From: Alloascoidea hylecoeti
Taxonomy: Eukaryota
DNA length: 64,000 nucleotides
Assembly: GCA_001600815.1 (NCBI GenBank)
Contig: BCKZ01000006.1
Location: 310,001-374,000, forward strand
Direction: 5' to 3'
This document shows, piece after piece, positions 1-64,000 of this stretch. The first letter of the stretch is position 1. The number at the start of each line of letters is the position of its first letter. The position numbers and the translations under genes are program-made. Below the pieces are notes generated by a model. That model was not told the origin of the DNA and did not search any database. It saw nothing but the letters and a program-made list of their open reading frames with translations.

Positions 1-1089
1 TGCTTTGGAAATTGCTTCAAAGTTATTATCGCCAGATTTATCCGATTCTGCTGCTATGAATGTTGGATCTTTAGTTACTACTATTATTGATAAATTTGGA
101 ACACAATTGGGGAATTTCACAAGTGTTATTTTGGAGGCAGCTACTAGAAGATTAACTAAAGTGAAAGAACCTTTAATTCTTGAAGTATGTCTACTTTTTT
201 TTGTGTGGGTGTTCCTGCTGGGAGTCTCTAACAATATACGTTTTTTAGAATTTGGTTAATGTTTTCTGTTACCTAGTACTCTTATCACCTGAAGAAACGG
301 TTAGTTTTCTTGAAACTGTTTCAATTGACAATAAGAGTGGTCTTCAAATCGTTATACCAGCTTGGTTTAGCTCATTTGAGATTACTCGTGGGTACGAGTA
401 TATCAAAAGAAAGTATGTATTGTTACTTTTTTGTTGTTATGAAAAAACAAGACTAACTAACGATGTTTTACATTTATAGTGTACAAGCATTAGTTAAACT
501 CTATGCTCTTTCTGGTCCAACACTTTCTTCTATAATCGTTGATGGTGATGAAATACCGTACGAAACTACTCGTATTATTACAAGATCTATGTCAAAGAAA
601 AGTAAGTATATTAGTATATTCTATGACCAAAACAAAAAGCATACTAACTTTCAATAGTTCCTCAAAAATTTACTCAGATTCCGGCTACAGAGAAGATCAT
701 AAAGCTTCTTATTAAGGAACTTCACAATCAATCAACTGCTGCAGAAATCGAGGACTTTGATTTCGGTTCTGATTCTGTTGGAAAAGATGATGGAAATGAA
801 GAATGGGAAGATGTTAATAACCTTGATGCTACTTCATATGAGAGTAAGTTCTATTATTGATTTATATATTTTCTATTATTGCTTTTACTGACTAACTGTA
901 ATAGAATTGATGTCATATATCGATGAAGATGAAGAAGTTAGAAGAGAAACTGATCCACAAGGTGAAACTAAAACTATTCTTATCCAATTTTTTAAAGAAA
1001 TTGCACAGAAAAATATGAGTGGCTTTCAACAAATTTATGATCATCTAAGTGATGAAGAAAAACATATATTAACGGAAAATATTGTTTAG
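1..1089 (+). CDS. KAP114: Importin-beta family karyopherin (importin-9/Kap114-like), 3' part, 5 exons in window
   Basis: Introns 185-248, 413-479, 602-657 and 844-904 (GTATGT/GTAAGT donors, CTAAC branch, TAG acceptors) join into one frame. It reads ...IIVDGDEIPYETTRIITRSMSKKIPQKFTQIPATEKIIKLLIKEL...acidic loop...FQQIYDHLSDEEK, typical of the importin-9 C-terminus. The 5' end lies outside the window. Confidence 0.8.
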
Positions 1090-1207
1090 ATTTTTTCACA
1101 TTTATAATTTAATAATAACACTTTAGAGACATCTTACATTTATACGCGTATACATTTGCATAATTATAAAGGATAAAAGTATACACTGTAGTTCTATTTA
1201 CTTATAT

Positions 1208-3385
1208 TTATGCCTTCTTAGCTCCATATCTTTGAACAACCTTACCATCGGGAATGGTAAAGAAAACAGCTGGCGAAACACCCTCCTTGTAAGGTTTATC
1301 TAGTCTATAATAACCTTTTCTCTCGAATTGGATAATATCACCTTCTTTCATATCTTTAACACAAATATCACCAATAGCATCAGTGTGGAATTCAGTATGT
1401 GGAGTTAAGAAATCTTCAAAATTCTCACCATCTTCGATCTTATCTTTGGTGATTAAATGATCAAAATCAACTAAGTCTAATGGGATGTTATTCCCAGGTG
1501 TCTTAGTCAACCAAGTTAACTTCTTCTCAGTTTTCCTGAAATCGCCATCCAAGTGAAGTTTTAAAACTAAGGATTTAACAACATCACCATCCTTCTCAAT
1601 GCTTTCAACAAAAGCATTACCCCAATCCATGAGTGTTATTTCTTCATCTTGTTTTAGTGTTTGGGCATCTTCTTGGTCGATGTAAACTTCTGGTCCATAT
1701 AAAACCGGTTTCTTTCCAACGTCTGGATTTTTCTTATGTTTTGGCTTCTCTTCAGTGATAATTTTATCTGGTGTACCTTCTCCAGTAAGCTTAGCAACAA
1801 CAGCATTCTCTTTAAGAATGGCAGTATGTCTTGGAGCAATTGGATCAATAACTTTCTTATTCACAGCCCAGATGAAACTCCAATCTAAATTAATGATATT
1901 TTTCGAAGGACCTTGGGCAATAACAAACTTTCTTAACCCTTCAACAGTCATACCTCTTCTCCTAACACCTCTGACTGTTGGAAATCTTGGATCATCCCAG
2001 CCAGTAACGTATTTTTTATCAACAAACCATTGTAATTTTCTCTTCGATAATAGAGTTCTAACAAAGTTAACTCTGGCAAAATCCCAAATGTGAACCTTTC
2101 TTAATTTAAGAGCTTTCAACATCCAATCATACTGAGCATTACGGTCTCGATATTCAATTGTCCTTAAAGCATGTGTTACACCTTCAATTGAATCAACAAT
2201 TGGAACACAAAAATCATAGGTTGGATATATCTTCCAGGTAGTACCAGTTCTGTGATGAGGAGTTAAATTACATCTATAAATAACTGGATCCCGTAGAGTT
2301 TTGTTGTTTGCATCAACTGATATCTTAGCGCGAAGGCAGTTTTTAAGACCTACCTCAGTACCATTCTTCATTTCTTCGGTAAAAAAGTGAAGATTTTCTT
2401 CTACTGTTCTATCTCTTCGCGCACTAGCAATACCTTCACCTCTTTGCTCTCTCATTGTCTCTTGTGGTGTATCATCACAGTAAGCCTTACCCTCTTTTAT
2501 AAGTCCAATAGCCATGTCATACATGAGTTGAAAATAATCTGAAGAGTAAGTTAGCTTATCACCTTTAACACCCAAAAGAGCCAAATCTTCAATGATAGCA
2601 TCCTGATATTCTGTCTTCTCTTTACTTGGATTTGTATCATCAAATCTGATAATTAATTTACCATGGTAGATATCAGCAAAGTATTGATTCAATATAGCAG
2701 CTTTAGCATGTCCAATGTGAAGATATCCACTTGGCTCTGGAGGGAAACGTGTAACGACCTCACCATCTTTAGCATCTTGAAGATTGATTTCAAAGTTCGC
2801 TTTATGTTCCTTCTTATGTCCAACTTTACTAGCTTTCCTAATATCATTAACACTCTTTGTCATTTTCTCAACAGAACCACCAAAAACATCATCAGATTCT
2901 AAAAATTTATACCACCTAGTCAAATTGATGTACGATCCCCCCTTGATAACTCCACCAACGATACCATTGGAGCGCAATATACCCCAAACAGCAATATCAG
3001 CAGTAGTTGGGCCATATCCAACGATAAATGAACGATAATTAAGACGGGATTCCAATTTTTCTAATGATGAGCTTAAGACTTTAAAATCCTTTATAGCTAG
3101 ATTATCAAAGGCAAATTTAACCCAATTATCAACCTCTTCCTTTGGTGAGTCACCATAAAAAACAGCTGGATACTCAGAAGCCAGTCTAGCAACAGCTTTT
3201 TCGGTTCCAAAGATCGTCTCTTCACCTAATTTCAAAACAGTAGTAGAATCGCTTTGAGATGAATCAACGAGTTTGTCATCGATAAAAGTAGCATCAACCT
3301 TTTCTGGAACAAAGGCAGCTGCAATCAATGCAGGATATCCAACAAATGGGGCCTTTGAAGCAATTGAAACAGTATATTTCCCCAT
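1208..3385 (-). CDS. GUS1: Cytosolic glutamyl-tRNA synthetase
   Basis: GST-like N-domain, VVTRFPPEPSGYLHIGHAKAA (HIGH motif), RFDDTNP, LSKRKL and the C-terminal QFERKGYY motif. Confidence 0.97.
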   Translation of the reverse strand: MGKYTVSIASKAPFVGYPALIAAAFVPEKVDATFIDDKLVDSSQSDSTTVLKLGEETIFGTEKAVARLASEYPAVFYGDSPKEEVDNWVKFAFDNLAIKDFKVLSSSLEKLESRLNYRSFIVGYGPTTADIAVWGILRSNGIVGGVIKGGSYINLTRWYKFLESDDVFGGSVEKMTKSVNDIRKASKVGHKKEHKANFEINLQDAKDGEVVTRFPPEPSGYLHIGHAKAAILNQYFADIYHGKLIIRFDDTNPSKEKTEYQDAIIEDLALLGVKGDKLTYSSDYFQLMYDMAIGLIKEGKAYCDDTPQETMREQRGEGIASARRDRTVEENLHFFTEEMKNGTEVGLKNCLRAKISVDANNKTLRDPVIYRCNLTPHHRTGTTWKIYPTYDFCVPIVDSIEGVTHALRTIEYRDRNAQYDWMLKALKLRKVHIWDFARVNFVRTLLSKRKLQWFVDKKYVTGWDDPRFPTVRGVRRRGMTVEGLRKFVIAQGPSKNIINLDWSFIWAVNKKVIDPIAPRHTAILKENAVVAKLTGEGTPDKIITEEKPKHKKNPDVGKKPVLYGPEVYIDQEDAQTLKQDEEITLMDWGNAFVESIEKDGDVVKSLVLKLHLDGDFRKTEKKLTWLTKTPGNNIPLDLVDFDHLITKDKIEDGENFEDFLTPHTEFHTDAIGDICVKDMKEGDIIQFERKGYYRLDKPYKEGVSPAVFFTIPDGKVVQRYGAKKA

Positions 3386-3695
3386 ATTTGTGTGTATACG
3401 GTTTGGTATAAAAATTGAGAGTGTTACGATTTAATGTTCCTTTTTATATATGAATCATCAGAAAAATTGCACTCATTTGGATTTAGGCGATTTGTCCGGG
3501 TAAAATAAATGTTCCATATTATAACATGTAAAATCCAAAACTATCATGATCACTACATTTCTACAAAGTAGTTTTATATAATACACTATTATATATTAAA
3601 TCAATTAAAATATATATAAAAAGGCGTTTTTAGTTTAAAATGTCTGTCTTTTGAGAAAGCAAAGAAAAGTTAGTATTATATAATTAGTAGCATTT

Positions 3696-5108
3696 TTAAT
3701 ATGCTATCATTCCGCGACTAGGGCTAGACATTCTTTGATCTGAAGCATAGTATGATTGTGGTGTAAAGATAGGCATAAACATATCAGGTGTATTTGCAAA
3801 GCTCGATGGAGTAAATGATGTACCATTCATGTTAGCCTGTCTGCGTGGTGTTGTGGGTGGTGGCAGAGGATTTGTAGTATTATTAGTATTGTGTGAATCT
3901 AAATTTTTCCTAATATTTTTAGATGAACTTCTATAATTAAAAAATGCATAGTTCACTAGAAATACAGATCCGACAGTAATCAAAACAATAAAGGTTAAAG
4001 ATTTAAAACTTATTGGCTCCATGAAACTGTTTATAACTTCAGCTAGGGTTTGTACGGTTATTTTAGCACGTCCAAAGGATAATGGGTCTCTATTCATACA
4101 GCTTTCTAAAGTCTGGCAATAATCTTTCATCATTGGGCCCTGATCTCCTCTCGATTTGCATTGATTTATCATGTATTCATGAGAGCAACCATCTATTTCC
4201 TTTTGATTTTCATATTTAAGTTTATCAATATTTTTTGTAATGTCTCCATGAAGAGCAGTCATGAATCCATAGGCAAGATAAATAACAATTCCACAAAGAA
4301 TAACATCAAAAAGCAATTGAAGATAATGGGATAATACATATGGAACATTTGGATCTGTCAATAGGCTTTTTAAGATGGAATTTTCATTATAAAAAGTATC
4401 CTTCATATCTTTGTTAACTAGTTGTTTCTTATTATTCTTTTTCTTTTGAGACCCCCATTGATAATCAGTTTTAGAATATTCATAACTCCAATCCTTATCT
4501 GTTTCATCAGTATCAGTTGTTATATCGGATTCATGGTTATACCTGGCAACTACAGGTGAATTATGTTTGGAGTTTAGAAATTTTCGCTTATTCTTTGAAT
4601 CAGGAGACGTATGCTTTTTGGGGCTTTTCTTATAAATCCGAGGTGAACTTATTATTGGCTGTTTTTTAGCAGAGAAACAGACACGATTTAACTTGGAAGG
4701 ACTATTGATCTTCTTTAGTGCAGAAGGTGGTAATGGCGGTAACTTTCTTGGAGAAGTGCTTGTATTGCTGTAACTGAATGAATTTGGTTGATATCTTGGA
4801 CCATTGATAGAGGGTGGAATTGGCTCTGTAGCGGTATTATTATTGATATTCTTATTTGCATTGAAAGGACTGTCTTTTGGTGTTGAGGTGTCTCCTGTGT
4901 TCCCAAGATGCTTCAGTGAAGTTGTATCTGCTTTGACGTTTTTAAACTCGTATAAAACGGTGACATCATTATCTACTTCACTATCTTCTCCATTTTCATT
5001 TTTGTCCATATTAGTTCTTGTTTTCTTTTCCGGATGGAGATGAATAGGCTTATTTTTCTTTCTAATGTTGGTGTCAACGTTCTGAGAATTGACCATGCCA
5101 GATATCAT
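3696..5108 (-). CDS. Brl1/Brr6-family nuclear envelope membrane protein
   Basis: PYVLSHYLQLLF before TM1, luminal four-Cys loop (CSHEYMINQC...CQTLESCMNRDP), then LAEVINSFMEPISFK and TM2. Long disordered N-terminus, as in Brl1. Confidence 0.85.
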   Translation of the reverse strand: MISGMVNSQNVDTNIRKKNKPIHLHPEKKTRTNMDKNENGEDSEVDNDVTVLYEFKNVKADTTSLKHLGNTGDTSTPKDSPFNANKNINNNTATEPIPPSINGPRYQPNSFSYSNTSTSPRKLPPLPPSALKKINSPSKLNRVCFSAKKQPIISSPRIYKKSPKKHTSPDSKNKRKFLNSKHNSPVVARYNHESDITTDTDETDKDWSYEYSKTDYQWGSQKKKNNKKQLVNKDMKDTFYNENSILKSLLTDPNVPYVLSHYLQLLFDVILCGIVIYLAYGFMTALHGDITKNIDKLKYENQKEIDGCSHEYMINQCKSRGDQGPMMKDYCQTLESCMNRDPLSFGRAKITVQTLAEVINSFMEPISFKSLTFIVLITVGSVFLVNYAFFNYRSSSKNIRKNLDSHNTNNTTNPLPPPTTPRRQANMNGTSFTPSSFANTPDMFMPIFTPQSYYASDQRMSSPSRGMIAY

Positions 5109-5632
5109 ATAGATTAATATTAGTACCGCTACTCAGAAGAAATATAGATCTAGACTATTTTAAAAGAGGTCGGAATCAATGAAGGGAAATACTATATTAA
5201 TATTAATATTTGTTTACCTTTCTGGAGCCGGGTAATAAACATGGCAATATGATGAGTATTAAGATAGATCACTATCGAAGAACGGATTAAAACAAGAACT
5301 TATGAAATTGAAGGAACATAAACAGATCAGGAAAACCGGTGCCTATGTGCACTCGCAAAGCGGAGAAGGAACATTGAATAAATATAGGGTTCTAATCGAG
5401 ACTATCCTCTACAAGGTCATGATCTTGAGAACTTGTCTTCCAAACATGAAAACCACATGAAGTTTAGAAGAGGTGCTTAAACCTTGGTGTATTTCAAAGG
5501 GATGGAAACTCCATTTAAGATCATAGCTGCTTGATGTTGATTGTTCTATGTCTCTGTAGGATACAAAGCTGTAAGATGGTCAAAAATTGTATTTTCATCA
5601 CGTGATAATGATAAGATGATCACAAAAAGGAG

Positions 5633-5716
5633 TCTCCTGGGGGTGAATCGAACACCCGATCTCAAGATTATTGATCCATTACAGTCTCGCGCCTTAGCCA
5701 ACTGGGCCACCAGGAG
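5633..5716 (-). tRNA. tRNA-Tyr(GTA) with 10-nt intron (5669-5678)
   Basis: Minus strand CTCCTGG...CCAGGAG-A acceptor stem, A-box TGGCCCAGTTGG, anticodon arm CGAGA-CT-GTA-A[TGGATCAATA]A-TCTTG, T-loop GTTCGATTC, followed by a T5 terminator. Confidence 0.95.
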
Positions 5717-6383
5717 TTTTGCTTATGGTGCTAGTATAAGTCATATATAGCTTGTTATTTTTAGCTAAAAAATCCATTCGCGCATATATATTATATCCAT
5801 AACTTCTAAGAATTATGTAGGCTTCAGATTACTTTTAGCTGTGACTACGTTCAGATAGACTATCGATATATATTAACGTATGCTAATATAATATTTAATT
5901 TGATTGATGCATATTTTATTGTTAATAATATATATTTTATTATTATAATATATAATTCCAACATATCAATTGAAAGTCTATATGTTGAACATTCCCAGCG
6001 CTTGTTATATGGGCAGAGCAGACGGAAGAACTATATATAATCAACAAAGGAAAGAAAGTTTAAAATAATTAACGATTTCTTTAGATATGAATTTGAACCA
6101 ATTGAATTAATAATTTACAATTTTTAGTTAGATTAATTGATGCTTTAGGTAGGATAACGGTGAGTATTGCATGGTTATATTGATTATTTGATACTTTTAT
6201 TTTTAAAGTATTCGGGAAAAGATGTCAAAATTGAGGAAAAGGGGATGATTGAACATTTCAAGACAAAAAGCTGTATGAATATATAAATTTTATACCTAAT
6301 CTTTTATAAATATTACGTAATACATAAGTTATATCTTTTGTAAATATTTTCTTTCTTTTACATATCATCTTTCGAATTCAAAT

Positions 6384-7356
6384 ATGTCTCATAATGAAAG
6401 TAATTTGAGAACTCCAACTCCATCATCAAGGAGTTTAAACCCCAAAGGCAAACCAAAAGTGAATAATAGTAAAGATCCTTCCAATACTTTCACCCCTGTC
6501 AATGAAAATAAATCAACCCTTATAATCCCGCCAGCGGTGAAAAGGAAACAAAGTGGAAATTTATCAAGAACTGTTAAAAGGTCAATCAAAAGGAAACCAT
6601 CAAAATTTAATGAACGTATTACAATTAATTCTGGTGATAATGGTTCCAAGAAGGTTAATTGTAACACATTGCAAGGGACAAGTTGTGACCCACCACATAA
6701 ACAGGATGGCGAAGTCTCATGTGATTCAATGCCTCATTTTAAATATAATCAAGAAAATGGTATTAATCATGATGGTTTAAATAATGTTCAAAAAGAACAG
6801 TCTGGTGGTGAAGCTTTAAATGACAATTCTCAAGAGAGTAATACAACAGTCAAAATTGAAAATACAGGTTCAAATGAAAATGAAAATTTAAATGAACCTT
6901 TAAAAAAATCTTATGATGAAATAATTAATGATTATGAGAAAACAAGTTCAAGAAACATTAAAACTATTCATGGAGCTTCTGTTTTAAAACCTGCTGAATT
7001 ATATGATGTTGATAATATTTCAATAGGTTACAAAGAAATTATGGAACTTCATAATGACGAACAAATGAAACTCATGGAAGAATTCAGTCAATTTACTGAC
7101 GTAAGTTTAATACATCAATTCTTTTAAAAATATATTATATATATTAATTAACAATTATAAATAGGAGGTTGTAGCTTGGGATAAAGCACCAATTCAATTT
7201 GATAATTATCGTGGTCGTAAACGTCTTAAAGTTATGATTAATTGGATTAATCAAAAGGAATCAATTTTAGAAAAATCAAGAAATGATTTAATTTCATCAA
7301 TTAACGTTATTAAAACAGTTTTAGGAGTTATGGATCGTCAACTGGTTAATCATTAA
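6384..7356 (+). CDS. Hypothetical protein, disordered N-terminus and helical/coiled-coil C-terminus; intron 7101-7164
   Basis: ORF 6384+ splices at GTAAGT(7101)...TTAAC...TAG(7164) into an in-frame exon EVVAWDKAPIQFDNYRGRKRLKVMINWINQKE...VNH*. Family not recognised. Confidence 0.7.
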
Positions 7357-7843
7357 CATAAAGTTGAAAAATATATTATTATTAATATTTTTTATCAATT
7401 TTTTGTTTAATTTACCATGATTTTATAAGAAAATACCAAAATATTACATCAGTAAAATTCCATTTTTCACCATCGACTAAAATTTTTGTTTCTTCATTAA
7501 TACTATTACTTTCAGTCATAGAAACATTCATATTGGAATAGTTTAACATTTACACGATACGACTTGGGTGTTCTTAGTGTTAATGAATTTTACTTACGAG
7601 CCTGCTGATGTACACGTAAATTATATATGAATTCATTTAATCGCTCTCCTCATGATTAGGTGGGAAGATTTACTACTCTTCGTTCACAATCACAATAAAA
7701 ATTTAACAAATAAATAGTAAGTCTAATTATGAATTCACAATAATATAGTATAATTTTTGTGTTTATGTTCTCATCTTATAATTAATATTAGATAATAGAT
7801 AGCTAGATTTTGTCGAAAATCTAATATTTTAAATAAGGGTGTA

Positions 7844-8812
7844 TTAATTATTAGCAGCAAAACTATGATGCTTATAGTAGATGTTCATCAGTATTGTCGC
7901 TGCATTAAATATTTCCTCATTGTACTCTTCCTCATTGTATTCTTCCGCATTGTATGCTTCTTCATGGTCTTCTTCTTCAAGACAAAGTTCTTCGTATTTA
8001 TCCATAAGAGCAACGTTTCTTTCTGATTGCAATTTGTTTTTTATTTTCCAATCAAAGAATTTTATGGCTTTTGGCAATGTCATTCTGTGGACACATTTTC
8101 CCCAGTATATACCACAAGCATTACAAACAGAACCATATGGAGTATTACGTTTTTGTAGCAGTTGATTTTTTTTGTTAAACGAAGTAGCCTTGCAATATGC
8201 GCATATTTTCATCTTCTTTTTGGCTGATTCAGATATGCCAGTGGAACTACCATTAGCAATTTCAATAAAGTTATTACCCTCTAAATAAGGAGACCCTCTC
8301 TTTCTCTTTCTGTTTTGATTTTTTCCAAGGTTACTGTTTCCAGAATTTACAGCACTTCTCTTTCGTGTATCATTGGATTGATTTTTAGCGCTGACAAAAA
8401 TATTTCTAGACTCCTCTTGAACGTTTGTATTAATCTTGCTGTTAGTATCAGTAGAAATAACGGGCCCATTTGAGGTTCTTATGGATCCACTAGACATTGA
8501 ATTCAAAGATTTTTCAGTCTTATTGATCTTTTCATTCTGCTCTTCTATCAGATTTGGGAATTTATTTTTTGTAAATTCATCTATATTAATTTTAAAACTT
8601 TGGGGGGTGGTATATTCATATATATTTGTTTTAGAACATCGTTTTTTATGCGAATCTTTGAAAATGACAATTAGAGATTTTTTTGGATTTCCAGGTACAA
8701 GTATCGGATAATAGAGAATTTATTTTCTTTGTAATTAGATCTACTTATCCGTTTCTTGCTTAAACTTACGGAGTTTTGATGATGAGTGAGAATCAGACTC
8801 TAAAGTGATCAT
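7844..8812 (-). CDS. GATA-like zinc-finger transcription factor with atypical spacer; probable intron 8656-8769
   Basis: CAYC-x22-CNACGIYW motif. The frame is open well upstream of the tracked start. ATG 8812 with GTAAGT(8769)...CTAAT...AAG(8656) splices in frame and removes three stops. Confidence 0.7.
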
Positions 8813-9644
8813 TGTTGCAATATTATAGCTGAATAAAAGATATTTGGTTGCAAGTTAAAAGAAAAAGAGATATCAAGAGTAGATTTAAGATATAGGCCCT
8901 ACATGTATACACCCATATCTACAACCGCATTAATACAACTACTATACCACTTATCTAACCGATATTTTGTGATAAAATTTGAATTTCCTTATTTGTCGTA
9001 CAAATATAAAATTATCTTTAAATTTCCATTATATTTCAAGATTAACAGTTTCTTTGGAATTGAAAGATTTAGTCAACCAAATGCATAGGCTCGCTTAATA
9101 TCCCAGCAGCCAATTTTCAAATGTATATGACTTCACCATATAGAAATGATGGAATAACTCCAGTTAAAAAAATATGTTCGAGCGCTAAAGCTCAGTTTAA
9201 GTTCTACTCGATTATATAAGGTTATATATGGTCATCGCTTTTTTATTTTTTATTATATTCATAGTTGCATACGCTCAAAGTAAAAGATATTATAAGCGAT
9301 ACACGACTTTTAGGTACAATATGGTTTAAAGTTATACATATTAAAGTGAAGCGAATAATGTGCTACAATTGAAATATACGTATCGTATCACGTAGAAATG
9401 ACTTTTACAATGTTTTTCATCGCTACTTTCATAAATATGTATCATTATCCTTTTTAACTATTACCAGTGTTGCTCTCATAATGTTTATATATAATAGTAT
9501 CTACTATATACTAAAAATGTATTGGAGATGAAAACTTGGAAACTGTAAGCGATTTTGTACTTCTATAAACTTTCTAGAATATAAATAATTAGATTATATA
9601 AGAAGTATGTATTTCCTTACACCAACCAATTCTGATGATAACCA

Positions 9645-10030
9645 GTACCAGTTCTTCTTTGAAAGGAGTACTATTTATCAACAAATCACCAATAATAATA
9701 CCAAAATCAATTCTTTGTGATAAAACATTTAATATTGTGATTTTTCCAATACCGGATGTGCCCATCAAAACGATGATTGTACAATGTTTGACCCATAACC
9801 TTTTTCTTCGTCGGTTATGATCTTACTATTATCAAATTTCTTTTTAAATTCATCTGTGATACAAACTTCACTTAAACATAATCCCCACACAGAAACTATT
9901 GTCACAATTAAAAAAATTACCATGCAAAGTTTCTTCAAACAAGAGGAAACTTATAATTATAGCCTGTAGTAATATATATCTATCACCCCATACAAGAATT
10001 GAGCCGGTATTTGCACCTAGAATAGCATGG
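9645..10030 (-). pseudogene. Decayed fragment of a PDR-type (Pdr5/Snq2/Cdr1-like) ABC transporter
   Basis: Minus-strand translation gives GANTGSILVWGDRY/ITTGYNYKFPLV*RNF (PDR_CDR region, with a frameshift and a TGA at the conserved W). Then WVKHCTIIVLMGTSGIGKITILNVLSQRIDFGIIIGDLLIN (NBD2 Walker A region; family consensus GWVKPGTLTALMGxSGAGKTTLLxVLAQR...GVITGD). Confidence 0.8.
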
Positions 10031-10894
10031 AAATGGTTCTAATCATGATGAATACACAACCTCAGATACTTATATTTTATTCGATGCATAAGCCATTACT
10101 TCAGGAGCTTTGATATTTCTTCATTACACTAAAATATCAGATATTTTATTTCATTCCATGAAATATCTAAGCTCAACCAAATAATTCTAGGTTGTATCAT
10201 AAAAGGCCAATTGAAGCACAAGAATCATCATCGGTAGTGTATAGTATACCTACCCAATAGTATTCTGATGATGGATGGACACACATCTCATAAAAGCACA
10301 CGACCTTCAGGTACCTTACCTTTCATTATAAACTCCTATTACATACTGTAGTCATCACATTCATAAAAATGATAAGTGGGAATCCTTTCTTTTATAGACA
10401 AATCACACATACATGCACGTATCCTAGCCTGGTAAATAGTGCACGTGAGAGCTGTTTATCTGAAATATTTCAAACGTCGTTCTCTCTTCTTTCATTATTA
10501 TGCATATTAAAAGTGTTTGAGTTTATCTTTAACTCTTCAAAAATTATAAGCATTTAAAAATTGTCTTATCACTTAAATATATAATTGAATAATTTCTTGT
10601 AATATTAATATTCAGATTTCTAATACTTGCAATTGGAGGTAAAGTGGTAATTATTCTTTCTAAATTTGCATAATATATGAACGTTTCAACATTATAATTA
10701 CCAGGCAATGATTCTAAAGTTGTTAAATAAGTTAAATGAAAAAGTAGTCTTTTAATCTGAGATTCAAATTCCCATTCTTTATAAACTTCTGTTTATTAAG
10801 TGTGGTATATATAGGAACCACGCGTAAATTCTATACCGGGATCAAAAGTTTCCAACCAACCTAACCATCCAGAAGTGGAAAATCAGTCCAATAA

Positions 10895-11707
10895 ATGTCA
10901 CAAACTATACTGCGACGATTATACCCGGTTTCCAAACTAATTGGTTCATCGGGTTCCAAGAGCTCTATTGGACTACAGAATGGTCCGATTTCAATAATAA
11001 CGGCTCGTTCATTTACAGCTACACCCAACATTAAAAATTCGTCCAACATTTCAGAAGAACAAAAGAAAAAAGAATCTTTGGAATGGCTTTCTGCAATTAG
11101 ATCTCTTAAAAAGGAGTTTACAAATAGTGAAGAAGGATATGATCCACAAACGGCACTTGTTGTTCCTGGTGTTAGACGTACACCCTTAGGAGCCAAACCA
11201 CCAGCTAATTGGGAACCAACTGAGGAACAATTAGCAGAAGTTGAAGCATTGAAAAAATTCCCAAAACCTGTTGTTGATGATCCAATGGTTATATATCTTT
11301 CTAATTTTTTAATGAAAAGAGGTAAAAAAGCAACAGCACAAAAAAGGTTTTCAAGAGCTTTATATCATATTTTTGTTAAAACTCGATTAGACCCTTTGCA
11401 ATATTTTTTTGATGCTTTAGATTCTTTAGCACCTGTTGTTAAGATTTTTTCTGCATCTGATGGTGGTGCAAAAGTAACAACATATCCTAAACCACTTGAT
11501 AGAAAAGGTAGATATCGTCAAGCTTGGTCATGGATCATTGAAGAATCAGATAAAAGAACATCTAGGGATATTACAGTTAGATTGGCAGAAGAAATAATGG
11601 CAGTTCATGATGGGAATTCTCAAGCTTTTAAGAAAAAATCAGCAGTTCATAAAATTGCAATTGTTAATAGAGAAAATATTCATTGGATTCACGGATATAA
11701 GAAGTAA
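10895..11707 (+). CDS. RSM7: Mitochondrial small-subunit ribosomal protein uS7m
   Basis: Presequence-like N-terminus; LMKRGKKATAQK, QAWSWIIE, RLAEEIMAV...AFKKKSAVHKIAIVNR uS7 motifs. Confidence 0.9.
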   Translation: MSQTILRRLYPVSKLIGSSGSKSSIGLQNGPISIITARSFTATPNIKNSSNISEEQKKKESLEWLSAIRSLKKEFTNSEEGYDPQTALVVPGVRRTPLGAKPPANWEPTEEQLAEVEALKKFPKPVVDDPMVIYLSNFLMKRGKKATAQKRFSRALYHIFVKTRLDPLQYFFDALDSLAPVVKIFSASDGGAKVTTYPKPLDRKGRYRQAWSWIIEESDKRTSRDITVRLAEEIMAVHDGNSQAFKKKSAVHKIAIVNRENIHWIHGYKK

Positions 11708-12499
11708 ATCAAAAAGTTGAGATATTATTAAGATCTTGAGAATATGTACTACTGAATGTTATAATTTTTTTTCTTCAAAATTATTTCTGCTTTGTATATA
11801 GAAGTTCCATAAGAAAATGCATAAATAATTAAAACATTTAAATGTATTCGAATTCGTCATTAATATTTGTATGATGAATGTTACTAAGCTCGCGTGTATT
11901 TATCTAAAAAATAGTTGAAGAGATCCTCCAACGATGAAACCAAATCTATAATCAATCCGAAAACGGCTATTTCTTTAGAGTCAATCTTAAAAGTTGGTCA
12001 TTCCATCATTTACAGTTCAACAAGGCCTAGTCATGATCAATTAATAGTAATCATGCTATGCAATTATAATTGAATGATAAGTTCTAATAAGATTATAGAG
12101 AGCCACTTAAACGCTTATGCAAAACAATTGCAATTATTTCAGTAAATTTGTTAATTATAATGATATTATTGTTGCTCTGTTTTATAAAGATTTTGTTGTC
12201 GTTTGATAAATTTCAGTGGATTAATCGATATCTGTTCACTTTAATTCCTATATTTTTCTTTGATAATAATTAAATAAATTATATTGTTAAGGGTCAAGAT
12301 TTCTTGATAACTTGTGATTATGATTATAATTAATTACAAAGATGATGTTAAAGAAATAATTTAATACAAAATGTTCATTTTAATAGAGCGATTAAAGATT
12401 ATAAGATATAGCGTATGATCATAATTATATAATATATTATAATTTAACTTGAACACATTTTGTGATTATCGATATCGATCGCGATATCATTCATCAATT

Positions 12500-13055
12500 A
12501 ATGTTATATTATACTATATTATATTATATTATATTATATTTATTTATTTATTTATTTATTCATTCATTCAATTGCAACTAACCAATTATATATATATATA
12601 TTTACATAAAAGTCATTAACTAACTAATAACAAATAAAGAGGGAGAAAATAGTAGCTATAAGAACTGAACTAAAACTAAAACTAAAACTAAATTAAATAA
12701 ATTTTAAAATAAAAAAAAAAGATGCTTTGCTTTTTCTTAAGTTTTAAATTGTAAAGTAAAATTGTAAAATTGTAAAATTGTATAAAATTGTAAAATTGTA
12801 AAATTGTAAAATTGTAAAACTGTCAATTAAATATTAGTTGTTTATTTTGATTTTGATTTTAATTTTAATTTTAATTTTCAAAATTTGATATTGATTGATG
12901 AATTAAAAAAGAGCAATAATCTTCTTTATTGGTTAACTAATTAATACTGAATTTTTTTTCTTCTTTCTTTTTATTTCAGTTATTATATATATATATATAT
13001 ACAATTGAGGTTAAGATTATTATAATAATCAACTCAATTCAATTCAATTCAATGA
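12500..13055. repeat. Cluster of simple tandem repeats: (TATAT)n, (TTTA)n, (TTCA)n, (AACTA)n, (AATTGTAA)~7, (TTTTGA/TTTTAA)n, (AATTC)n
   Basis: Read directly; the 8-mer array is at about 12746-12822. Confidence 0.9.
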
Positions 13056-13079
13056 TAATAAAAATATTAATCAATAATA

Positions 13080-14081
13080 TTAATTCATAAGCTGTGAAAT
13101 TCTAATTCTTTTTGAGGATTGTTCAACATTTGTGTTTGAAGTACAAGAATTTGATAAATTTAAATGTAAATGATTTTGGTAATGATCAACATTACTATTA
13201 GTGGAATTATCTATTATATTATCAAAGGAACGTTTAAACGAGATTCCATTCGGTGGGTGATTTGGAAGGTTGGATCTCCTGTTAAAATTAAACAGGGATT
13301 TTAGATGTCGATGAGAAGATGAACGAGATGTTGGAGGAGATGGCGAGGGAGACGACGACGGAGACGAAGACGAAGACGAAGACGAAGACGAAGACTTAAC
13401 CCGACTGAATAGAGAATCAAGAGCTTTTGGAAAAACACAGCCCTTCCGAATATTCAAGACTATGTACTCCCATTTCTTCCGCTGCAAATAGTTTGGCATT
13501 GCGGAGGCAGACTCCAGGAAAAGAGAAGTCCACTTGTCGTATACTTCAGGGGACACATGCAGTTTATAATCCAGGGCTTTCAAGAATTGGATTTCATAGG
13601 AGTTAATATCCGAGATGGAGAGACCGGAAATCTTCGACCAGGAGCGAGAAGAGAAGGTGCGGTCCTGCAGGTACTTCGAGGCGAGGATGAGGGCCGTTAG
13701 GAACGATCTCCTGCAGCAGCCGAAAACCCCGGACTCGTTGTTCCAGACGTGGGACTTGATGAGGGTCAGGTAGTAGAGGGTGACCTGCAGGGTGGAGTAG
13801 GAGGTCCTGGAGCGCCGCAGGGTCTCCCTGATGAACCACGTCAGCGAGGAGTTCTTGTAGTTGGGGGAGTACTGCCAGATTGTATCAAGCAAAACCTCGG
13901 CGGACCTGACCAGGCCGTTGACCAGGCCGTCGGAGGGGACGGACTTGTGGGCGGGCGGGGACGGCGGCAGGGAGTCGTCCGGAGAGGTGTCGGTGGAGGC
14001 TGAGCCTGAGCCCGCGGAGAACACGGAGGACGCCGAGGACAGAGAGACAGCCGAGGAAGTTGATGAGTACAAGTCTGACAT
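13080..14081 (-). CDS. PCL5: Pho85-type cyclin, Pcl5/Clg1 subfamily
   Basis: FIRETLRRSRTSYSTLQVTLYYL and CCRRSFLTALILASKYLQDRTFSSRSWSKISGL...EIQFLKALDYKLHV cyclin box; Gcn4-type site just upstream. Confidence 0.8.
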   Translation of the reverse strand: MSDLYSSTSSAVSLSSASSVFSAGSGSASTDTSPDDSLPPSPPAHKSVPSDGLVNGLVRSAEVLLDTIWQYSPNYKNSSLTWFIRETLRRSRTSYSTLQVTLYYLTLIKSHVWNNESGVFGCCRRSFLTALILASKYLQDRTFSSRSWSKISGLSISDINSYEIQFLKALDYKLHVSPEVYDKWTSLFLESASAMPNYLQRKKWEYIVLNIRKGCVFPKALDSLFSRVKSSSSSSSSSSSPSSSPSPSPPTSRSSSHRHLKSLFNFNRRSNLPNHPPNGISFKRSFDNIIDNSTNSNVDHYQNHLHLNLSNSCTSNTNVEQSSKRIRISQLMN

Positions 14082-14147
14082 TGTTAACTACGGAAAGGAG
14101 GAAAACAGGATTTGGCGCTGTTTTAATATCACTACTTAACTATGAGA

Positions 14148-14154
14148 TGACTCA
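14148..14154. promoter_or_regulatory. Gcn4/AP-1 site TGACTCA about 67 bp upstream of the PCL5 ATG
   Basis: ATGACTCAA in the 84-bp intergenic gap; PCL5 is a known Gcn4 target in S. cerevisiae and C. albicans. Confidence 0.6.
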
Positions 14155-14165
14155 ATGCGGCCCAC

Positions 14166-15864
14166 TCATGCATAGAAACAGCCGTCATCCCTGAACCCCC
14201 CCTCGACATGCGTGGTCACCCATCCCTCGCGCTCCCTCGCTGCGTCCGCCATAACAACGCTTTCGGCCACGCTGTACCCCCTGACGTTCAGCACTCCCCT
14301 TCGGGGGTCGTCGCCGTCGCTTAGGGCCAGTTTCATTTCCAAACAAGGCATGGCCGTCCCAAAGCGTCGCGTTGCATCATGCACCCCCAGCACCCGGTAG
14401 TCGTACAGGCTGGTCTGGCACACGGGACCTGCCACTTGGGCCATTTCGCTCTGTGCCACCACTCTCGCCCCCGTCAGCACCTTGAGCTCGGCCATCTCGT
14501 ACGTCGACAGATGACCGCCACTCTCGCTCACGCGGGAGCCCGCGAAGATCAGCCGGACCTGCCCAAACCCAGACGCCACCCCGCCCCCTGGCCAGATGCC
14601 GTTCGTGAGCCACGCCAGAGACCGCTGGAACCGCCATGTGCCCAGCACACCCAGCTCCTGTTTTAGAGCCAGCACGTGTCGCTTCAGCACCTGTTCCGGA
14701 ACGTACAGCACCGTGGCTTGTTGCAAGAGCCCAACGCTCACCGCCGCTTCGCCCACCACAACGGCCGTCCCCCCTACAACCACAAATTAGTGTCTCAATT
14801 AATACCAGCTGTGCCAGAAAAATAACTTACCCGTAGTCAACGCTGCGAAGATGTAGATCCACACGTTCAGTTGGGACAAACTGCCAACAACCAAAGTCCT
14901 GTCCTTGCTGGAGATCTCGTATATTTCCGGTAGTGACTTGATGACTGATGCAACCCCAGCAGCAATGTTCTTCACATACGTTAGTCATTGCTTTCAATAT
15001 TAATCACTCCAATTCAATATTGACACTTACTCTCACCGAATATCTCATGTTTTCCTTGTTGTCATCGCAAACGGAAAAGACAGCACCTTTGTCGTATTTG
15101 GCATCATAATCATAATCAAATTTGCAATTTTCCACTTGTTCAATATATTTTCCAATCTCCTTTTCCCAACTCAATCCTTCCAGATCTGTCTCCCCTGCAT
15201 CTCTTTCTCCAACTGTTATAACCGTTTTACCTTTCGCCTCGACTTTTAAAAAGTTGGGGATAACAATTATATCTGCTGTAATATCTGCAAGTGTTCTTGA
15301 TTCTGTACTATTAAGCAGATGAACTGTAATTCCGTTAACTATACATGCCATTACCGTTATGAAAAATTCTTTACAATTAGGTAACCAAATCGCAACCGTT
15401 TGAACTTCTGGTTCAATTTTAATCAATCTTTTATAAACTTCTTGAACAACTCCATTTATTTTGGCTAAATCTTGTCAATACCATCATCATCATCATCATC
15501 ATCATCATATTAATAAGCATAAAATTAAATACTTACAAATATCAATCTCGATGGGCTTATCCTTATCCCAAATAATCACTTTCGCACCATTATTCTCCCC
15601 CAATTTCCAAATATCGGAAATATTTCCATCCCTTGTCCTATAACCATGTCTAATCTCCAATCCACTTTTTAAATTCATAACATTTCCAACAATTGAACTT
15701 CTATAAGTTGCTGATTCTCCAACTTTTCTTGTTGACCCAATTGATGATTGATATTGTAATGAAACTTCATTAACATCTTTTGACGTATTTTCTCGAATAT
15801 ATGAATATAATAAAATAATCAAAAGAATTCCAATAAGAATTTCTGTTCCACCAAATTCTGTCAT
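14166..15864 (-). CDS. Membrane-anchored AMP-binding/acyl-CoA-synthetase-like protein, 4 exons
   Basis: Exons 15864-15537, 15464-15031, 14969-14831 and 14773-14166 join in frame via GTAAGT donors. N-terminal TM plus STRKVGESATYRS...LKSGL, VAIWLPNCKEF, and QVAGPVCQTSLYDYR...FG...CLEMKL motifs of a fungal AMP-binding-like family. Confidence 0.7.
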
Positions 15865-16099
15865 CTTTTTAATTTTCAATTGTCAATTGCTAACGTTTGA
15901 TTTGAAAGTATATAATTCTATTAGCAGATCACACTCCAAATATATCCGTGCGCACATCCGTACATCTAATTAAGTTACCCGGTATACCCAATCCCAATTC
16001 TTTTTTATACTTCCACTTTTCATTTTATCCTTCAAATTTGTTGCGTTCATAAAACATATATATACATACACATAATATCATACAAGTTTGATAAACAAT

Positions 16100-17200
16100 A
16101 TGCTTTCTAGAGGTTTATCAGGAATTCCATTATCCAATTATAAATCTTCAATTTCACCAATTATTAAGATTTGTAATGGGAAATTGGTGGCAATTTCAAC
16201 GATTAATATGAATTCTAATACAAGAAGATTTTATAATTCTGGTACTCCATCATCTTTAAATTATTTTCAAAAAAAACAACTTCCAACAAATACAATAATT
16301 CGTTTTGTACCACAACAAACAGCATGGGTTGTTGAAAGAATGGGGAAATTTCATTCAATTTTAAAACCAGGTTTAGCAATATTAATTCCATTTTTAGATA
16401 AAATTCAATATGTTAAATCATTAAAAGAATCTGCTTTAGAAATCCCTAGTCAATCTGCTATAACTGCTGATAATGTAACTTTAGAAATGGATGGTGTTTT
16501 ATATATTAAAGTTATTGATGCTTATAAAGCAAGTTATGGAGTTGAAGATGCTGAATATGCTGTTTCTCAATTAGCTCAAACTACAATGAGGAGTGAAATT
16601 GGTCAATTAACTCTAGATCATGTATTAAGAGAAAGACAATCTTTAAATTTAAATATTTCTCAAGCTATTAATGAAGCAGCTTTAGATTGGGGTATTAAAT
16701 GTTTAAGATATGAAATTAGAGATATTCATCCACCAACAAATGTTTTAGAAGCAATGCATAGACAAGTATCTGCTGAAAGATCAAAAAGAGCTGAAATTTT
16801 AGAAAGTGAAGGTCATAGACAATCTGCTATAAATATTGCTGAAGGTGAAAAAGAATCAAAAATTTTATCATCTGAAGCTCAAAAATTAGAAAATATTAAT
16901 TTTGCAAGTGGTGAATCTGAAGCAATTTTATTAAAATCAAAAGCAATTTCAGAAGGTTTAAAACAAATTGCAAAAGCAATTAATGAAACTCCTGGTGGTA
17001 AAGATGCTGTTTCTTTACAAATTGCTGAAAAATATGTTGATGCTTTTGGAAAATTGGCAAAGGAATCAAATTCAATTATAGTTCCTGCTGGTCTTGGTGA
17101 TATGGGTGGAATGATTGCAAGTGCTATGGGTATTTATGGAAAAGTTAATGAATCTACAAAATCACAATCACAGGAAACTACAACGGAAAAAAAATTATAA
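16100..17200 (+). CDS. Mitochondrial stomatin-like protein (SPFH/Band-7, SLP-2 type)
   Basis: VPQQTAWVVERMGKF, AITADNVTLEMDGVLY, QLAQTTMRSEIG, AERSKRAEILESEG; first ATG at 16100. Confidence 0.92.
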   Translation: MLSRGLSGIPLSNYKSSISPIIKICNGKLVAISTINMNSNTRRFYNSGTPSSLNYFQKKQLPTNTIIRFVPQQTAWVVERMGKFHSILKPGLAILIPFLDKIQYVKSLKESALEIPSQSAITADNVTLEMDGVLYIKVIDAYKASYGVEDAEYAVSQLAQTTMRSEIGQLTLDHVLRERQSLNLNISQAINEAALDWGIKCLRYEIRDIHPPTNVLEAMHRQVSAERSKRAEILESEGHRQSAINIAEGEKESKILSSEAQKLENINFASGESEAILLKSKAISEGLKQIAKAINETPGGKDAVSLQIAEKYVDAFGKLAKESNSIIVPAGLGDMGGMIASAMGIYGKVNESTKSQSQETTTEKKL

Positions 17201-18857
17201 AAATAAAATCATAAATCATAAATCAATTATAACTCTTATTTAATTTTGAGAATACATTTATATATAAATAATGAAACTTGTTTTTTATTTTTATTTTTTT
17301 TCAATTAATATTATTTTTGCTTTTTTTTTCCTGCTTTTTGTTTCATTGTAACAAAAAAAAAAAAAAATTAAAATTGTTTATTACATATTGTATATAAAAT
17401 AACTAATAAACCACCATTCCAGAACTAAGTTATTTAATTGAATAGAAATCATATTGTCATATTTTATTCACAAAATAAGAGAGACCTGTGAAAATTAATT
17501 ACCATAGTGTGTATGCCCTATACTGAAAATGAACTTTTAGGAAAATCAAATTACCCATTGCGGATAATCTGGCCACAACACCAACATCACTTCAATTATA
17601 TATTAAAGAATACAAAGGGTGGTATATTAATGGCAAATCTAAATCTTCTTTTTTTAAACTAATTTTTTCACTTCTCCATCAAATGTTTTGTCGTTATTTG
17701 TTCATTATGTAGACCTCCAAGTCATTGTATATAATTAGATGCATATTGGCAATATAAATTACCGTATATAGAGACATGCATGCATCTGCACATTGGGATA
17801 ATTCCGTATCGCGTAATCCTTATACAGTTACATTCATATTCCTATGCATACGTGCATAGTAGAGCGCGAGAAAAACGTTAACGTCGTTCATTTTCAGTGG
17901 CGCGCACCATGCATAAGCCTTATAAGATCTTGTATTCAAGTTTCCGGTTAATTTTGACAACTGGATTAAACAGTGTTGTAGAGACCTGTTCATCAGTGAA
18001 ACTATGAAATATAGGATATTTGGTAAAATATAAAGCATACGTTTTAGTGTTATACATTCAGAAATATTGTTACAACATTCGTACACCACCACCTCTTGGA
18101 AATAAATTAATATATATTTAGTCACAGATCACAAGAATTATTTTACAGTATAGGTAGGAAAATCAAAGAAAATAAGGGTCCAGATCTTCTCTATCTAAAT
18201 ATATAATTTACAGCGAAGGATGAATATTTGCCCCACAATCTGTCATATGGTCATCACAATTTTTCAATAGTTCATTCTCCACATATATTTGGCTTTAAAG
18301 TTATATTATTATGGTGTAAATTTCACTCTATACAGTTGAGAGACCTTCTAGTGTGTTATTGGAGTTAATTTATCTCTTTTGTTTTTGGTTTCCCCATACT
18401 TTTACAAAGTCTGGTGCATTTTTACCGACTCAGATGCGTTCTACATCAATTCAATTCAAACCACAACATGAAAATTCTCCCGTCTCTGAAAATTTTCCCC
18501 GAGATTTTATCGAGCTGAGACAAGTTTCTTCATTGTATCTGGGTGCCGTAGGTTGATATTTTCTGAAACCTCAAGACAGGAGAGCCCAAAATCGTCTCTC
18601 AATGACTCTTCTCCTTTTAGCGTCACTTCTTCTCGGGTTTGACTTACCCATCAGGAATCTTTTTAAAGTTTCTATATAGTTAAAATTAAACTTACATAAT
18701 TAAGTTAACAAACCATAACCATTTCAATCCAATATGTTTGAATTTATTATAATGGCTTGAATGATATGTTTTATTGTTATTTGATGTTCCATGAAATTCA
18801 GAATTATCATTATATATAAATTTTTATCGCTATTTACATTTATTAAATAATTTGTAA

Positions 18858-20482
18858 TCATTTTTCCATATTGCCAGTGTTAATCTTATCACCAAAAACA
18901 ACAGCAACTTCTTCTAACGTATAACCTCTAGTTTCAGGAAACACAAAATATACAACCCCGATTTCCACTGCTAACCAACAAGTCCATACAATATAATATT
19001 TCCAAGAAATGGCATCCATCGCAACTGGATTCACAAACCCAGAAAAAATCATGGCCACATATTGAAACATTGTAAAAATATTTATTCCTTTAGAACGAAG
19101 TGAAAACGGAAGAATTTCACTTATATACAAAAATGGCAATCCACATAACCCACTATCATAAGCAAAGTAATATAAAAAAATCATTGCAAGAACACCTTGC
19201 CCTAGTTTTTCATCCTCGAAATTCCGTTGTTCATTGATTGCAGATAAAACTGTCCAAATCAAATAGCATATAAGCATGAAGATTGTACTAAATAAAAACA
19301 TGACCCTTCGTCCAACACGATTAACAAAAAACGGAGCAATCACCGCTACCCCTTGATTATAAATCATAAGGGCACCATTGATAATCAATTGTCTAGGTGC
19401 AGATGTAATACCAATACTATTTAGGACCTTATTCAAATAATAACTGACCAAACTATTACCAGAAAGTTGCATTAATACAGGCAAGAAGCAACAAATTGAC
19501 AAACGAAGTCTATTGCCTTTAGTAACAAAGAAAGTCTTATAGCTGGTTCCACTATGACTATTTTCAAATTCAATAGCACTTGAAATTTCGGCCAATTGAA
19601 AATCAATAAATACACCGCACCGATTCTCATCATTACCACCATGCCACTTCATTAACATTTTTCTGGCCTCATTAACTCTACCTTTCGATACTAGGAATCT
19701 AGGGCTCTCTGGAATAAACTTTATAAAAATTAATTGGAAAACAACAAAGGTTCCTTGTAAAATACTAAGAGCTCTCCAAGACCAGGAGGTATCACCTAAA
19801 AAGTAACAACCATATGTAGCCCAAGAAGCAAGAATAGCACCAGAGTACCATAGTGAATTATAACAAGTTGTTGCTATTTCCCTATGAGTTGGATAAGCAA
19901 TTTCTGTTAGTAATGGAATAGAAGCTATACTAGCCAGTGTGGCGCCAGCACCTATCACAATTCTACCAACTATGAAACAGGCATAACCGTTTGCGGCAGA
20001 TTGAATAACAATCCCACAGATCATGATAATATCACCAATGGTTATACATATTTTTCTACCATATGTATCTGATAACCAAGGAGCAAACCAAAACACAATG
20101 AAATATCCAAATGACATTCCTTTATATAACCACAATTGTTAGTATTAATATTATACGGTCAAATATTTCAATTGATATATAAGTTATATAACTCACCATT
20201 ACTCATTGCGCCTAAAACAGCTCCTTGGGGACTTCCCATATCACGCGACCATTTAGGTACTGCTTGTAAACCATTCAACATTGAGGCATCATAACCACTT
20301 GTCGTTGAACTGAGAATGATCACTAATACAGCAAGATTTAATTTGAAAAGATGTGGAACGTGAATCCATGACTTTTCATAATTTGGTACTAAATCGAGTA
20401 ATGATGGTTGATTCTCATCATTTGAAGAGGTTAATTTTTCTGACGCTGGATTTGATTCAAGCGATTCATTCGAATCTCTCAT
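18858..20482 (-). CDS. MFS sugar porter, Lac12/cellodextrin-transporter-like; intron 20120-20196
   Basis: GYDASMLNGLQ, SDTYGRK, EIAYPTHR, PESPRFL, QLSGNSLVSYYL, PETRGYTLEE motifs. The GTGAGT...TACTAAC...AAG intron joins the two ORFs in frame (N-G-M-S-F-G). Confidence 0.9.
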
Positions 20483-22502
20483 TCTTTTTATTGATTGTAA
20501 CTTGAAGAATTTAAAACTATAAGTTATACAAACCAAAAATTTAAGGATATTGCTATTTATATTTATATATAACTTCAGCTATAACTTATACTTATCGGTT
20601 AAGTGAGACTTCCGAAATACAGTTTAACTTTGCTTATAGGTACCATTATAATTCATTATGTACAGCGGCATTAATGGATTTTAGCAGTAAATTTAAAGGT
20701 TGGATCATTCTAGATAGTTAAATTGACTATATCTGACTTACTCCACTAGTTAACGCTATAGCTATATGAAAATACCAGAGGTTTTCAATTCCAATCAGCA
20801 AAAGTATGCTCACCAAATTCAAACGAGCTCTAGACTTCTTTTATATGATGGAGTGGAAGTAGAAGATGTTGGATATCTAAAGATTCTAAGCTGTACGGCA
20901 TCGCAAGGACGGAGCAAGCTTAAGGTTCAGGTTACGGGAACATTGTTCAATCGGTAAGTCTAGAGAGTCTACTAGGGATCCTAGATGTGGGGTGGAATAA
21001 TCTCAACCTTGTTCAAGTACTGCCAACAATGATGTTGATACTCGGGGTTATAGTTTCACCATCTCTCCTCAGGCTGCAGGTAATTTCCAACAACATGGAT
21101 AAAGCTAACTAATTTATTGCGAGCTTAAAAAACTCTAAAGTGGTTTATAACCATAAACCCTTCTCATAAAACTGGGGGAAATATTAATAGAACTTGCAAT
21201 ATTAATAATTGGTCCCTTTATTAATCGTGTATTGTTATAATTAATGTTAATTATAATTTGTAACAAATTAATAATAATAAAACAGAAATAATAAGTTTCA
21301 ATTCTCTCTCCTCTTTTATATAATCGAATCTTTCCTATATACTATTTCTATTCTCTAAACATATGAATGTACCTGTCTAGTATTGTAAGCTGTGACTAAC
21401 GCAAATAAAACTGATGGCTACCCAACACCAAAAAAAAATATGTTATAAAACACCACTATAAATGTTGTATGATGATCATATTACATTAAATAATGTAACA
21501 GTATTTAAATTTTATTGCTGCTCGACTCACAGGGTTTGCTTAGGCTACTCCTCTAAAAGAAAAAAGAGACGACAAGCACAACTTGTGATAATAATATGGG
21601 ATAGATACATGTTGAATTTTTAAATTCTCCGATAAAGGTAAAGGTTTTACAATGCCTAGATTGAAATGACCGTCTCCTTGACAGTTCTATAGCTCTAGAT
21701 AATAGAATATATAAGCCCTACAATCAATTTCCACGTTCCTGATATATCTTAGTCATAAATTGTAAAATGAAGAGTCCGTATACTTGAACACTGTACAAGC
21801 AACGATCTTTCTCTTGTTTTTTCTTATAATTAATATTGTTTTTATCTTTCTTTAATAGATTTGGTTATTAAGATATGTATAAGGCCCTTCACATCTGAAT
21901 TAACTCCGAAAGATGGCCCATTTAAATTTTCCATTGAATTGAGCACTTTTCATATCTTTGACACATCTCTTAAGTAGCGTCAAATCGCCTCCGATAGGAC
22001 CCAAACATATGCAACAGATGAGCAGCCTTCTCATTAGAACTCGAATATTCTTCCACAAAATTTACCAACCACTAAATATCTTGTTTATTAGCATCTTTAG
22101 TGAGACCTTCCTATGCAATAGACGTATTTCCAATCGATTTAGTTACCATATGTTATTTCTGTAATTGCACTTAACCTCTTCTGAATTGAATTAGTAGTGA
22201 TATATGTAACCAGGAAGTATGTCCTTGGAGGTCAATCGCTGCACTTTTCATAAACTTCTAAGAAATTGGCCGTCTGGTCATGGAATTTCTAAACAGGCCG
22301 ACAGAAAATTTCCCTGCATTTCCTGTGTAACTGGAAGGTACTCCTTATAACGATTTTTCCCTGCGGAGCGAATTAAGAAATAAGGGTTATTACAGAAAGC
22401 GACACCAGTGTCACAAAACCCCCAAAAGAACTCTACTAATTATAGGTATATTTAGATATTAAAATTCCCCCATCTATCTCATTTAATAGTTGTGGTGGTG
22501 TG

Positions 22503-22871
22503 CCTGGATATCTTTTCCTCTTTAATTCCAGTGTCTATTAACGGACGGAGTCTCACTTTACGTAAGACAACAGTGTGGTAGCTCAGACTTAGGATCCCAA
22601 GAACTGCCTACTAAAACCCCAGATGTTCCCACTGTAAGGCTTAAGCGGGTCTAGTTTTTTTAAATTTTCTTATATATATTTTCCAATTAAATTATCTAGT
22701 GATGGCTTTTTTTTTTTTTTTTTAACTTTACATATAATTTCCGATTAAAATATCTAATTAATTGAAATATTCTAACTAAAAATTATTAAATTGAGGAAAT
22801 CACACCAAGATTATAAAACTTCCTCTTCTCCGATAATAGACACTGGAATTAAAGAGGAAAAGATATCCAGG
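22503..22871. repeat. Perfect 38-bp inverted repeat (22503-22540 / 22834-22871) around a 293-bp spacer; MITE-like
   Basis: CCTGGATATCTTTTCCTCTTTAATTCCAGTGTCTATTA and its exact reverse complement; no clear target-site duplication. Confidence 0.9.
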
Positions 22872-22933
22872 ATGGCTTCAAAATATGGCTATATTAATGT
22901 CTATCATATATAATCATCTAATATTAAAAATTG

Positions 22934-23029
22934 GTCCCGGTGGCCGAGTGGTTAAGGCGATGCCCTGCTATTATCTAGTAGTTGAGGCATTGGGCTATGC
23001 CTGCGCAAGTTCGAATCTTGTCCGTGACG
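22934..23029 (+). tRNA. tRNA-Ser(GCT) with 14-nt intron (22971-22984)
   Basis: GTCCCGGTGGCCGAGTGGTTAAGGCGATGCC-CT-GCT-A[intron]AGGCAT, long variable arm GGGCTATGCCT, GTTCGAATC, discriminator G, T-run terminator. Confidence 0.95.
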
Positions 23030-24388
23030 TCTTATTTTTTTCCATTGCAAATATTTTATTTCACGTGATGATAACAAAAAGCTTAATTAGCTTTATAATT
23101 ATCAAGATACTGGAAAAAGAGTAAATTTAAGTGATTTATTTAATTATTATTTCATTTTTACACTCTTACATCTGCAGCATCGACTCTCCAATTCATTCCC
23201 GGAGTTGATCACAGCAGTTTTATGGTGTAAGGGCAGGTTCATTTTTGCTGATGATTCTTTTGCACACAATTGTTTTCAGATCCGGACTATAAATGCAGGC
23301 CATTCCCTTACTTGATGAAACTGGATTCTACCCTGGCTAGCAGTCAAGAAGTTTTCATGTTGAGTGACATATCAAAGTCTTAAATTGAATGGATCTGGGT
23401 CGTTATAATGTATCAGTTATTACGATCGACAGTTATCGTCCCGAAAGGGCCGACTTCATCAAGCCAGTAATGGAACAAAAGAACATCATCTCCAGATTTG
23501 CCGCCATTTGTATACCCCGTATCCTAGAATTCATCTTGTGTTGTTCAGGCCGTTTTGGTTGATATAAAACCAACCTAAAACGATTTAAAATCTTCGAGTC
23601 CTATTTAATCCCGAGTCTAATGATGAGATGGATGTATGAGATGAATGCTCATTTGATAAAAAAAGTCATTGATATGATGTCCTCGAAAACCCTGATTCGT
23701 TACCTGAAACATGCGCTGGATCGCCGTAAGGTACCGGTTGTAATATGAAGAGTTATGTGTGGGAGACCAGAAGGGTCTGATCCGTTTTCTATAAGAGAAA
23801 TTTATGGGAGAAAGGCAGAACAGGTTAATCTAAAATTCCCCACGAGATTACTCTTATCAGTGAACTATGGAACAGGAAAAGTTAGCAGATTGTTACAATA
23901 TTTAGTTTTCAAAAATTATTAATCGCGGTGAAAACTTTGATATCATGAATCAGGTTGTGTGCGAGCACCCATTGTGGTGTAACCTAGGTCCAGTACCTAC
24001 TACCTAGATGTTAACAATTAATCACTCTATTGTACTATTAGAAGGTTTATAGAATATGAAAGATACTTTCTATGTAAATATATTTTAGGTTTTCGAAGAA
24101 GGCTTGAATTTATTTTTTTACTACTTTTGTTGTGATATTTCACTCAAATTTAAAACTACAAATCTGGCAATATTGCATTATTAATTCAATCTTCAATCTA
24201 TTAAAAATTTTAGCACGAAGAATTGAAAAACGCTTTCAATTAATATTTATTTGCAATTGATTGATCAATGCCAACGTCTAGATCTGGTTGTAACTTGCAA
24301 CTCATAAATCATACATCCGAAAACCCACAGCCAATCATTAGAATCGATTTTCCCTATTCCCTTAAATTTTAGGAAAATCATAATCACA

Positions 24389-25090
24389 ATGAGTCCCCGA
24401 AACCGATTTTACGACGACGAGGAAACTGAGATCATAAGACTTCCCACTGAAAAGCTCGAGGCATCGTCTCCGTTTAAAGTCGCCCCAGAAGAAGACGCAC
24501 CTTTACCAACTGCTGAAGTTTTTCATATTCAAGCACCAGAACAAACACAACAAACTGTTAAATCTTTAAGACAATGGATTAATTCCAAAGCAAATGAATA
24601 TCAGTATAAAAGTAATAGAGCATACAACCACTATACGTCTGTTGGAAATAAAGTTATAAAAACAATTGCCGATTTAAAACATCAAGAAGAATCATTACTA
24701 CCATCTTCAATTTATGTGTTAACATCCACTCTTACTGGCTCAATTTTAACTAGAAACAAAGGAATTGCTCTTAGATTCATATCACCTTTATTCTTTGGTG
24801 TTTCTTCTTTTAAATACTTATTACCAAAAACCAGTACTAATATTGAATCTTTTATTTGGAAAGCTGAGAAAGAATATCTGGCACCAGAAGTTACCGAGAC
24901 ACAAACATCAATCAAAACAGGTTTGATTGATTTTAAACAAGCTTCCATTAATTACTGGGATAATTTTAATAGTTGTGTCACTAATCAAGTGAAATCAACA
25001 CGAAGGAGCTTGGCAGGTATGACTGACGGTATAAAAGAGGACCTTAAATTACCGGATGCTGTCGTTGAGTCCACGGCTAAAAAACAGTAA
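24389..25090 (+). CDS. MICOS subunit, ApoO family (Mic26/Mic27-like)
   Basis: RNRFYDDEE start; ESLLPSSIYVLTSTLTGSILTRNKGIALRFISPLFFG...YLLPKT ApoO core. Confidence 0.85.
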   Translation: MSPRNRFYDDEETEIIRLPTEKLEASSPFKVAPEEDAPLPTAEVFHIQAPEQTQQTVKSLRQWINSKANEYQYKSNRAYNHYTSVGNKVIKTIADLKHQEESLLPSSIYVLTSTLTGSILTRNKGIALRFISPLFFGVSSFKYLLPKTSTNIESFIWKAEKEYLAPEVTETQTSIKTGLIDFKQASINYWDNFNSCVTNQVKSTRRSLAGMTDGIKEDLKLPDAVVESTAKKQ

Positions 25091-26637
25091 AGAAGAAGTA
25101 TATTAGCAGATCTAGAGCTGACAATAGCTCTAAATTTGGTATAGAGACTACTGAATATTAGATTTATACTAACACTTTATAAGTACTATACTTGTTTATA
25201 TAGTTATATTTATTGGATTTATAAATATAGAAAACAAAAGTTAATATCAGTTGCATTTACGAATATTTCAGTTTTGTGTTCTTCTCAGCTGGCTCGTTAA
25301 TACAATGTCAATAAAAATAAATAGAATATTGATCTTAACTACATATCCAAATATCTAATCCCATGTGTCATATATCACGGAATACAATTATAATCACACA
25401 CATTACGCAATAAACCCCAAATTGCAATAAATACTTGAACGGTTAAACATTATACATTATCAATTTATGATGAAAAACTGGAAAAAACAAACATTCAGCC
25501 TTAGATGTTTAAATTTTGTCATGCCTCATACCATTCTTGGCACGGCAGGCGTTGATAAGATCTAGAACTCAGTTGCAATTGAGAATATAAAAGTAGTATA
25601 TAACGTCTGTAGGCTGTAGTTAAATTGAATGCGATTAATATGATAGACTAAATATAATTATTCACGCTAACCAAATATGGAAACATACGCGGCCTTAGTT
25701 GGAGATTTTGTTTAGTTTCATAACTTATGAAAATCAGCATTTTCTTTTTGCAAAAAGGTCATTAAACCTCGTATTTAAAGAAAAAAGTTTTGATAATTAT
25801 ATAATGTTATGAGATATTTTGGTATGCTACTATTATTTGGAATTGTAATACAAGTATCTCAATATATAAGTTAATGTTATACCCTTAAATATTGATTACC
25901 ATTTAACTACTCCACGGGCATCTGTAAGCCCTCTGGGATATGTATGGGGCTGCCCTGACAGGACAAACGTAACCGCATCCGAAGAGTGACCGCACTTAAT
26001 ACATATAAGCTTATAATCATGATCATGAGTAATATATAAGTATATATATATAATGTAACGTTGATGTGTTAGAATTATTAATGGCATACGCACATATAAT
26101 ACAGCCGAAAGTGCCAGCAGATATCAGTTTTCCGTATAGCCATAGCTCACATAAAAAGCAGCAAATTTTCGTAAAAGCAAGATTTAAAGGGTGGCTTGTC
26201 TTTTCACATCATCTTTATTGAGTTTAAACAACAATATTGATGGTATTACACATATCGATCGCGATATAGCGATATAAAGGATCTCAAAACTATCAAATCA
26301 AAGGGGAAAAGAATATAAATATTATCCATAAGTAAGAGTTTTATTTAAAAATAACAGGAACAATGAAATTGTTTAATTTATGGCCATAATCATAATCAGG
26401 CATATCTGTAGATTAAAATATAACTAACTTCTTCTCTGCAGTGCAGATGTAAGCGTAATTATAAAATAAATTTTGATATGCTAGCATCTAAGCTCATCAT
26501 TTATAATTTTAAAAAAGTACAAATATACCGCTATTTCTCTTTCCCTTATTTTCTTAAAAATTCTGACACTATAGCCTATAGACCTGCTATATCCCGCCGA
26601 AGTTCCATGCTAAGAGCGCTTTCCATAATAACATAAC

Positions 26638-28233
26638 ATGCATATTCATCAGATAAACTCACATTTGACTCAAAATCGGGAGGAAATAATGTCACTCCAG
26701 CTCGGGCCTTGTGCCAAATCAACTACTTTAGGGAACATTATGACCGAATATCCTTTTTGTGCTGAGGCAAACATCATTTCATTAACTACTATTCCCGACG
26801 AAATATTACTAAACATAATAAGATTTATATCTCTGAAAGATATTTCTCTACTTTCCATAGTAAGCGCCGAAATGATATCTCGGTTTACTGATAGTTTCTA
26901 TCATCAAATATTAAAGTCGAGAAATAAATACATCACGAAACAAGATAATGAAACCTGGAGGTTTGTGTTCAAAGGTCTTTTAAATCAATATCCTAAACGA
27001 AGGATAAAAGTTGAACCCCACTATAATTCATCATCATCAGATACGGGAACAGTGTGGAGATGGGCAAAAAACACACTCCCTCCTTGCCCTATAGACCCAA
27101 TAATTATTATAAACGACTCTAGTGTTGTATGCTCAACTGTCCGTATTATTGACCCAAATACAAATGTTGAAGATACCGTTATGGCTATCAGAAATAAAAG
27201 TGATAATCGCTTAGGTGTGCTGAAGTCGGATTCTCATTGGACTCTTGTTAATTTTAAAGCTGGTAAGATTGAAATTACCAAAAACAGGGAATATATTAAG
27301 CCGTTTCCTGAAAAGTTCGAGCCCACTTTAAAACATAAAAGAGTTTCATCCGTTGAATTGTTTGATCAAACAGTTTTGGAAAATCCGAGCAGAGACAGTT
27401 TTACATCAAGTGACGAAACGACCGAATGGATAATTGAAAAAAATGTTAGATTTTATGGTGGTGTGCCATTATGTTGTTCATTCGGTAATACATTATATTG
27501 CGTTTTTAGAAATGATTGCCATAAATTTGAATCTGTTTTCGTTGTAGCATATCAAAGAAAAAATAACAATGAAGTTTGCGAAAAAATTTGGGAAACGAAG
27601 TTTCTTGAAAAATTCTATATCAATCAAAAAATTAGAGATTTTGGTTGTATATCAAGGATGGTCGCAAATAATAATTATTTATTCATAGCGACGAGAAATA
27701 ATCCCGAAAAAACTAATTATTTGATTATATTGGATAGAGTTACAGGCAAGATAATCGGCTTACAAAAAGATGCCTTTCTTGGTCGTGTAGGTCAGTTACA
27801 TGGAACTAGTCATCATTTATTAATGGCTAGTAATGGTTCATTTAGAAGGATTAGAAATGAAACTAAAGAACATGAGCTAGAAATATGGGTTATTTCAATT
27901 CAAGATATTATCGATTCTGCTAATACTAGTCCTAATGGAATAACAGAAGCAAATATTAAAGATTATAGTGTTTTTATGTTCAGCGAATCAGTATATTTTG
28001 GCGGCATTCATCATTCCCCTGATGAAAGATATATTGCCATTAAATTACAGGTTGGAGATGGAATCATGTTACTAGATACCTTCACACATAGATCGATCAG
28101 CTATTTACACAATCCAATAAGAAGAGGTGATTGGATAATTGATAATAATTTAAATGTATATACATTGGAAAAAGACTACCTATTGCAATTAGTTGAAAAA
28201 GTTTCTCAGATTAAAAAAGTTGATATATTTTAA
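26638..28233 (+). CDS. Lineage-specific F-box protein
   Basis: LTTIPDEILLNIIRFISLKDISLLSIVS F-box near the N-terminus, followed by a beta-rich region. Start codon uncertain (three early ATGs). Confidence 0.7.
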   Translation: MHIHQINSHLTQNREEIMSLQLGPCAKSTTLGNIMTEYPFCAEANIISLTTIPDEILLNIIRFISLKDISLLSIVSAEMISRFTDSFYHQILKSRNKYITKQDNETWRFVFKGLLNQYPKRRIKVEPHYNSSSSDTGTVWRWAKNTLPPCPIDPIIIINDSSVVCSTVRIIDPNTNVEDTVMAIRNKSDNRLGVLKSDSHWTLVNFKAGKIEITKNREYIKPFPEKFEPTLKHKRVSSVELFDQTVLENPSRDSFTSSDETTEWIIEKNVRFYGGVPLCCSFGNTLYCVFRNDCHKFESVFVVAYQRKNNNEVCEKIWETKFLEKFYINQKIRDFGCISRMVANNNYLFIATRNNPEKTNYLIILDRVTGKIIGLQKDAFLGRVGQLHGTSHHLLMASNGSFRRIRNETKEHELEIWVISIQDIIDSANTSPNGITEANIKDYSVFMFSESVYFGGIHHSPDERYIAIKLQVGDGIMLLDTFTHRSISYLHNPIRRGDWIIDNNLNVYTLEKDYLLQLVEKVSQIKKVDIF

Positions 28234-28580
28234 GTCTCATTAAAAAGATAAGTTTGATTGATATTAGTTTAAATCTTGATTTCTACGATATAGTAATTAG
28301 CATAGTAAGCTTCTTTCTTCTTATTTATGATTTTATATTTTTTTATTACTTTACTAATAGTATTCTTTGTCATATACATACATATATATAATTTGAATTT
28401 AATTTTGTATTTATAATCTATATCATGTTAAGCGTAAATATATTAATTCGAAGTCGAATCAGAAAGAAAAATACAAGATAATCAAGAAATCAAGAAATCA
28501 AAATGAATGCACAAACATAAAGAAATAAAAAGTTGATAATTAGTTACACAGGTATTACCATATTAATTATTAATATTTCG

Positions 28581-30761
28581 TTAAAATAAGAAATTATAAA
28601 TGCCTTTTAATATATCAAAAAGTGGTTTAAATATTTTAAACGTTGCTTCCCATAGTAATATAATTTTATGACAAAACCAAATCAGCGCTAAAATTTCAAT
28701 TGCTAAAACCAAGAGTATAATTCCTGGATGCTTGTCACGAACAGATTCAATTGGAGCTGAAAAGTAACTCAGATATGGATGCAAATGGCATGTTTTAATA
28801 AAAAGATCATATATTGGAACCCACCAAACCGATTTTTGAACTTCTTGTTTACCCTTTGACTTTGATCTAGAGCTAACGGATGATTTTAAGAATTTTGGTA
28901 AAATTGGCTGAGCTATGATGTCGTTTTCCATTTGAGTTAATGATAGTTCATCATTGTTAAGTCTGGATGTTGTGTAAACCGAAGTTTTTGGAGTTTTTGA
29001 TTTATGTTTATCTTTTATTGAAACAGCCTTCAATGAATCTTCCTTACTTTTTGAATTTTTTTTTGAATCTGATTTTTTGCCATGTGATTTGGAATTCAAT
29101 TTAGGATTACCACCTTGATTATCATCGACGTTAACTGTAGCTACATCTGGAGAAGAAATGTTGGTGAAAGCACGCTTCACTGGTTTCCATAGAAAACTAA
29201 TTGGCTTTTTATTATCTGCTCTAGATACTTGCTCCAATCTAACAATATTGACATTGCGATTGGTGTCAGTCTTGGAATCTCTGGATCCAGTACTATCCTT
29301 TTCATTTGGATTTATGGAATAAGCTTGTTTAATTTTTGATTTCGAGCTTTTATTCGAATCACTTAAAGGTTTATTTTTTTTCACTTCTTTAGGGAAAATA
29401 ACTGGGTCAACTTTCATAATCTCATTTAATTCTTTTAGTCCGAGTTGATGCGCTTCATCAACTCCTATATTTTTTAAAGACCCACCTTTATACTGTCGAT
29501 AGTGTGCGGATTCTTTTTTCACCTGGATTTTAATGTTTCTCATAGGAGTACCAGAGGATGCCGTTTCAAAATCAGTGTAAGTGACTTGGACGTTTGGTAA
29601 AACCTTTTTGAGCCCCATTTTGAGTTTTTTACTTAAATTTTCAGTTTTGTCTTCGGTTTCAAATGCAAAGTCTATAATAGATTCAACGGAATCTTTCTTT
29701 TTTGATTGATCCAAGGCAACTGATGGACTTTGTTGATTGTTATTTGGGTCTGCAGTCGGTCTCGCAGTGTTTAGTTTTGAATTCAACTCTCCAGAAGAAT
29801 AAGTGCTATAATTATAATGCTTCATTTTTGAAATTGGTCCTGTAGTTAAATAATTATTACTGGGCTTATTAATAGTTGAAACTGTTTCACCCCCCAAAGT
29901 TGTCAGCATTTTCTTATCCTTGATACTATTTTTGCTCTCAAATGTATAGTTGGAATGTCCACTGTCTACTCTTGCAATTGACTTACTGCGGTTGAAATTT
30001 GAATCGCTTACAACTGATATTTCCCTTTTACCTTTTGTTATTGTGTCTTGGAAATTTAAAGTTTGCAATTGGGTTTGTTTTTCATTCTTGTTGGTCTCCG
30101 ATTGATACCTGCCACCAGAATTAATATTAGCTTTGGAGGGGTCATGAGAATTTTTTGCATTCCCTAAATTATCATGCAGGTATGACAAGAAATGATTTTG
30201 ATTCTTATCGGAATCTTTTAATTGAACATGATCACTGAACTTTTGGTTCGGAAGTAAAACTCCTTGATCAAAATCTGGATAAGGTAATTTTCGACAAATT
30301 TTAATGCTATTGTTGCTGTCAAAACTATTATTCCTTGATATTGTGTTTGTCTGCAATTTGTAATCCTTTATATGATCTTGAAGATAATTAATGAAAGTCT
30401 CATCGTAGGTATAATCATTAGATTTCTCATTCTCAGCATTGGTATAGAGTTGTTCTCCTTTTAAAGATCTGTTATAATCATACGCATCTTCATATGCATA
30501 GTTATTATAATACTGATTTTGAAAATGCTCACTATTAATCTGTTTTTGTTGATGTCTTTGTTTTTGTATATTTATTTGATCTTTATATGCCGCTTCCTTT
30601 TGTTTTCTGATCCTATTAAATATAGGATTTTCTATTACTGGTTCTTGATATTTATTATATTGATGAAGTTGATTATTATTATATGCTAGACCATTTCGTT
30701 GTTGACGTATCTCTTCTCTGGTGTATAAATTGATATGGGACATGACAAATAAGTCTAGCAA
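28581..30761 (-). CDS. Hypothetical protein, N/Q/S/K-rich, with a C-terminal transmembrane segment
   Basis: 726-codon ORF (first ATG at 30743); hydrophobic IILLVLAIEILALIWF near the C-terminus. Family not recognised. Confidence 0.75.
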   Translation of the reverse strand: MLDLFVMSHINLYTREEIRQQRNGLAYNNNQLHQYNKYQEPVIENPIFNRIRKQKEAAYKDQINIQKQRHQQKQINSEHFQNQYYNNYAYEDAYDYNRSLKGEQLYTNAENEKSNDYTYDETFINYLQDHIKDYKLQTNTISRNNSFDSNNSIKICRKLPYPDFDQGVLLPNQKFSDHVQLKDSDKNQNHFLSYLHDNLGNAKNSHDPSKANINSGGRYQSETNKNEKQTQLQTLNFQDTITKGKREISVVSDSNFNRSKSIARVDSGHSNYTFESKNSIKDKKMLTTLGGETVSTINKPSNNYLTTGPISKMKHYNYSTYSSGELNSKLNTARPTADPNNNQQSPSVALDQSKKKDSVESIIDFAFETEDKTENLSKKLKMGLKKVLPNVQVTYTDFETASSGTPMRNIKIQVKKESAHYRQYKGGSLKNIGVDEAHQLGLKELNEIMKVDPVIFPKEVKKNKPLSDSNKSSKSKIKQAYSINPNEKDSTGSRDSKTDTNRNVNIVRLEQVSRADNKKPISFLWKPVKRAFTNISSPDVATVNVDDNQGGNPKLNSKSHGKKSDSKKNSKSKEDSLKAVSIKDKHKSKTPKTSVYTTSRLNNDELSLTQMENDIIAQPILPKFLKSSVSSRSKSKGKQEVQKSVWWVPIYDLFIKTCHLHPYLSYFSAPIESVRDKHPGIILLVLAIEILALIWFCHKIILLWEATFKIFKPLFDILKGIYNFLF

Positions 30762-31865
30762 CTTAGACTAGAGATATTTTTACTTTAAGGATGCTAGAAA
30801 TAGGATGTAAGTCGGAGCTAAGTATTATGAAGAATAAGAAATTTTAGGCAAATCCTCAATATATATTGTAATTACAGCATACGCTATAAGGTATTTGAGC
30901 CAATTATAGTGAAATAATCAAGAAAACTATAAGTATATAATCCCGTGACAATTTCAAGTATTTGATTAGTTTTTAATTCTGTCTTTATGAGTGTTTTATA
31001 TGTTTTTCTGAACATATTGTGTGAGGAAAATAAGAGCGGCTATAGATCTACAACTGCAGCTAACGATGGAAGCATGCATACAGAAGAGGCTGGCAATACC
31101 TCATTAGGCATATTGCATATATATCAGATTAATAGCCACACAAGGATAGTATACCTAAACATGTTAATCAACAAATATCTTTCACAACCTTTTGATTAAT
31201 CCTCTCAAAATATACTGCCAATATCTTGTGTCTTGTTTTTCCTTGAGAAATAGGGAGATTTGTTCCACTTGAGACTCATTTCAATATCAATGTTATAGTT
31301 TTCCTTTAGCGTGAAACATGCATATACCTATTTAAGATTGGCAGATATTTATGTGCAGCTGGAATACAAATTAGGAAATAAAAAGTAAGTTTCTGCATCT
31401 AAAATACCTTATCAGTCATACAGTCGTTTGTTATTTTGTGAAGGAAAAAGATTGGTGCATAATTTGTATCAATTAATCTTTTTTGGAGCCGAAGGAGTAC
31501 AATTGATGTTGTAGAACAATCATCGCCCAACTAATATAATTTCAATACCGTAATCGCAGGATTGGAAATAATAAGAACTTCAAATTTGAGCTTCACCGAC
31601 ATGTAATAAGCATTAAAGTCTAAAGGTTTAAAGAACTATGATAATAATTATGTCGAACCCAAAAATAAGATATCAATATTAATGTACGTATATTAACACA
31701 ATGGTGTCTGACATTTCCCTCCTTATAGCTATATTATAGAGAGCTGATTATACCATAGGCCTATACTATATAAGTAATAATGAATACACTATTAGTTTTA
31801 TTCGGATAATTTGGTTAAACATTATTATGTATCGATCATAAATCCACGAATGTGTAATATTAATG

Positions 31866-33698
31866 CTAATGAATTGAACTTATGATTACTCCCACTATCC
31901 ACACAGGTAGCCACCCAAGAAGTATTATACCCCAAGTCCATACTTGCATTCCTTGCCAACCCCATATTAAACCTTGTATTAACTCTTGAGGCCCTTTAAA
32001 GAAGTAAAACCCAATTACAACCAGTGCAGTGAACGGATTTGATAAAAGAGATAAGAGTATATTTAATCTAGTTCTTTTTGATGGAATCTTTGAAACAACT
32101 GGGGTTGCTGTATTAGTAATTTCTGTGATTTTATCACTTTCTTCTTTTGTTGGTTTTGAAATTTTAAGTGGGTCTTCCTTATCTAGTCTAATAAGCTGTA
32201 ATGGTAGTGTAATAGTACCAATAAGAAGTGATAATGAAAAATTCAATAAGGCAAGTGTTGTTAATAAAAGACTAAAATAAATAAGTGATATTATCTGTAG
32301 TTTTATTGCTGAGTCTTTTGATATTTCCAATTTTAATCCGGGTATATGAAGATTCAAAATGATTGGAGTAATTGTAGTAGCAGTAAATAATCCAATTAAT
32401 ATTTGCGATCCTTGATTTGTTGGTAATTCCAATGTTATCCAGAATAAGACAACACAACTAACTATTATTGATGTAAATATTGAAATTGATTTACCTAAAC
32501 CTTTTGCTAAATTTTCTTCAGTTATATATTTTGAGGAATTTGTATAATTAGTAAGCCATATTGAGAAAGCCATAATGGAGAAACCAACAGATATTAATAT
32601 AGCACATACTAAATATGTTCCAATACTAATGAAATTGACTGGTGTAATTAATAAATAAAAAAAGAATGATTGATGGAATTTTTCAAGTAAATTATTAATT
32701 GATCTAAATGTTGATTCAACAATTCTTCCAAATGTTGTAATATCGGCAAACCCTTCATTACCAACTGCTTTTATTGTAATTGCGTTAATTCTCCATCCAC
32801 TAAATGCTTCACAACCTGGACCAGGTTCCAAACCAGCTTTAGCTAAAGACCAAACACCTTTTAATAAAGTTGTTAAACGATTTCCAAAATACTCATTGCT
32901 AACATCTCTATTTTGAACAACACGTTTCAAACCTTCATTTCTTGCAACCAACATGGCTGTATTTAATAAATCTAAATTTGGTAATTGACCATTTAATCCT
33001 TCATAGAAATAATCAACTCTTGAAAAATAATCTGCATTTGATGGATAATCAACAACTATCGCTCCTTCAATATCTCCAGCAGTTAAATCTAATTCGGTAT
33101 GATAAGCTTCAACCCATTTTCTTAAAGAGATATAACTATCAGTTGGGAAAACAACGATTATATTTTTTGCCCAAACAGACCATCTTTGGAAAAATCTTGC
33201 TAATGTAATACCTAACGCAATTCCACCAATATTGAATTCCCCATCACTATTCACCCATGGTGCACATAAAACCATTGCTTCAGCATCATCACCTCTTGGA
33301 GCATGTAAAACACCATAAACATTTTTACCACTTAAATGATTATCCGTATGATTAAAATCCCATTTATGAATTGCAGTCTTATAGCTTATATCTTTTAACC
33401 AGCTCTCGACAATTGCGATTCTTTCATCTTCTGTTGAGTTAACTAACTTTTCGACTTCATTCCTATAACCTCTTAAAATATTCCATTCACTCTCTCGAAA
33501 ATAACTAAATGCTTGAGATGGCATAAGAGCATTTTCACTAATATATGTATGACGATACATATCTCTAGATGCCAGATTTGCAAACCAACCAATTCCACCT
33601 AATGACATTGCAACAACAACAAAAGGTAGAAATTTTACTATTAAGGGCATCAACCCCCACTTATTTATTTTAACCCTGATTGTTTCTACCAAAGCCAT
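31866..33698 (-). CDS. GAA1: GPI transamidase subunit Gaa1
   Basis: YRHTYISENALMPSQA, APRGDDAEAMVL, YEGLNGQLPNLDL, RSINNLLEKFHQSFFFY and multiple TM helices. Confidence 0.95.
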   Translation of the reverse strand: MALVETIRVKINKWGLMPLIVKFLPFVVVAMSLGGIGWFANLASRDMYRHTYISENALMPSQAFSYFRESEWNILRGYRNEVEKLVNSTEDERIAIVESWLKDISYKTAIHKWDFNHTDNHLSGKNVYGVLHAPRGDDAEAMVLCAPWVNSDGEFNIGGIALGITLARFFQRWSVWAKNIIVVFPTDSYISLRKWVEAYHTELDLTAGDIEGAIVVDYPSNADYFSRVDYFYEGLNGQLPNLDLLNTAMLVARNEGLKRVVQNRDVSNEYFGNRLTTLLKGVWSLAKAGLEPGPGCEAFSGWRINAITIKAVGNEGFADITTFGRIVESTFRSINNLLEKFHQSFFFYLLITPVNFISIGTYLVCAILISVGFSIMAFSIWLTNYTNSSKYITEENLAKGLGKSISIFTSIIVSCVVLFWITLELPTNQGSQILIGLFTATTITPIILNLHIPGLKLEISKDSAIKLQIISLIYFSLLLTTLALLNFSLSLLIGTITLPLQLIRLDKEDPLKISKPTKEESDKITEITNTATPVVSKIPSKRTRLNILLSLLSNPFTALVVIGFYFFKGPQELIQGLIWGWQGMQVWTWGIILLGWLPVWIVGVIISSIH

Positions 33699-33857
33699 TT
33701 TTCTAAAATCGGTTTAAATTTGTTTTGGTGAATACAAATAAAGTGAAAGTCGTAAAAGAAGGTGTCCTCGAAAATTACCCGGACATGATGATATTTTATT
33801 AACATATTTTTATATTTTTCTTATTGAGTCTTTAAAAAAATCATTTGATAATCAACA

Positions 33858-34997
33858 ATGAAAATCGTCAAACAATCACTCGATAATCGACTAGCAGGTT
33901 CATTCACTATTATACCGGAGGATGATAATGATATATGGGTTTTATATAATGTTATTTTCAGCTCGGATCAAATCGCTTTAACAACCATGAGAAATATCAA
34001 AACACAATTAACTGAGACCCGATTTAAAAAAGAAAAGAAATATATTAGATTAAAATTAGATGTTCAAGCAGTTGATTATTTACCTGGTGAAGGTGATATG
34101 AGGATAAAAGGTCAAGTTATTGATGAAAATCCTTATGTTTCAACTGGTTCATTTCATACAGCTACTGTCGAATTAAACAGACCAATAACAATATTTAAAA
34201 AAGAATGGGACACTATTATGATGCAATCATTAGCAGATGCTGGTAAATCAGAAGACAGAGCAGAAATTGGAGCTGTTGTTATGGAAGAAGGATTTGCACA
34301 TGTTTGCATTATTACGAATAATATGACATTATTGAAACAAAAAGTTGAAAAGAAAATTGCAAAAAAAAGAAGAGGTGACATTCGTGGTCATGAAGAAGAT
34401 TTAAAGAAATTTTATAACCATGTCTATAATGCAGTTATAAAACATTTGGATTTTGAAAAATTAAAGGTTATAATAATTGCAAGTCCTGGTTTTACTGCTG
34501 AGAATTTTTATAATGTTTTATTAACGAATTTAATAAATAATAAACCAATTTTACAAGCGGCAAGGCAAAAAGTTGTTGTTGCTCATAGTTCAACGGGTTA
34601 TTTACAAGGTTTAGAGGAAGCTATGGCAGACCCAGATATTTCGAAAAGATTAGTTGACACAAAATATTCTAATGATACTCAAGCAATGGAAGACTTTTTA
34701 GATATGTTAGGGAAAGATGACACTAGAGCATGGTACGGACAAAAAGAAGTTGAGAAAGCAATAGCTGATTCTGCAGTTCAAGAATTACTTATAACAGATA
34801 CATTATTTCGATCCAACGATATTGATCAAAGGAAACATTTTATTGAAGTGAAAGAACAGGTTGAAAATGCGGGTGGAAAAGTGCACGTATTAAGTAGTCA
34901 GCATGCTAGCGGTCAACATTTAGATAACTTAACAGGAATAGCTGCTATTTTACGGTATCCGATGTATGATTTGGATGAGTCTGATATTGAGGAATAA
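33858..34997 (+). CDS. DOM34: Ribosome rescue factor Dom34/Pelota
   Basis: IPEDDNDIWVLYN, GSFHT, KKEWD, IIASPGF, AWYG, SGQHLDNLTGIAAILRYP. Confidence 0.95.
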   Translation: MKIVKQSLDNRLAGSFTIIPEDDNDIWVLYNVIFSSDQIALTTMRNIKTQLTETRFKKEKKYIRLKLDVQAVDYLPGEGDMRIKGQVIDENPYVSTGSFHTATVELNRPITIFKKEWDTIMMQSLADAGKSEDRAEIGAVVMEEGFAHVCIITNNMTLLKQKVEKKIAKKRRGDIRGHEEDLKKFYNHVYNAVIKHLDFEKLKVIIIASPGFTAENFYNVLLTNLINNKPILQAARQKVVVAHSSTGYLQGLEEAMADPDISKRLVDTKYSNDTQAMEDFLDMLGKDDTRAWYGQKEVEKAIADSAVQELLITDTLFRSNDIDQRKHFIEVKEQVENAGGKVHVLSSQHASGQHLDNLTGIAAILRYPMYDLDESDIEE

Positions 34998-35115
34998 AAA
35001 TTAAATAGGAAATAAAAATTGTTTAAATATATACATTTTATCACTAATTTAGCATTAAGTATTTAACTTCGGATTTCAGGGTCATCTAGAATCCTATAAT
35101 GAAGTATAAATCTAC

Positions 35116-35814
35116 CTAAGCTTCTAGTATTGTTTCTGACATGGTATTAATTTTATTACCATTAAAATTTCTAGGTGATATTCCAAAATATTTCCGTAGG
35201 TACCAAACATTATCTCCCCTAATATACAACAAACCATCTTGAACCAATCCAGAAGCCAAACCCAAGATAAGCCCCGTCTTCATATAGTTTAACGTCTGGT
35301 ACCTAGATAATCTGGTAATTCTTGCATACGTCCAACCAACCACGGTAGTTGAAATAGCAGTTGAAGTGAAATCAATACCTCCTTTTAAATGATCAATTAA
35401 GGCTTCTAAACCAAAGAATAAACCACAATAAGAGGTCACTTTTAAAGAAGTTTTAGCGCCCTGGATCATTCCATTTCTGACTAGAACATAATTTTTCCTT
35501 TTATGGTAAAAATACCAACCTTTCATTGAAGTTGGTAATCTATGAGCATTTTCAGCTAAGAATTGTAAGCTTGATTTTTTAGTACCATCATATGTTCCTG
35601 CGACACCACCAATTAAGGAGGCAGATGCTAAAATTATTGAAACTCTATAAATTGGATTTATGTGAAATCTTTGATTTTCATGAGCAAATGAAGAATCATC
35701 CTGTGCCATTGCTACTTGTGGGATATTTGCAGCATGTTCATTTAGCTCCTTTAGTTCACTTAAGTCCTTCTGTTCAGTTGGTTCTTTTAATTGTTTTGGC
35801 TCTTTGGAAGACAT
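35116..35814 (-). CDS. Uncharacterised fungal membrane protein, Tim17/22/23-like fold
   Basis: QFLAENAHRLPTSMKGWYFYHKRKNY motif plus four Gly-rich hydrophobic helices. Confidence 0.7.
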   Translation of the reverse strand: MSSKEPKQLKEPTEQKDLSELKELNEHAANIPQVAMAQDDSSFAHENQRFHINPIYRVSIILASASLIGGVAGTYDGTKKSSLQFLAENAHRLPTSMKGWYFYHKRKNYVLVRNGMIQGAKTSLKVTSYCGLFFGLEALIDHLKGGIDFTSTAISTTVVGWTYARITRLSRYQTLNYMKTGLILGLASGLVQDGLLYIRGDNVWYLRKYFGISPRNFNGNKINTMSETILEA

Positions 35815-36074
35815 TTTGGGATTGATTATCTTATTGTTAATAAAAGAGTTGGTTTTGATTGAAGCACGTGATATATATATATATATATGGCAGGGTAACG
35901 TTTATGTAGAGGTTTAATTCTTGTTGAAATTGGATCTCTTACTAACGTTAACGTATTTTTCTCCGGTTGGGAAATTCCTGTTTTGTTTGAGGTATGTCCG
36001 GAAGGGACAATGATTCAAAGTTCTCTCTGCCTTTTAAAGTGGCAGGATTAAAGATATTATAGGGTATATTCTAA

Positions 36075-36262
36075 TAATAATGATGATTTTCTTATGACCC
36101 CTCATGACTTAATACGCACCGTTTTATAAAAGAAAATGTTAATATGTTTAAATTGAAAATTAATTAACAGGCCTATTTACAATAAATTGAGTTTTTTATC
36201 TCTGTAAAACTATATCATTTAATTAAGAAGTCCTGGGAGTATTCATTTGATTCTGAATTTAC
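36075..36262 (+). repeat. Left arm of a ~190-bp inverted repeat (partner 39325-39515)
   Basis: Manual alignment shows long exact stretches, with about 8 substitutions and 2 small indels. Confidence 0.92.
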
Positions 36263-36508
36263 ATGTAACGAGGTGGATTATGTTATTGCTAATTTAGGGA
36301 TCAACTGTGGATCTTTTTTGACAATTTTACTACTAAAAACTTAACCCATTCAGCCAGCTATGAACGTATATCAACTTATAAAACTAAGAAATTAATGACT
36401 GTAAATAGAATAAAAATAGAAATAGTTTAATACTCATCATCATAACATCCGTACATACAGCTATTATAACTTCTGTTTCCATTTATATGCTCATCCTATT
36501 TGTGTGTC

Positions 36509-38464
36509 ATGACTTTTACAATATCTCCTAAAAATGAGGAAATAGGGACTGATGATTCTAGTTCGGATTTGCAATCCACCAATGATACTACTGAAAACAC
36601 CACGGTGTCTAATAATGCTAAAGATAATGAGGATACATCTATGTATGCTGAATCTAATGAAAGTTCAATAATTGAAAGAGATTCAAGAGAAGGAACTATG
36701 AAGGATGATGATGATAAACGGGAACAGGAACAGGAACAGGAACTACTAAATGATGAACTTGGACATCGACATGAACATGATGATGCCCTTAATAATAACA
36801 ATAATAATAAGGAAGAGGAAGAGGAAGATGAAGATATGGATGAGAATGAAGAAGGAAAACAACAAGAAGAAGAAGATCAAAATTTTAGTCTTGATAATGA
36901 TCACGAAGAAGAAGAAAATTCGGATGATGATAATTACGAACCTCGCGTTTTTTGTGCACCATATCATCCACCACATCCAGCTAGAAGAGCACTAGCAAAT
37001 TCAAAGGTTTTAGATGCTGGAATATACACAACAAATCAACTTGATTCTGAAAATTTAGAATATTTAACAACCGATTCTGATTTAAATGGTGAGCAAAAAA
37101 TTGATTCATTTGGTAGATTAAAAAATGGTAGAAAATATAGAATTCATTGTTTTAATTTACCAAAAAGAGGTAAGAAATTGTTTTTTTTGGCAACTGAAAC
37201 AGCAAAAGAATTAAATTTTAGAGATTCTTATTTATTATTTCATAAAAATAAATCGTTATTTAAAGTTATCGCAACAGATGAAGAGAAACAATTTTTAATT
37301 TCAAATAATTTAATACCGAATGCTTTTAGATCTAGAAGTATTGCTTTGGTCACTTCAAGATCCATTTTTGTTTTATTTGGATGTAGAATTATTTATCAAG
37401 GTAAAAGAGTTACAGATGATTATTGGGAGACAAAAGCTCGACAACAAGGATTTATTGAAGGTGAACCTGTTGATAGAAAACCAATAAAATCTACTCACAA
37501 CACCAATAATTTACATCGTGATTCAGGTCCTGGTGGTTCAAATGTAGGATATACGAATTCATATGATTATGGAACGGGTACTGGATCTCCAAAAGGTTAT
37601 GAAGAATATGGTCCTGGTCATTTACGCCATAGTGCAAGAAATAGTGATTTTGGATTAACAATATCTGATCGTGTTATATTAAATTCACCAATGACTACTG
37701 GAGGTTCATCATTGTTAAATAATGGCTTAATAGGAGGTGGTGGAATTGATAATCATATCTTTGTAGCTGGTAAATCAATTCGTGGAGGATTTGAATTTTT
37801 GAGAACAGGACCAAAATATAAACAATTAATTAATGATTTACAAAAAAGTAATAACAATGAAAATAATATATCACTGAATGAAGATTCAATATATATTGAT
37901 AAATGGAATAGAAATTTAAATCCTGGTATACCAAGAGTTACACCTGATAGGATTGAAATGTTAAAAGCATCATCACCATCATCTTTACCAAAAGAATTAT
38001 CATATATTGAAACGATACATAGTGCTGCTGAATTCAATTGGTTTTTAAATGCAAATCGAAATCTTAGAAATGAAGCATGGAAAGAATATTATCGATTTGA
38101 AACATTACAAGATCAATTACAACAACAACAACAACAACAACCGAATAATATAAATAATATAAATAATAACATAGATGATTCAATTAATGATGAATCAAAT
38201 CCAATACCTGGTGTAACAACAGCAGTTACAATATCTGCATTTCATGATAGGAAAAATTCAAAAAGTTTATCTCCTATAATAACGACATCCGGTATAAATA
38301 CAGGAAATACTGGTGATGGAAGTAATACAGGAACACCAAAAGTTGGGCATAGAGTATTGTCTAATACTGGTGGTGGTATTTCAAAAAAGAAAATGAAGAG
38401 AAAGGGAAATCCAAATAGTTTATTTAAAAATAATTTTCAATTTATAAAGCCTAGTTTTGTTTGA
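36509..38464 (+). CDS. NPL6: RSC/SWI-SNF subunit Npl6/Rsc7 family
   Basis: GEQKIDSFGRLKNGRKY...LNFRDSYLLFHKNKSL...RSRSIALVTSRSIFVLFGCRIIYQGKRVTDDYWE (CRC subunit domain); first ATG at 36509. Confidence 0.85.
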   Translation: MTFTISPKNEEIGTDDSSSDLQSTNDTTENTTVSNNAKDNEDTSMYAESNESSIIERDSREGTMKDDDDKREQEQEQELLNDELGHRHEHDDALNNNNNNKEEEEEDEDMDENEEGKQQEEEDQNFSLDNDHEEEENSDDDNYEPRVFCAPYHPPHPARRALANSKVLDAGIYTTNQLDSENLEYLTTDSDLNGEQKIDSFGRLKNGRKYRIHCFNLPKRGKKLFFLATETAKELNFRDSYLLFHKNKSLFKVIATDEEKQFLISNNLIPNAFRSRSIALVTSRSIFVLFGCRIIYQGKRVTDDYWETKARQQGFIEGEPVDRKPIKSTHNTNNLHRDSGPGGSNVGYTNSYDYGTGTGSPKGYEEYGPGHLRHSARNSDFGLTISDRVILNSPMTTGGSSLLNNGLIGGGGIDNHIFVAGKSIRGGFEFLRTGPKYKQLINDLQKSNNNENNISLNEDSIYIDKWNRNLNPGIPRVTPDRIEMLKASSPSSLPKELSYIETIHSAAEFNWFLNANRNLRNEAWKEYYRFETLQDQLQQQQQQQPNNINNINNNIDDSINDESNPIPGVTTAVTISAFHDRKNSKSLSPIITTSGINTGNTGDGSNTGTPKVGHRVLSNTGGGISKKKMKRKGNPNSLFKNNFQFIKPSFV

Positions 38465-38646
38465 AGTAAAACAATTAATATTGGGAGGAAAAACGATATG
38501 CAATTTCAGGTTAAGATATAATATATATATAATATAAAGTAATAAAGTAATGAATATAATATTCATTTATTTATACCCATAGCCTCCTCTTTATTTCGTT
38601 AATATTTAGGAGTTTTTAATTAATTTATTGTATTTGGTTAATTTTA

Positions 38647-39090
38647 TTAACATTCAGTGCATTGTTTATCTTCCTTCCACTTAATATCATTTTCAACTTT
38701 CTTTTGTCGAGGATCAACTGTAACTAAACCAGTTTCATCAATATTTTTTCTTTCTGTTGATTTCCCATTATGATCAGAATGACCTAGATTCTTTTCAGGA
38801 AAGAAAGAATTTCTAACTCTTTGCTTTAATATTTTTGAATCAGGAAATCCTCCATCTGTTTTACGTTCCCAAAGAATAATTATATCACTATTTATATCTT
38901 TTTGTCCTTTGATTATAAATGTTCCTGATATTGAAGAGGCAGTTAATGCTACTTCACCAAGTTGAGAACCAAAAGTTGACAATAATTCTTGTAAATACCA
39001 CGAGGCCCGTAGATTCCACTTACATTTCTCACAAAAGGATATTGATATTCTTGGATAATGAACAGAATCTGAAGTCATGTTTATAAACAT
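38647..39090 (-). CDS. Rdx (SelT/SelW/SelH-like) thioredoxin-fold protein, Cys form
   Basis: PRISISFCEKCKWNLRASWYLQELLSTF...LWERKTDGGFPDSKILKQRVR...LGHSD. Confidence 0.9.
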   Translation of the reverse strand: MFINMTSDSVHYPRISISFCEKCKWNLRASWYLQELLSTFGSQLGEVALTASSISGTFIIKGQKDINSDIIILWERKTDGGFPDSKILKQRVRNSFFPEKNLGHSDHNGKSTERKNIDETGLVTVDPRQKKVENDIKWKEDKQCTEC

Positions 39091-39324
39091 TTTGAATTGA
39101 AAAATTTAAGATTTATACATAAAAACATCCATACATTTCATTACTATAATCATGCATATCTCATATAGCCCTATACCTGGTAAATATATACGATAGACAA
39201 AGTAAACATCCTTTTCAATTCCAATCAAAGTAATTAAATGTATTGCGATGACCTTGGGGAAAATGAGGTTGAATTGTCACTAAAAACCTTCCGAATCGAT
39301 CCGCCCACGGCTCATTCTAAAGAA

Positions 39325-39515
39325 GTAAATTCAGAATCAAATGAATACTCCCAAGACTTATTAATTAAATGATATAGTTTTACAGAGATAAAAAACTCAA
39401 TTTATTGTAAATAGGCCTGTTAATTAATTTTCAATTTAAACATATTATCATTCATTTTCTTTTATAAAACGGTGCGTATTAAGTCATAAGGGCCAAAAGA
39501 AAATCATCATCATTA
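39325..39515 (-). repeat. Right arm of the ~190-bp inverted repeat (partner 36075-36262)
   Basis: Reverse complement matches the left arm. Confidence 0.92.
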
Positions 39516-39932
39516 ATGTGGATCTTTTCGGCGATTGAGATACATGAGATTACTTTCATAGCTAATAAAAAGGTTATAAGAAGAATGGGAGTGAAGCTAG
39601 CTTTGGAAGATTTTATAATTATCACTAAACTCCAACAGGTTATTAAATTAATAAATTTACTATCATATATTTAAATATATAGTTCAACCCAGGAAATACT
39701 TGGTAATGAATATTAAGGGGTATTTTGGATTAAACAGGCTAAATTAATAAAAGAAAATAATCTCAGATAATGGGACCCAATTCATATCCAAAGAATTTCA
39801 AAACAATCTTGATTGAGAATTGGAGGGACATTAAATTTAAAAGGTAAGCCATGTTACCCTGCCAGTTGTAGCGTAGCTGTTTTGTTGTTGTTTTGGGCCG
39901 TGAAGCCTCCTAAATTATATTCCCAAATTTAA

Positions 39933-42900
39933 ATGTCCTCCTTCGATCAAAATTTCTGGTCTTCTGACTATAATTCAGGTATGTATTCATGTATTCGGTA
40001 GATGTATAGTATAAATCTGTTTTACCTCCGCTTTATTTCTTGTTTCATGATTCATTTAAGATCATATTTGTGTAGTTACCTTCTGGAATCCTCTTTTCAC
40101 TGTTTTTGGATTTGCACTGTTTACTTTTTTTCTGCTATTATATAAAATTATCTAACCTTTGAATCAATAGGACTTGATGTTTTATATTCTAAGCTATACC
40201 AAGGGTGTAATGAAAATAATGAATTCTTATCTTTATTTGCGTCTCGTTTGGATGCTGAACTGAAATATGGTAATTTATTAAACGCTATACCATCTTCAAA
40301 TATACCAAAAAATAACGGTTTTGCAAAAGATGATGGTGCTAGCTTAAAAACCTCTTTTATTGGTATAAATGAAGAAATGGGTAGAGAAGGTAATTTACAT
40401 TTAAAAGTTGCCGAGTCAATCTCAAATCTAATTATTAAACCTTTTACTCAATGGAGCTTTGAAAATAAACAGAGAATTGATTATAGCTCTTCTCTTTTAA
40501 AAAATATGATTAAACAGTATCTTAGACATGAAAATGAAACTGATAAATCAAAAAAGAAATATTTCAATAAGTGTAGGGTATTAGAAGAAGAACGTACCAA
40601 TTTACAAGAAGAAGAAGAAGAAGCTAAAAAAGAAGAACTTAATAATACTCCTTCTTCTGCAACAACTGCAGTTGATGAAAGAGATCAATCTCCTGGTATA
40701 TTAGCAAAAATGGACGGTCAACATCAAAATTCTGATGATGAAAGTTATGATTCAGACGATGATGATTTTGAAGTAACCCAATTTGGTAGTATACAATTTG
40801 ATTCGAAACATTTAAAAGAATTATTCATTAAAATGTTAGATGAAATCCCAATGAACCCATATAAAATCCCAATACTTGGTACCTATGAAAATGTTTCCCT
40901 TGGTACTGATATTATGTCTTGGATACAAGGAAATACAGGTCTAACAAAGATTAGTGACGCTGAATCTTTTGGTCAAGACCTAGCCAATAAAGGCTATTTA
41001 AGATTAGTTGGCCAAGTTGGTAATAATTTTGCAAATAGTTCGAATTTACATTATCAATGGAAAAATCAAGCATTCATAACTGCTGGTAAACAACAATCTA
41101 TTTCTTTAACTGTTGGTACTTATTTTGAAGGTGTTATAAACACAACAAAAGGTATTCATAATGGTGTACCCGAAACCTTAATTCAAAAATTAACAAGAGA
41201 AGTTTCTGAGCTTGAAAATAAATATGAAAATGATGTTGAAAAATTAGATGATTTAAGATGTGATTTAGAAGAAAATATTAGTGAACATTTAAAATTTTTT
41301 GAAAAATGTGAATTAGATCGTTTAAGAATTTTAAAACAATCTGTATCTGATTTTACTGCAATTGTTGGGAATAATGTTTCAAGTTTAAAATCTGTTGTTG
41401 ATAAATTAATGCTTTATGAAGAAACAATTAAACCTGAAAATGATTTATCATTTTTATTACAAAATTATCATACTGGTGCTTTCGTACCAAAAGTTACAAT
41501 ATTTGATAATTATTATCAAGTTACTGCTTGGAAAATATTTGGTACAGCAATTGAAACAAGATGTAGAACTGATAAGAAAAATGTTCCATTAATAATTTCT
41601 GCAATTTTAAGTTATATGGATAGTATTTATCCAATTATGAAAAATGATAGTGAAAGACAAAATGTTTGGTTATTACATCCAAAATTAAAAGATGTTCATT
41701 TATTAAGAAAAAGTTTGAATAAAAATGAATTAATTACAAGGGAAAAGTTAGTAGATTATGATCCAATTATTATAACATCAGTTTTGAAACTATACCTTTT
41801 AGAATTACCTGACTCTTTAATACCATCTGATTTGTATGATGTTTTCAGAACAATTTATTCACAATATGGTAATAATGGTTTGGATTCACCTAATGATTCA
41901 AGTAATGGAAATGATCAAACACAACTTCGTTTATCTGCTATACAAAATACCTTAGCTGCCTTGCCAAAATGCAATATTGCAACATTGGATTCAATTGCAA
42001 GACATTTTACACGATTAATTAAAATTATCAAATTACCAATCAGCTCTTCATCAACTGTTGGTGGATCTAATTCTGATCAAAGTATTCCAGAGAAACAAGA
42101 AGAATCTCAATTAAAAGGAATTGATATTTTTAAAAATAGAATTGCACAGGAATTTTCAATGTGCATTATTAGGCCAAAGATTCAAACTAATATAACATTA
42201 GGTGATAAACATGGTAGTAAATTGATGATCGATATATTAAATTATAGAGAAATCATTTTTGCTGATTTAAGAAGAAGAGGATCTTCTAGAAAATCGTCAA
42301 GAACTTCTTCAAGAGTTTCATCTGGTGTTTTAAATAGTTTTAACGATGGTAGAGTTTTATCTGGTTCTGGTTTAATATCCGCAAGTAAATTTTCAATGCT
42401 ACAACCACATCCTGCTATACCTCCAAAAGTTCAAGAACAATTTGAAGCTCCAATTCATACAGCAAAGTCAAATGATTCATTAGGTTCCTCTGACAGTGGA
42501 AATTCACCGTCGTCTAGTCTTAATAGAGTAGCTGCGCTACAGGCAAGATTAAAAGAAGCTGTTAGTGTTGCATCAAGAACAAGCCCTAAGCAGCCAGGAA
42601 TGATGAAAAGATTCTCACAATCTTCTGTTGTGACAACAAATACACCAATTATACCACAAGGTGTTAGGCATTCAAAAACACAATCTTTTGCTTCTTCAAA
42701 CTCTCTTCCTGAAATTCAAATACCACCAAATGAGGATTTTGTTTTTAGTAATAATAGGACATCAATAAAAAATCTTAGATATAACTCAACGTCATCATTG
42801 ATAACAACAGAGGATGATAAAGCTGAAACATCAGCTAAATTAGCGTCAGTTCAAAAAGCAAAAATAAAAGTTGATGACAAAGTTTCACCATCAAAATTAT

Positions 42901-43583
42901 CAGAAGGAACAAAACAATTAGACAAATCCTCCTCCTCATCATTAACGACAGAGGATGAAAAGTCAGCATTATCATCGGATCAAAAGATAAAAATAAAAAT
43001 TGAAGATAAGGTTTCACCATTAAGAATACCAGAGGGAACAAAAAAATTAGAAACATCATCTCTACAATTTTCGTTTGATCCACAAGAAAAAGAAAACAAT
43101 AATTTGAGTACTTGTATCTCTCCTGGCTTGAGATTACAATTGAATTCGGATTCTGAAATCAATGAATCCACAGATTCATTTGTATCAGTACCTTCATCTA
43201 TAAGCCCACCGAGAACTGGTTCATACTCAAATCCGAATCCAAATTCAAATTCGAATAGTGAACAATATAAACTTCCCACTGAGAATCCTAAAATAGAAGA
43301 TGAATCAATAACGCCAGCATATGTCCCCAAACGTCGTTCAACAAATCTTACTCCTAGAATTGATAAAAATGGTAATATCATACTAGTTAACACAACAACT
43401 GGGGAAGTAACAAGTCCAACTAAAAAATCATCATCATCATCAATAACCTCAAGTCCCAGGTTAAAACCTTCTATTTCGCCGTTAAAAAGATCGACTAAAT
43501 ATGGCAGTCCCGAAAGATCATCGAGGTTTGATCGCGATAGCAAGTCAAGACATGATTCTTCTAATCCTATTGTTATTGATTAA
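39933..43583 (+). CDS. RGD2: F-BAR/DEP/RhoGAP protein; intron 39979-40170
   Basis: Exon 1 MSSFDQNFWSSDYNS spliced (GTATGT...CTAAC...TAG) to GLDVLYSKLYQGCNEN. Also contains DEP-like FGQDLANKGYLRLVGQVGNNF and RhoGAP SVLKLYLLELPDSLIP. Confidence 0.88.
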
Positions 43584-44212
43584 TATCAAAAGATGATAAA
43601 ACAGTAAAACCAAATAAGTATATGATGAAAATGTGCGTTTTGCAATTGTTTTGTTTTACTTTTTTATATTTCATTTGTTCATTTTAAAAGCTTTGTTTTT
43701 TTTTATCTTATTGGTCTTCTATGCAATCGTTATATATTTATTACTGTTGTTTTTGCATTGCACTGAGAAATTCAGCGATTATATTATACTAGGAATATTA
43801 ATAAACATTATATAGATAACTATAACTACATTATAAGGGCTTATATTGTAAATACAAGAAAACTTAAGCTTGAAAAATATATCCCAGAGGGTATGGGAGT
43901 AGAGATGGAAATTGAAGGTTTAACTATTGGTATAGGCTATTATATATCTTATATTATAATATTCTCTTGTTCGTTATTCAATTTATACTCTATATCTATA
44001 ATTTTTAAAAGTAATAGTCTTTCGTTTCTGTTGAATAATTTCTTTCAATTTAAATACTGAGTTACAAGCTTTTATTTTAGTAGTAGTGTTATAACTTATA
44101 AATGTATCTTTTATATATTGTTATGCTACAAATTAGTTAATGATTATAAGTAAACTATAACTTGTAGGTGTTGTACTTTGGTTTTATACATAGCTATCTG
44201 CATTAATATAAA

Positions 44213-45443
44213 TCACTCATCATCCATTGTGTTGATGAAACTATAGATGGTATCAACAAATTCTTTAGGTTTTTCCGCAATTACTATATCATAAGTAAAA
44301 GTGACGGGTCAGTAAATTATTGTAGTAAAATCCTTAAAATGATAATGGAAAGCACTTACTCCAATGTCCCCCTTCAATATCACGAACTTGGAAATTAGGG
44401 AAATACTGTCCAATTATTGGTAATGTCTCATCAGCAGTACTATAAATGTTAAGTGTTAGTCATTTCTAGTTATTTCTAAATATTAAATTCAAATGTATTC
44501 CTTACTATTTTGATTTTGTTCCTCTGATAAACAAAGAAGGTCTCGAGAAAATAGCCTCATTAGGCAAAAAGGGCCACCCAGCAATGTGATCTAACCATTT
44601 TCCAATGACATCCACAGGAATCTTGAATTGATAATCAGCCCTTTTACCTTCATTATCTCTTGTCTGTGTACAATTCATCATTAGAAATTGCTGTATGGAT
44701 ACATTTTCTTCAACTTCTTTTAAGATATTAGTTGCTTCCTTTTTAGAAGAAATATTACCATGATTAATCTTCTTCATCTGTGATATATATTGACCAAATT
44801 TCATACTGGCTTGAGCATCAATGGGTGCATTTTCAACAACAATAAGATATTTAATTAATTTTTTACTCGGTCTTAAAGACATTGACATTGCAACTTTACC
44901 GCCCATAGAATGACCGATTACAATGACTTCTTTCAATCCTTCGTCTTTTATAAATTGTTCAACATCCGCAGCCATAGCTCCATAATCCATCCTTTCTGAA
45001 TGTGGACTATCACCATGATTTCTTAGGTCAAGACAATAAATATCACAATTTAATAAAGTTGATAATTCTTTACTGACTGTTCGGTTATTTGATTTACTAC
45101 CAAATAATCCATGCAAAAATATTATTGGAGTTTTTATTGGTTTTTCACTATTTGATAAAAACAGCATATCATCATGATTTATAAAACCACAATCCGGTTT
45201 ATGTTTTTCGAATGCTAATTTGACAACCGGAATATCAGGAGAAAATTTCTCTTTATTGTAATCATGATTTGAAAATATTGGACTATTTAAGGGAATTGAA
45301 CTTGTATGGAATTGTACACTATTAACCTGCAATTGGGGTATTGATATACTTTGATTTATTGCCGGAACCAGTGACCGTATGAGCATTGGGGATAAATTAC
45401 TTCCGGCCTTAAGAATGCTACTTCTAGAAATTCCTCTGATCAT
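44213..45443 (-). CDS. Mitochondrial alpha/beta hydrolase (Imo32/Eat1/ABHD11 family), 3 exons
   Basis: FLHGLFGS, DLRNHGDSPH, GHSMGGK. Introns 44440-44505 and 44284-44359 restore ...RGTKSKY...GGHWIIAEKPKEF with the catalytic His. Confidence 0.9.
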
Positions 45444-45627
45444 TTCTTATTATATACTAAAATACCGGAGTACTAAACATTTCATTTCCTTGTTCTTGAA
45501 CATTATAAGGTTTAAATAGATTTGTTACCCGGATTAATGTACAATTTATCGATATCTATTTCGCTTTTCTTCGAAAACGTTAATATGTTAACTAAATAAT
45601 ATAAATACTATTCTGATATATTACATA

Positions 45628-48117
45628 TTATCTATAAGAATGACCTAAAAACCAAAATCTCCAATAGTCTATTTTTGTTTCTCTTTTTATTTGAAACTCA
45701 TAATACCGATTCTTAATCATTTCTTTGTAATTTTGATTGTTACCTCCTCTTTGAAATGCCTCTTGTAAATAAATACAACGTTTCATTATTGTATTGGTAG
45801 ATTGAAATGTTTCCCATTCCCGTCTGCTTTTATAGCTACCGGTGTTGTGGTTTGTGGTCCCTAAAGCTATAGGCATTACTGGTATAACTTGACTAGGAGC
45901 TTCTGGTGTTTTATGACCTTTTAATTTTGAACCCATCTTTTGGAATCTTTCTGTAAAGTTGACAGAGAATTTATTCTTAGGGATTGAAACCCTATTCCCA
46001 GTAGTATCACAAGAATCAGATTCGCAATTGGGAATTGAATCAAAATTCAACGGTATTATCCCAAGTCGTCTTCGGATATGAAATTTGCTTTCTTTTATAG
46101 CTACATCTTCATGTTTTAGCAATGGTTCTTGAACTTTAGTGTTAAACATGGGTTCATTTTCTTTGGAGTGTCGTGTTAAGGATAATGAAATTAATTTTTT
46201 CTCATTTTCCATTTTTTCGGGTATCTCTTTATTTGTATCATGCCTATCACCATTCCTCTCCTCAACGAGTAATAGTGGGACGTGATTTTTTCTAATGAAG
46301 ATCTGCTTCCACCACTCAAACTTACTTCGCTTTATTTTCTGATCTAAAGAATCGACAATCGGGGGAGGAAATCGATATGTCCTTGTAGTCTTGGGTATCA
46401 ATTGTAATGTTAATTGGGATTGTGATCTTAAGGTATCATCATTATCCGAGTCAGGATATGGCTTTTTTGTATGTGTATCAATGGTGTACCAACAATCTGA
46501 ACTCATATTCAGTTCATCATCATTAACTTCGGTATTAATATCATTAGTAGCTACATCACTCTCATGATATATGACTTTCTTTAGTTGTTTGATATCGGCA
46601 GTATTATTAATGGTTCCAGAAATCAATAATGTTCTTGGAACATTTTGAGATGAAATCTCAGGGTTAAAATTTTCTTTAGAAACTGATTCAGCGTCTATGG
46701 ATGTGGTTGTAGTGTTAGTAGAAGTGTAACTAGATTCTAATTTAACAATTGTATTTGAACCTGATTCTTTATTGTTGAAACATAAGTCTAGATTTGAAGG
46801 CAAAGGTATGTCAAGAGAACTGGGTGTGTTAATATCCCCCTCGGAACCGAAAATTTCAAGCCAGTCTGGTTTATCATTATCATCGCCATTTATTGATTCG
46901 CAAGAAGCAGCACAATTCAAATACGATTTATAACAATTAGGAGTGTGGATAATTTCAGCTTCATCTTGTTGGGCTGATCGCACCATTACTGTTGAAGTAT
47001 TTGAATAAATAGTTTCATTTCCCGAGATTTCTTTACATTCCTTTTGATGTTGATTATTCTTAGAAAACAATGAATGTAGATGTTGTTTATTAATTTTACC
47101 ATGAACAAAATTGGTAATAATTTCCATCTTTTGAGACAACTGATTATTTGGTATCATTTCTCCATTACTAGATGGCATAATAATAGCGCAAATGCATTGC
47201 TCTAACAATAATAAGGAATCATCATCTATTAAGCATGAGTCTTCTTCTCCATCATAATTATCTTTGGTATCACTCCCTATTTTTACCAATAAATTATCTA
47301 ACATTGTATCAAATAATGAATATAAAACAGCATGGATGTGGGGAATTTCTTTATAAATACAACAACAATCTAATAGCCAGTTTAATACTTGATAATGGAG
47401 GGCAGAATGATTAATGATAAGTTCAATTGTATCTAGTAATCGAGCAGCTATTTCTTCATTGATAAATATCAAATTGCCTTGCTCTAAATTCTCTTCATAT
47501 TCAACTTTTGAGATCTGTATACTATTCATCAAAGTTGTGTTATCATTGCCTTGCGATTCATAATTGAATTCATTGGGAATGCAATTCCCTTGTAAAGTTG
47601 AAAATAATAAATCTAAAGTTGCAATTGTATTAAAATTATCAATATAATATAAATCATCATAATCAATTTTATTAGGAATGTCAAAATTCAATTTGTGTTT
47701 TTTGTGTTTGTGTTCATGCACAAATTTAACATCATCAATATTTAATGATTTCGCTTTTATCGATACTTTCAAGTCTTCTTTTGTACCAGAATCAGCATTA
47801 GTATTAACCTTCTTATTGTTAAGATAGCTTAATGAACAATTGAATATAATCTCAACTAAATCAGATGCCTTTTGAATCAGTTCTAAGGATCCGATATCAT
47901 ATGAATTTCGTATAACGTTGTTTAGAATTTGGGGGAAGGCATTGTTGATGCCAAGAATTAATTGCTCTTTATTCAAGGTCTTTTGGGCTTTTATAATGTC
48001 TGATTTTAGGGAAGTAAGAAGGCTTAATAGTTTGGTCGATTCGGTTACTTTATAAGGCGATAGCGACAATAATTGTGCTTCAAACGAACTGTTTGAATTT
48101 ACTAGCATTTTCGGCAT
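45628..48117 (-). CDS. Hypothetical protein (829 aa)
   Basis: Long intact ORF, helical N-terminal half and disordered middle; no recognised domain. Confidence 0.75.
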   Translation of the reverse strand: MPKMLVNSNSSFEAQLLSLSPYKVTESTKLLSLLTSLKSDIIKAQKTLNKEQLILGINNAFPQILNNVIRNSYDIGSLELIQKASDLVEIIFNCSLSYLNNKKVNTNADSGTKEDLKVSIKAKSLNIDDVKFVHEHKHKKHKLNFDIPNKIDYDDLYYIDNFNTIATLDLLFSTLQGNCIPNEFNYESQGNDNTTLMNSIQISKVEYEENLEQGNLIFINEEIAARLLDTIELIINHSALHYQVLNWLLDCCCIYKEIPHIHAVLYSLFDTMLDNLLVKIGSDTKDNYDGEEDSCLIDDDSLLLLEQCICAIIMPSSNGEMIPNNQLSQKMEIITNFVHGKINKQHLHSLFSKNNQHQKECKEISGNETIYSNTSTVMVRSAQQDEAEIIHTPNCYKSYLNCAASCESINGDDNDKPDWLEIFGSEGDINTPSSLDIPLPSNLDLCFNNKESGSNTIVKLESSYTSTNTTTTSIDAESVSKENFNPEISSQNVPRTLLISGTINNTADIKQLKKVIYHESDVATNDINTEVNDDELNMSSDCWYTIDTHTKKPYPDSDNDDTLRSQSQLTLQLIPKTTRTYRFPPPIVDSLDQKIKRSKFEWWKQIFIRKNHVPLLLVEERNGDRHDTNKEIPEKMENEKKLISLSLTRHSKENEPMFNTKVQEPLLKHEDVAIKESKFHIRRRLGIIPLNFDSIPNCESDSCDTTGNRVSIPKNKFSVNFTERFQKMGSKLKGHKTPEAPSQVIPVMPIALGTTNHNTGSYKSRREWETFQSTNTIMKRCIYLQEAFQRGGNNQNYKEMIKNRYYEFQIKRETKIDYWRFWFLGHSYR

Positions 48118-48239
48118 AATATATTAAATCCTAATAGATAAAAGACTAGAGTGAAGGGGTGTAGAAAATAGGTTTGCATAACGTTAAGGGTGTAGCCCTA
48201 ATATTTTGGGTACTGTGACTTCTTCTTATATTTTGTATA

Positions 48240-49348
48240 AGTATATATCAGCACGGCTAGATTTCAAACTAAACACCAAAAATGAAGTTGAGAAATATCA
48301 ATTGTTTAATCAAAAAACACCTTTAAAAAACCTATCCTCAATTATAATACAAAAGAGTCGCAATGGGAGGTGTTAGAGAAAAAAAAAGTGAATATTTTTC
48401 AAAACTTAAGACTTTACTCGAAGAGTTCCAAAGCATCTTCCTCGTAGGTGTCGATAATGTTTCGTCTCAACAAATGCACGAAATCAGAAAGGCTCTCCGT
48501 GGTGATGGTGTTGTTTTAATGGGTAAAAACACTATGGTTCGTCGTGCTATCCGTGGTTTCTTATCTGAGTTGCCAGATTACGAAAGATTGTTGCCATATA
48601 TCAAAGGTAATATTGGTTTTGTTTTCACCAACAAAGATTTGAAGACAATCAGAGATGTTATTCTTGAGAACAAGGTTGCAGCTCCTGCTCGTGCTGGTGC
48701 CATTGCTCCTAAAGATGTCTGGATTCCAGCTGGTAACACTGGTATGGAACCTGGTAAAACATCATTTTTCCAAGCTTTGGGAGTTCCAACAAAGATTGCC
48801 CGTGGTACGATTGAAATTGTTTCAGATGTTAAGGTTGTTGAAGCTGAAAACAAGGTTGGTCCTTCTGAAGCCACTTTGCTTAATATGTTGAACATTTCTC
48901 CTTTCACTTACGGTATGACAGTCGTTCAAGTTTATGATAAGGGACAAGTTTTCCCATCTTCTATTTTGGACATTACCGATGAAGAATTAGTTGAACATTT
49001 CTTGGCTGCTATTAAGACCATTGCTACAGTTTCTTTAGCCGTCAATTACCCAACTATTCCAGCTGTTGGACATTCAATTGTTAATCACTACAAGAATGTT
49101 CTCGCCGTATCTATTGCTACAGAATATACATTTGAAGGATCAGAAGCCATCAAGGACAGATTAGCCAATCCAGATGCTTATGCAGCAGCAGCACCTACAG
49201 CAGCCGCTGAATCTACCACTGAAGCAGCCGCCGAAGATAAGGAAGAGGAAGAGGAAGAGGAATCTGATGATGACATGGGATTCGGTTTATTCGATTAAAC
49301 GCTTTCGTATTTCAATTCTGAATGTATAACTTAGTCAATTAATATCTA
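48240..49348 (+). repeat. Left arm of 1109-bp inverted repeat containing RPP0
   Basis: Reverse complement of 52499-53607; one synonymous difference noticed (48971 C vs T at 52876). Confidence 0.95.
48363..49298 (+). CDS. RPP0: 60S acidic ribosomal protein P0 (uL10), copy 1
   Basis: [30 protein letters not shown]-terminal [14 protein letters not shown]. Confidence 0.98.
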
Positions 49349-50564
49349 TAGTATATTACTATCCTTTGTTTATATCCATCAATTGAGTTTTACAAAAATG
49401 TAGATATTAGGCCACGGCCATGTTACTATGCAATGCATATCATATTACTTACAATTATTAATTATATCATATACACAAATTAACACAATGTAGTTAAAAG
49501 TTAAGGAATGGTTAGAATGATCATAATAGTAGTCTGATCTGCTGATATTAGTAACTAAATTTGCCGACAATTCGATTAATTAACTTTTCAACCGGAAAAA
49601 TTAATTTCGATCTACAATTTAGAAAAATTAGGTGTTTTCCCTTAAGCTTTGATATGATAAAATCTACTCCATGGCCATTATTTCTACAAATATAAATCAC
49701 AGTTGCCAACTAATCTCCATAATTGTCTTCGACTATATAAATAATGTGAGCTCACAAAGTGATACAATACTAACTTACATAGATAATAAATATATAAATT
49801 ATTGTTTTATATATATAGTATCTATATCTGGTTAACCACACCGTTAACAAGTCTGATGGTGTGGATTGAAATTTGGAAAGTGGTCGTATTTAAATTTCAC
49901 TGTAGTAGGTGGGAATTCTAATACTCCATGTCCTGAACTTGTAGCTGTTTATAAGGTGCTAACACTAAATCCTAAGTTTGAATCTTTAAAATTTACGGAG
50001 CATTTTGCACTATTTTAAGAGCAGTTTAAGGGATTTTAAGCTCACTTAAGTTTAGTACTATCGTAGATTCATAGTCTTCATCATCACAAAACGGCAGAAA
50101 ACATAGGCCCAGGTTATAATTACATCATTCTCGAAGTGATGCGTGGTCGACTTGACATTTCTGGCAATTTTCTACCGTTCACAATTGCAAAGTGTTTGAA
50201 TTTAATATGTATATTGATATAATTATAATAAAGTCGAAGCACTATTTCTATTTTTTCTCCAATTGTTTTGTCTGCAGATGGATTGGAATATTAATACAGC
50301 GACATATTGCAGACATAAAGAATATTATTGAAGTTTGATAAGACTAATCAGTTCGTGGACACATCAGCTTATATTATATTAAATTTAACTTTGGTCTTTT
50401 TTAACGATGATAAAAGGTTTTCTCAAGGGATCCCAATATCTGCTGTGATCGAATGGAAAGAACATAAAAAGTTCTGTAATAAATTGAGCATACAAGACAA
50501 TCAGTTACTTATATATAATTTAAAGTTACCCTAGATCTTACTAATAAATCAGAATCATAAAAGT

Positions 50565-51578
50565 TTAAACTTTAGGGATTTTGTTTACTTCCTCACAATC
50601 AAGACAATTCCACCCATTTTCAGGAATAATATAGCATAATGAACTTCCTAACACACTCAACCCCTCGGAAACACCGAACATTTCTTTGAATTTCTTTTGG
50701 CATGCAGATGTTGTAATCCGCTTTTCTCTAATATTAGAAAGTTGAGTAGAAATATATTTCCATTTGGCACGTTCTCCCACTTCAAGAAGATGACATAACG
50801 ATTCAATATCATTTGATTCCCACTGAGAGTGAAAAGTAACGACATTGTTATCGTTATTTCCGAGAGTTGTCCCTCTAGAGTGAGAAGAATGTGTATAGAT
50901 GGAGCTATTATTCATATTAAGGGGTGTTTTATGAATGTACTGTTCCGGAGGATCATAAATTGATGAAGCAATAGTTGAAATACTTGATCTACCAGATGTG
51001 GAAGAAGGGGCAGATGGCAACTCTACATTATCCTCATTTTCATGATTACTTTCGTGATTCCGTTGTTGATGACTATCTTTATTGCTATTGCTCTTAGCTC
51101 CTGGCTGTGGTTTATATTCTTGAAATTTATGATTTATTTGAGGTTGCATTTGAGATCTAACATTATCAGCACTAAATCTTGCAGGAATTTCATTCCACGA
51201 TTTGCCTTTTTGCCTTGAAATAATAGGATCTGGATTGTGATAAAAAGGTTGTTTCCTCCTTTGACTTAGAGAGTTGAGATCACAATTGGAGCTTAGGCCG
51301 GCATTGGTTGTAGGCCTGGGATCAGATGATTCCGAAAAAAAGGGTTTCTTCGTTGCAATTGGTATTTTGAAACTTGAGTTTATGTTGAAATCAGGGTTGG
51401 GATGAAGGTTTATTGGAGGTTTGTTCAGTTGAGGTTGTGGTGGACGAGAGCCATAGGACATTCCAGGATTAACGTTAGCTTGAAAAGGGTCAGCTGGAGA
51501 CAGTGCACGTGGACGAGGATCAGGATTACCCTGCTGGATCGGCAATGCCGGAGCCGGATAAATCTTTGGATATTGCAT
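50565..51578 (-). CDS. Protein with Pro/Gln/Ser-rich N-terminus and a C-terminal Myb/SANT-like domain
   Basis: WESNDIESLCHLLEVGERAKWKYISTQL...RITTSACQKKFKEM shows Myb-like W...W spacing; followed by a GSSLCYI...GW tail. Confidence 0.65.
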   Translation of the reverse strand: MQYPKIYPAPALPIQQGNPDPRPRALSPADPFQANVNPGMSYGSRPPQPQLNKPPINLHPNPDFNINSSFKIPIATKKPFFSESSDPRPTTNAGLSSNCDLNSLSQRRKQPFYHNPDPIISRQKGKSWNEIPARFSADNVRSQMQPQINHKFQEYKPQPGAKSNSNKDSHQQRNHESNHENEDNVELPSAPSSTSGRSSISTIASSIYDPPEQYIHKTPLNMNNSSIYTHSSHSRGTTLGNNDNNVVTFHSQWESNDIESLCHLLEVGERAKWKYISTQLSNIREKRITTSACQKKFKEMFGVSEGLSVLGSSLCYIIPENGWNCLDCEEVNKIPKV

Positions 51579-52498
51579 AAACTGTTATAAATACTACTAT
51601 ATATTTGAAATTTAAGTATAAGACAACGTAAACTGTTAGTGGGAGTGTAAAGATCAGAAAAATCAAAAAAATCAGGAAAGCCAGAGAATCAAAAATTATA
51701 ATAAGGCAGGGTATTTGTAATCCGTAATATTTCGTGAACACATGTTTTGAGCTGGGATGTGTTAATTATAATTGGAATATAAATTTGCCAAATTCAATTA
51801 ACCATATGCATACTATATACAAAGGATTTTAAAAACACGACTCAACCAGCGCTATCATTGATTTTAATGGTGGTATCTTCTTTGGTGATAGAGCAACCTT
51901 GAGCTTCAGGTCGTGTGCATGGGTTCCCACAAACTTCCCTTCGTAGCTGCTTAGAAGGTTCAGTAAATCATTACTCAGGTCATATCAAAATCAACAAATA
52001 TCCATGTGTCGTTTGCATAATTGGTCAGAATATTTGATCAACAGGCCCTAGAGCCAATATTGCTGTTTTTGAGTAAATTCGCGAATCCCTAGAAATTGTT
52101 CAAGACTTGAAAGCAGTTCAACCCAAAACATTTAATTTTTAATATCCATTACTGGATTGACTCCCCCGGCTGCTCATCATTAGATACTTTTCTAGACCAT
52201 TGAAAAAAAAACAGTGAAACCCCTGAAAAACGCGAATCCATTTTTGAGCATAATCGAATCCAAGCTCTTGACGCCATTGACAACGATGCTTCAGGCTACG
52301 AACACACTTTTATAGATAATTATAGCATGCATGTCTGTATCAAAGGTCGGCGTCGAAAATATGATATTCTAAATTTCTAAAGTAAAAATCTGTAAGAATT
52401 TCATACTTGTAAAATATTAAATGGAATAGATCCATAGATGTGATTCAATGATAGTGATGGTTCGCTTACTACACATAGTAATATATATTGGTCATAAC

Positions 52499-53607
52499 TA
52501 GATATTAATTGACTAAGTTATACATTCAGAATTGAAATACGAAAGCGTTTAATCGAATAAACCGAATCCCATGTCATCATCAGATTCCTCTTCCTCTTCC
52601 TCTTCCTTATCTTCGGCGGCTGCTTCAGTGGTAGATTCAGCGGCTGCTGTAGGTGCTGCTGCTGCATAAGCATCTGGATTGGCTAATCTGTCCTTGATGG
52701 CTTCTGATCCTTCAAATGTATATTCTGTAGCAATAGATACGGCGAGAACATTCTTGTAGTGATTAACAATTGAATGTCCAACAGCTGGAATAGTTGGGTA
52801 ATTGACGGCTAAAGAAACTGTAGCAATGGTCTTAATAGCAGCCAAGAAATGTTCAACTAATTCTTCATCGGTAATATCCAAAATAGAAGATGGGAAAACT
52901 TGTCCCTTATCATAAACTTGAACGACTGTCATACCGTAAGTGAAAGGAGAAATGTTCAACATATTAAGCAAAGTGGCTTCAGAAGGACCAACCTTGTTTT
53001 CAGCTTCAACAACCTTAACATCTGAAACAATTTCAATCGTACCACGGGCAATCTTTGTTGGAACTCCCAAAGCTTGGAAAAATGATGTTTTACCAGGTTC
53101 CATACCAGTGTTACCAGCTGGAATCCAGACATCTTTAGGAGCAATGGCACCAGCACGAGCAGGAGCTGCAACCTTGTTCTCAAGAATAACATCTCTGATT
53201 GTCTTCAAATCTTTGTTGGTGAAAACAAAACCAATATTACCTTTGATATATGGCAACAATCTTTCGTAATCTGGCAACTCAGATAAGAAACCACGGATAG
53301 CACGACGAACCATAGTGTTTTTACCCATTAAAACAACACCATCACCACGGAGAGCCTTTCTGATTTCGTGCATTTGTTGAGACGAAACATTATCGACACC
53401 TACGAGGAAGATGCTTTGGAACTCTTCGAGTAAAGTCTTAAGTTTTGAAAAATATTCACTTTTTTTTTCTCTAACACCTCCCATTGCGACTCTTTTGTAT
53501 TATAATTGAGGATAGGTTTTTTAAAGGTGTTTTTTGATTAAACAATTGATATTTCTCAACTTCATTTTTGGTGTTTAGTTTGAAATCTAGCCGTGCTGAT
53601 ATATACT
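52499..53607 (-). repeat. Right arm of 1109-bp inverted repeat containing RPP0
   Basis: Reverse complement of 48240-49348. Confidence 0.95.
52549..53484 (-). CDS. RPP0: 60S acidic ribosomal protein P0 (uL10), copy 2
   Basis: Protein identical to copy 1. Confidence 0.97.
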
Positions 53608-53697
53608 CATATAAAATAAACAGTCACCGCAGAAGGTGTAAGGATGTTACAATATATATCGCAGACTATCAAGTAATAAAGATTAAGACCAATATTA

Positions 53698-56430
53698 ATG
53701 GATTACAATGCGATCATATCTCAACTTTCGAAGCAGCCATCTGTTGAACAATTGGCTTTATTATTGACTGATATAAATAAACAGGATAGCGAAATTCCGA
53801 GACCTTTGAAGTTAAAGTTAATTACAGTAATTTTATCACACACGATTCCAGAATTATATTCTGATCTATCTAATAACACAAAAAGATTACTTCATAAAGT
53901 ACTATTGGATAAATTTGGTCTTGGTAGTATTATATCACGAATCACACTATTAAGTTCACAAACTCTTACAGAGATAGTAATATCGCATTTAACATCTTTG
54001 CTTTTATTGTTATCATCATTATTGATGAATAAAGGAGTCCTTCTAAAATCATACCAACAGAGTATTATTAATGATTCAGGCTTGAGAGAGTTTAAATCTT
54101 TATTTTTTGGAAGTAGAATATTATCAATTTGCAGTAAGGTTATAGTTTCAACACATACAACTGGATCCTTTGAATGGGTGGGAAATGCTAAACAGTATCA
54201 AAAGTTCCTTACAGATGAATTATCTTATCTAATTTTAAACGTAGATAAAGACGATATTATTGAGAGTATATTACCACAGTGTTTTATGTCTACCTGCTCG
54301 TTATATTCCCCAAATAACGGTACAATCATTTTAGATGTATTTCTTACCCCAAATTTATTCCCTAAACTCCAAATACTTTTCAAAGCCCTTTCTCAAAATC
54401 AAAAAACAATATTTTTAAGGAGATATCTTATTTTATATTTAAGTGAAAAATATTTGTCAACAAATAATAATTTAATAACAAAACGAATATTAGCATCATC
54501 AATAGTTCTAAAAGAACTGCTTAGTTATAAACATGATGATGGTTATGAAGATGATCTTTTTAACATTTTTCAAGACGTATTAAAGCAAACTATTTCTTTA
54601 AACAACTCAAATATGGAACTACTTATTATTTCAACATTATCATCGTTATCTCAAAGATTAACTGAGAAATTATTCCATGCTACATTAAAATCGTGGAGTG
54701 ATAATCTTTCGGTTAAACACACACCAATTCCTTTTCAACAATCAGAAACTCGAATTTTAATTTATTTTCTTAGATATGTTTCTAAAGCTTATTTATTGAA
54801 AAATGTAATACATGACTCCATTTTTCTTAATGGGATTTCGAATAGACTATCCTCAACTGCTCCAGTAATTAGAACATTGGGTATGATTATTGCCGAAGAA
54901 ATAACATCAATTGCAAATGAAAATGATAATAAACTTTCTTTTGATATAGAGGAACAAGTTAAAGTATTCAAAGCTAGTATGGCAGCTCCATTGGATAATT
55001 TAGACAGTTTGTCAGACTGGAGAAGTATATTAGATGAATCATCAAATTCAAAGAATTTATTTACACTACCAGTCGTTAAGGAGAGAAATATTTCACCTAT
55101 CGCTTCCGAATCAATTTTAAACGCCGATTCGGATGATTCGGATGATGAGTTCCAATCTTATGCTTTTCTCGAAAACGATGACGAAGATTCGGATGATGAT
55201 CCTACAATAGCGCGGAAATTAAAACCGAAGGTTCCATCTTATATTCGTGATTTATTATCTTATTTAATGAGTGATGATTTTGATCAAGTAGAACTTGCAT
55301 TAATAAATGGTCCTGAATTAATTCGTAAAAAGTCAAACTTTGGAACAGAAGTTTCATTTTATGCTCAACAGTTAACATCGTCAATAATCGGTCTTGAAGA
55401 TAAATTTGATATTGAAAATTTTAATGAATATAAACTGGACTGGTTAAAATCATTGGTGTACAGTAGTCCGAAGGAAACAATTCCCCATATTATTAATGCA
55501 TTTTTTCACAATGATTATTCTCTACAACAACGAATGATAGTGTTATCGGGATTGACTTTAGGGATTAGGGTTTTAAGGGGATTCAGTGATAATAATAACA
55601 CCGAGAATGAGTATCAAAATCACGAGGCAGTAAGTGAATTTGCTTCAAAACTGTTGCCTGCACATATACACAAAAGGTTTATAACTTATAATACTACCCA
55701 CAAACAAATTGGCATGAATGAGGTTAATGCCATATCATTAAGCTTACAACGTCAGACATTAAAAGATACCATAAAAGATGCTCGTGATGATGATGCACTT
55801 AGCGGTCCTAAAATCTTGAGGGTCTCAAGAAACTTGGAGTTGCGTCATCAAAATCAACAAAAGCATCAGTTGGAACCACAGAAAAGAACACATTTCCTTT
55901 TTAAGAATGTGAGTACTCTCATATTTTACCCGATGATTACCGGATGGTGGGCGTCAGGGGGTGCTCTAAACATTGGAAAGTATAGTACAGTACTGATGGC
56001 ACATTTTATAAACACTTTAGCAATCATATTACATGCATCGTACCCATCATGCTTGGAATTGAGGGACATGTCTGGAGAATTAATAAGAATAGTACTATCA
56101 TTAAAGTCATTATCCTTTACAGAAGAAGGAGAAGACGGTGGTTCAACGGAGCCGATTATCCTTGATAGTTTATTGACCTCCATCTTAGTTATATTGGATA
56201 TCATGGATAGCCAATTCATTATTCAAACTTGGCCTCATGAGTTAATTGAACTTCAATCATGGCTGGAGCAAATATGGAGTGATATCATTGACGCAAAAAC
56301 ACGGGGTGTTGCAGCTGGCGCACTTCTTCGTATACATGAGTTAGTGAAATCACCAATGTTGCTGGGAGAATTAATGAGCGTTGAACATTCTCATGTCAAG
56401 ATCCAGGACAAGTTAGGGCTAAGTAGGTGA
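53698..56430 (+). CDS. TEL2: TTT complex subunit Tel2
   Basis: FLNGISNRLSS...RTLGMIIAE, acidic DSDDD (CK2/PIH motif), PSYIRDLLSYL, LIRKKSNFGTEV, DYSLQQRMIVLS. Confidence 0.92.
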   Translation: MDYNAIISQLSKQPSVEQLALLLTDINKQDSEIPRPLKLKLITVILSHTIPELYSDLSNNTKRLLHKVLLDKFGLGSIISRITLLSSQTLTEIVISHLTSLLLLLSSLLMNKGVLLKSYQQSIINDSGLREFKSLFFGSRILSICSKVIVSTHTTGSFEWVGNAKQYQKFLTDELSYLILNVDKDDIIESILPQCFMSTCSLYSPNNGTIILDVFLTPNLFPKLQILFKALSQNQKTIFLRRYLILYLSEKYLSTNNNLITKRILASSIVLKELLSYKHDDGYEDDLFNIFQDVLKQTISLNNSNMELLIISTLSSLSQRLTEKLFHATLKSWSDNLSVKHTPIPFQQSETRILIYFLRYVSKAYLLKNVIHDSIFLNGISNRLSSTAPVIRTLGMIIAEEITSIANENDNKLSFDIEEQVKVFKASMAAPLDNLDSLSDWRSILDESSNSKNLFTLPVVKERNISPIASESILNADSDDSDDEFQSYAFLENDDEDSDDDPTIARKLKPKVPSYIRDLLSYLMSDDFDQVELALINGPELIRKKSNFGTEVSFYAQQLTSSIIGLEDKFDIENFNEYKLDWLKSLVYSSPKETIPHIINAFFHNDYSLQQRMIVLSGLTLGIRVLRGFSDNNNTENEYQNHEAVSEFASKLLPAHIHKRFITYNTTHKQIGMNEVNAISLSLQRQTLKDTIKDARDDDALSGPKILRVSRNLELRHQNQQKHQLEPQKRTHFLFKNVSTLIFYPMITGWWASGGALNIGKYSTVLMAHFINTLAIILHASYPSCLELRDMSGELIRIVLSLKSLSFTEEGEDGGSTEPIILDSLLTSILVILDIMDSQFIIQTWPHELIELQSWLEQIWSDIIDAKTRGVAAGALLRIHELVKSPMLLGELMSVEHSHVKIQDKLGLSR

Positions 56431-58150
56431 AAATATATGTCGCTATAGGAAACCTTTTTAAATCTACCATATAATAGAATTGGAGGAAGAAAAGTATGTG
56501 AGACCATTGCGGGTAGAATTATCCATGTCACATATCAGTTGCGTTTACGTAATAAATACTACTATATAAGCTCGTATATAATAGTTATATCCAATTTATT
56601 GACCTTGCTGTACCCTCAGATGATGATTTGCTCATCATCAATTGCAAGAATTGCGTAGCAAATTTTACTTAAAGTTTGTACCTGGTACATGCCATCATGG
56701 TTATAGACTACGTAAAGAGTTTCGAAACTGCTTCTAAAATTGCCAGATTACATTATAAATTTATAATTAGTATATTTAGTGCTTCTAGATTTTCTTTCGC
56801 CCTGTTTTACCTAGGCTCCATGCGTAGGATCCGGATGTGTTAAGGCAACGCTCAAACTCATCCAACAAGATAAATCTAATTATATCACCTTGTTGCTTCT
56901 GATTTCTGACTGAGTAAGTAATATAGATAAAAGCATGCAGTCGCGTTATTAATGTACTGGTAGATAATATTTTATATCAGTTGTTGTTTTTTGAAAACTT
57001 AAAAATAATTTAACCGGTTTTGCAGTTTCCAACTTTTTCCGCGCTTTTTTTTGGTATAAATTTCGGACTCCTAGCTATGTGTAGGCTAGCTAGTATTATG
57101 GTTAACCATTATTTGGATAAGATTGTGGTTTCAACTTTCAATATATCATATAACATAATACATAGTAAAACAAAAAGAATTATTTCACTATACATAGGAG
57201 CGGCTGATCAAACATAAGGTACATGTACGATCGCAAATTTTATTATAATTATTAAAATATTCTCTTAAATAATTAATTATAATTATAAGCTAGTGTAGAA
57301 TATTACTCAATATGATTTCAAATTTTACATACAAAAATTGTTATAACTTAACTACTTTAGTACTAACTAGCGCTATGTTATTATAGCTAGTTGTTCCGAG
57401 CTCGAGAATAGATATATGTAGCTATAGAGTATGTAGTACAATATATTATATGCTTTTGAATAGTTTTAAACTTAATTTGCAATACAGTTATTGCAGTATA
57501 TGTATACGTAAATTATAACTATTATATTATGTTTAAAAAACTTCCCCCGAAATTTGTGTAATGAATTTAAGACCCGCTTGGAATACCGCGGCTGTAAATT
57601 GTCTTGTGACTAAAATCCATAGAATATAATTAGATACAATTGAATTAACAACTTGTAAGTGTAGATTACTGTTTCACCATTTATGTATATACATGTATGA
57701 GTATTGAGCATTGAGTAATGGAAGGACACGGAGACTTTATCGGTTTAATGGAACAGCATAAATTCGTGCATCGTTAATCGTGTACAAATTCGCTACAATT
57801 GGTAGATTCATTTACCCGAACCGTTTCCCCATAATACGTGAACAATCTTTATAGCTAGATCTGAAATCATGAAGTATTAAGATTCCCTTACGTAAAACCC
57901 CGTGGGACTAAATGTTATAAGATAATAATACATTATTATAATATATTACAGTATCTATCCATATATTTTGGATACAGTATGCGCACCAAAATCGATATCC
58001 AGAATATGAAAAAAGGGAAAAAGTCAAAAATAGCATCCATAGTTATAGCTTTATAACACCTATATAACACCCGATGTTAATACAATATTGATAAAAGAAA
58101 AAGAAAGGAAAGTAAAAGAGATCCTATATTTTCGTCGTCAATAACAGAGA

Positions 58151-60079
58151 TCAAAAATCACTTAAACTGTACAATCCCATTTTGCTAACATTTACAATAG
58201 TATTTTTCTTGGAATTTGTTATCGGAATTCCTAAGTATTCCATTTTCATCTCCGAGTTCCTTTGGAATTGACCGAATAATGAGCTCTCCTTATGAAAGAA
58301 AAAGTTTGTATAATTAATATTATTCTGGGATTCTAATCGATGTGAAAGTTGAACCCGTCCTTCGGCATTTGAAATATTACTGATAGAAGCTAAAATATCA
58401 ATCATGCTACTCGTAAAGACCCGTACAGATAAATCGTTGAAAATAATCCATTTCAGATCCAAAGTGTTTTGAATTGGACTAGCACCGAGCCTATATAATT
58501 TAGAATTACCAAAAAGAAGATCAATGAGAAGTAGGTCCTTATTCGTAGTGCTATTCGAATACATCAGAAATCTTTGATTTAGACTGATAGCCATGTGTAT
58601 TGTAGTGTAGAAGTTCGAGTCTTCCATAGCATTGGCGTTCAAATCAACTAAGCCACCCGATATAACCTCTCTCCAAGACACAGATGCATCATTTCCTTCA
58701 AATCTTTTGGCCCGTATCCGCAAAACTTTAAGAATCTCATCCGTTTCTGATCGTTGTTGATAGTATGGTTTCAATTCATCTATGGATAAAGAATATATAC
58801 CATAATATTGTGTTTTTACTTCATTAGATTTGACATAAAATGACCGCCCATCTGTCCAATAATCGTTCATCACAATATCTTTAATATCAACGTATTCCCA
58901 AAAATTCCCAAATGCGAGGTATAAATGAGTATCAGTAGGCATAATCTTCGCCACAAACTCGTAATTATTTCTTAGACAAATAGGTCTATCAACAGCTCCA
59001 ACCACATATCCTTCGTATTTGTGTAACGCAATAATACTCGGACCATGAATCCCTACAATCAATACAAACAAAAGATGCTTATTTGATGTAATTTGCAATA
59101 CCAGTACTTCGCTGAGATTATTATGTGAGTTATTGAATAGCTTTGACTCAAAAACTTGGCGGCTATAAGCATCATATGACCGAATATAAACGTCACCATT
59201 ACGGGAATAATCAGGTAGGTATAATAATCCATCATCGTAATATATTGGTAGCCTATATCCATTCAAATTTTCTCTGGAAGCAACAATTCTAGCAGGCCGA
59301 CTTAACATGAAGAGATTATAATTATTAGGCTTGATTCCCGTTCCGTTTAATCGAACCTGGTGAATAAATTGAGTTACATAATCATTACCATCCGATACAA
59401 TGGCAGTTAACAAACCATTCGAAATGTCGATTTCAAACCTATTCCCATTATCAATAAAATTATATTGTGTTTTTCTCGGTAACAATTTATAAAATCCTTT
59501 AGTAAAGTTGATCTCAATTGCATTATTTGAAGTGGATGATCCTAAAATGGCACAATTCTGATAGTATCCATTCACAATTGTGCACTTATCTCCCTTGCAT
59601 CCAATTGGGATGATATGTTCATTTGCTTCCTTAGGCAAAGCATTCAATATCCAATTTGCCTTCTTATTAAGATAATTGATATCATTGTGCCGTTCTGGTT
59701 TGTAATCAAATATTTCAGAGTTCAAATGGGCATCATGATCATACCATGTTGTTGAAAGCGTTTTAGTTAAATGGTAAAAAAAATTGGCTTGATGATACCA
59801 GTTGACGCCGGGGTTGTTAATCTTACCAGAACTACCTTCTGAATCTTGACTTCCAGCAACTAAGGTTATTGCCGCAGCAAAAGGATCCAGTTCATTTAAT
59901 TTTCTCTTAAATTCATTGTTATATCCAAATTTCAACCATAAATAGAAAAAACGGCATAAGAAGGAGAGGGTCACAAGATCATCGCACTGTAAATGATCTA
60001 GTATTTGATCTAAAATTTCCAAAGGAAGATCGAGTAAATTTGAAAAACTTGTTGATTCCAATAAAGGATTATTGCCCAT
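58151..60079 (-). CDS. Lineage-specific F-box protein
   Basis: LLDLPLEILDQILDHLQCDDLVTLSFLCR F-box; beta-rich C-terminal region resembling 26638-28233. Confidence 0.8.
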   Translation of the reverse strand: MGNNPLLESTSFSNLLDLPLEILDQILDHLQCDDLVTLSFLCRFFYLWLKFGYNNEFKRKLNELDPFAAAITLVAGSQDSEGSSGKINNPGVNWYHQANFFYHLTKTLSTTWYDHDAHLNSEIFDYKPERHNDINYLNKKANWILNALPKEANEHIIPIGCKGDKCTIVNGYYQNCAILGSSTSNNAIEINFTKGFYKLLPRKTQYNFIDNGNRFEIDISNGLLTAIVSDGNDYVTQFIHQVRLNGTGIKPNNYNLFMLSRPARIVASRENLNGYRLPIYYDDGLLYLPDYSRNGDVYIRSYDAYSRQVFESKLFNNSHNNLSEVLVLQITSNKHLLFVLIVGIHGPSIIALHKYEGYVVGAVDRPICLRNNYEFVAKIMPTDTHLYLAFGNFWEYVDIKDIVMNDYWTDGRSFYVKSNEVKTQYYGIYSLSIDELKPYYQQRSETDEILKVLRIRAKRFEGNDASVSWREVISGGLVDLNANAMEDSNFYTTIHMAISLNQRFLMYSNSTTNKDLLLIDLLFGNSKLYRLGASPIQNTLDLKWIIFNDLSVRVFTSSMIDILASISNISNAEGRVQLSHRLESQNNINYTNFFFHKESSLFGQFQRNSEMKMEYLGIPITNSKKNTIVNVSKMGLYSLSDF

Positions 60080-61101
60080 TTAAAGTAACTTCTTTATATA
60101 TGGTTCCGGAGTGTGAAAATAAAGCTTTTTTAGTATTATTTTTACAAAATGTCTGATAAAGAAAAGAAAGATGGAAGAAAGGAGTATTTGCCGCAATCTC
60201 TGTATCACAGATTTTCAACATTGATGCATAATTATATCCAATGATAAGCAAAAATTTATTTCATAGAGATCATTCAATTTCAAGCTTAAGAGAACATTAG
60301 ATATTATATAATAAGCAATATAGTAAATTTTTGTTAGGGCTTGTCATTTATTTGTATGCGCTTGAATGGAGGCTTAACTGTTATTTTTCTCCATCGTTTT
60401 GTGACTTTTCTCTTAAGCTTAACTTAACTTAATTAAGTTTATATCACATGTGATGATTGGTCATTTAAATTTTTGATCACCACCAAATGAGTAGGTCACC
60501 TCCTCGAGAGTGTTTTTCATGCGACTTGATTCGCACTCAGAAAGAAGGATAGGAAAGACGATTTGTTAATCATATTATCATAAACCAAAGGTACTAAATA
60601 CACTAAAGCTTAAGAGATTAGTTGCATACCAACCGCGATCAGAAAGTCGTCTCTGCTGACCGACCCAAAATGCTCGTAAAATTTGGAAAAAAAAGCTACC
60701 AGATTCTCCTCTGTCTCGTCTAAGAAGATGGATGTACCATTTATATCCAATAAATATGGTTGATAAAGTTTAAAAATTATTTTACTGATGTGCTCGCGGT
60801 TTGTAATACAATACGCTCACGCAACTTACCCTACATGTAAGAGCGAAATTCTTACATAACGTTATAACCATGAAGTCTCATTTTAGCCTATCAATCGATA
60901 TCATCACTATAATAATTACTCTATACATTTTAATAGTAGTCTGATCTGATAGGACATCCCACCAATGATTCCATAAAAAGATTTAAAAACGAGTGGGTTT
61001 GATGAATAAAAGAGGATGACTTTAATTCATTTTTGATTAATATTGTTATTTCTCCCGAGATCTAGATTCATCTAAACATTGCATATAACCTTATGCTGTA
61101 G

Positions 61102-61371
61102 TAGGCCGCGCATCGCCGAGCAAGCGAGGCCGAGCAGGAGCCATTGACGAGCAACAAACCGAGCAGATTAAATTTCAGAAATATGAGCATACAAACCGAG
61201 CACGAACAGCTTATGTCATACAAAACAGGGGTAAAAAAAAACAAACTTTTTTTTTGACGAGCAAGAAGACGAGCATTGACAACTCTCCTAACCGGGAAAC
61301 GAGTTGCTCGTCCCCCAAATTTTGTTCTTCACGAACGCTTTCGAGCACAAAAATTTTAGGCGATGCGCCTA
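61102..61371. mobile_element. Non-autonomous hAT-type DNA transposon (MITE), 270 bp
   Basis: TIRs TAGG(CCG)CGCATCGCC / GGCGATGCGCCTA; 8-bp flanking direct repeat TGCTGTAG (61094-61101) / TACTGTAG (61372-61379); 8 forward and 1 reverse CGAGCA internal repeats. Confidence 0.8.
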
Positions 61372-63776
61372 TACTGTAGTATTTTTTTCTCCAGGTTTAC
61401 CCCGGATAAATAATTCAATAATCCTTCGCAAATTTAAGATAATGACCCGTTAAAATGATGAAAATATGTTAAGAATCACATCGTTTGTGGAGTCACCAGC
61501 TGGTGATGATTTGTAAATAATTATACTAATATATGATATACGATTTCAATATTAATGATTAATACCGATATTACCAATTCATCCTTATAAGCCTTGAGTT
61601 CAGGAACTAAATATCTAATATGCATATCAACTTGGTTTGTCAACTATAATGTAGCGCTATTACACTTACAAAAATCGGAAGTTTGATCCCATGACTATCT
61701 TCATTTCTCTGTCATTATTGTAATGTAGATGTCCGGTACAATTATTGTGCCGAGCTCAAACAATATTGCAAAATAGTTTTGAGAAAACGCCACATAATAT
61801 TAGCTATCTAGTACTAGTTACTGGCTTGTAGTTAGTTTATATATAGCTGTAAGGTTATAAGTTATATATTATTAGCTATCATTTTAGTCTTATACATGTA
61901 ATCGTGACTATGATATGGACATTATAATTGATTGAATATTTAAACCAAAAACGTGAATAAACGATTAATATAAAGAAGATCACGATCATTGTTGCAAAAT
62001 ATCTCATTTATATATTAATATATTCGGTAATAAGTATCACATATATGGTATATATCGTTAAAACACATCCACAGTCATACACGGTCCTTTCAAGAATATC
62101 ACCACATTTTTTATCTGTTTATGAAGTTTGTGGCTAATTTATTTTTTCTCATTAATATGCAGATATAACATCAATAGTATTGAAACTTTCTCACGTCTAT
62201 TGTGTCATATTATTTATTTAATTTGATCCCCGATTGCAAATGCTAACTCCGGACCTACATCACAAGTTATAGTAATACGTATAGCTATATGATGAAGTTC
62301 ATACTAGAATGATAGACCAATTTTGAATATATAATAGCTATTGATCAAACTAGCGGAAGCCAATATTTACATCAAATTCACGGAATAGTTTATTATAATT
62401 ATTATCTAGAGGTTTACATGCGTGCACTTTATTCACCCTCTGTGGAAAGTTCAAGTCTCCAACTATATAAAATTGCAAATACCTGTGAAAATATCTACAA
62501 GAACTTGAATTAATAGCTAATTAATGTTAATATAACGTACGTATTATAATAAATGCATCCGGTGTATCTGAATCTGATATCAAATATCTTAATTGTAAAA
62601 TATCGATATCAGGTAATGGGGAATGTACCTGTAGACCATAATTATAGAGCTATAATTGATTATAAGTATAATATAAACTTAACTCAGCTAACGGATATAT
62701 GTTTTATACAGCGTTAGCTATCTTAACAACAAAAAAAATCTAGAGAATAGAGATATATTTAGATCTCTACTTGGTCATGAAATTATAAGCTTAAAAATTT
62801 AGTCTGGGGCAAACATATTGCTATTATATTACGAAACAAGGGTATGTGTAACATCAGTTTATCGGTTAAATTGAAAGCCCAGCGCTAGCGTTAGCTAAGT
62901 GAATATCTTATATTATAAGGTTGAGCGATGCATATGGATGAACGGAGGATCATCATACCAGTCTTATATATATATAAGTATAGCTCTGGTAATTGTATAA
63001 TTTGTATATATCCATTATCTATAATTATAATTATTTCAGAGGCCAATATATGAATTAGAATGTTCTTCACAGTAATTGTGAACATTGTGCAACTTCGGAA
63101 ACTCCATCTGCAAGAAAAAATAAAGTCCACGGGTTCAGAGTCTTCAGACCAATGAAAGGAAAGAGATAACACATTCATTGTGATCGTAAGCTAGGGCAAG
63201 TTAATGGTATATATAAGAGATTGTGGAGAGCTGGGAATAAGCCGGCAAGTGGGGGTGGGGAGCATGAGAACTTCAATCTCCAATCCGAGGCATTTTGTAT
63301 TTTTCAGACGGACTCGGACTCCGAACCCCACGGGGCTGACTCATGGACCAGGCCAAATCTGGAAATATGCGGACTTTACTAACAGAAGATTCCTGGGGTG
63401 TGCGCCGGATAATTTATTATGCACATATGCATGCATATAAGTGGACCCAACGCACTCACGGAAAAACCTCATGATGATAAATAAGAATATGCGGTTATGC
63501 GGGATGTCGGGTAATCGGACGCTCTTTTAAGAAACTCATGCGGGACAATTTTGACTATCTTATATACTCAATTAGCTGATTAAAACATTTATTTCTGAAG
63601 GATATCATTCGAATTCTTTTTTCTTCTTTCTTCGTCTCCCTTCAAGACTTAAAGTTAAAATTATTTCCCATCAAGATTTCATCTTACTACCACCTTGCTA
63701 GTCATCTGTGCTTCATAGACGTCTATAATTCAGATCTAAATCACACATACTTCTTTTTAGCATTTGACAACGGAAA

Positions 63777-64000
63777 ATGGAGGACTCAAAACGTCCTCAA
63801 AACGGGCAGGACTCTGAGCCGACTGAAAAAAAGGAGCAGCCAAGACCTTATAAGTGCACTACATGCTCAAAAGCTTTTCATAGGTTGGAGCATCTACATC
63901 GTCATATTAGAACTCATACTGGCGAGAAGCCCCATCATTGTCAATTTCCTGGTTGTGGGAAAAAATTCTCTAGATCGGATGAATTAACAAGGCACATGCG
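63777..64000 (+). CDS. MIG1: Mig1/CreA C2H2 glucose repressor, 5' part (absent from the ORF track; runs off the window)
   Basis: MEDSKRP...[53 protein letters not shown]. Confidence 0.9.

What the first reader, a model, noticed from the sequence alone, without database searches (positions are those of the whole stretch)
48240..53607. RPP0 duplicated as a 1109-bp near-identical inverted repeat enclosing a single Myb-like gene: candidate flip/flop cassette
Seen: two complete, convergent RPP0 genes with shared 123-bp 5' and 50-bp 3' flanks and one synonymous difference noticed. Degenerate similarity continues just beyond both ends (e.g. TATATTACTAT, GTGACT), suggesting an older duplication kept homogeneous by gene conversion. 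The 3150-bp spacer holds one ORF. Established: RPP0 is single-copy in S. cerevisiae; IRs built from housekeeping genes bound invertible MAT regions in yeasts such as Komagataella and Ogataea. Inference: the spacer may invert by recombination without breaking the essential gene, a possible non-MAT switch. A simple dosage duplication is the conservative alternative.
Basis: partly seen in the sequence, partly recalled or inferred. Interest (0 to 1): 0.75.

Follow-up and report, generated by a model that had tools for sequence, protein, structure and literature searches.

The report
Inverted duplicate of ribosomal gene RPP0
A budding-yeast chromosome carries two almost identical, facing copies of the ribosomal stalk gene RPP0 around a 3-kb piece holding one Myb-like gene; the structure is real but looks like an ordinary by-product of a small rearrangement, not a genetic switch.

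Summary
The arms 48240-49348 and 52499-53607 (1109 bp) differ at one base, a synonymous GAC/GAT at codon 203. A further 11 nt on the outer side match 9/11. The spacer is 3150 bp and holds one real ORF.

The repeat is not an assembly artefact. Cutting the window at k=31 repeat boundaries predicts segments of 1109, 3210, 8812 and 3194 bp. Independent short-read contigs carrying the same proteins measure 1109, 3213, 8812 and 3194 bp.

Both copies encode an identical, complete 311-aa P0/uL10 protein. The spacer ORF belongs to a fungal Myb-like family.

The two copies differ upstream. Only the left copy has a Tbf1-type ribosomal-protein palindrome, 39 nt outside the repeat.

Best reading: this is a real inverted gene duplication, plausibly the footprint of a small inversion. 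Recency and/or gene conversion keep the copies alike.

Recombination between the arms can flip the spacer. Nothing points to a switch: no alternative cargo genes, no MAT genes, no visible silencer.

Sister species, read depth and spacer orientation could not be checked. Interest is modest.

The parts
48229..49348 (+). Left arm of the inverted repeat (1109-bp near-perfect core 48240-49348 plus an 11-nt decayed outer edge)
   Evidence: 1 mismatch in 1109 nt; 9/11 match in the outer 11 nt
52499..53618 (-). Right arm of the inverted repeat (core 52499-53607)
48363..49298 (+). RPP0 (ribosomal stalk protein P0/uL10), left copy, 311 aa, complete
   Evidence: Pfam Ribosomal_L10, RL10P_insert and Ribosomal_60s; 79-83% identical to named yeast RPP0 proteins
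52549..53484 (-). RPP0, right copy, 311 aa, protein identical to the left copy
48971..48971 (+). The only difference inside the 1109-bp core: C here vs T in the partner (52876); codon 203 GAC/GAT, synonymous
49349..52498 (.). Unique 3150-bp spacer, potentially invertible
   Evidence: No Rfam match at E<=1. 0 of 10 stop-to-stop frames tested outside the ORF reach any Pfam cut-off; the best hits, E 0.01 and 0.048, are below cut-off
50565..51578 (-). Myb-like ORF, 337 aa (two degenerate Myb/SANT repeats near residues 108-156 and 250-305), related to a protein named 'adhesion and aggregation factor' in Sugiyamaella
   Evidence: Its own Pfam match is only E 0.06. Six homologues found; 3 of 4 scanned match Myb_DNA-bind_6. 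The family profile hits c-Myb DNA-binding-domain structures at E 3.6e-5. A 2-aa variant exists in another assembly
48184..48201 (+). TTAAGGGTGTAGCCCTAA: 1-mismatch match to the C. albicans Tbf1 ribosomal-protein-gene palindrome TTAGGGN6CCCTAA. Lies 162-179 nt upstream of the left ATG and 39 nt outside the repeat. Absent upstream of the right copy
   Evidence: 1 match in the window, 0.01 expected; 1 of 100 shuffles reached it. Motif taken from PMC2834713 (passages)
45628..48117 (-). Left flanking gene, 829 aa, no Pfam family; diverges from left RPP0 across 245 bp
53698..56430 (+). Right flanking gene, TEL2-like (Telomere_reg-2 domain); diverges from right RPP0 across 213 bp

Best explanation
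This is a real inverted duplication of the whole RPP0 gene: CDS plus 123-134 bp upstream and 50 bp downstream. The two copies bracket a 3.15-kb unique segment that carries one Myb-like gene.

The left copy sits in the ancestral promoter context, with a Tbf1-type ribosomal-protein element just outside the repeat. The right copy shares only the proximal 123-134 bp and abuts the TEL2-like gene.

Most likely origin (inference): a small inversion made with staggered breaks on either side of RPP0, or an equivalent inverted segmental duplication. Such an event leaves the breakpoint gene duplicated in inverted orientation at both ends of the inverted piece.

The copies are near-identical because the event is young and/or because gene conversion homogenises the interior.

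Homologous recombination between the 1.1-kb arms will occasionally cross over and flip the spacer. Because both arms are complete identical genes and the spacer gene carries its own flanks, flipping is expected to be a near-neutral by-product rather than a regulatory switch.

Shown: the structure, its reality, the identity of the genes, and the promoter asymmetry. Inferred: the origin, the homogenisation, and the neutrality of flipping.
For: Structure.

Reality of the repeat: a k=31 cut of the window predicts repeat-bounded segments of 3194, 8812 and 3210 bp, and arms of 731+61+377 = 1109 bp once the SNP bubble is merged. The contigs that carry the same proteins in an independent short-read collection are 3194, 8812, 3213 and 1109 bp. 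That is 3 of 4 exact and 1 off by 3 nt.

RPP0 and the spacer lie on separate contigs. This requires both ends of the spacer to join the same end of the repeat, which means two inverted copies rather than a single copy or a heterozygous simple inversion.

A second assembly carries a 2-aa variant of the spacer ORF on a 3551-bp contig. That length equals a 3153-bp spacer plus 199-nt overlaps on each side (my arithmetic).

Promoter asymmetry.

Homogenisation: 2 of 3 mismatches lie in the outermost 11 of 1120 nt (P about 3e-4).

Precedents: in Drosophila, 17 of 29 inversions carry inverted duplications of breakpoint genes, explained by staggered breaks (PMC1885836, passages). Concerted evolution of ribosomal-protein paralogues is widespread in fungi (PMC6993855, passages).

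A second, smaller inverted repeat with a 3.06-kb spacer lies 9 kb away. This fits a recurrent, mundane rearrangement process.
Against: No outgroup gene order could be examined, so the inversion origin is untested.

Similarity beyond the 11-nt edge is not significant. 'Old and homogenised' versus 'simply young' therefore rests on 11 nt.

The Tbf1 motif comes from C. albicans, and this yeast has no close named relative: the best named hits are 83% for RPP0 and 68% for GluRS. The match also has one mismatch.

I had no read depth, expression data or orientation data.

The repeat spans roughly what an mRNA would span, so a cDNA-based origin or cDNA-mediated conversion is not excluded.

Neutrality of flipping is assumed, not shown.
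Confidence: 0.7

Rival explanations
1. Regulated flip/flop cassette. Recombination between the RPP0 arms inverts the spacer as a reversible switch that changes expression of the Myb-like regulator, for example through different read-through or enhancer proximity from a strongly driven left RPP0 and a weakly driven right RPP0.
For: The inverted-repeat geometry is right for inversion. One real asymmetry exists between the sides: the Tbf1-type element is found only on the left. The cargo is a putative DNA-binding regulator. Flip/flop systems arose at least 10 times in budding yeasts (PMC6692504, passages).
Against: There is a single cargo gene, centred in the spacer with 920 and 1216 bp of its own flanks, and no pair of alternative genes. 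No MAT-type domain is found in the 23 distinct ORFs of 120 aa or more scanned. No gene-free or telomere-like region adjoins either arm: CCCTAA occurs 19 times against 24.5 expected, with no arrays. Both arms are identical complete genes, so the junctions are functionally equivalent.
Confidence: 0.04
2. Assembly artefact: RPP0 is single-copy and the second arm was created by the assembler.
For: Near-perfect inverted repeats with a single difference have been produced by an assembler in other yeast genomes (PMC6692504, passages).
Against: Those artefactual repeats run to the contig ends. Here, 48 kb and 10 kb of different unique sequence flank the two arms. Independent short-read contigs break at exactly the predicted repeat boundaries, at both the outer and the inner ends. 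That requires all four junctions to be present in the reads.
Confidence: 0.03
3. Inverted-repeat-type centromere: a unique core of about 3 kb flanked by near-identical inverted repeats, as in K. phaffii, C. tropicalis, C. parapsilosis and some Barnettozyma species.
For: The geometry resembles those centromeres: 1.1-kb arms at 99.9% identity around a 3.15-kb core (PMC5010909; PMC12711049). In K. phaffii, the only identical repeats over 1 kb are centromeres, MAT repeats and rDNA. A Dom34-like gene lies 13 kb away, and DOM34 flanks an ancestral centromere site in Saccharomycetales.
Against: Known inverted-repeat centromeres lie in non-transcribed, long intergenic regions. Here the arms are a complete ribosomal-protein gene with an RP-type promoter element. 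The core holds an intact gene that is conserved in a second assembly. Neighbouring genes start 213-245 bp away. GC content (33-38%) is not lower than in the rest of the window.
Confidence: 0.03
4. Retrocopy or cDNA origin. The right copy is a reverse-transcribed RPP0 mRNA inserted in inverted orientation. Alternatively, the sharp limits of identity are transcript ends because conversion uses cDNA as donor.
For: The repeat (123-134 nt 5', CDS, 50 nt 3') is about the size of an mRNA. cDNA is the proposed main donor for conversion between fungal RP paralogues, and retroposition is the proposed source of RP duplicates in fission yeasts (PMC6993855, passages).
Against: No A-run follows the 3' boundary in either copy. 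A TATA-like GTATATATC lies at the outer edge inside the repeat, which suggests the repeat reaches upstream of the transcription start. An insertion only 3 kb from the parent gene, in a structure that mirrors a second non-genic inverted repeat nearby, favours a DNA-level event.
Confidence: 0.1

Closest known systems
Inverted duplications of breakpoint genes left by staggered-break inversions (Drosophila; PMC1885836)
   Same: A non-repetitive, protein-coding gene is duplicated in inverted orientation at the two ends of a chromosomal segment. One junction of each copy is expected to be ancestral and the other new. The left copy keeps its upstream RP element, as that model predicts.
   Different: The segment here is only 3.15 kb and the organism is a yeast. 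The inverted state relative to an ancestor could not be tested.
Long ORF-containing inverted repeats of Candida albicans that mediate inversions, LOH and CNV (PMC6591007)
   Same: Arms in the kilobase range, more than 98% identical, built of genes. Inversions start from about 3.1 kb. Recombination between the arms is the mechanism.
   Different: The species is different and distant. Here no rearrangement has been observed, only the substrate for one.
Flip/flop (FF1/FF2) mating-type switching of Ogataea, Komagataella, Pachysolen and Ascoidea (PMC6692504, PMC5720833)
   Same: An inverted repeat made partly of an ordinary gene (part of SLA2 in Ogataea) bounds an invertible region.
   Different: Those regions span 19-194 kb, carry MATa and MATalpha genes at opposite ends, and have a centromere or telomere beside one arm. 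None of these features is present here.
Concerted evolution of duplicated ribosomal-protein genes in fungi (PMC6993855)
   Same: Two RP paralogues have near-identical coding sequence and divergent flanks.
   Different: Those pairs are mostly dispersed products of whole-genome duplication or retrocopies. This pair is local, inverted and 3 kb apart. From memory, RPP0 is single-copy in S. cerevisiae.
Inverted-repeat centromeres of K. phaffii and Barnettozyma (PMC5010909, PMC12711049)
   Same: Arms of 0.5-4 kb at 99-100% identity around a short unique core. The orientation of the core is polymorphic through recombination between the arms.
   Different: Centromeric repeats and cores are gene-free and untranscribed. 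Here both the arms and the core are genes.

Membership tests
Ribosomal protein P0 / uL10 (RPP0) | L10 domain, P0 insertion domain and acidic C-terminal stalk tail | tested here: met
   Pfam PF00466 2.4e-23, PF17777 7.8e-26, PF00428 4e-22, all above their cut-offs. 311 aa, against 307-314 aa for nearly all of the 120 best hits.
Flip/flop mating-type switching system | Inverted repeat flanking the invertible region | tested here: met
Flip/flop mating-type switching system | MATa and MATalpha genes (or two alternative gene sets) at opposite ends of the invertible region | tested here: not met
   The spacer holds one ORF, central, with a Myb-like domain. No HMG, alpha-box or homeodomain hit in the 23 distinct ORFs of 120 aa or more scanned.
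Flip/flop mating-type switching system | Silencing element (centromere or telomere) beside one arm | tested here: inconclusive
   Ordinary genes start 213-245 bp outside the arms. No TTAGGG-type arrays. A centromere cannot be excluded by sequence alone.
Flip/flop mating-type switching system | Both orientations occur, and inversion is inducible | not testable with these tools
   Short-read graphs are identical for the two orientations. No long reads were available.
Inverted-repeat-type centromere | Gene-free, untranscribed arms and core within a long intergenic region | tested here: not met
   The arms are a complete RPP0 gene with an RP-type element upstream of one copy. The core has an intact, conserved ORF.
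Inverted-repeat-type centromere | CENP-A (Cse4) occupancy or Hi-C clustering | not testable with these tools
   No such data were available.
Inversion-associated inverted duplication (staggered breaks) | Inverted duplicate of non-repetitive sequence at both ends of a segment | tested here: met
   this arm sequence has no other copy in the window.
Inversion-associated inverted duplication (staggered breaks) | The segment is inverted relative to the ancestral order seen in an outgroup | not testable with these tools
   No eukaryotic genome collection was on hand. The nearest named relatives are only 68-83% identical in conserved proteins.
RP paralogues under concerted evolution | Paralogues are more alike than orthologues, and the identity is confined to the gene | tested here: met
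   1108/1109 identity between the copies, against 83% protein identity to the best orthologue. The flanks are at background identity.
RP paralogues under concerted evolution | The duplication is older than the divergence of the homogenised tract | tested here: inconclusive
   Edge decay of 2 mismatches in the outer 11 nt favours this. Flank similarity further out is not significant.
Myb/SANT-like DNA-binding proteins | A recognisable Myb repeat | tested here: inconclusive
   The ORF alone gives only E 0.06 to PF13873, below the cut-off. Of 4 homologues scanned, 3 match PF13921 (4.3e-11, 9.1e-6, 1.7e-4) and 2 of these are above the cut-off. The 7-sequence family profile hits c-Myb structures at 3.6e-5.

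The most novel reading that the evidence does not exclude
The 3.15-kb cassette is a spontaneously or conditionally invertible element outside MAT. One side is driven by a full ribosomal-protein promoter and the other by a truncated one. Flipping would then change which RPP0 transcript runs towards the promoter, and which towards the 3' end, of the Myb-like regulator. The result would be two heritable expression states built on an essential gene that inversion cannot break.
Probability: 0.04. Interest if true: 0.75.

Novelty: new member of a known kind. Interest (0 to 1): 0.3.

Why it matters
The locus is a clean, well-bounded example of a complete essential gene duplicated in inverted orientation in a compact yeast genome. 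The two copies share a core promoter but not the upstream element.

It could serve three purposes. It is a natural substrate for measuring inverted-repeat recombination and gene conversion. It is a test of whether staggered-break inversions, described in flies, also shape yeast gene order. It is also a case of a ribosomal-protein gene duplicated without whole-genome duplication.

It does not open a new kind of system unless orientation turns out to matter.

Tried and rejected
- **Rfam.** The whole window at gathering thresholds gave only a tRNA at 22934-23029. The region 48000-53900 at E<=1 gave nothing. The region 35800-39800 gave one chance-level hit.
- **Hidden genes in the spacer.** I scanned 10 stop-to-stop frames outside the ORF against Pfam. 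None reached a cut-off.
- **Flank similarity beyond the arms.** Alignments and a resampling test showed nothing above chance.
- **RNA folding of the second repeat's arm.** z-scores were +0.91 and -0.34, so there is no structure signal.
- **Literature.** 'RPP0' + 'inverted repeat' + 'gene conversion' found 0 papers. 'RPP0' + 'inverted repeat' + 'yeast' found 5 papers, 4 listed; judging by the listing only, none concerns such a repeat.
- **Taxon placement.** RPP0 best hits are CTG-clade yeasts at 79-83%, but GluRS best hits are spread over several orders at 63-68%. No close named relative was found.
- **CTG decoding.** The single CTG codon in GluRS lies in a column with 9 Leu and 2 Ile among 11 homologues. 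This weakly favours the standard reading. RPP0 has no CTG codon, and the spacer ORF has 2, both in its unconserved N-terminal part.
- **Possible RPP0 repeats in other yeasts.** Of the 119 other listed RPP0 hits, 16 lie on contigs shorter than 1.8 kb. I rejected this as evidence, because transcript-derived contigs of this 1.1-kb mRNA would look the same.
- **Not checked.** Sister species were therefore not examined.


Full report
**Observation.** The repeat finder reports arms 48229-49348 and 52499-53618 with 3150 nt between them. It is by far the longest repeat in the window; the next longest is 128 nt.

A base-by-base comparison shows one mismatch in the 1109-bp core (48240-49348 vs 52499-53607), at 48971. 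The next 11 nt outward match 9/11. Further out, ungapped identity is at background (29-34 per 100). The mismatch is GAC/GAT at codon 203, and the two 311-aa proteins are identical. The shared flanks are 123 bp (134 bp with the edge) upstream and 50 bp downstream.

The motifs TATATTACTAT and GTGACT are present, but 60-nt flank alignments are not above chance (p about 0.11 at each end).

**Is the repeat real?** An exact look-up shows that the window's proteins also occur on contigs of an independent short-read collection. RPP0 is on a contig of 1109 bp, the spacer ORF on 3213 bp, the left flanking 829-aa ORF on 8812 bp, and an Rsc7-like protein further left on 3194 bp.

I cut the window wherever 31-mers are repeated. 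The predicted pieces are 731+61+377 = 1109 bp for an arm (SNP bubble merged), 3210 bp for the spacer, 8812 bp between the second inverted repeat and the RPP0 arm, and 3194 bp inside the second repeat. Three of the four lengths agree exactly and one is 3 nt off.

RPP0 and the spacer lie on separate contigs. The inner end of the repeat must therefore join both ends of the spacer, and the outer end must join two different flanks. That is an inverted two-copy structure. A single copy would not break the contigs there, and a heterozygous simple inversion would leave RPP0 and the spacer on one contig.

A second assembly holds a variant of the spacer ORF (335/337 identical) on a 3551-bp contig. This equals a 3153-bp spacer plus 199-nt overlaps on each side (my arithmetic). 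It suggests the same breaks in a second genome.

The assembler artefact described for some yeast genomes produces repeats that run to the contig ends (PMC6692504, passages). That does not fit a repeat flanked by 48 kb and 10 kb of different unique sequence. I had no read depth.

**The parts.** Both arms encode a complete P0/uL10 protein with all three Pfam domains above their cut-offs. It is 79-83% identical to named yeast RPP0 proteins.

The spacer has one ORF of 337 aa on the minus strand (50565-51578). Other ATG-ORFs lying within the spacer are at most 62 aa. No Rfam match was found at E<=1. None of the 10 other reading frames tested reached a Pfam cut-off.

The ORF alone does not reach any Pfam threshold (E 0.06). 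It does have six homologues, one of which is named 'adhesion and aggregation factor' in Sugiyamaella. Of four homologues scanned, three match Myb_DNA-bind_6. A profile of the seven sequences hits c-Myb DNA-binding-domain structures at E 3.6e-5. 'Myb-like' is therefore reasonable.

The flanking genes are an 829-aa ORF with no family on the left, diverging across 245 bp, and a TEL2-like gene on the right, diverging across 213 bp. The rest of the window is ordinary housekeeping: GluRS, Brr6-like, Gaa1, Dom34-like, Rsc7-like, RhoGAP and others. No mating-type domain appears among the 23 distinct ORFs of 120 aa or more scanned.

The organism is a budding yeast with no close named relative. The best named GluRS hit is 68% identical and the best named RPP0 hit 83%.

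**An asymmetry between the copies.** In C. albicans, Tbf1 binds ribosomal-protein promoters through a strict TTAGGGN6CCCTAA palindrome (PMC2834713, passages). The window has exactly one match with at most one mismatch, at 48184-48201. The expected number is 0.01, and 1 of 100 shuffles reached it.

This site lies 162-179 nt upstream of the left ATG and 39 nt outside the repeat. The 213-nt region upstream of the right copy has none. I infer that the left outer junction is ancestral, and that the right copy kept only the proximal promoter (a TATA-like GTATATATC lies at the repeat's outer edge). The relevance of a C. albicans motif to this distant yeast is an assumption.

**Age and homogenisation.** The arms show three differences in 1120 nt, and two of them fall in the outermost 11 nt. 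Under uniform mutation that clustering has P about 3e-4. It stays near 2e-4 if only non-coding and third-codon positions of the interior are counted.

This is the pattern expected if conversion tracts homogenise the interior but seldom reach the edge. A simply young duplication is not excluded.

Concerted evolution of fungal RP paralogues is well documented, with cDNA proposed as the donor (PMC6993855, passages). The repeat here is about the size of a transcript, so a cDNA contribution is possible. However, no A-run follows the 3' boundary.

**Origin.** In Drosophila, 17 of 29 inversions carry inverted duplications of breakpoint genes. These are explained by staggered breaks that are filled in and rejoined (PMC1885836, passages). 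Applied here, breaks on either side of RPP0 plus one break at the far end of the spacer would give flank-RPP0-inverted spacer-inverted RPP0-TEL2. The left outer and right inner junctions would be ancestral, which agrees with the left-only upstream element.

A second inverted repeat 9 kb away supports a recurrent, mundane process. Its arms span about 36099-36262 and 39325-39492, roughly 170 nt at 98% identity with a 4-nt indel, and its spacer is 3.06 kb. It has the same architecture around two other genes. This origin is an inference; no outgroup could be examined.

**Flip/flop.** Recombination between 1.1-kb arms 3 kb apart is expected. Gene-containing inverted repeats invert 3.1-100 kb segments in C. 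albicans (PMC6591007, passages). IR-flanked centromere cores are orientation-polymorphic among K. phaffii isolates (PMC5010909, passages).

The defining features of a switch are not met. There are no alternative cargo genes, since the single gene lies centrally with 920 and 1216 bp of its own flanks. There are no MAT genes. No gene-free or telomere-like region lies beside an arm. Both arms are identical complete genes, so the new junctions equal the old ones.

The one asymmetry found, the upstream element, lies more than 1.2 kb from the spacer. I rate a functional switch at about 4%.

**Centromere rival.** The geometry resembles inverted-repeat centromeres. In addition, DOM34, present 13 kb away, flanks an ancestral centromere site in another order (PMC12711049, passages). 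However, known inverted-repeat centromeres are gene-free and untranscribed, and here both arms and core are genes. I rate this at about 3%.

**Limits.** Sister species, read depth, expression and orientation were not checked. Statements that RPP0 is single-copy and essential in S. cerevisiae, and that the short-read collection uses k=31, are from memory. The k=31 simulation itself matches the observed lengths.

Noticed in passing
window 36099-36262 and 39325-39492: A second inverted repeat: arms of about 170 nt, 98% identical with a 4-nt indel, and a 3.06-kb spacer. It encloses two convergent genes (Rsc7-like at 36509-38464 on the plus strand, Rdx-family at 38647-39090 on the minus strand). 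Each arm lies about 230-240 nt upstream of the inward-pointing gene and contains TATAAAAG, so it looks like a duplicated promoter piece. The architecture matches the RPP0 repeat. No RNA family or fold signal was found.
   Followed up: partly
window 33858-34997: A Dom34-like (eRF1-domain) gene lies 1.1 kb from the second inverted repeat and 13 kb from the RPP0 repeat. DOM34 flanks an ancestral centromere position in Saccharomycetales (PMC12711049). This is a lead for locating this chromosome's centromere. No other synteny with that site was seen.
   Followed up: no
window 13001-15000: A GC-rich island (46-57% GC against 32% for the window). It overlaps a Ser/Pro-rich ORF (13080-14081, minus strand) with a cyclin domain (Pfam E 6.4e-6). 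The 57% GC stretch at 14-15 kb has no ORF of 120 aa or more.
   Followed up: no
window 22503-22545 / 22829-22871 and 22934-23029: A 43-nt inverted repeat (98% identical, 283-nt spacer) lies just beside a tRNA gene found by Rfam (44 bits). ARAGORN did not report that tRNA; it instead called an odd 'tRNA-???' at 5632-5716. The region 20.1-24.4 kb is the longest stretch of the window without an ORF of 120 aa or more.
   Followed up: no
window 49349-52498: In two other assemblies the spacer appears to be 3 nt longer than in the window: 3213 vs the 3210 predicted, and 3551 = 3153 + 2x199. This implies a small indel somewhere in the spacer. I could not locate it.
   Followed up: no
RPP0 homologues: Of the 119 other listed RPP0 proteins, 16 come from contigs of only 1.0-1.8 kb. 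This could mean collapsed RPP0 repeats in other yeasts, or simply transcript-derived contigs of this 1.1-kb mRNA. The tools at hand cannot tell these apart.
   Followed up: no
window 1208-3385 (GluRS), residue 68: The only CTG codon of this conserved gene lies where 9 of 11 homologues have Leu and 2 have Ile. CTG is rare overall, at 4.1 per 1000 codons. This hints at standard decoding, even though the best RPP0 hits are CTG-clade yeasts.
   Followed up: partly
window 49628-49645: A 2-mismatch match to the Tbf1 palindrome lies inside the spacer, 280 nt from the left arm. At this stringency the window count (2) equals the chance expectation (1.86), so it is probably meaningless.
   Followed up: yes
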